Part shown: piece after piece, positions 1-19,402 of the stretch
Position numbering within the stretch: position 1 is the stretch's first letter
How the letters are laid out: every line of letters begins with the position of its first letter
Virus record (IMG/VR): IMGVR_UViG_2690316269_000013
Location: 1-19,402 of that record
Direction: 5' to 3' (one strand)
DNA length: 19,402 nucleotides
DNA from: a virus
Taxonomy: Duplodnaviria > Heunggongvirae > Uroviricota > Caudoviricetes
Translations under genes and position numbers: made by a program
Notes under the pieces: generated by a model
Databases searched by the model: none
What the model was told of the DNA's origin: nothing
What the model saw: the letters and a program-made list of their open reading frames with translations, nothing else

Positions 1-1242
1 AAACGCACACCCATGCTGACGGAAGCGTTCGGGATTGAGGTTAACGCCTCAAACATGAACCGTCCGGAGGATGGTGCGCGGTTTGAACCGCTGATCGGTA
101 ACCCTGGTGATGGTTCATCACCCCACTGTGCGGTGGTGGATGAATATCACGAGCACGCCACCGATGCACTTTATACCACGATGCTTACCGGGATGGGGGC
201 GCGACGTCAGCCACTGATGTGGGCCATCACCACCGCCGGGTACAACATTGAGGGGCCGTGCTACGACAAGCGGCGGGAAGTTATTGAGATGCTCAACGGT
301 TCGGTACCCAACGATGAACTGTTCGGGATCATCTATACCGTTGATGAAGGTGACGACTGGACCGACCCGCAGGTGCTGGAAAAAGCCAATCCAAATATTG
401 GCGTGTCGGTTTATCGCGAATTTTTGTTAAGTCAGCAGCAGCGTGCGAAAAATAACGCCCGTCTGGCAAACGTCTTTAAAACAAAACACCTCAATATCTG
501 GGTGTCGGCGCGTTCGGCGTATTTCAACCTGGTGAGCTGGCAGAGCTGCGAGGATAAATCACTGACCCTTGAGCAGTTCGAGGGGCAGCCGTGCATTCTG
601 GCCTTTGACCTGGCGCGTAAGCTGGATATGAACAGCATGGCGCGACTTTATACCCGCGAGATTGACGGTAAAACGCATTACTACAGTGTGGCCCCGCGTT
701 TCTGGGTACCGTATGACACGGTGTACAGCGTCGAGAAAAATGAAGATCGCCGGACAGCCGAACGCTTTCAGAAATGGGTGGAAATGGGCGTTCTGACTGT
801 TACCGCTGGTGCGGAGGTGGATTATCGCTACATCCTCGAGGAGGCCAAAGCGGCGAACAAAATCAGCCCGGTCAGTGAGTCACCCATCGACCCCTTCGGG
901 GCGACCGGGCTGTCGCATGACCTTGCTGATGAAGACCTGAACCCCATCACCATCATTCAGAACTACACCAACATGTCCGATCCGATGAAAGAGCTGGAAG
1001 CGGCGATTGAATCGGGGCGCTTTCATCATGACGGCAATCCCATCATGACCTGGTGTATCGGCAACGTGGTCGGCAAAACCATTCCGGGTAACGATGATGT
1101 GGTGAAGCCTGTCAAGGAGCAGGCGGAAAACAAAATCGATGGTGCGGTTGCACTGATTATGGCGATCGGTCGGGCAATGCTCAAAGAACCCGACGATTTC
1201 CTCTCATCTCTTGATCCGGACGATGCTCTCTTAATTCTATGA
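1..1242 (+). CDS. Terminase large subunit, C-terminal (nuclease) portion; 5' end lies outside the window
   Basis: Open frame runs from base 1 (first in-window Met at 13) to the stop at 1240-1242. Position directly upstream of the portal gene and ~410 aa of acidic, nuclease-like sequence fit a large terminase. Assignment is from recognition and gene order, not a search. Confidence 0.8.
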
Positions 1243-1400
1243 AATCACTAATTGCTGATGTTATCGGGCTGGCTGGTTTTGGCCTGCTTACGTGCGGGTT
1301 TTACCTGCAGTTTGGTATGGCTCCGGCTCTGATGCTGTCCGGCGGTTTACTGCTGGTGGGCGCACTGGCTATGGCCAGAAGGGGGACGCGTGCTGCTTGA
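1239..1400 (+). CDS. Small hydrophobic protein (53 aa, two predicted transmembrane segments), unknown function
   Basis: Not in the ORF track (below 60 aa). ATG at 1239 overlaps the terminase stop (ATGA). Translation [53 protein letters not shown] is almost entirely hydrophobic with a basic C-terminus. It fills the terminase-portal gap exactly. Confidence 0.45.
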
Positions 1401-2616
1401 TGCTCTGTTCAGAAGTAAATCACTGGAGAATCCTTCCACCCCGATAACCGGGGATGCCGTTGATACTGATGGGCTGTTCCGGGCAGACGTTTATGTCAGT
1501 CCTGAAACTGCGATGAAACTGGCTGCGGTGTATTCCTGTATCTATGTCCTGTCTTCCAGCCTTGCCCAGATGCCGTTGCATGTTATGCGCAGGCACAATG
1601 GGAAGGTTGAGCCCGCACGCGATCATCCGGCGTTTTATCTGGTTCATGATGAGCCCAATACTTGGCAAACCAGTTACAAATGGCGCGAACTGAAGCAACG
1701 TCACATCCTTGGCTGGGGGAATGGGTATACCTGGGTGAAACGTAATCGTCGCGGTGAAGTCATATCCCTGGATTGCTGTATGCCGTGGGAAACGACGCTG
1801 ATGAATACTGGTGGCCGATACACCTACGGTTTGTACAACGAATATGGGGCGTTTGCGATCAGCCCCGACGATATGATCCACATCCGTGCGCTGGGTAATA
1901 ATCAGAAGATGGGGCTGAGTCCGATTATGCAACATGCCGAAACAATAGGCATGGGGATGAGCGGTCAGAAATACACAGAAAGCTTCTTCAGCGGTAATGC
2001 CCGTCCGGCGGGGATAGTATCCGTTAAAAGCGGACTCAATAAGGACAGCTGGGGCTGGCTTAAAGATCAGTGGCAGAAGGCATCGCAGGCGTTACGCAGC
2101 CAGGAAAACAAAACCATGCTGCTGCCAGCCGATCTGGATTACAAGGCACTGACTGTGTCGCCAGTTGACGCTCAGATCATTGACATGATGAAACTGAACC
2201 GTTCAATGATTGCCGGTATTTTCAATATTCCTGCGCACATGATTAATGACCTCGAAAAAGCCACCTTCTCCAATATTTCTGCGCAGGCGATTCAGTTTGT
2301 CCGCTACACGATGATGCCGTGGGTGACGAACTGGGAGCAGGAGCTTAACCGTCGCTTGTTTACCCGCGCTGAGTTAGCCGCCGGGTATTACGTCAGGTTC
2401 AATCTGACGGGGCTTTTACGCGGAACTCCGCAGGAGCGCGCGCAATTCTATCACTTCGCTATTACCGATGGATGGATGAGCCGTAATGAGGCCCGCGCAT
2501 TCGAGGATATGAATCCGGTTGAAGGGCTGGATGAGATGCTGGTAAGCGTGAATGCTGCTAACCCGGCAGGAGATTTTAAGCCCCCAAAAAATGATGAGGG
2601 AAAAACCAATGAATGA
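1390..2616 (+). CDS. Portal protein (HK97-family type)
   Basis: 408-aa ORF immediately after the terminase and before the prohead protease, the canonical portal position. The track start at 1390 is a GTG overlapping the small upstream ORF, so the true start is uncertain and may be an internal Met. Confidence 0.8.
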   Translation: MLLDALFRSKSLENPSTPITGDAVDTDGLFRADVYVSPETAMKLAAVYSCIYVLSSSLAQMPLHVMRRHNGKVEPARDHPAFYLVHDEPNTWQTSYKWRELKQRHILGWGNGYTWVKRNRRGEVISLDCCMPWETTLMNTGGRYTYGLYNEYGAFAISPDDMIHIRALGNNQKMGLSPIMQHAETIGMGMSGQKYTESFFSGNARPAGIVSVKSGLNKDSWGWLKDQWQKASQALRSQENKTMLLPADLDYKALTVSPVDAQIIDMMKLNRSMIAGIFNIPAHMINDLEKATFSNISAQAIQFVRYTMMPWVTNWEQELNRRLFTRAELAAGYYVRFNLTGLLRGTPQERAQFYHFAITDGWMSRNEARAFEDMNPVEGLDEMLVSVNAANPAGDFKPPKNDEGKTNE

Positions 2617-3211
2617 CCGTGAAATCCGTTGTTACAGCGGTGAGGTGCGTGCTGAGCGGCATGACGATAACCCTGCGCACATTATCGGTTATGGATCGGT
2701 GTTTGACTGTCGTTCTGAGCTGATATTTGGTTCATTCCGCGAAATCATCCGGCCCGGCGCTTTTGACGATGTGCTTGGTGATGATGTACGCGCACTGTTT
2801 AACCACGATCCTAATTTTATTCTTGGGCGTAGTGCAGCAGGCACGCTGAATCTTTCAGTTGATGAGCGCGGATTGCGCTATGACATCCAGGCTCCGGAGA
2901 CACAGACCATTCGTGATCTGGTGCTGGCCCCGATGCAACGTGGAGATATTAACCAGTCATCTTTTGCTTTCCGTGTCGCCCGTGACGGCGAGGAGTGGTA
3001 TCAGGATGAGGACGGGGTTGTTATTCGCGAGATAACCCGCTTTTCCCGTCTGCTGGATGTCAGTCCTGTGACATATCCTGCCTATCAGGAGGCTGACTCG
3101 GCTGTTCGCTCCATGAAAGCATGGCAGGAGGCGCGCAACAGCGGCGCGCTACAGAAAGCCATTAATCAACGTATGGCGCGTGAACGCGTCCTGACCCTTC
3201 TTAACGCGTAA
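2609..3211 (+). CDS. Prohead maturation protease (HK97 family, peptidase U35/S78-like)
   Basis: ORF 2552-3211. I favour the ATG at 2609, which has a GAGGG Shine-Dalgarno about 9 nt upstream and overlaps the portal stop (ATGAATGA). Translation contains the HDPNFILGRS-type region typical of HK97 prohead proteases. Lies between portal and major capsid. Confidence 0.8.
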   Translation: MNDREIRCYSGEVRAERHDDNPAHIIGYGSVFDCRSELIFGSFREIIRPGAFDDVLGDDVRALFNHDPNFILGRSAAGTLNLSVDERGLRYDIQAPETQTIRDLVLAPMQRGDINQSSFAFRVARDGEEWYQDEDGVVIREITRFSRLLDVSPVTYPAYQEADSAVRSMKAWQEARNSGALQKAINQRMARERVLTLLNA

Positions 3212-3221
3212 AGGAAACATC

Positions 3222-4451
3222 ATGAAACTGCATGAACTGAAACAGAAACGTAATACTATCGCAACTGACATGCGCGCCCTGAATGAAAAAATTGGTGATA
3301 ACGCATGGACGGAAGAGCAGCGCACTGAGTGGAACAAAGCAAAATCCGAACTGGAAGCTCTTGATGAACGAATTGCACGCGAAGAAGAACTACGTCGTCA
3401 GGATCAGGCGTACATTGAAAGCAATGAGGAAGAGCAGCGTCAGAATCTTGATCCGGAAAACAATCCACAACAGGATGAGAAACGAGCTCAGGTTTTTGAT
3501 AAGTGGATGCGTCACGGTGCCAGTGAGCTGACATCAGAAGAACGAAAGGCGTTGCGTGAACTTCGTGCCCAGGGCGTAGCTCAGGATGAAAAGGGCGGAT
3601 ATACCGTACCAGAAACATTCCTGGCGAAAGTTGTTGAGAAGATGAAATCCTACGGTGGCATCGCCAGTGTGGCGCAGATTCTTACCACTTCTGACGGTCG
3701 CACTATGGAGTGGGCAACAGCTGATGGTACTTCCGAAGTTGGTATTCTGCTGGGCGAAAATGAAGAAGCCGGTGAAGAAGACACCGATTTCGGTATGGGA
3801 AGCCTTGGGGCGCTCAAAATGACATCGAAAATAATTCGTGTGTCTAATGAGTTGCTGCAGGACAGTGCGATCGATATGGAAGCTTATCTTGCCCGTCGCA
3901 TTGCTGAACGTATTGGTCGTGGTGAAGCCCGTTATCTGATTCAGGGGACGGGGGCTGGTACGCCTAAACAACCCAAAGGGCTGGCAGCATCAGTGACCGG
4001 CACAACACAGACTGCCGCGGCAAATGCGGTGAAGTGGCAGGAAATTCTGGCTCTGAAACACAGCATTGATCCTGCATATCGTCGCGGACCGAAATTCCGC
4101 CTGGCGTTTAACGATAATACGCTGAAACTGATCAGTGAGATGGAAGACGGTCAGGGACGCCCTTTATGGTTGCCGGATATTGTTGGTGTGGCACCTGCTT
4201 CAGTGTTGAATGTACCGTATGTCATTGATCAGGAAATTGATGATATCGGGGCGGGTAAAAAATTCATGTTCTGTGGTGACTTTGATCGCTTCATTATCCG
4301 TCGTGTGCGATACATGATTCTTAAACGTCTGGTTGAGCGTTACGCAGAATATGATCAGACCGGTTTTCTGGCCTTCCATCGTTTTGACTGTATCCTGGAA
4401 GACACCTCTGCCATTAAAGCGCTGGTGGGGAAAGGTAGCGTTGGTGGTTGA
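3222..4451 (+). CDS. Major capsid protein (HK97 fold) with N-terminal coiled-coil delta/scaffold domain
   Basis: 409-aa ORF with AAGGAAA ribosome-binding site. The N-terminal ~100 aa are rich in E/R/K/Q, as in a scaffolding delta domain. Follows the protease, and is followed by a hairpin plus T-run. Confidence 0.85.
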   Translation: MKLHELKQKRNTIATDMRALNEKIGDNAWTEEQRTEWNKAKSELEALDERIAREEELRRQDQAYIESNEEEQRQNLDPENNPQQDEKRAQVFDKWMRHGASELTSEERKALRELRAQGVAQDEKGGYTVPETFLAKVVEKMKSYGGIASVAQILTTSDGRTMEWATADGTSEVGILLGENEEAGEEDTDFGMGSLGALKMTSKIIRVSNELLQDSAIDMEAYLARRIAERIGRGEARYLIQGTGAGTPKQPKGLAASVTGTTQTAAANAVKWQEILALKHSIDPAYRRGPKFRLAFNDNTLKLISEMEDGQGRPLWLPDIVGVAPASVLNVPYVIDQEIDDIGAGKKFMFCGDFDRFIIRRVRYMILKRLVERYAEYDQTGFLAFHRFDCILEDTSAIKALVGKGSVGG

Positions 4452-4477
4452 TTAGTCTTTTTACGTAATACAGCACG

Positions 4478-4519
4478 CCGCGTAATGCGGTTTTTTTGTG
4501 CCCGCGTTCTGGCGGGCAC
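4478..4519 (+). terminator. Possible partial terminator/attenuator after the major capsid gene: weak stem plus T7 run, then a perfect 8-bp hairpin
   Basis: CCGC(4478-4481)/GCGG(4487-4490) stem followed by TTTTTTT (4491-4497). Then GTGCCCGC (4498-4505), loop GTTCTG, GCGGGCAC (4512-4519), directly abutting the GGAGG site of the next gene. Seen by eye; folding energy not computed. Confidence 0.35.
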
Positions 4520-4529
4520 AGGAGGTTTT

Positions 4530-4853
4530 ATGCTGTTAAAAATGGAAGAGATTAAGCTTCAGCTTCGTCTGGATGATGATTTCTCTGATGAAGATGAGTT
4601 GCTTGAACTACTTGGGAAGGCCGCTCAGAGTCGGACGGAAAACTTCCTTAACCGTACGTTGTATGCAACCGCAGATGACAGGCCTGCGGATGATCCTGAT
4701 GGGCTTGTGATATCTGATGATGTGAAGCTGGCGCTCCTGCTACTTGTCAGCCATTTCTACGAAAACCGCTCAACGGTTACAGACGTTGAGAAAATGGAGT
4801 TGCCAATGAGCTTTAACTGGTTGGTTGCTCCTTATCGCCTTATACCACTATGA
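4530..4853 (+). CDS. Head-tail connector / DNA-packaging protein (gp6-like)
   Basis: Frame opens at 4485, but GGAGG at 4521-4525 points to the ATG at 4530 (MLLKMEEIK...). Small acidic protein immediately after the major capsid gene. Family assignment is by position and size. Confidence 0.55.
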   Translation: MLLKMEEIKLQLRLDDDFSDEDELLELLGKAAQSRTENFLNRTLYATADDRPADDPDGLVISDDVKLALLLLVSHFYENRSTVTDVEKMELPMSFNWLVAPYRLIPL

Positions 4854-5260
4854 AAATTCGTCAGGCGCAGACCAGCGCAACCTACATTCTGCCGGACCCC
4901 GGCGAACTGAATAAACGCGTCCTGATCCGCCAGCGGGTGGATATGCCCGCGGATAACTTTGGCGTGGAGCCTCAATACCCGGTTGCGTTCCGGACATGGG
5001 CGAAGGTTGTCCAGACCAGTGCCACCACCTGGCAGGAAACCGCGCAGACCGGGGACGCCATCACCCATTACATCACCATTCGTTACCGCCGGGGGATCAC
5101 CGCTGATTATGAGGTGGTCTGCGGTGACAGTGTGTACCGGGTGAAACGTCAGCGCGATCTGAACGGGGCGCGGCGCTTTCTGCTGCTGGAGTGTACGGAG
5201 CTGGGCGAGTTTACGCAGAGTCACGGAGGCAGCAATGGCGACTCCCTTTTTTCACGTTGA
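4850..5260 (+). CDS. Head closure / head-tail adaptor protein
   Basis: ATGA overlap with the preceding gene. ~136 aa, in the standard head-completion position. Assignment is positional. Confidence 0.5.
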   Translation: MKIRQAQTSATYILPDPGELNKRVLIRQRVDMPADNFGVEPQYPVAFRTWAKVVQTSATTWQETAQTGDAITHYITIRYRRGITADYEVVCGDSVYRVKRQRDLNGARRFLLLECTELGEFTQSHGGSNGDSLFSR

Positions 5261-5741
5261 TGTTCAGCAGCCCGCGGAAATGCGCTTTAACCGCGCCCGT
5301 GTCCGGCGGGCGTTTATCACGATTGGGCAGCGTCATATGCGTGATGCCCGTCGGCTGGTGATGCGCCGTGCGCGGTCGGCACCGGGTGAAAACCCCGGTT
5401 ATCAGACCGGACGCTTGGCTCGTTCGATTGGTTACATGGTGCCGAGAGCCAGTAAAAAGCGAGCCGGTTTTATGACACGCATTGCCCCTAACCAGCACAA
5501 CGGGAAGGGGAACCGGATGATCTCTGGTGACTTCTATCCGGCGTTTCTGTTTTTTGGTGTCCGGGGAGGAGCAAAACGTCGTCGTAGTCATCATCGTGGT
5601 GCATCCGGTGGCAGCGGCTGGCGACTGGCTCCACGTAATAATTTCATGGTGGAAACTCTTGAAAAGAACCGCAGCTGGACACGCTATTTTCTGGCGCGGG
5701 AATTGCGTAAATCACTGAAGCCGGAGCGACGACACAGATGA
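5235..5741 (+). CDS. Virion morphogenesis / tail-completion protein (HK97 gp10-like)
   Basis: GGAGG precedes the ATG at 5235. Basic 168-aa protein within the head-tail joining block. Weak, recognition-based call. Confidence 0.45.
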   Translation: MATPFFHVDVQQPAEMRFNRARVRRAFITIGQRHMRDARRLVMRRARSAPGENPGYQTGRLARSIGYMVPRASKKRAGFMTRIAPNQHNGKGNRMISGDFYPAFLFFGVRGGAKRRRSHHRGASGGSGWRLAPRNNFMVETLEKNRSWTRYFLARELRKSLKPERRHR

Positions 5742-6298
5742 AACTGACTCCTGTTATTGCTGCGCTGCGTGCCCGCTGTCCGTATTTTGAAAACCGGGTG
5801 GCAGGCGCGGCCCAGTTCAAAAATCTGCCGGAGGTCGGAAAGCTGAAGCTCCCGGCGGCATATGTGGTACCGGGTGATGACTCTCCGGGAGAAAACAAAA
5901 GCCAGACCGACTACTGGCAGGAGCTGAAAGAGGGCTTCTCCGTGGTTGTCATACTGAGTAACGGGCGTGATGAGCGCGGTCAGTTTGCCTCGTATGATGT
6001 GGTGGACGATGTCCGGCAGATGCTCTTTAAGGCTCTGCTGGGCTGGAACCCGGAAGCGTGTGGTAACCCGATTACCTATGACGGCGGCACGCTGCTGGAT
6101 CTGAATCGTCATGAGCTGATTTATCAGTTCGATTTTTCGGTCATCAGCGAGCTGACCGAAGACGATACCCGCCAGCAGGATGACCTGAACAGTCTGGATG
6201 AACTGCGAACGCTGGCGATTGATGTTGATTATCTCGATCCCGGTAACGGGCCTGACGGCGATATCGAACATCACACCGAAATACCCCTTCCTTCCTGA
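5738..6298 (+). CDS. Neck / tail terminator-like protein (Mu gp37-like, DUF1834-type)
   Basis: ATGA overlap with the upstream gene. 186 aa, located just before the DUF2635-like ORF and the sheath, as in Mu-like tail clusters. Confidence 0.5.
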   Translation: MKLTPVIAALRARCPYFENRVAGAAQFKNLPEVGKLKLPAAYVVPGDDSPGENKSQTDYWQELKEGFSVVVILSNGRDERGQFASYDVVDDVRQMLFKALLGWNPEACGNPITYDGGTLLDLNRHELIYQFDFSVISELTEDDTRQQDDLNSLDELRTLAIDVDYLDPGNGPDGDIEHHTEIPLPS

Positions 6299-6306
6299 GG
6301 ATCATC

Positions 6307-6477
6307 ATGTTTGTGAAACCTGTTAAAGGGCGGTCAGTGCCTGACCCTGCCCACGGCGACCTTTTGCCCGCCGAAGGGCGAAATGTTGATGAGAACAACT
6401 ACTGGCTGCGCCGTGAAGCAGCGGGTGATATCCGGCGCGTGAATAAAAAGGTGAACACCGATGACGATAAGCTTTAA
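6307..6477 (+). CDS. Small DUF2635-like protein that precedes the sheath in Mu-type tail clusters
   Basis: Not in the ORF track (56 aa). ATG at 6307, TAA at 6475-6477. Translation MFVKPVKGRSVPDPAHGDLLPAEGRNVDENNYWLRREAAGDIRRVNKKVNTDDDKL. Its 3' end overlaps the sheath start. Confidence 0.6.
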   Translation: MFVKPVKGRSVPDPAHGDLLPAEGRNVDENNYWLRREAAGDIRRVNKKVNTDDDKL

Positions 6478-7957
6478 CACCATTCCGTCGAATACGCTGG
6501 TTCCGCTGTTTTATGCGGAAATGGATAACCAGGCTGCGAATACTGCACAGGACAGCGGAGCATCGCTGCTGATTGGTCATGCCAATAACGGTGCAGAGAT
6601 TGTTGCCAACAGTCTGGTGCTGATGCCGTCGGCAGACTATGCACGCCAGATTTGTGGTGCGGGAAGTCAGCTGGCGCGTATGGTCGAGGCTTATCGCCAG
6701 ACCGACCCGTTTGGTGAGCTGTATGTGATTGCCGTTCCGGAAGCCACAGGCGCGGCGGCAACGGTTACGCTGACGGTGACCGGGGAAGCAACCGAAAGCG
6801 GCACGGTGAATGTCTATGTGGGACGTACCCGCGTGCAGGCTCCGGTGACCAACGGCGATAACGTCACGACGATTGCCAGCAGTATCCAGGATGCCATCAA
6901 TGCCGTTCCGACCCTGCCGTTTACTGCCTCATCTTCGGCAGGCGTGGTCACACTGACCGCGCGTCATAAGGGGCTTTGCGGGAATGAAATTCCTGTCAGC
7001 CTCAATTACTACGGCTTTGGTGGGGGCGAAGTGCTGCCAGCGGGCGTACAGATTGCCGTGGCGACGGGTACCGCCGGAACGGGTGCTCCGGTTCTCACCG
7101 GCGCGGTGGCTGCAATGGCGGATGAGCCGTTTGATTATATCGGCCTGCCGTTCAACGACACGGCCTCCGTTAACACGCTGGTGACCGAGATGAACGATAC
7201 CAGCGGTCGCTGGAGCTATGCGCGTCAGCTGTATGGTCATGTGTATACGGCAAAGATCGGCACGCTGTCAGAACTGGTGACCGCAGGTGACCAGTTTAAC
7301 CAGCAGCACATTACCCTGGCGGGATACGAAAAAGAGACCCAGACGCCTGCCGACGAGCTGGCGGCAAGCCGTACCGCCCGCGCAGCGGTGTTTATTCGCA
7401 ACGATCCGGCACGTCCCACGCAGACCGGTGAGCTGGTGGGTATGCTGCCTGCGCCGAAGGGGAAACGGTTCACGATGACCGAACAACAGACCCTGCTGTC
7501 TCATGGCGTGGCAACGGCGTATGTCGAAAGCGGGGTGCTGCGCATTCAGCGTGATGTCACCACGTACAGGAAAAACGCTTACGGTGTTGCGGATAACAGC
7601 TACCTCGACAGCGAGACGCTGCATACCAGCGCGTATGTGCTGCGCAAACTGAAATCCGTCATTACCAGTAAGTACGGGCGTCACAAGCTTGCCAGCGACG
7701 GTACCCGCTTTGGTCCCGGTCAGGCGATTGTCACACCGGCGGTGATCAAAGGGGAACTGCTGGCAACCTACCGTCAGCTTGAGCGTGCGGGGATCGTGGA
7801 AAACTACGAACTGTTTAAGCAGTACCTGGTTGTGGAGCGTGATGCCAGCGATCCGAACCGCCTGAACACGCTGTTCCCGCCTGACTATGTTAACCAGTTG
7901 CGTGTCTTTGCCGTGGTTAACCAGTTCCGTCTTCAGTATTCAGAGGAGTCTGCATAA
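6461..7957 (+). CDS. Contractile tail sheath protein (Mu gpL-like)
   Basis: 498-aa ORF with AAGGTG ribosome-binding site, followed by a small tube gene with TAATG overlap. Size and position are typical of a sheath. Confidence 0.85.
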   Translation: MTISFNTIPSNTLVPLFYAEMDNQAANTAQDSGASLLIGHANNGAEIVANSLVLMPSADYARQICGAGSQLARMVEAYRQTDPFGELYVIAVPEATGAAATVTLTVTGEATESGTVNVYVGRTRVQAPVTNGDNVTTIASSIQDAINAVPTLPFTASSSAGVVTLTARHKGLCGNEIPVSLNYYGFGGGEVLPAGVQIAVATGTAGTGAPVLTGAVAAMADEPFDYIGLPFNDTASVNTLVTEMNDTSGRWSYARQLYGHVYTAKIGTLSELVTAGDQFNQQHITLAGYEKETQTPADELAASRTARAAVFIRNDPARPTQTGELVGMLPAPKGKRFTMTEQQTLLSHGVATAYVESGVLRIQRDVTTYRKNAYGVADNSYLDSETLHTSAYVLRKLKSVITSKYGRHKLASDGTRFGPGQAIVTPAVIKGELLATYRQLERAGIVENYELFKQYLVVERDASDPNRLNTLFPPDYVNQLRVFAVVNQFRLQYSEESA

Positions 7958-8313
7958 TGGCCCGTATCGGGGGAACCTGTTATTTCAAAATTGACGGTCA
8001 ACAGCTATCGCTGACCGGCGGCATTGAGGTGCCCATGAACAGGACGGTCAATGATGACATCATCGGCCTGGACGGTTCAGTGGACCGCAAGGAAACTCAC
8101 CGTGCGCCTTATGTTAAAGGGACCTTCAAGGTGCCGAAGAATTTTCCGGTGAGCAAAATCACCTCGTCTGATGAGATGACCATCACTGCCGAGCTGGCGA
8201 ACGGTCAGGTCTATGTACTGTCGTCTGCCTGGCTGCACGGCGAAGCGAACCATAATGCCGAAGAAGGGACGGTTGATCTTGAGTTCCACGGTGAAGAAGG
8301 GGATTACCAGTAA
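7957..8313 (+). CDS. Tail tube protein (Mu gpM-like)
   Basis: 118 aa, TAATG-coupled to the sheath gene and followed by the chaperone and tape-measure genes. Confidence 0.7.
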   Translation: MARIGGTCYFKIDGQQLSLTGGIEVPMNRTVNDDIIGLDGSVDRKETHRAPYVKGTFKVPKNFPVSKITSSDEMTITAELANGQVYVLSSAWLHGEANHNAEEGTVDLEFHGEEGDYQ

Positions 8314-8582
8314 TGAAAGAGCTTGAGTTAAAGAAACCGATTACCGCTCATGGCGAGACACTCTCCGTACTGGAGTTTGATGAGCCCACCGGGAAAGATG
8401 TCCGCGAGCTGGGGTATCCCTACCAGATGAATCAGGATGAGTCCGTCAGACTTCTGGCGCATGTGGTATCGAAATACATTGTGCGGCTGGCGAAAGTGCC
8501 GCAAAACTCTGTCGACCAGATGTCTCCGGCAGACCTGAATGCTGCGGCGTGGCTTGTGGCTGGTTTTTTCCTCCAGGCCTGA
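8313..8582 (+). CDS. Tail assembly chaperone, short form (G-like)
   Basis: 89-aa acidic protein directly upstream of the tape-measure gene. It ends just after a TTTTTTC slippery heptamer. Confidence 0.6.
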   Translation: MKELELKKPITAHGETLSVLEFDEPTGKDVRELGYPYQMNQDESVRLLAHVVSKYIVRLAKVPQNSVDQMSPADLNAAAWLVAGFFLQA

Positions 8583-8731
8583 CGGCTGAATACCTCACTG
8601 ATCGCTTCTTTGACTGCGCCAGCTACTGGCGCATTAATCCCTTCGAATTGCTGAATATGCCGATCAGTGAAATTCCCTTGCTGGTCAGTCAGGCAAACAG
8701 GATAGAGCAGGAGAAACGCACACATGGCTGA
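8313..8731 (+). CDS. Tail assembly chaperone, long form (GT-like), made by programmed -1 frameshift at 8564-8570
   Basis: Zero-frame codons GGT TTT TTC (8562-8570) contain the heptamer T-TTT-TTC. The -1 frame (track ORF 8549-8731) stays open to a TGA at 8729-8731, overlapping the tape-measure start. This is the conserved chaperone arrangement upstream of tape-measure genes. Confidence 0.55.
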
Positions 8732-10556
8732 ATTTGAGCTTAAGGCGTTGATCACCGGTGTCGACAGACTTTCTCCCGCGCTGTCGAAAATGCAAAAGAA
8801 AATCCGGGGATTTAAACGCCAGGCGGAAGAAGCATCACAGGGTGGGCTGGCGCTTGGTGGCGGACTGGCAGCGGGTCTGACGCTTTCCCTGAAATCTTAT
8901 GCCGATCAGGAAAACGCCGCCACCGGGCTGAAAGTCGCCATGATGGATGCGAACGGCGAGGTCGGAAAGAGCTTTCAGGACATCAATAAACTGGCTATTG
9001 GCCTGGGTAACCAGCTACCCGGTACAACGGCTGATTTCCAGAACATGATGCAGATGCTGGTGCGTCAGGGGATCCCGGCAGAAAACATTCTGGGTGGTGT
9101 GGGTAAAGCGACAGCTTATCTTGCGGTACAACTGAAAAAAACACCGGAAGCGGCTGCTGAGTTTGCTGCAAAGATGCAGGATGCTACCGGAACGGCGTCA
9201 GAAGACATGATGGGGCTGTTCGACACTATCCAGAAGGCGTTTTATCTGGGCGTTGACGATACCAACATGTTGTCCTTCTTCACTAAAACCAGTTCTGTTC
9301 TGAAGATGGTGAACAAGGATGGTCTTCAGGCTGCACAGAGCCTTGCCCCCATCAGCGTCATGATGGATCAGATGGGGATGAACGGGGAGTCGGCAGGTAA
9401 TGCCCTGCGAAAAGTTATCCAGTCCGGATTAAGCGTTAAGAAAATCAGGGACGTTAATAAAATCATGGCCCGCCAGAAACTCGGGGTACAGCTCGATTTT
9501 ACTGACGGCAAAGGGAGTTTTGGCGGTCTTGATAACATGTTCAGGCAACTGGCAAAGCTGCGAAAACTGACCGACGTTAAGCGAACAGGTGTACTTAAGG
9601 CAATATTTGGTGATGATGCGGAAACTCTTCAGGTGGTCAATGCACTAATCGATAAAGGAAAGGATGGCTACGATCAGATCCAGCAGAAGATGAATAAACA
9701 GGCCAGCCTGAATAAACGTGTTCAGGCACAGCTTGGTACGCTGTCCAACCTGTGGGAGGCAATGACAGGGACCGCAACTAACGGCCTTGCGGCTATTGGC
9801 GGCGCATTTTCTGGTGACGCTAAAAATATCACACAATGGCTGGGGGAGTTGGGGGAGAAATTCACGAAGTTTGCGGATGAAAATCCCCGGGTTATTCGCG
9901 GCGTCGTCGGGCTTGCTGCCGGTCTTGCGATTCTGAAACTGGGATTGATGGGCGTGGGCAGTGCCATCAGTATTGTCAGCAGGATTATGTCGATGACGCC
10001 GATTGGCATGATTGCGACGGCGATTGCTCTGGCTGCGGGATTAATTATCACTAACTGGGATGTTGTCGGACCTTATTTCAAGAAGCTCTGGGAAACCATT
10101 GGTCCTTATTTTGAGGCAGGTTGGGAACTTCTGAAGAAGGTTTTTGCCTGGTCGCCGCTGGGGATGGTGATCAATAACTGGGGACCGGTTGTTAAGTGGT
10201 TTCAGGATATGTGGGACAAGCTGAAGCCAATTATTGAGTGGTTTACCGACAGTTCCGGTGACACGGTCGATGCCATTAACTCTGCGCAGTGGGGCGCGGG
10301 TGCTTATGATGCTTATGGGACGGGAATACCGGCGCGGGGATACACACCTTATCCGGCGGTGGATCCGGCTCAGTCAAACAACGCCTCCGATGCCACAGGC
10401 TCGAATCCCTTCATGATTAACAAAGCTTCTGTGCCAAAAGTTGATGGTGAGATCAAGGTCTCTTTTGTGAATTCGCCTCCGGGTATGCGGGTTATGGAAA
10501 CGCGATCCAGCGGTTTTGATGTCAGCCATGATGTTGGCTATACGCGGTTCAGGTAG
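8724..10556 (+). CDS. Tail tape measure protein
   Basis: 610 aa, AGGAGA ribosome-binding site. Ala/Gly-rich stretches and a long hydrophobic segment (…GLAAGLAILKLGLMGVGSAISIVS…). Follows the frameshifted chaperone. Confidence 0.85.
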   Translation: MAEFELKALITGVDRLSPALSKMQKKIRGFKRQAEEASQGGLALGGGLAAGLTLSLKSYADQENAATGLKVAMMDANGEVGKSFQDINKLAIGLGNQLPGTTADFQNMMQMLVRQGIPAENILGGVGKATAYLAVQLKKTPEAAAEFAAKMQDATGTASEDMMGLFDTIQKAFYLGVDDTNMLSFFTKTSSVLKMVNKDGLQAAQSLAPISVMMDQMGMNGESAGNALRKVIQSGLSVKKIRDVNKIMARQKLGVQLDFTDGKGSFGGLDNMFRQLAKLRKLTDVKRTGVLKAIFGDDAETLQVVNALIDKGKDGYDQIQQKMNKQASLNKRVQAQLGTLSNLWEAMTGTATNGLAAIGGAFSGDAKNITQWLGELGEKFTKFADENPRVIRGVVGLAAGLAILKLGLMGVGSAISIVSRIMSMTPIGMIATAIALAAGLIITNWDVVGPYFKKLWETIGPYFEAGWELLKKVFAWSPLGMVINNWGPVVKWFQDMWDKLKPIIEWFTDSSGDTVDAINSAQWGAGAYDAYGTGIPARGYTPYPAVDPAQSNNASDATGSNPFMINKASVPKVDGEIKVSFVNSPPGMRVMETRSSGFDVSHDVGYTRFR

Positions 10557-10615
10557 TGTACAAAATGATTAATGTGTTTTTGTCTGGCATAATTTGGGTT
10601 TTCAGCTTTAAGTAG

Positions 10616-10625
10616 TTAATATAAT
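10616..10625 (+). promoter_or_regulatory. Candidate sigma70 -10 element (TATAAT) upstream of the AT-rich insert gene
   Basis: Perfect TATAAT at 10620-10625, about 30 nt upstream of the ATG at 10656. No convincing -35 hexamer found. This intergenic gap is unusual in an otherwise translationally coupled operon. Confidence 0.3.
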
Positions 10626-10655
10626 CATTCCTTACAAATGATTGAAGGGATGATT

Positions 10656-11150
10656 ATGCGTATCTTTGTTTTTTTTATATCTGCACTTTTATCTTTTAAC
10701 TTGGCTGCGGAAGAGTGTAAGTTCAGCTTTAATGAGTCAGAATTAATCTCTTCTATAGGTATTGCACCAGTTAAGCAAGAGATAATAAAGGATGAAGGAA
10801 TAACTAAGCGGCAATATGAATTCAGAAGAGAATTATCTTCTGAAGAAATGCTTAGTGATGACGCTGATGAAAAATATGAGCCGCAGTTTTATATATCTGT
10901 TTATAATCCATCATGCCCACAAAAGGTTATTGTTTGGTTTTTCAAAGACAATAAAAACACAATGGATTTAAGTAATGAGGTCCTTGCTGGTAGAGCGTTC
11001 AAGTATTTAACTGGTGTTAATGAAAGTATTTTTGAAAATAAAATGAAAAAGTTTTTAAAGGTACAGTCATTTGAATCTTTTGATGAAAGAACAGATTCTA
11101 AATTTATAAAGAGTGGTAATATTTATTCCATTGATGTTCAACTCAGATAG
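10656..11150 (+). CDS. Secreted or periplasmic protein of unknown function, encoded on an AT-rich insertion (moron)
   Basis: Track ORF is 10638-11150. I favour the ATG at 10656 because GAAGGG lies ~6 nt upstream and the product then begins MRIFVFFISALLSFNLAAEEC, a classic signal peptide (basic n-region, hydrophobic core, NLA-A cleavage site; no lipobox). Mature part has two Cys. G+C is visibly far lower than the flanking genes. I do not recognise the family. Confidence 0.7.
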   Translation: MRIFVFFISALLSFNLAAEECKFSFNESELISSIGIAPVKQEIIKDEGITKRQYEFRRELSSEEMLSDDADEKYEPQFYISVYNPSCPQKVIVWFFKDNKNTMDLSNEVLAGRAFKYLTGVNESIFENKMKKFLKVQSFESFDERTDSKFIKSGNIYSIDVQLR

Positions 11151-11169
11151 TAATTAAAAATATTAGGTT

Positions 11170-11226
11170 CCCGCCACATCTTCTGCGATGTAAATAACTG
11201 ACAAAGCAGATTTGGCGGGTTTTTTG
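11170..11226 (+). terminator. Possible intrinsic terminator after the insert gene
   Basis: CCCGCCA (11170-11176) pairs with TGGCGGG (11213-11219), with inner pairing TCTGC (11182-11186)/GCAGA (11206-11210), followed by TTTTTT (11220-11225). The enclosed loop is long, so this is not a textbook terminator. Confidence 0.4.
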
Positions 11227-11240
11227 TATCCGGAGTTTAT

Positions 11241-12569
11241 ATGACGTGGAAAGACAGGCTTCAGGATGCGTCATTTCGCGGCGTACCGTTTAAGGTTGAA
11301 GAAGAAAGTGCGGGAACCGGTCGCCGTGTGGAAACACACGAATATCCGAACCGCGACAAGCCCTATACCGAAGATCTGGGAAAAGTCACTTTCCGCCCGT
11401 CCATCACAGCTTATGTGGTGGGAGATGACTGCTTTGACCAGCGCGATCGCCTGATTGAAGCGCTGAATAAACCCGGTCCCGGCACGCTTGTCCACCCGAC
11501 ATATGGTGAGCTGAAAGTCTGTGTTGACGGGGAAGTTCGGGTCAGCACATCGAAAAGTGAAGGGCGTATTGTCCGCTTTGACCTGAAGTTTGTCGAAGCA
11601 GGAGAAATCTCTTACCCCACATCAGGTGCGGCGACGGCGCAGACGCTGATGTCATCCTGTTCTGCACTGGATGACTGCATCAGTGACAGCTTCAGCGGTT
11701 TCAGTATCGATGGTGTGGCGGATTTCGTGCAGAACGACGTTATCGGTAATGCCAGCATAATGCTGGGGTATGTTTCTGATGCGATGAAAGTGGTGGATTC
11801 TGCCGTATCGGATGCCGCCAGGCTGTTGCAGGGGGATATCTCGGTACTTCTGCCGCCGCCATCGTCAGGCAAAAATTTCGTTGAGCAGGTGCAGAAAATG
11901 TGGCGTACCGGGAAACGCCTTTATGGTAACGCCAGCGACCTGGTCACCATGATCAAAACGCTTTCCGGTGTCAGCCTCGGCAGCGATCTGCAACCGCGCG
12001 GCGTCTGGAAAACGGACAGTAAAACCACCGCCACGGCGACGCAGCAGCGTAACGTGGTTGCCAGCACCCTTCGTACGACCGCAATCAGCGAAGCGGCGTA
12101 TGCCGTCACCCGATTGCCTGCGCCAACAACTTCCGCGGTGATGCAGAATTCCGCAGTGGGGCAGGCAACAACACCCGCGCAGAGCACTGGCTGGCCTTCC
12201 GTCACGCATCCGGCACTGAACAATGCACCGGCGGTGAAAAACACGGTTGACCTGCCGACGTGGGAAGAACTGACTGACATTCGCGACACACTGAATACGG
12301 CAATTGATAAGGAGTTGTCCCGTACAACCAGCGATGCGCTGTTTCTGGCGCTGCGCCGGGTGAAAGCAGATCTGAATGCGGATATCAACACGCGCCTTGA
12401 ACAGTCTGCACGGATCATTCAGCGCACACCGGATGAGGTTTTACCCGCGCTGGTGCTGGCGGCGACCTGGTTTGATAACGCGGCGCGTGACGCGGACATT
12501 ATCCGGCGTAATGCCATTACGCATCCCGGCTTTGTGCCGGTGATCCCTCTGAAGGTGCCAGTGCAATGA
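11241..12569 (+). CDS. DNA circulation protein (Mu gpN-like)
   Basis: 442 aa. N-terminus MTWKDRLQDASFRGVPFKVEEE...HEYPNRDKPYTEDLG matches my memory of the Mu N family. Located between tape measure and baseplate hub. Confidence 0.8.
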   Translation: MTWKDRLQDASFRGVPFKVEEESAGTGRRVETHEYPNRDKPYTEDLGKVTFRPSITAYVVGDDCFDQRDRLIEALNKPGPGTLVHPTYGELKVCVDGEVRVSTSKSEGRIVRFDLKFVEAGEISYPTSGAATAQTLMSSCSALDDCISDSFSGFSIDGVADFVQNDVIGNASIMLGYVSDAMKVVDSAVSDAARLLQGDISVLLPPPSSGKNFVEQVQKMWRTGKRLYGNASDLVTMIKTLSGVSLGSDLQPRGVWKTDSKTTATATQQRNVVASTLRTTAISEAAYAVTRLPAPTTSAVMQNSAVGQATTPAQSTGWPSVTHPALNNAPAVKNTVDLPTWEELTDIRDTLNTAIDKELSRTTSDALFLALRRVKADLNADINTRLEQSARIIQRTPDEVLPALVLAATWFDNAARDADIIRRNAITHPGFVPVIPLKVPVQ

Positions 12570-13645
12570 ACGACAATGTCACGCTACGGGTAAATGGCCG
12601 GGAGTGGAATGGCTGGACATCGGTGCGCATCGGTGCCGGTATTGAACGGCTGGCGCGGGATTTCAGTGTGGAGATCACCCGCCAGTGGCCGGGAGATGAG
12701 GGTATCACCACGCTTCAGCCGCGCATTAAAAACGGTTCAAAAGTGGAAGTGCTGATTGGTGATGAGCTGGTGATCACCGGCTGGGTGGAGGCGACGCCCG
12801 TTCGTTACGATTCCCGTTCGGTCAGCACCGGTATTGCCGGACGTAGTCTGACGGCTGACCTGATTGACTGTGCAGCCGAACCGACACAGTTTAACGGACG
12901 CTCGCTGGTGCAGATTGCGCAGGCGCTTGCTGCGCCTTTCGGCATTGAGGTGGTGAACAGCGGTGCGCCGTCGGGTGTTATTCCTGATGTTCAGCCTGAT
13001 CACGGTGAAACGGTGATTGAGGTAATCAACAAAATACTCGGTCAGCAGCAGGCACTGGCTTACGACGACCCGCACGGCAGGCTGGTGATTGGCGGTATTG
13101 GCTCAACGCGGGCACATACTGCGCTGGTACTCGGGGAAAACATCCTTTCCTGCGATACGGAGAAGAGTATCCGGGAGCGGTTTTCTGTTTACCAGGTGGC
13201 GGGGCAGCGTGCCGGAAACGACGATGATTTCGGTGAGGCCACCACCACCGCGCTGCGGGCCCGCACAGAGGACGCATTTATTGCCCGTTACCGTCCGATG
13301 TATATCAGGCAGACAGGGCAGGCTACGGGGGCAGGCTGTATTGCCCGTGCGGACTTTGAAGCCAGACAACGGGCGGCGCGGACGGATGAAACCACCTATG
13401 TGGTGCAGGGCTGGCGACAGGGTAACGGTACGCTGTGGCAGCCCAACCAGCGGGTGATTGTCTTTGATCCGGTCTGTGGTTTCGACAATACCGAACTGCT
13501 TGTTTCGGAAGTCACGTTTACTCAGGACCAGAACGGCACCCTGACGGAAATCCGTGTCGGCCCACCTGATGCTTATCTGCCTGAACCCGAAGCCCCCGGC
13601 GCGCGGAAAAAGAAAAAAGCCAGAGTACAGGAGGACCCGTTCTGA
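12566..13645 (+). CDS. Baseplate hub protein (Mu gpP / gp44-like, P2 gpD analogue)
   Basis: 359 aa, ATGA-coupled to the upstream gene, in the conserved position after the DNA-circulation gene. Confidence 0.75.
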   Translation: MNDNVTLRVNGREWNGWTSVRIGAGIERLARDFSVEITRQWPGDEGITTLQPRIKNGSKVEVLIGDELVITGWVEATPVRYDSRSVSTGIAGRSLTADLIDCAAEPTQFNGRSLVQIAQALAAPFGIEVVNSGAPSGVIPDVQPDHGETVIEVINKILGQQQALAYDDPHGRLVIGGIGSTRAHTALVLGENILSCDTEKSIRERFSVYQVAGQRAGNDDDFGEATTTALRARTEDAFIARYRPMYIRQTGQATGAGCIARADFEARQRAARTDETTYVVQGWRQGNGTLWQPNQRVIVFDPVCGFDNTELLVSEVTFTQDQNGTLTEIRVGPPDAYLPEPEAPGARKKKKARVQEDPF

Positions 13646-14193
13646 TGAGGACGATTGAAGCCATGCAGCGACAACTCCTCGGCCTGATTGGGCGGGCCGT
13701 GGTGAAAAGCATCAGTGCCGCCACGAAATGTCAGACCGTGGATGTGTCCCTGATTGCCGGTGAACCCAAAGCCGGGGTTGAACATCTTGAACCCTACGGT
13801 TTTACCGCAAGGGCAAACAGCGGTGCGGAAGCGGTGGTGTTGTTTCCGGATGGCGACCGTTCTCATGCGGTGGTTGTTACGGTGTCGGACCGGCGCTACC
13901 GCCTGAAAGGGCTGCAGACGGGTGAGGTGGCTGTCTATGACGATCAGGGGCAGTCCGTGACGCTGACCCGGGAGGGGATCGTGGTGGACGGTGCAGGTAA
14001 AACGATCACGTTTCGCAATTCACCTAAAGCACGTTTTGAAATGGACCTGGAAGTGACAGGACAGGTGAAAGACCTGTGCGACTCCGGCGGCACCACCATG
14101 TCAGCGATGCGGCTTGCCTATAACGGGCATCGTCACAGAGAGAACGGTCAGGGCAGTAACACCGACAAACCTGATAAAGCGATGGAGGCATGA
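13645..14193 (+). CDS. Baseplate assembly / spike protein (gpV-like, Mu gp45-like)
   Basis: 182 aa, TGATG-coupled. Size, position and OB-fold-like N-terminal region fit a gpV-type spike. Confidence 0.7.
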   Translation: MRTIEAMQRQLLGLIGRAVVKSISAATKCQTVDVSLIAGEPKAGVEHLEPYGFTARANSGAEAVVLFPDGDRSHAVVVTVSDRRYRLKGLQTGEVAVYDDQGQSVTLTREGIVVDGAGKTITFRNSPKARFEMDLEVTGQVKDLCDSGGTTMSAMRLAYNGHRHRENGQGSNTDKPDKAMEA

Positions 14194-14618
14194 TGGAACT
14201 GTGGCTGACGGTGAACGGTAAACGCACCTGCGCCAGCGCACCGCTGGATCCGCTGACCCGCGCCGTGGTGATTTCCCTGTTTACCTGGCGGCGGGCGGAG
14301 CCTGATGACAACGCCGACGTCCCGATGGGATGGTGGGGGGATACCTGGCCTGCGGTACAGAATGACCGTTACGGCTCCCGACTGTGGCTGCTTCAGCGCA
14401 GCAAACTGACCAATCAGCTGGTGCAGACGGTAAGGGGGTATATCCGCGAATGCCTGCAATGGATGATTGATGACGGCGTGGTGTCCCGTATTGATCTGGA
14501 TATCCGCCGCACCGGGATTAATGAACTGGGTAACAGTATCACTCTCTGGCGTCGTGACGGACCGGTAATGATTTCTTTTGATGATCTGTGGAGTGCGATA
14601 ACGCATGGCGGACAGTGA
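14190..14618 (+). CDS. Baseplate protein (Mu gp46-like, gpW/gp25-type)
   Basis: 142 aa, overlapping start, sits between spike and baseplate J genes. Confidence 0.6.
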   Translation: MMELWLTVNGKRTCASAPLDPLTRAVVISLFTWRRAEPDDNADVPMGWWGDTWPAVQNDRYGSRLWLLQRSKLTNQLVQTVRGYIRECLQWMIDDGVVSRIDLDIRRTGINELGNSITLWRRDGPVMISFDDLWSAITHGGQ

Positions 14619-15663
14619 ATTTCAGCGCCCGACGCTGGCAGAAAATATCAGTATGCTCCGTAACGATTTATTTGCCAGGCTGGACGTCAGCGACACGCTC
14701 CGGCGCATGGATGAAGACGTGCGGGCAAAGGTGTATGCGGCGGCGCTGCATACGGTTTACGGGTACATCGATTATCTGGCAATGAATATGCTGCCTGACC
14801 TGTGCGATGAGTCCTGGCTGGCGCGACATGCTGCGATGAAACGGTGTCCGCGCAAGGGGGCCACGGCTGCCAGCGGGTATATGCGCTGGGAAGGTGTCAG
14901 CGATGGCCTGAAGGTGACCGCCGGGAGTGTTATTCAGCGCGATGACCTGGTTCAGTACACGGCAACTGCCGATGCAACCAGCACTGGTGGTGTCCTGCGT
15001 GTGCCGATCACTTGCTCAACTACAGGCGCGGTCGGTAACGCTGACGACGGTACGGCATTAATCCTGGTCACGCCGGTGAATGGTCTGCCGTCTTCCGGTG
15101 TGGCTGACACCCTGACAGGCGGATTTGATACTGAAGAGCTGGAAACGTGGCGCGCCCGCGTCATTGAGCGGTATTACTGGACGCCTCAGGGCGGGGCTGA
15201 CGGGGACTATGTCGTCTGGGCTAAAGAAGTGCCCGGCATTACCCGCGCATGGACATACCGACACTGGATGGGAACGGGGACTGTCGGTGTGATGATTGCC
15301 AGCAGTGACCTGATTAATCCCATTCCGGAAGAGTCAACGGAAACGGCGGCAAGACAACATATCGAGCCACTGGCCCCGGTGGCAGGCTCTGATTTGTATG
15401 TATTCAGGCCGGTGGCGCATAAAGTGGATTTTCATATCCGCGTGACGCCGGACACACCGGAAATACGGGCTGCCATCACCGCCGAGTTGCGTTCGTTCCT
15501 GCTGCGTGATGGTTATCCGCAGGGAGAACTGAAGGTGTCACGTATCAGTGAAGCGATTTCCGGTGCGAACGGGGAATACAGCCATCAGTTGCTTGCCCCG
15601 GCGGACAATATCTCCATTGCAAAAAATGAGCTGGCGGTTCTGGGGACGATTTCATGGACGTGA
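14605..15663 (+). CDS. Baseplate J-like protein (Mu gp47 / P2 gpJ-like)
   Basis: 352 aa, in conserved order before the gp48/YmfQ-like gene and the tail fibre. Confidence 0.8.
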
Positions 15664-16238
15664 CAAACGATGATTATATCCGTCTGTTGTCGGCACTGTT
15701 GCCGCCCGGTCCGGCGTGGTCAGTCAGCGATCCGGCGATTGCCGGTGCGGCACCGTCATTAACCCGCGTTCATCAGCGTGCGGATGCCCTGATGCGGGAG
15801 CTGGATCCGCGCACCACCACTGAACTGATAAACCGCTGGGAGCGTCTGTGCGGTCTGCCGGATGAATGTATTCCCGCAGGGACACAGACCCTTCGCCAGC
15901 GTCAGCAACGGCTGGATGCGAAGGTTAATCTGGCGGGCGGCATCAATGAGGATTTTTATCTTGCACAGCTTGCTGCCCTGGGCAGACCAGACGCCACTAT
16001 CACGCGATACGATAAAAGCACGTTCACCTGCTCATCGGCCTGTACTGACGCAGTGAATGCGCCGGAATGGCGGTATTACTGGCAGGTCAACATGCCAGCC
16101 GCCACCAACACCACCTGGATGACATGTGGCGATCCCTGTGATTCCGCACTGCGTATCTGGGGCGACACCGTTGTCGAGTGCGTGCTTAACAAACTCTGCC
16201 CTTCGCATACCTACGTAATTTTTAAATATCCGGAGTAA
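15654..16238 (+). CDS. Tail protein (Mu gp48 / YmfQ-like, DUF2313; P2 gpI analogue)
   Basis: 194 aa, overlaps the J-like gene and directly precedes the tail fibre gene, as in e14 and Mu. Confidence 0.6.
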
Positions 16239-16241
16239 TCC

Positions 16242-16997
16242 ATGCATCGTATAGACACGAAAACCGCGCAGAAGGATAAGTTCGGCGCGGGTAAAAACGG
16301 TTTTACCCGTGGTAACCCCCAGACTGGCACGCCTGCCACCGATCTGGATGATGACTACTTTGACATGTTGCAGGAGGAGCTTTGCAGCGTTGTAGAGGCA
16401 TCCGGTGCCAGTCTCGAGAAGGCGCGGCACGACCAGCTGCTTACCGCACTTCGTGCGCTGCTGTTAAGCCGCAAGAATCCGTTTGGCGATATCAAATCGG
16501 ATGGCACTGTGCAAACGGCTCTCGAAAACCTTGGTTTGGGAGAAGGCTCAGCGTTACCCGTTGGTGTACCTGTTCCGTGGCCTTCAGCCACACCGCCAAC
16601 AGGCTGGATTAAATGCAACGGTGCGCCTTTTTCTGCTGAAGAATACCCGGAGCTGGCAAAAGTTTATCCAGCGTTAAAATTGCCTGATTTGCGCGGTGAA
16701 TTTATCCGTGGCTGGGATGATGGGCGCGGGGTTGATAGTGGGCGCGTTGTTTTAACTGGTCAGAGCCAATCAGTACAGCAGCATACTCATGATCTAGCGA
16801 TGGCATACAGTTCAGATACCGCTTACAGGGACAGGCTGGGCGATACCCCTGACTCTGACATGATTCCGATTAAATATATGATTAATGCAACCACTTTTAA
16901 TGGCTCTGGTTGGGTTTACTTAAAGGCGAATGGTTCAACAGGTGCTGAAACTCGCCCGCGCAACCTCGCATTCAACTACATTGTAAGGGCAGTATAA
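16242..16997 (+). CDS. Tail fibre protein: constant N-terminal part fused to the currently expressed variable C-terminal part
   Basis: GGAG ribosome-binding site. 251 aa with C-terminal motifs typical of enterobacterial fibre tips (…[58 protein letters not shown]…). An invertase crossover site lies inside the gene at 16520-16546. Confidence 0.75.
16520..16546 (+). repeat. Left recombination (crossover) site for the DNA invertase, inside the tail fibre gene
   Basis: TCTCGAAAACC-TT-GGTTTGGGAGAAGG is an imperfect palindrome around a central TT and resembles hix/gix-type sites. The 15-nt core TTGGTTTGGGAGAAG recurs in inverted orientation at 18361-18375. Confidence 0.6.
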
Positions 16998-17602
16998 TGA
17001 CCGCAAAAGAAATTTCATTAGATGAAAACGGTTTCGCCACGGAAGACGGATATATCACCGTTTATAATTATGATGGCGTGACGCGTGAATATATCGGTTT
17101 AGCTGTTGAATATCTTCCCGTTGGCGTTGGTGTTCCAGGCAATTCGTGCGTGGATGCGCCAATCAGCAAAAAGGACGGCTTTGCTGTTTGCCGGACGGCT
17201 GATTTGACCGGTTGGGAATACGTTGCAGACCATCGCGGCGAAACCGTTTACAGCACGGAAACTGGAAAGCATGTGACAGTTTCACGGTTGGGAGAATACC
17301 CGGAAGGCACCACCACCACAGCACCATCTACGCCATATGACAAATGGGATGGTGAGAAATGGGCTACAGATAGCGATAAACAGCACTCGGCGAACGTGGC
17401 CGAAGCCGAGCAACAGAAAACAAATCTTCTGAACGCCGCAAATTCAAAAATCAGCCTGTGGCAAACGGAACTGCAGTTAGGCATTATCAGTGGCGATGAC
17501 AAAGCCAGCCTGATTGCCTGGATTGGCTACATTAAGGCGGTGCAGGCAACAGATACCAGCACCGCGCCGAATGTCATCTGGCCTGAACTGCCGGAGGCGT
17601 AG
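16997..17602 (+). CDS. Tail fibre assembly protein (chaperone for the + orientation fibre tip)
   Basis: 201 aa, TAATG-coupled to the fibre gene. Conserved Tfa-type C-terminus (…WIGYIKAVQATDTSTAPNVIWPELPEA). Confidence 0.75.
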   Translation: MTAKEISLDENGFATEDGYITVYNYDGVTREYIGLAVEYLPVGVGVPGNSCVDAPISKKDGFAVCRTADLTGWEYVADHRGETVYSTETGKHVTVSRLGEYPEGTTTTAPSTPYDKWDGEKWATDSDKQHSANVAEAEQQKTNLLNAANSKISLWQTELQLGIISGDDKASLIAWIGYIKAVQATDTSTAPNVIWPELPEA

Positions 17603-18014
17603 GCCATTCAATATCTGGCGCACCGGAAGTATCGACCAGTTCCAGTGCGTCCAGATAATCCAGCCACAAATTATATTGCGCCAGTTCCTCACCTTTCAGG
17701 CGACCAATCGCTGCTTTACCAGGCCATTGCTTACTGTATATGTATTCGTTGACCTGATTAATCAATTGCTGCTTTTCCAGTTCGGTTGCGGCAATTTGTT
17801 CCTCATGAGTTGGCGGTGGAATATCAATCCATGCAGGCATTCCGTCGATGACGCCTCTGTATTTTCCTTCTGGTGCTTCCTTCATAAATTCGGCGGCAAC
17901 AGTGTCGTCAATTTCGATTCCATCACCGGGCCATTCGCCGGATTCCTGATAAGCGATTTTAAGCTCCACAGGGAAAAACGCATTTTTATCGGCACTGAAA
18001 ATATATTTCTGCAT
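17574..18014 (-). CDS. Alternative tail fibre assembly protein (chaperone for the inverted-orientation fibre tip)
   Basis: 146 aa on the minus strand with a Tfa-type C-terminus (…LWLDYLDALELVDTSGAPDIEWPTPPAVQAR). Its 3' end overlaps the + strand chaperone gene by about 29 nt. Confidence 0.75.
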   Translation of the reverse strand: MQKYIFSADKNAFFPVELKIAYQESGEWPGDGIEIDDTVAAEFMKEAPEGKYRGVIDGMPAWIDIPPPTHEEQIAATELEKQQLINQVNEYIYSKQWPGKAAIGRLKGEELAQYNLWLDYLDALELVDTSGAPDIEWPTPPAVQAR

Positions 18015-18016
18015 TT

Positions 18017-18373
18017 CTACCGTCCTATCGAAATATAACTGAATCTGTATTGCTGTGAGATATCACTGGTTGCCACACGCCACGCTGAATTACTGATATG
18101 TTCAAAATTTACAGACAAAACCTGCGGGGCAGGATTCGACGGGTCTGACTGAACGGCATCAGACATAACACTGACTGAAACCATCGGCTGATTAGGGAAT
18201 GGTATAGGGAAGTGTCCACTGATAAAGCGGGTCGTGTTTCCTGAAAAAGTGCCAAACTGAACAATATATCCACCTGGTAGCCTGAACCATCCCGAACCAG
18301 AAGCGAATGCTCCCATATCCGGTATCTGATTATCTCCTGTGCCCACATCCCTTTTCGCCGCTTCTCCCAAACC
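18017..18373 (-). CDS. Alternative tail fibre variable C-terminal segment, without its own start; expressed only after inversion
   Basis: Minus-strand frame is open from the right crossover site down to a stop at 18017-18019, 2 nt from the alternative chaperone start. Read on the minus strand, the junction encodes GLGE, the same residues as at the + strand crossover (…ENLGLGEG…), so inversion would make an in-frame fusion. The apparent start is an artefact of the ORF caller. Confidence 0.6.
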   Translation of the reverse strand, partial: GLGEAAKRDVGTGDNQIPDMGAFASGSGWFRLPGGYIVQFGTFSGNTTRFISGHFPIPFPNQPMVSVSVMSDAVQSDPSNPAPQVLSVNFEHISNSAWRVATSDISQQYRFSYISIGR

Positions 18374-18387
18374 AACCTTTCAAATAT
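18361..18387 (-). repeat. Right recombination (crossover) site for the DNA invertase
   Basis: Minus-strand reading ATATTTGAAAGG-TT-GGTTTGGGAGAAG. The inner half and centre match the left site exactly; the outer half is degenerate. Confidence 0.55.
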
Positions 18388-18414
18388 TTTTCTGAATCAG
18401 GTGATATTTCGCCT

Positions 18415-18441
18415 CTTCTCCTGTTTTTACAACAGGAGAAG
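18415..18441 (+). promoter_or_regulatory. Perfect 11-bp inverted repeat that would sequester the invertase ribosome-binding site
   Basis: CTTCTCCTGTT (18415-18425), loop TTTAC, AACAGGAGAAG (18431-18441). The right arm contains the AGGAGA Shine-Dalgarno 6 nt upstream of the invertase ATG (18447). Confidence 0.45.
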
Positions 18442-18446
18442 CACTC

Positions 18447-19010
18447 ATGATTTACGGGTATGTTCGTGTATCAACAAATCATCAGGATACAGAGTTGCAA
18501 CGTCTTGCACTTGAGTCAGCTGGCTGTGAGCGAATTTATGAAGAATATGCCAGTGGCAGAACAGCTAATCGCCCTGTGTTAAAGGAATTAATTACGGTGA
18601 TGAAAAGTGGAGATGAGTTGATTGTCTGGAAGTTAGATCGGATAGGGAGAAATGTGCTGCATGCGCTATTGATGTTTCAAAATCTGCACGAAAAAGGTGT
18701 TAATTTTCGGAGTATTACAGATGGCGTAGACCTGAAAACAGCAAGTGGTCGCTATAATTTTCGTAATATTCTTTCTGCTGCGCAGTATGAATCTGATTTG
18801 AATAGCGAGCGAACTTTAGCTGGTTTGGCTATTGCCAGATCCAAAGGCCGGATTGGTGGGCGTAGACCGAAGTTTAGCGACGAGCAGTGGCAACAGATGG
18901 GAGCGCTCATAGCGGCAGGGAAATCACGGCGTTATGTTGCACGTATCTATAACGTTGGGCTATCAACCCTATATAAACGATTTCCTGTTACTGGCATTCA
19001 AACGAAATAA
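18447..19010 (+). CDS. pin: Serine recombinase, DNA invertase (Pin/Gin/Hin/Cin family)
   Basis: 187 aa. N-terminus MIYGYVRVSTNHQDTELQ carries the catalytic-serine motif of resolvase/invertase enzymes. Core VWKLDRIGRN and C-terminal helix-turn-helix (…YNVGLSTLYKRF…) are as in Pin/Hin/Gin. Low G+C compared with the structural genes. Confidence 0.9.
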   Translation: MIYGYVRVSTNHQDTELQRLALESAGCERIYEEYASGRTANRPVLKELITVMKSGDELIVWKLDRIGRNVLHALLMFQNLHEKGVNFRSITDGVDLKTASGRYNFRNILSAAQYESDLNSERTLAGLAIARSKGRIGGRRPKFSDEQWQQMGALIAAGKSRRYVARIYNVGLSTLYKRFPVTGIQTK

Positions 19011-19050
19011 TTTAAAAGCAATTTAAAGAGTTATTTGTCTAATGTTGGAA

Positions 19051-19086
19051 GCCGCAGCCACGTCGTATGCAAGAACGTGCTGCGGC
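19051..19086. terminator. Imperfect hairpin between the convergent invertase and DinI-like genes; possible bidirectional terminator
   Basis: GCCGCAGCCACGT (19051-19063), loop, ACGTGCTGCGGC (19075-19086), one-base bulge, in an AT-rich context. No clean U-run on either strand. Confidence 0.3.
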
Positions 19087-19153
19087 TGGCTGGCGAACTT
19101 TCGATAGTGCGAGTATTGAATGATTTCCAGCCGTTACCGATTTTACGTGTTAA

Positions 19154-19402
19154 TTAGTGAACAAACCACTCGTCAGCAGATTCCCAGGTATCTTTCAGAG
19201 TCTCCTGAACAAAAGTTTTTGCAGAATCCTTATCTGCGGTGCGTGTAACAGAAAGGCCATCATTGCTGGTGGCTTTTACGATCACCTCTACATCGTCATA
19301 ACGTTTACTGATGCGTCGGGTTAATTCTTCCTTTAACGCATCCACAGCACCGGTTGGCATTTTAGTCATTTTTTCTTTGGCTATGCAGATTTCAATACGC
19401 AT
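19154..19402 (-). CDS. dinI: DinI-like protein (DNA damage-inducible protein I family)
   Basis: 82 aa on the minus strand: [82 protein letters not shown]. Size, MRIE start and acidic …[10 protein letters not shown]-terminal tail match my memory of DinI. The start codon is the last three bases of the window, so the promoter is not visible. Confidence 0.75.

Follow-up and report, generated by a model that had tools for sequence, protein, structure and literature searches.

A probable e14-type invertible tail-fibre segment next to a PinL-like serine invertase in a temperate myovirus prophage

Is the pair of inverted repeats that brackets two alternative tail-fibre ends in this phage DNA part of a working inversion switch, and what kind of enzyme would operate it? 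The locus was analyzed within the whole stretch of DNA at hand, 19,402 nucleotides long and hereafter called the window. Serine invertases that flip tail-fibre segments have been textbook knowledge since Mu, P1, and e14, and a switch of this well-described kind is nothing new as such. An earlier note on this DNA had placed the locus with the Mu G, P1 C, and e14 P segments. Every structural element of such a switch was found present and intact, with a left crossover site identical to that of e14, and the locus is very probably an invertible P segment of the e14 type, situated in the late, tail-encoding region of a temperate myovirus prophage. Coordinates are collected in Table 1.

Table 1. Features of the invertible segment and its surroundings (positions in the window).
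Feature	Position	Strand	Evidence or description
Tail-fibre gene	16242-16997	+	Collar domain; 251 aa in the present orientation
Constant N-terminal fibre part, 97 codons	16242-16532	+	Outside the invertible segment
Left 26-bp crossover site	16519-16544		CTCTCGAAAACC-TT-GGTTTGGGAGAA; central dinucleotide 16531-16532; within the fibre ORF; encodes ENLGLGE
Variable fibre C-terminus A, now fused to the constant part	16533-16997	+	Pfam Collar, 5e-14
Assembly chaperone A, 201 aa	16997-17602	+	Pfam Caudo_TAP, 2e-34; phrog_105, 8e-85
Assembly chaperone B, 146 aa	17574-18014	-	Pfam Caudo_TAP, 2e-32
Silent variable fibre C-terminus B, 118 codons	18017-18373	-	Pfam Gp53-like_C, 2e-9
Right 26-bp crossover site	18362-18387		Read on the - strand (18387-18362): ATATTTGAAAGG-TT-GGTTTGGGAGAA; central AA 18374-18375
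Hairpin, 11-bp stem	18414-18442	+	3' arm holds the invertase Shine-Dalgarno; the 85-nt leader RNA folds with z = -4.5
Small serine DNA invertase, 187 aa	18447-19010	+	Outside the segment; Pfam Resolvase and HTH_7
Position homologous to the Cin/Gin/Pin recombinational enhancer	18465-18536		nt 19-90 of the invertase gene

The core of the proposed switch is a 15-mer, TTGGTTTGGGAGAAG, with two exact copies in the window, one at 16531-16545 on the + strand and the other inverted at 18361-18375. Both had been placed correctly by the earlier note, and no other exact copy was found in the window. In a repeat search, the match could be extended to 20 nt at 90% identity (repeat I2). A second inverted repeat of 20 nt and 90% identity (I1), unrelated to the switch, lies nearby, and the chance expectation for an exact 15-nt inverted repeat is about 0.18 per 19.4 kb (0.004 per 2.9-kb region). 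Repeat length alone is therefore not decisive. What decides is the placement of the two copies, their common reading frame, and their identity to the published e14 repeat. The 15-mer corresponds exactly to nt 1-15 of the 16-nt repeat at which e14 inversion was demonstrated (PMC12529663). Inversion at this e14 sequence, TTGGTTTGGGAGAAGG, was established by sequencing and qPCR in that study and by sequencing and PCR in another (PMC4272514).

The 26-bp left crossover site is identical at 26 of 26 positions to the left site of e14 in E. coli K-12 and to sites in three related loci (L002, L003, and L005), and homology with relatives breaks off at this site. The central dinucleotides of the left and right sites match in opposite orientation, and core and inner half-site are identical between the two. 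The family consensus, consisting of two inverted 12-bp half-sites that end in AAACC on either side of a 2-bp core, is followed by the left site as a whole and by the right site in its inner half, whereas the right outer half (18376-18387) is non-canonical, matching the other half-sites at 5 of 12 positions and ending in AAAGG, not AAACC, beside the core. Degenerate, as the earlier note had called this half-site, is thus an accurate description, but the odd form is conserved and not a sign of decay: AAAGG is kept in 16 of the 19 loci that were examined from the PinL-like invertase clade described below (window counted), and the proximal site form AAAGG-TT-GGTTT co-occurs with that enzyme clade in many genera. 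Nor can the outer half bias the direction of inversion, as had also been suggested, because core and inner half-sites are identical and both sites would be regenerated unchanged. The invertase gene begins 71 nt from the right core, and in phi80 and loci L001-L005 the same site likewise lies 71 nt ahead of the ATG of the invertase gene. Scans for further crossover sites (allowing 3 mismatches at most to the 15-mer and 2 at most to AAACCNNGGTTT) returned the two known sites plus background, on which ground a shufflon- or Min-like multi-inversion system was rejected.

Two alternative fibre C-termini in opposite orientations, each with its own chaperone, had been proposed to lie between the sites, and domain searches agreed, assigning Collar and Caudo_TAP to the + strand pair and Gp53-like_C and Caudo_TAP to the - strand pair. 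The constant region up to 16546 has 96% nucleotide identity to e14 jayE-ymfQ-stfP, and the constant fibre part shows a weak match to Mu fibre protein S in its N-terminal region (PDB 8JU3). C-terminus A matches the T4 gp37 tip (PDB 2XGF, 2e-16) and is 84% identical to e14 stfE, which has the inverted orientation. Chaperone B is convergent with chaperone A, with a 29-nt overlap, and differs at 4 of 146 residues from the chaperone of Escherichia phage SKA5, where the copy is in the expressed orientation. C-terminus B has no start of its own upstream, and an in-frame TGA (18380-18382) stands two codons before GLGE. In the fibre frame, GGT TTG GGA GAA (GLGE) is read at both sites, as the earlier note had stated, and the - strand frame continues as ...GLGEAAKRD. 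Simulated inversion produced the in-frame fusion that had been predicted, an open 215-aa fibre with one residue different from the annotated SKA5 side tail fibre; the native 251-aa ORF is likewise open. In none of the five genes (fibre, two chaperones, silent end, and invertase) was a frameshift or stop seen. Collar and Gp53-like_C, the domain families of the two C-termini, are unrelated, which makes a difference in host range plausible. Around the locus, the genes make up what looks like a complete head and contractile-tail module, with head, sheath, tube, tape-measure, and baseplate functions.

The single assembled window sequence shows one orientation; both orientations are seen in relatives. 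We searched 5,426 complete E. coli genomes with a 2.9-kb query in native and simulated inverted form, and the exact cassette pair of the window was absent from them as a pair in either orientation. Coverage of the query was at best 64% (native) and 73% (inverted), with no record reaching 80%, and this exact pairing is a new mosaic combination. Because the two cassettes were not found together, orientation was examined junction by junction. All four junction types were present, in 46, 19, 513, and 67 of the 5,426 genomes, and relatives hold the same cassettes in both orientations with breaks exactly at the repeat. In SKA5, GZ2408P, and strain 2824, the silent cassette of the window is flipped, the invertase-side flanks are 99.7% identical, and the invertase is identical in all three. 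The constant-side flank of SKA5 is 99.4% identical to the window, and the SKA5 cassette pair aligns contiguously in both orientations at 98.2% identity.

The earlier note had spoken of a Pin/Gin-type cassette with a serine invertase gene beside it. The gene outside the segment does encode a serine invertase: the protein shows a full-length match to Gin (structure 3UJ3, residues 1-181, E = 1e-56), and the catalytic residues corresponding to Hin R8, S10, D65, R66, and R69 are conserved. Membership in the Pin/Gin group proper did not hold up. PinE and Gin are 78% identical to each other, whereas the window invertase lacks such close kinship to classical members (55% identity to PinE and 50% to Gin) and groups with PinL of phi80 (80%) and with 12 loci from other Enterobacterales (65-82%). 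The protein is 100% identical to the 'DNA invertase' of SKA5 and to a 'recombinase family protein' encoded in three E. coli genomes. A literature search turned up no paper on PinL activity.

We compared the invertase with classical enzymes at the features through which Fis and the recombinational enhancer act. The enhancer of the classical enzymes has two Fis sites about 48 bp apart, and in the P1 record it spans nt 19-90 of cin. Against GNNYRNNWNNYRNNC, the cores centred at nt 30 and 78 deviate by 1 and 0 positions in cin, gin, and pinE versus 2 and 3 in the window gene, and a comparison of 14 clade members revealed no conserved pair of G/C-flanked Fis sites in the 5' part of the gene. Synonymous constraint over nt 19-90 is raised as much as in classical genes (0.54 versus 0.40 elsewhere), which constraint on translation initiation could also explain. 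Residues that touch Fis or the enhancer are basic at Hin positions 47, 48, and 51 and include Gln151, Arg154, and Leu155 (PMC3798978). The window enzyme keeps K47, Q151, and L155 and has Glu at 48, Thr at 51, and Ala at 154. The helix-E gate of Hin is formed by Phe105, Met109, and Leu112, accompanied by Phe106 and the Phe88 pocket, and the F105N change in Hin was reported to permit Fis-independent inversion (PMC4513852). The corresponding residues here are Asn at 105, Ile at 109, and Ala at 112, with Arg at 107 and Tyr at 115; Phe106 and Phe88 are kept, and pocket positions 67, 77, and 78 are altered. The invertase thus differs from Hin, Gin, Cin, and Pin at most residues linked to Fis/enhancer control. 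With these positions changed and the Fis cores degraded, activity and control cannot be read from the classical enzymes, and Fis dependence is only an assumption.

The leader of the invertase gene carries a hairpin that is kept in six other loci, with one compensatory pair change, and whose phi80 counterpart is annotated only as 'IR3'. We regard it as a putative translational throttle of the invertase; scans for sigma-70 promoters and terminators returned nothing convincing for this gene. An invariant helix-E motif, SGRYNFRNILSAAQYESDLNSERT, is shared by the window enzyme with PinL of phi80 and with relatives spread over at least eight enterobacterial genera. We tentatively suggest, while giving the idea a rather low chance, that PinL-like invertases could be a distinct subfamily, gated differently from Hin, Gin, Cin, and Pin. 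Its members may dispense with the Fis/enhancer invertasome and might instead be restrained by the asymmetric proximal site and, in the closer half of the subfamily, by a hairpin that buries the ribosome-binding site.

By analogy with Hin and Gin, the invertase (18447-19010) would bind the left site and its inverted partner (18362-18387), introduce 2-bp staggered cuts at the central TT/AA, rotate one pair of half-sites by 180 degrees, and religate the strands. The segment flipped would be 16531-18375 (1,845 bp). The first 97 codons of the fibre would remain fixed, and the receptor-binding C-terminus and its matching chaperone would come from whichever of the convergent cassettes faces the fixed part. 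The present orientation would express the 251-aa collar-domain fibre with the 201-aa chaperone, and the inverted one the 215-aa gp53-like fibre with the 146-aa chaperone. If the switch is active in the source strain, a lysogen population would probably release two kinds of virion that differ in receptor specificity.

Four other explanations were weighed. A chance inverted repeat between cassettes that are merely neighbouring diverged genes would be compatible with the calculated expectation per window and with the unrelated repeat nearby, and we give it next to no weight: identity to the e14 repeat, the same frame at both copies, the invertase gene next door, and homology that in many genomes breaks exactly at the repeat already refute it. 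The segment might instead serve the bacterium, inversion yielding a fibre fragment on the cell surface that keeps other phages from adsorbing. Such a role was reported for StfE2 of the homologous e14 segment, which has the same repeat (PMC12529663). The e14 protein starts at a codon outside the segment on the invertase side, and here the in-frame stop at 18380-18382 blocks a chimera of that kind, for which reason an StfE2-like reading was rejected for the window locus; the window also has a complete complement of genes for head, sheath, tube, tape measure, and baseplate, which a virion-building phage would be expected to carry. We consider a defensive role very improbable.

The two remaining alternatives accept the anatomy of the switch. 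A frozen relic, in which the parts are intact and inversion was lost (for example, through lost enhancer or Fis contacts or hairpin-blocked invertase translation), would account for the mismatched Fis cores, the non-basic residues at Hin positions 48, 51, and 154, and the Shine-Dalgarno buried in an 11-bp stem. Yet both orientations occur among prophages with an identical invertase, a right site that is identical or nearly so, and flanks of 99.7% identity, the hairpin and site form are conserved features rather than decay, and the five genes are free of frameshifts and stops, so that we think this explanation improbable, if less so than the defensive role. Somewhat higher, though still unlikely, we rate a real switch flipped mainly or only in trans by resident invertases of the PinE, PinQ, or PinR type, with little contribution from the adjacent PinL-like enzyme. 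The repeat is the same as in e14, which PinQ inverts efficiently despite only 38% identity to PinE (PMC12529663), and the EC958 prophage Phi4 inverts though its invertase is truncated (PMC4134206). The poor outer half of the right site and the absence of several classical regulatory residues from the enzyme point the same way. Since e14-type repeats can be inverted in trans, flipped relatives are no proof of action by the adjacent enzyme. Against trans flipping stand an intact invertase ORF with all catalytic residues, 100% conservation of the protein among prophages of both orientations, and the joint occurrence of AAAGG-TT-GGTTT and this enzyme clade in many genera, which suggests that site and enzyme are cognate.

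The e14-type invertible segment remains the preferred reading, and its consequences are mostly practical. An identical invertase has already been deposited and annotated in SKA5 and three E. coli genomes. For annotation, the ORF at 18017-18373 should be treated as a silent fibre end and not as a separate gene, and both orientations may turn up in assemblies of lysogens of this kind. The locus also shows that the fragmentary e14 tail region comes from a myovirus prophage of this still-complete type.

Among known systems, the e14 P segment of E. coli K-12 (ymfQ-stfP-tfaP / tfaE-stfE-pinE) has the same gene order as the window. Its left 26-bp site is identical and its repeat core the same, its constant fibre and upstream baseplate genes are 96% identical, its chaperone genes overlap by the same 29 nt, and its segment measures 1,797 bp versus 1,845 bp here. 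The cassette expressed in the window is of the StfE/TfaE type (84% and 69% identity), whereas the silent gp53-like cassette is unrelated to StfP/TfaP and, unlike the silent copy in e14, has no external start codon. The outer half of the right site is TTTTCATAAACG in e14 and ATATTTGAAAGG here, and PinE is only 55% identical to the window invertase. While e14 is a defective remnant, the window element is an apparently complete prophage.

The Mu G (Gin) and P1 C (Cin) segments share with the window a fibre gene split into constant and variable parts, two convergent sets of fibre end and chaperone, 26-bp sites with AAACC-NN-GGTTT centres, and a small serine invertase gene just outside the segment; Mu gp44-48 type baseplate genes lie upstream in the window. 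The segment is smaller here (1.8 kb, compared with 3 kb for Mu G and 4.2 kb for P1 C), and the constant part comprises just 97 aa. Repeats here measure 15 nt, whereas the Mu sites are fully identical; Gin is only 50% identical to the window invertase, and the enhancer Fis cores of cin, gin, and pinE are not clearly conserved in the window.

The closest named invertase is phi80 PinL, with 80% identity. The phi80 locus has an identical right site, the same 71 nt to the ATG, and an identical upstream hairpin. It is a remnant, because one site and a fibre pseudogene fragment remain and pinL is C-terminally truncated (172 aa), whereas the window holds a complete switch. Further close counterparts are Escherichia phage SKA5 (OR670062) and dusA-linked E. 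coli prophages, which have an identical invertase, flanks 99.4-99.7% identical, the same gp53-like cassette, and DinI, integrase, and dusA downstream. SKA5 differs in carrying the gp53-like cassette in the expressed orientation and, as its second cassette, another allele that is 86% identical over the first 214 nt and then unrelated.

The 15-nt core reported in the earlier note, TTGGTTTGGGAGAAG, was found as exact copies at 16531-16545 on the plus strand and 18361-18375 on the minus strand, and the whole window holds no third copy. The inverted pair that a repeat finder placed at the crossover sites (I2) corresponds to the same two sequences, scored as a 20-nt, 90% repeat. The length of this repeat is unremarkable by itself because chance alone would yield ~0.18 exact 15-nt inverted repeats per 19.4 kb, and because an unrelated 20-nt, 90% repeat (I1) lies close by. 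Its significance comes from its surroundings, and a chance match is excluded. Between the copies lie, as the earlier note described, two opposed fiber C-termini, each with an assembly chaperone: a Collar/Caudo_TAP pair on the plus strand and a Gp53-like_C/Caudo_TAP pair on the minus strand. G-L-G-E is read in the fiber frame at both copies. The silent Gp53-like_C end lacks its own start and has an in-frame TGA two codons upstream of its GLGE. When 16531-18375 was inverted in silico, an open 215-aa fiber resulted, in agreement with the proposed in-frame swap. The convergent chaperone genes overlap by 29 nt (17574-17602), and the overlap is equal in e14 (tfaP/tfaE) and Escherichia phage SKA5 (OR670062).

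Coordinates of genes, crossover sites, and flanking features of the invertible segment
Feature	Position	Strand	Remarks
Tail-fiber ORF, 251 aa	16242-16997	+	Phage tail collar domain in C-terminal half
Left 26-bp crossover site	16519-16544	+	CTCTCGAAAACC-TT-GGTTTGGGAGAA; within the tail-fiber ORF
Caudo_TAP chaperone, 201 aa	16997-17602	+	
Caudo_TAP chaperone, 146 aa	17574-18014	-	Convergent
Gp53-like_C fiber end, 118 codons	18017-18373	-	
Right 26-bp crossover site	18387-18362	Read on -	ATATTTGAAAGG-TT-GGTTTGGGAGAA
Hairpin	18414-18442		CTTCTCCTGTT-TTTAC-AACAGGAGAAG
Serine invertase, 187 aa	18447-19010	+	Resolvase and HTH_7; starts 71 nt past the right core
DinI-like gene	19154-19402	-	82-aa ORF beginning at the last base of the window

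At its center the left site has TT (16531-16532) and the right site AA (18374-18375), the dinucleotide arrangement that inversion requires. As had been noted, the right site has a degenerate outer half, which matches the other half-sites at 5/12 positions by manual count. The form AAAGG-TT-GGTTT of this invertase-proximal site (window 18376-18387) recurred in 16 of 19 loci with a PinL-type invertase from many genera (the window, phage phi80, five E. coli or SKA5 loci, and 12 loci from other genera), and the partner site in the fiber gene had the canonical ACC-TT-GGTTT in all six loci where it could be located. GG thus replaces CC beside the core in the proximal site while the partner stays canonical, a conserved asymmetry. 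In e14, the right site likewise has a non-canonical outer half, as does a site in an EC958 prophage. Judged from these alignments, the right outer half is not decay. The directional bias suggested by the earlier note did not hold: the two sites share the same core and inner half, and both are therefore restored unchanged by inversion. The right site can alter the rate of inversion, not its direction.

Relatives carry the inverted arrangement. The invertase is 100% identical in SKA5 and E. coli GZ2408P and 2824, whose invertase-side flanks are 99.7% identical to the window; the constant-side flank of SKA5 is 99.4% identical. In all three, the Gp53-like cassette (window 17528-18375) is flipped and joins the constant part exactly at the repeat, and the predicted 215-aa fusion differs from the annotated SKA5 fiber at one residue of 215. 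Queries of 400 nt spanning native and predicted inverted junctions were compared with 5,426 complete E. coli genomes at a coverage of at least 80%. Native left and right junctions were present in 513 and 46 genomes, and predicted inverted left and right junctions in 19 and 67, respectively. For the SKA5 cassette pair, a single unbroken alignment spans the two junctions in each orientation (98.2% each, in different strains); the exact pair of the window was absent together, in either orientation, among the complete E. coli genomes searched. The anatomy of the segment, its reading frame, and its natural inversions were observed in this analysis. Cassettes have clearly been reshuffled. Homology with relatives breaks at the crossover sites and at or near the 29-nt chaperone overlap (17528 and 17590), and half-segments therefore seem to be exchanged as modules. 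Parts of the segment (16528-18380) share 96% identity with Klebsiella phages (Kp4845-2 and relatives) and Salmonella phage MET_P1_103_31, which suggests that fiber cassettes pass from phages of one genus to those of another.

Genes for terminase, portal, protease, capsid, sheath, tube, tape measure, and Mu gp44-48-type baseplate proteins occupy the upstream part of the window. In relatives, the DinI-like gene is followed by a tyrosine integrase and then dusA. Together, these genes place the segment in the late region of a temperate myovirus that appears complete, with the window ending near the prophage attachment end. In the gap between tail tube and tape measure, where a tail assembly chaperone made by programmed frameshifting is usually encoded, no plus-strand ORF of at least 90 aa is listed (8313-8724).

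The best-supported mechanism is, by analogy, the standard account for such systems, which comes from inversion studies of Hin and Gin (PMC3798978, PMC4513852). Invertase dimers would bind both crossover sites, the bound sites would synapse, cuts staggered by 2 bp would open the central dinucleotide, half-sites would be swapped through subunit rotation, and the strands would be religated. We infer this chemistry from Hin and Gin, and inversion would be expected to alter host range. Inversion in trans by other resident Pin enzymes is possible and compatible with this account. That the locus is a frozen relic is unlikely, since identical enzymes and sites occur in prophages of both orientations. 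The StfE2-type defense role that e14 is reported to have cannot carry over unchanged to this locus: no external start codon can give rise to the chimera here, and the prophage still has the genes for a complete virion.

The hairpin ahead of the invertase gene, a perfect 11-bp stem with a 5-nt loop, buries the Shine-Dalgarno sequence of that gene. An identical hairpin in phi80 carries only the annotation 'IR3', and five other genera retain the structure with a single compensatory change from C-G to T-A; no such hairpin was seen upstream of pinE, gin, or cin. It probably acts as a translational throttle, keeping inversion rare.

The invertase aligned with the Gin structure 3UJ3 over residues 1-181 (E = 1e-56) and keeps the catalytic residues at Hin positions R8, S10, D65, R66, and R69. 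The earlier description as a Pin/Gin-type cassette stands for the kind of switch but not for the enzyme, which is 55% identical to PinE, 50% to Gin, and 80% to phi80 PinL, whereas PinE and Gin share 78%; by sequence, it lies outside Pin and Gin proper. Scanning a single genome for each species added 12 usable loci with 65-82% identity (Kluyvera, Trabulsiella, Pseudocitrobacter, Morganella, Erwinia, Citrobacter, Shimwellia, and Apirhabdus). The helix-E stretch SGRYNFRNILSAAQYESDLNSERT (residues 100-123) was invariant in 14/14 PinL-like members of 65-100% overall identity. Hin, Gin, Cin, and Pin have MGRFFFHVMGALAEMERELIVERT instead, and the departures lie where hyperactive, Fis-independent mutations map. 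Relative to Hin (positions 47, 48, 51, and 54 of the sequence used match PMC3798978), the window enzyme carries Asn, Ile, and Ala at helix-E gate positions 105, 109, and 112, Arg and Tyr at helix-E positions 107 and 115, Glu and Thr at enhancer contacts 48 and 51, and Ala at Fis contact 154. Hin F105N is reported to allow inversion without Fis (PMC4513852). The Cin enhancer spans nt 19-90 of cin according to the P1 record annotation. Fis cores have 1 and 0 mismatches to the classical pattern in cin, gin, and pinE versus 2 and 3 in the window, and no conserved Fis-core pair was seen at the enhancer position across the PinL-like clade. Synonymous-site constraint at nt 19-90 versus elsewhere was nevertheless similar in the PinL-like clade (0.54 versus 0.40) and the classical trio (0.56 versus 0.40). 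The locus would work like Gin/Pin, but given these opposing signs, its membership in the Fis/enhancer-dependent group is not established.

The finding itself is correct; systems of this kind have long been known, and public databases already contain the components. What is mildly novel is confined to the PinL-like invertase clade, in which the asymmetry of the proximal site and the hairpin over the ribosome-binding site are conserved. A close known counterpart is e14. Window 14876-16546 is 96% nucleotide-identical to jayE-ymfQ-stfP of K-12, with identity stopping exactly at the crossover site. The alignment with known sites that the earlier note had proposed showed the left site to be 26/26 identical to that of e14, and the 15-mer corresponds to nt 1-15 of the 16-nt e14 repeat TTGGTTTGGGAGAAGG. 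The 1797-bp e14 P segment inverts at TTGGTTTGGGAGAAGG under PinE and PinQ (PMC12529663), and both forms coexist in clonal MG1655 cultures (PMC4272514). The cassette expressed in the window is of the StfE/TfaE type, which the K-12 reference has in the opposite orientation, and the e14 tail-gene remnant appears to derive from such a complete myovirus prophage.

Follow-up and report, generated by a model that had tools for sequence, protein, structure and literature searches.

A conserved hairpin over the ribosome-binding site of a prophage tail-fibre invertase gene and its proposed role as a translational throttle

In the insertion sequences IS10 and IS50, the element's own transcript starts between an anti-Shine-Dalgarno (anti-SD) sequence and the Shine-Dalgarno (SD) sequence. 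The 'fold-back inhibition' of these elements, reportedly described by Davis, Simons and Kleckner in 1985 and by Krebs and Reznikoff in 1986, is said to shield the transposase gene from outside transcription. In IS200, a stem-loop in the 5′UTR of tnpA sequesters the SD, and toeprinting together with stem mutations established a block to 30S binding (Ellis, Trussler and Haniford 2015, PMC4513863).

Mapped transcript starts are available for two DNA invertase genes related to the one studied here. In Salmonella Typhimurium SL1344, dRNA-seq placed the primary start of hin at 2937396, 22 nt before the ATG, on an A immediately 3′ of the anti-SD arm (PMC3293720 supplement 2, row P1557; PMC3963941 supplement 7, row P1083). 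This start was recorded in two dRNA-seq data sets and under two growth conditions, with low read counts (PMC3293720; PMC3963941). Since it lies 3′ of the anti-SD, hin's own mRNA lacks the 5′ arm and escapes pairing; the predicted cost of opening the SD is 0.9 kcal/mol for this mRNA versus 5.5 kcal/mol for longer leaders. The same tables list a minus-strand fljB start inside the short hix-to-hin spacer (PMC3293720; PMC3963941), which makes this a region with two divergent promoters. For pinE of the K-12 e14 prophage (U00096.2), the only recorded starts are 1208372 and 1208568, which lie 536 and 340 nt upstream and have 4 reads each (Kim et al. 2012, PMC3415461 supplement 2). Both sit inside the invertible P segment, antisense to stfE and reading towards pinE, showing that transcripts do enter from the invertible segment. 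We found no paper discussing anti-SD/SD pairing in hin. Our search of the literature on invertase leader hairpins and on pinE and H10407 transcript starts, in which key older papers were not covered, returned no function for the element described below and no SD sequestration for DNA invertases.

The DNA analysed here is a stretch of 19,402 nucleotides, hereafter the window (IMG/VR record IMGVR_UViG_2690316269_000013). It represents a prophage of E. coli whose tail genes are Mu-like, and is 99.7% identical here to phage SKA5; the SKA5-like prophage of the window is present in many E. coli chromosomes. A preliminary description of this DNA, made from the letters alone, had called the gene downstream of the hairpin an invertase. 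This call was right, as judged from the Resolvase and HTH_7 matches of the product and from the adjoining invertible tail-fibre segment with its inverted 26-bp sites (Table 1). The locus thereby displays the features of the Hin/Gin/Cin/Pin systems, namely a small serine recombinase with Resolvase and HTH_7 domains and two inverted 26-bp sites flanking a segment. The invertase is 56% identical to e14 PinE and 45% identical to Salmonella Hin. Between the crossover sites lie genes for an alternative tail-fibre C-terminus and tail-fibre assembly, the alternative pair being on the minus strand. A terminator scan found no convincing plus-strand terminator between 17602 and 18447, so that late tail-fibre transcription should enter the invertase gene carrying the full hairpin. 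One feature of fold-back control, co-directional upstream transcription entering the gene, is thus present at this locus by virtue of the tail-fibre and assembly genes and the lack of a plus-strand terminator behind them.

Two further reading frames were noted nearby. A DinI-family gene (window 19154-19402, minus strand, Pfam 1e-19) converges on the invertase gene; in phi80, the equivalent dinL, with predicted LexA sites, is close to pinL. In addition, an ORF of 47 codons (18307-18450) starts in the invertible segment and spans the crossover site and the hairpin, and its TGA overlaps the invertase ATG (ATGA).

Table 1. Coordinates of features at the invertase locus, numbered from the first letter of the window.
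Feature	Position	Strand	Basis or remark
Tail-fibre gene (Collar domain) and tail-fibre assembly gene	16242..17602	+	Co-directional with invertase; likely source of read-through
Left 26-bp crossover site, CTCTCGAAAACC TT GGTTTGGGAGAA	16519..16544		Inside tail-fibre gene; inverted-repeat finder (I2)
Right 26-bp crossover site, TTCTCCCAAACC AA CCTTTCAAATAT	18362..18387		Inverted-repeat finder (I2)
Candidate -35, TTCAAA	18379..18384	+	Inside outer half of right crossover site; position-weight-matrix scan
Mini-palindrome, GGTGA-TATT-TCGCC	18400..18413	+	Clade-conserved; directly 5′ of hairpin; contains candidate -10
Candidate sigma70 -10, GATATT	18403..18408	+	Position-weight-matrix scan; predicted start ~18413-18417, at hairpin base
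5′ arm (anti-SD), CTTCTCCTGTT	18415..18425	+	Inverted-repeat finder (I22) and RNA fold; mean pairwise identity 0.955 (36 clade haplotypes)
Loop, TTTAC	18426..18430	+	TTCAT, TTCAC or TTTAT in relatives; position 4 (A18429) invariant
3′ arm, AACAGGAGAAG	18431..18441	+	Inverted-repeat finder (I22) and RNA fold; mean pairwise identity 0.965
SD, AGGAGA	18434..18439	+	Wholly within 3′ arm; 7 nt 5′ of ATG
Serine DNA invertase, Pin/Hin family, 187 aa	18447..19010	+	Pfam Resolvase 3e-36, HTH_7 7e-12

The perfect 11-bp hairpin with AGGAGA in its 3′ arm, the central observation of the preliminary description, was confirmed by the sequence, by the repeat finder and by folding. The repeat finder (I22) returned two arms of 11 nt, 100% complementary and 5 nt apart. 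The span originally given, 18415-18446, has the correct start; the hairpin itself ends at 18441, and the remainder is the 5-nt spacer CACTC that separates the end of the 3′ arm from the invertase ATG at 18447. The proposed check by RNA folding also bore the hairpin out: the segment 18400-18470 folds at -24.6 kcal/mol (z = -4.6) with the SD locked, and none of 200 dinucleotide shuffles folded as well. By itself the hairpin folds at -14.9 kcal/mol. The element therefore has what defines an SD-sequestering hairpin, a stable local stem (11 bp, -14.9 kcal/mol) with the SD inside one arm.

Such a structure is rare in this DNA. Across the 19.4-kb window, this is the one perfect stem that reaches 11 bp with a loop of 3-8 nt, against 0.03 expected from mononucleotide shuffles, and the 25-nt palindrome pattern occurs once in the window even when 3 mismatches are allowed, against an expectation of 0.00. 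A search of Rfam 15 gave no match at gathering score; the sole overlap, to mir-3179, scored 14.6 bits against a cut-off of 90 (E = 8.9) and is attributable to chance.

In transcripts carrying the hairpin, RNA folding gave an unpaired probability of the SD of ~0.00. The predicted cost of opening the SD was 14.6-14.8 kcal/mol for every RNA 5′ end from 17603 to 18415, and fell to 11.6 kcal/mol for a 5′ end at 18417, to 7.2 kcal/mol at 18419 and to 0.5 kcal/mol for a hypothetical 5′ end in the loop, at 18426. Among the 21 gene starts in the window, the ribosome-binding site of the invertase was the costliest to open, at 17.7 kcal/mol, followed by sites at 15.8 and 14.6 kcal/mol; it heads this list yet is no wild outlier. 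The earlier claim that the hairpin in mRNA occludes ribosome binding thus holds as a predicted lock on the SD if both arms are transcribed. The condition named at the outset as refuting it, a transcript start downstream of the left arm, is what dRNA-seq found in the homologous hin.

We then looked at conservation within the PinL clade, to which the window invertase belongs. The clade sample comprised 80 IMG/VR loci found by protein, plus phi80, HK225, mEp237 and a Citrobacter phage, and all of them carry the element. Mean pairwise identity over 36 distinct haplotypes was 0.955-0.965 in the hairpin arms, 0.82 in the loop and 0.71 in the spacer back to the crossover site; over the first 180 coding nt it was 0.88 at first and second codon positions and 0.61 at third positions. 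Judged by these identities, the hairpin arms are under strong purifying selection and are held tighter than amino-acid-changing positions. Pair counting on 17 distinct leaders found 98% of cells paired and 8 of the 12 pairs invariant. One pair alone, the outer pair, changes on both sides (U-A in 14 leaders, C-G in 3). Most clade variants gain a twelfth pair at the stem base, a G.U that is formable in RNA only. On these alignments, the within-clade signal is one of conservation rather than of covariation, and a palindrome maintained at the DNA level would look much alike.

The phi80 leader is identical to that of the window, and the phi80 record (JX871397) annotates the identical element as a repeat_region, 'IR3', before pinL, without a stated function. 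The exact leader is also carried by E. coli ETEC H10407 (NC_017633.1, ~4721546-4721636). In phi80 (2367-2635 of our locus L081), pinL is intact and accompanied by one crossover site and the hairpin, while upstream lies just a fragment of a tail-collar pseudogene, no invertible segment being annotated; phi80 pinL appears from this arrangement to be an orphan invertase.

The mini-palindrome directly 5′ of the hairpin (18400-18413) is also conserved in the clade. Its 5 pairs are 97.6% paired; at the third pair, 11 variants have C-G, 5 have U.G and 1 has U-A. From its sequence, the mini-palindrome might act as a stem in the RNA, as part of a promoter or as a site for binding. In one IMG/VR contig (3300011959_000037, our locus L025), in which the clade-1 invertase is truncated to 35 codons, a G-to-A change leaves the hairpin mismatched within its 5′ arm, and a further G-to-A turns a U.G pair of the mini-palindrome into U-A.

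Related leaders, in which a T-rich loop separates a pyrimidine-rich anti-SD from a purine-rich SD, precede e14 PinE (K-12), the Shigella-type and P2-like prophage invertases, and further genes. The stems in the PinE-type, Shigella-type and P2-like leaders are 6-9 bp long, lie in differing registers and include several U.G pairs, which are mismatches on the other strand. These wobbles favour a constraint acting on plus-strand RNA, as qualitative support. The Salmonella hin leader reads UUCU(U)CCUU...AAGGAGAA, and a natural C-to-U variant of it is still paired. Opening the SD was predicted to cost 14.7 kcal/mol in the window versus 5.5-9.5 kcal/mol for the weaker hairpins of Hin and PinE type.

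A joint alignment across clades (MAFFT and RNAalifold) yielded no usable consensus structure and spurious U.G pairs, owing to the different registers of the stems. SD occlusion in 25 representative leaders did not differ significantly from that in shuffled leaders (Wilcoxon p = 0.32), the standouts among the 25 being just the window clade, the Shigella-type leader and one other; we therefore claim no family-wide structure from that test. The 11-bp hairpin is absent from the nearest outgroup invertases, which are 68-72% identical and come from Morganella, Kluyvera and a viral contig (L090-L092, L273). A TGATAACCTGG motif, perhaps a promoter element of older date, is common to these outgroups and some clade-1 leaders.

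Whether the hairpin is present in a given invertase mRNA depends on where that mRNA starts. PinE-type leaders contain a conserved ATGnnn, a variable spacer of 17 nt and a TGnCATnAT directly 5′ of the anti-SD. By sequence the two motifs look like -35 and extended -10 elements, and they predict a start just 3′ of the anti-SD. In ~50 PinE-type loci and the K-12 pinE leader (L170 4620-4685), TGGCAT(C/G)AT is conserved 32-27 nt before the start codon. A sigma54 reading of TGGCAT in these leaders was rejected, as GG-N10-GC fits only about half of the variants and an extended -10 fits better. The GGCAU of PinE-type leaders is also able to pair with the start-codon region AUGCU.

The PinL clade differs at this point. 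Where Hin and PinE have their -10, this clade has TCGCCTC or TCGCCGT, and the segment 18409-18428 contains not a single A; the sequence and a promoter scan offer no -10-like hexamer with A at position 2. Consequently, no sigma70 -10 can place a start at ~18420-18439. A start of its own between anti-SD and SD, the other feature of fold-back control, is thus mapped in hin and, from the sequence, not expected in the clade. A position-weight-matrix scan gave a single candidate at a consistent place, namely a TTCAAA or TTTATA within the outer half of the crossover site, a spacing of 17-18 nt and a GATATT-type -10; it is the top-scoring promoter in 13 of 18 distinct clade leaders and weak (5-10 bits). 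A simple consensus scan found no plus-strand promoter at the invertase leader. On the candidate promoter, the invertase's own transcript should start at ~18413-18417, which would place the hairpin in every invertase transcript. We also noted a promoter-like site on the minus strand at 18447-18474 (TTGATA, 16 nt, AATCAT; 9/12 matches), directed leftward across the hairpin into the invertible segment; such sites are no more numerous in this region than chance predicts.

Given the lock on the SD, the highest opening cost among the gene starts of the window and the purifying selection on the arms, the most economical reading is that translation of the invertase is throttled, as had been suggested at the outset. 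We consider it probable, though some way short of secure, that the hairpin serves as a constitutive cis-acting translational throttle and as an insulator against read-through from the tail-fibre operon; the transcript start, the size of the effect and the rationale we infer from sequence and folding models. The inverted repeat 18415-18441 would be transcribed in the invertase leader and form an 11-bp RNA hairpin with the SD in its 3′ arm. On any mRNA with a 5′ end at or upstream of ~18417, the ribosome-binding site would be locked, and 30S subunits would bind only upon rare opening of the stem. Transcripts of two kinds would be affected: read-through from the tail-fibre operon and from within the invertible segment and, if the best promoter prediction is correct, the invertase gene's own transcript. 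The predicted outcome is a very low level of invertase, independent of transcription crossing the recombination site, which would suit a rare and orientation-neutral switch.

Several points count against this throttle. A 5′-terminal hairpin of -14.9 kcal/mol with no standby site might nearly abolish translation, leaving the synthesis of the enzyme unexplained. A start 3′ of the anti-SD, as in hin, would limit the effect to read-through RNA. The promoter call in the clade is weak (5-10 bits), with a negative result in the simple consensus scan. There is one covariation event in the clade, and a DNA palindrome would give the same pattern. Lastly, SD occlusion across the family did not differ significantly from that in shuffled leaders.

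The second of these points corresponds to an alternative in which the hairpin insulates against read-through only, as in Hin and in IS10/IS50: a start within the 5′ arm or just beyond its 3′ end would leave the gene's own transcript freely translated, and only transcripts from upstream would be silenced. The mapped hin start argues for it, lying in two dRNA-seq sets on the A right after the anti-SD and lowering the opening cost from 5.5 to 0.9 kcal/mol, as do the extended -10-like motif directly 5′ of the anti-SD in PinE-type leaders and the invariant loop A18429, which sits where hin starts. For the clade, however, we regard this alternative as unlikely: its -10-equivalent positions are TCGCCTC or TCGCCGT within an A-free 18409-18428, and the window hairpin is perfect and far stronger (14.7 versus 5.5-9.5 kcal/mol), which suggests another regime.

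The preliminary description had also allowed for a protein-binding operator. In this case the DNA palindrome would be an operator or an accessory site that does not recombine; the invertase itself or a different dimeric regulator would bind there and block transcription into the gene. The outer six bases of each arm, TTCTCC, are indeed the outer six of the crossover half-site TTCTCCCAAACC, and the arms are near-invariant instead of covarying. Resolvases, as at Tn3 and gamma-delta res, autoregulate by binding accessory sites whose spacings differ. The resemblance does not extend further: the inner half-arm TGTTTT is unlike the A-tract of the crossover half-sites, so that just the outer 6 of 12 positions match, and the geometry is 12-1-12 where the crossover sites have 12-2-12. 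Arms matching a half-site at crossover spacing, as expected of a recombinase-binding site, are thus not found here, and TCTCC is simply the complement of the SD. A repeated operator was rejected, there being no second copy in the window or in 18.7 kb of phage SKA5, immunity region included; so was a LexA box, inspection of the sequence showing CTG-N9-CAG where the spacing should be N10. Furthermore, the PinE and Hin relatives share the kind of crossover site, yet their repeats are imperfect, contain U.G and pair only as plus-strand RNA. With its geometry, the missing A-tract, the single copy and the wobbles in relatives all telling against it, the operator has become improbable.

The suggestion that translation is conditionally unlocked found no support. 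Here some signal, be it a small RNA, a protein, RNase cleavage, temperature or a leader peptide being translated, would open the hairpin, and the very strength of the stem does raise the question of how any invertase gets made. The ORF 18307-18450, whose TGA overlaps the invertase ATG, would provide for coupling to a leader peptide, but we rejected this candidate, since among 74 distinct relatives the frame in most cases either runs into a stop after 5-21 codons or lacks a start codon. There is likewise no conserved alternative pairing, the upstream CAGG/CTGG segment being variable, and no Rfam family match, and a perfect 11-bp stem is far too stable for a thermometer at 37 °C. We give such a switch little credence. 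Very unlikely, finally, is an RNA-stability element, either a 5′-terminal stem guarding the invertase mRNA or a 3′ barrier for the tail-fibre operon mRNA with an incidental SD overlap, for although the predicted transcript start lies at the stem base and the hairpin at the end of the late operon, the SD overlap is exact and conserved, relatives retain the anti-SD pairing while the remaining stem changes, and no U-tract follows the stem on either strand. An intrinsic terminator was rejected as a candidate in its own right: the stem is followed by CACTCATG on the plus strand and by AGGCGAAA on the minus strand, with no U-tract, and the terminator scan did not report it.

The proposed throttle bears on prophage biology through the level of invertase, which sets how often the tail-fibre tip is swapped and hence host range; the level of related invertases sets the flipping of flagellar or defence-related segments. 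If correct, a lock on the ribosome-binding site would explain why the enzyme is scarce although its gene closes a late operon that is heavily transcribed, and how its supply can be independent of segment orientation. Invertases cloned with their native leader would be expected to yield very little protein, and arm mutations would offer a simple handle for tuning the switching rate. SD sequestration is well known as a form of control and the phi80 record already lists the element as a repeat, so the gain lies in annotation and in the understanding of the invertase family and not in a new mechanism.

The more interesting lead, still unproven, is that leaders of Hin, PinE and PinL would have an anti-SD in common, with the transcript start on differing sides of it. 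We tentatively suggest, as a possibility that we would not yet favour, that an anti-SD between crossover site and start codon is an ancestral feature in the design of Hin/Pin-type invertase genes abutting an invertible segment, the position of the start setting the regime. Hin and probably e14 PinE would start just 3′ of the anti-SD, silencing only transcripts that cross the site. In the PinL clade, the promoter would have moved 5′ and the stem become perfect, such that all transcripts are throttled and supply is uncoupled from segment orientation and late transcription; the anti-SD would thus contribute to the rate of switching.

Set beside the described systems, the window element resembles the tnpA leader of IS200 in its general design: both are cis-acting leader stems in front of a gene for a DNA-rearranging enzyme, both pair a near-consensus SD, and both go with a low rate of rearrangement. 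In IS200 the stem is joined by an antisense RNA, Hfq and an upstream terminator, whereas the window has just a short perfect 11-bp hairpin, predicted from the sequence, and we identified no antisense partner for it. With IS10 and IS50 it shares an anti-SD 5′ of the gene that silences, or here would silence, incoming transcripts, with a strong late operon, transcribed in the same direction, ending at the window gene; the two insertion sequences have their own start between anti-SD and SD, whereas the clade sequence offers no -10 for such a start. The 'IR3' of phi80 is the window element itself, identical in sequence and annotated merely as a repeat. Salmonella hin belongs to a homologous family and has the same core, UUCU(U)CCU with AGGAGAA, likewise lying between crossover site and ATG. 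Its stem has a bulge and is weak, requiring 5.5 kcal/mol to open compared with 14.7 kcal/mol for the perfect stem of the window, and in the window, unlike in hin, the gene's own transcript would also carry this much stronger stem.

Follow-up and report, generated by a model that had tools for sequence, protein, structure and literature searches.

A dinI-Like Gene Preceded by Two Predicted LexA Operators in a dusA-Integrated Prophage of Escherichia coli

The final 249 bases of a 19,402-nucleotide stretch of Caudoviricetes DNA (IMG/VR record IMGVR_UViG_2690316269_000013, positions 1 to 19,402; hereafter the window) form a complete open reading frame, as seen from the ORF list and its translation, for a DinI-like protein. 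We consider it quite probable that this gene is a self-contained, LexA-repressed prophage cassette whose product, a paralogue of DinI, would be made in the SOS response, bind RecA filaments and modulate the cleavage of CI and UmuD. Prophage dinI genes with an SOS box are already known and are annotated in several sequenced E. coli phages, and the window represents no new kind of element. It is a clean example of a known one, combining a dual LexA operator with a cleavable CI, and as such should be a good model for study in a monolysogen. Prophage copies of DinI are common, and the LexA control predicted for them is that of the induction signal itself. If such copies shift the threshold for RecA*-dependent repressor cleavage, the induction of Stx phages, the release of toxin and SOS mutagenesis under antibiotics would be affected, an idea that is already in the literature. 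The features discussed below are collected in Table 1.

Table 1. Features at the right-hand end of the 19,402-nucleotide window.
Feature	Position	Strand	Basis
Serine DNA invertase (Pin/Gin type)	18447..19010	+	Pfam Resolvase E=3.3e-36, HTH_7 E=7.3e-12
G+C-rich hairpin, cassette end	19051..19086	-	Fold of 19020-19160 (-): -36.4 kcal/mol, z=-4.0
Conserved 3' UTR of dinI-like transcript	19087..19153	-	Homology among cassettes of different prophages
49-nt island within 3' UTR	19095-19143	-	48/49 identical to ecpE-ykgJ relic
DinI-like protein gene	19154..19402	-	82 aa + TAA stop; Pfam, PHROG, K-12 DinI alignment, Foldseek, dN/dS

The DinI-Like Gene and Its Product

The first-pass annotation of this DNA, which was made from the letters of the window, had proposed a DinI-family gene on the strand opposite to an invertase gene, convergent with it and starting at the last triplet of the window. 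All three of these points hold. The ATG is the reverse complement of bases 19400-19402, the two genes converge, and the product is carried in RefSeq as WP_001217553.1, "DinI-like family protein". Its match to the Pfam DinI family (PF06183, E=1.1e-19) takes in the whole profile, positions 1-63 of 63, at 70.9 bits against a cut-off of 24.2. The protein also matches PHROG 189, "RecA filament binding protein DinI" (E=5.7e-31), although of the 151 positions of that profile it aligns to 71-149 only. To the DinI protein of E. coli K-12 (b1061) it is 46% identical end to end, and in a sequence search of the PDB the only structures matched were those of DinI (1GHH and 7YWA, E=3.7e-13). A single-sequence AF2 model of moderate quality (pLDDT 77) has the element order E-H-H-E-E-H-H and a predicted beta-alpha-beta-beta-alpha fold. 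When this model was compared with known structures using Foldseek, the top matches were again 1GHH and 7YWA (probability 1.00, TM 0.64-0.68), and these were the only significant ones, the next having E=0.06. Similarity to DinI, on which the earlier assignment depended, is thus found by profile, by full-length alignment with the chromosomal protein, and by solved structures matched in both sequence and fold.

The surface through which DinI contacts RecA is also largely retained. In the chromosomal protein, as established by cryo-EM and mutagenesis, the pocket that receives RecA F203 is made up of L13, L21, W71, W77 and F78, and E24, E69 and D76 face RecA K232/R243/K245 (Gao et al. 2023, PMC9926225). 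Taken in that order, these residues align to M15, L23, W73, W79, F80, E26, D71 and E78 of the prophage protein, so that five of the eight contact positions are identical and three are conservative. K-12 DinI (PDB 1GHH; 7YWA with the RecA filament) resembles the prophage protein in length (81 versus 82 amino acids), in fold and in its contact positions. The two differ in three two-residue indels, all located in loops, and in charge, the prophage protein being less acidic (pI 5.4 versus 4.7). Against the NCBIfam DinI equivalog model NF007893 the prophage protein reaches 73 bits, under the cut-off of 111, whereas K-12 DinI reaches 178. We therefore regard it as a paralogue and not as an equivalog of chromosomal dinI, and judging from this score some functional divergence from DinI is possible.

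The DNA to the right of the window was taken from the prophage of enterotoxigenic E. coli (ETEC) H10407 and from near-identical genomes, and not from the window's own source. Bases 18400-19402 of the window are 99.8% identical to the H10407 prophage, with two mismatches, at 18761 and 19262, and the same 99.8% match was found in about 60 other complete E. coli genomes. At the H10407 locus a TAA lies in frame 12 codons 5' of the ATG, and none of the codons in between could serve as a start. The reading frame is therefore not part of a larger protein running past the window edge, the outcome that the earlier annotation had named as one that would undo its reading. Pairwise dN/dS among copies of the cassette is 0.03-0.18, which indicates that the protein is under purifying selection and rules out a pseudogene or a chance reading frame.

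Position of the Gene in the Prophage

In H10407 the next gene upstream, 61 bp away and on the same strand, encodes a tyrosine integrase of 365 amino acids (Pfam Phage_integrase). Beyond the integrase lies the host gene dusA, a 5' fragment of which is found at the opposite end of the prophage, 39.6 kb away. The dinI-like gene thus sits between the integrase and the invertase of a 39.6-kb prophage in dusA. The placing of the gene at the edge of the prophage, as given in the first-pass annotation, needs a correction in one respect: the gene is near the edge but is not outermost, as the integrase and the dusA attachment site lie beyond it, and with the integrase between it and dusA it is the penultimate prophage gene. 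The same gene order, namely dusA fragment, integrase, DinI, invertase and tail fibres, is found in the isolated phage SKA5. The invertase, which is of the serine type, is labelled "recombinase family protein" in RefSeq.

The insertion is in the 5' end of dusA, and the displaced dusA fragment is at the far end (L001 21065-22250 and L002 12174-12278, both H10407). The integrase gene is divergent from dusA, and a "tRNA-dihydrouridine" fragment adjoins the integrase gene in the SKA5 phage genome (L018 1556-2864). The integrase of this prophage presumably belongs with the known family of dusA-specific integrases. The distance from the host lexA-dinF operon (L002 7615-8223) to the dusA integration site (prophage from L002 12174) is only about 4 kb, a closeness that is probably a coincidence of chromosomal neighbourhood.

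The repressor of the prophage has an HTH_3 domain and a Peptidase_S24 domain (S24 E=3.7e-25). As the CI protein carries this peptidase domain, it should be cleavable directly in a RecA*-dependent manner, without an antirepressor.

Promoter and LexA Boxes

The first-pass annotation had noted that the promoter would be outside the window and had suggested extending the sequence rightwards in search of a LexA box of the form CTGT-N8-ACAG. In the near-identical genomes this search yielded two such boxes, both perfect, over a sigma-70 promoter. Read on the gene strand of H10407, the 61 bp between the integrase and dinI-like genes are TCTTGACA-CTGTTTATCCATACAG-TTAAAAATAATA-CTGTATACAAACACAG-TATAGAGGGACTTTT-ATG, the two LexA boxes being CTGTTTATCCATACAG and CTGTATACAAACACAG. 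A promoter scan of this spacer found TTGACA-N18-AAAAAT, with 10/12 matches, and its -35 hexamer is overlapped by the stop codon of the integrase gene. The distal box fills the spacer between -35 and -10. The proximal box begins 5 bp past the -10 hexamer and covers the expected start site; 15 bp separate its end from the ATG. Box strength was scored as matches to the 20-mer consensus TACTGTATATATATACAGTA, to which the distal and proximal boxes have 15/20 and 17/20, respectively. By the same measure the single box of chromosomal dinI has 15/20 and that of the 186 promoter p95 has 18/20.

Within the 41-kb locus these two were the only zero-mismatch CTGT-N8-ACAG sites, where 0.30 were expected, and no perfect LexA box was found at any other gene of the H10407 prophage. 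The operators of host lexA and of uvrA/ssb, which served as positive controls for the search, were recovered. Both perfect boxes are present in 57/57 IMG/VR copies that include upstream sequence. More widely, a LexA box lies 15-21 bp 5' of the start codon in 14 of the 15 DinI-like and Tum genes examined, chromosomal dinI and 186 tum among them, the sole exception being that of Yersinia phage YeP1, which has another reading frame directly upstream. In copies of the VT1-Sakai type the distal box has one mismatch (CTGG), and the proximal box is perfect with a different interior. Half-sites that are kept while the interior drifts are the pattern expected of an operator that is in use. The predicted LexA operators over the promoter would place the dinI-like gene in the SOS regulon, and LexA-controlled prophage homologues of dinI have been shown experimentally in Salmonella (PMC3121763, PMC8072944), where nalidixic acid induced the Gifsy dinI homologues 4.6- to 23-fold (PMC8072944).

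In copies that have no integrase gene upstream, tandem TGCCCCAT-like repeats occur just before the -35 hexamer, beside the attachment site (L006 2394-2434, L007 141-200, L008 and L009 about 2870-2930). The TGCCCCAT-like repeats may be arm-type binding sites for the integrases of those phages.

Proposed Role in SOS Induction

We propose the following sequence of events. In the lysogen, LexA would be bound in vivo at both operators, the one in the promoter spacer and the one at the start site, and would keep the dinI-like gene tightly off. Upon DNA damage RecA* would cleave LexA and the 82-aa protein would be made. Like chromosomal DinI, it would then be expected to bind in the RecA filament groove, at a site (L2 loop F203; K232/R243/K245) that also serves LexA, UmuD and lambda-type CI. 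In this position the protein may make the filament more stable and act as a competitor of substrates that are cleaved slowly, among them CI and UmuD. The most likely consequence would be that cleavage of CI (and UmuD) is damped or delayed, so that the threshold of DNA damage would be higher both for induction and for mutagenesis. In this manner a prophage dinI gene could tune either process.

A limiting effect of phage DinI on induction has been suggested earlier for Stx2a phages (PMC8456039). When the dinI homologues of the Gifsy prophages were deleted in a non-polar manner, induction reporters did not change significantly (PMC3121763). This is the main evidence against a strong phenotype, yet the Gifsy phages use antirepressors and not CI cleavage. 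Depending on its concentration, chromosomal DinI is able to stabilise RecA filaments or to inhibit the coprotease activity (Lusetti 2004; Yasuda 1998/2001), and the sign of any effect on induction is therefore uncertain.

Cassette Structure and Distribution

Comparison of the locus across prophages revealed that the homology has sharp borders. It starts at the -35 hexamer, diversity being 0.30 before this point and 0.06 inside the promoter, continues through the coding sequence and some 100 nt of the 3' UTR, and breaks off just past the hairpin listed in Table 1. The hairpin probably terminates transcription between the two convergent genes, dinI-like and invertase, although it has no clean U-tract here and a consensus terminator scan did not call an intrinsic terminator at 19051-19086. 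In one other copy (L010) the hairpin is followed by TTTTT.

The flanks of the cassette vary. Upstream are the integrase gene or the att-side repeats described above, and downstream are an invertase gene, a tail fibre gene (as in mEp460) or a ykgJ-like ORF. Other dinI alleles adjoin attachment sites, a ykgJ-like ORF or effector genes, examples being VT1-Sakai, with an att site and the ykgJ-like ORF, and BP-4795, with effector genes. In the IMG/VR sample the same integrase is upstream in 52/57 copies and a convergent invertase is present in 23 of the 79 copies with downstream sequence. This allele therefore moves together with the integrase module and is carried into phages that differ in their tails, such as mEp460. 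A megablast search found full-length cassettes in 1408/5426 complete E. coli genomes, or about a quarter. A single genome can have as many as 9 matching places if a partial relic (see below) is counted, and several per genome are possible in EHEC. When GTDB genome contigs were scanned with the protein, only 4 loci came up, all of them near-identical, and the diversity described here was drawn from the phage collection and IMG/VR.

With a promoter of its own and the same unit in varied flanks, the cassette would, from its layout, qualify as a moron, and this raises the possibility that it is cargo of benefit to the host. An extra SOS-induced DinI would then mainly limit UmuD cleavage and mutagenesis or help the lysogen to survive DNA damage or quinolones, and phage induction would not be affected in any important way. 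The unit bounded by its promoter and closing hairpin and the abundance of full-length copies are consistent with such a role, as is the unchanged induction upon deletion of the Gifsy genes. In addition, a DinI-like prophage gene has been associated with later quinolone resistance mutations (bioRxiv 10.1101/2023.06.20.545734). However, the host already has a LexA-controlled dinI of its own, and the near-constant integrase upstream points to either a phage-linked role or simple linkage. We consider a role serving mainly the host unlikely, while recognising that its mechanism is identical to that of the LexA- and RecA-filament-based modulation of CI and UmuD cleavage proposed above, that the beneficiary alone differs, and that the two are not exclusive.

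Conserved 3' End and a Core-Genome Relic

The cassette had megablast matches in 5245/5426 complete E. coli genomes that took in only its last 150 nt. These matches are to a relic between ecpE and ykgJ that is unannotated and that, from its sequence, is a decayed dinI-like pseudogene upstream of ykgJ. Window positions 19051-19211 (-) are about 86% identical to it (L017 3001-3149, from the K-12-derived strain J53). The order dinI then ykgJ in the relic mirrors the dinI gene and ykgJ-like ORF of VT1-Sakai, and the relic is probably the end of an ancient prophage. The K-12 sRNA EcsR2 was considered as an identity for the relic and ruled out, as its gene is on the far side of ykgJ, in the interval from yagU to ykgJ (PMC4350180).

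The relic has decayed in its coding part, and its identity to the cassette is 78% in the flanks of a 49-nt island that is conserved at 48/49 positions (Fisher p=0.0008). Selection on an RNA or DNA element may account for the island, as may gene conversion of a short patch. In Klebsiella pneumoniae the dinI mRNA yields an sRNA, DinR, from its 3' end (PMC10907235), and the prophage gene resembles that system in having a dinI mRNA, here with predicted LexA control, that ends in a long, structured 3' region. It differs in that the DinR 3' end is unrelated in sequence to the prophage 3' UTR, as far as the two were compared, and in that a processed RNA is known for Klebsiella. A bifunctional cassette can be envisaged by analogy, in which the RecA-binding protein is accompanied by a 3' end of about 100 nt, and especially the 49-nt island, acting as a LexA-controlled regulatory RNA, or as a leader for the ykgJ-type gene that comes next in other copies. 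We regard this as a rather improbable extension of the main proposal.

A stricter version, in which the conserved 3' end is itself the SOS-induced regulatory RNA and the protein is secondary, appears very unlikely. The structure of the 3' UTR (z=-4.0) and the survival of the island beside a decayed coding part argue for it, but strong purifying selection acts on the coding region as well, and variable sites are not significantly rarer in the UTR than at third codon positions (18% versus 30% among 35 unique cassettes, p=0.12). Furthermore, 4/39 unique cassette variants lose homology within the 3' UTR, some directly past the stop codon, and the window copy lacks a clean U-tail. No Rfam family was found in the 3' UTR or the relic, with sub-threshold matches only (e.g., CssrB, 22 bits versus a gathering threshold of 76), and pairing with the ftsZ translation start, in what is a weak test, was no better than that of 30% of shuffles. 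A short gene-conversion patch accounts for the island equally well.

Comparison with Antirepressor Systems

Genes with DinI domains also occur in phage switches of another type, and the dinI-like gene could be, or belong to, a LexA-controlled antirepressor unit whose product would bind and thereby inactivate the prophage repressor. The nearest model for the first option is Tum of phage 186, which is LexA-controlled (p95, with one strong box, 18/20), as is predicted for the prophage gene, and has a Pfam DinI domain (E=1.8e-17) as its C-terminal half. Tum has 146 amino acids, however, including an extra N-terminal half, with the DinI domain at 87-145. The prophage protein aligns to residues 70-141 only, with 30% identity. 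The partial alignment to PHROG 189 suggests that the family may hold longer, Tum-type members, and with 82 amino acids the prophage protein covers the DinI half alone. In the related phage PSP3, moreover, it is the gene upstream of the DinI homologue that is credited with antirepressor activity (personal communication in PMC3121763).

The models for the second option are the dinI-antirepressor-irsA operons of the Gifsy prophages (Lemire et al. 2011, PMC3121763), which share with the prophage gene a DinI homologue that has a LexA box 15-21 bp 5' of the start and that is induced by DNA damage in Gifsy and would be so here. They lie in the nin region, have a small antirepressor gene next to dinI and belong to phages with non-cleavable repressors, whereas the gene in the window lies at the int/att end of a prophage whose CI is of the S24 type, for which RecA* cleavage should suffice. 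On the minus strand from 19011 to 19153 there is no downstream ORF of at least 20 amino acids, which argues against a dinI-antirepressor operon; the gene is followed by the hairpin and then the convergent invertase. Taken together, these differences make an antirepressor function highly improbable.

Comparison with Chromosomal and Phage dinI Genes

Modulation of RecA-dependent cleavage by a LexA-controlled DinI paralogue, the reading that we prefer, draws on the likeness to the chromosomal gene, which extends to its control. K-12 dinI also has a LexA-box promoter near its start codon, although with one imperfect box (CTGT..CCAG) in place of two perfect ones, and it lies between pyrC and bssS whereas the prophage gene is between an integrase and a tail-fibre invertase. 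With the dinI genes of lambdoid phages there is no substantive difference. The DinI proteins of mEp460 (gp21), SKA5 and PhiR55_1 are 100% identical to the prophage protein and that of VT1-Sakai (H0001) is 95% identical. Further homologues are ORF85 of BP-4795 and those of dozens of Stx-converting phages. The arrangement of integrase, promoter and dinI is the same in mEp460 and SKA5, and SKA5 also has the convergent invertase.

The mEp460 record names a "RecA filament binding protein DinI" and marks the promoter, and that of VT1-Sakai marks the promoter and a "putative SOS box", which is the proximal box. Phage annotations thus name one SOS box only. The distal box, which is located in the promoter spacer and is perfect in the prophage gene, was the only detail that we did not find annotated in the phage records compared.

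A LexA-Domain Protein in the Same Prophage

During our analysis of the H10407 prophage we noted a second gene with a potential bearing on the SOS circuit. It lies in the early region, outside the window (L002 23510-23836 (+); NC_017633.1 4695509-4695835), and encodes a protein of 108 amino acids that consists of a LexA DNA-binding domain only (Pfam LexA_DNA_bind, E=2.9e-19). The protein is 43% identical to residues 1-86 of host LexA and keeps S39, N41, A42 and E45 of the LexA recognition helix, and has no S24 cleavage domain. The same protein (PHROG 362) occurs in mEp460, PhiR55_1, cdtI and Stx2/Stx2c phages, several of which share the same DinI gene. Its domain content suggests that it could be an SOS-box binder that RecA* does not cleave. 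If it does bind SOS boxes, it might re-repress the dinI cassette and host SOS genes during lytic growth, and if the 3' end of the cassette were in addition a regulatory RNA, the two together would constitute a phage-run layer on the host SOS circuit.
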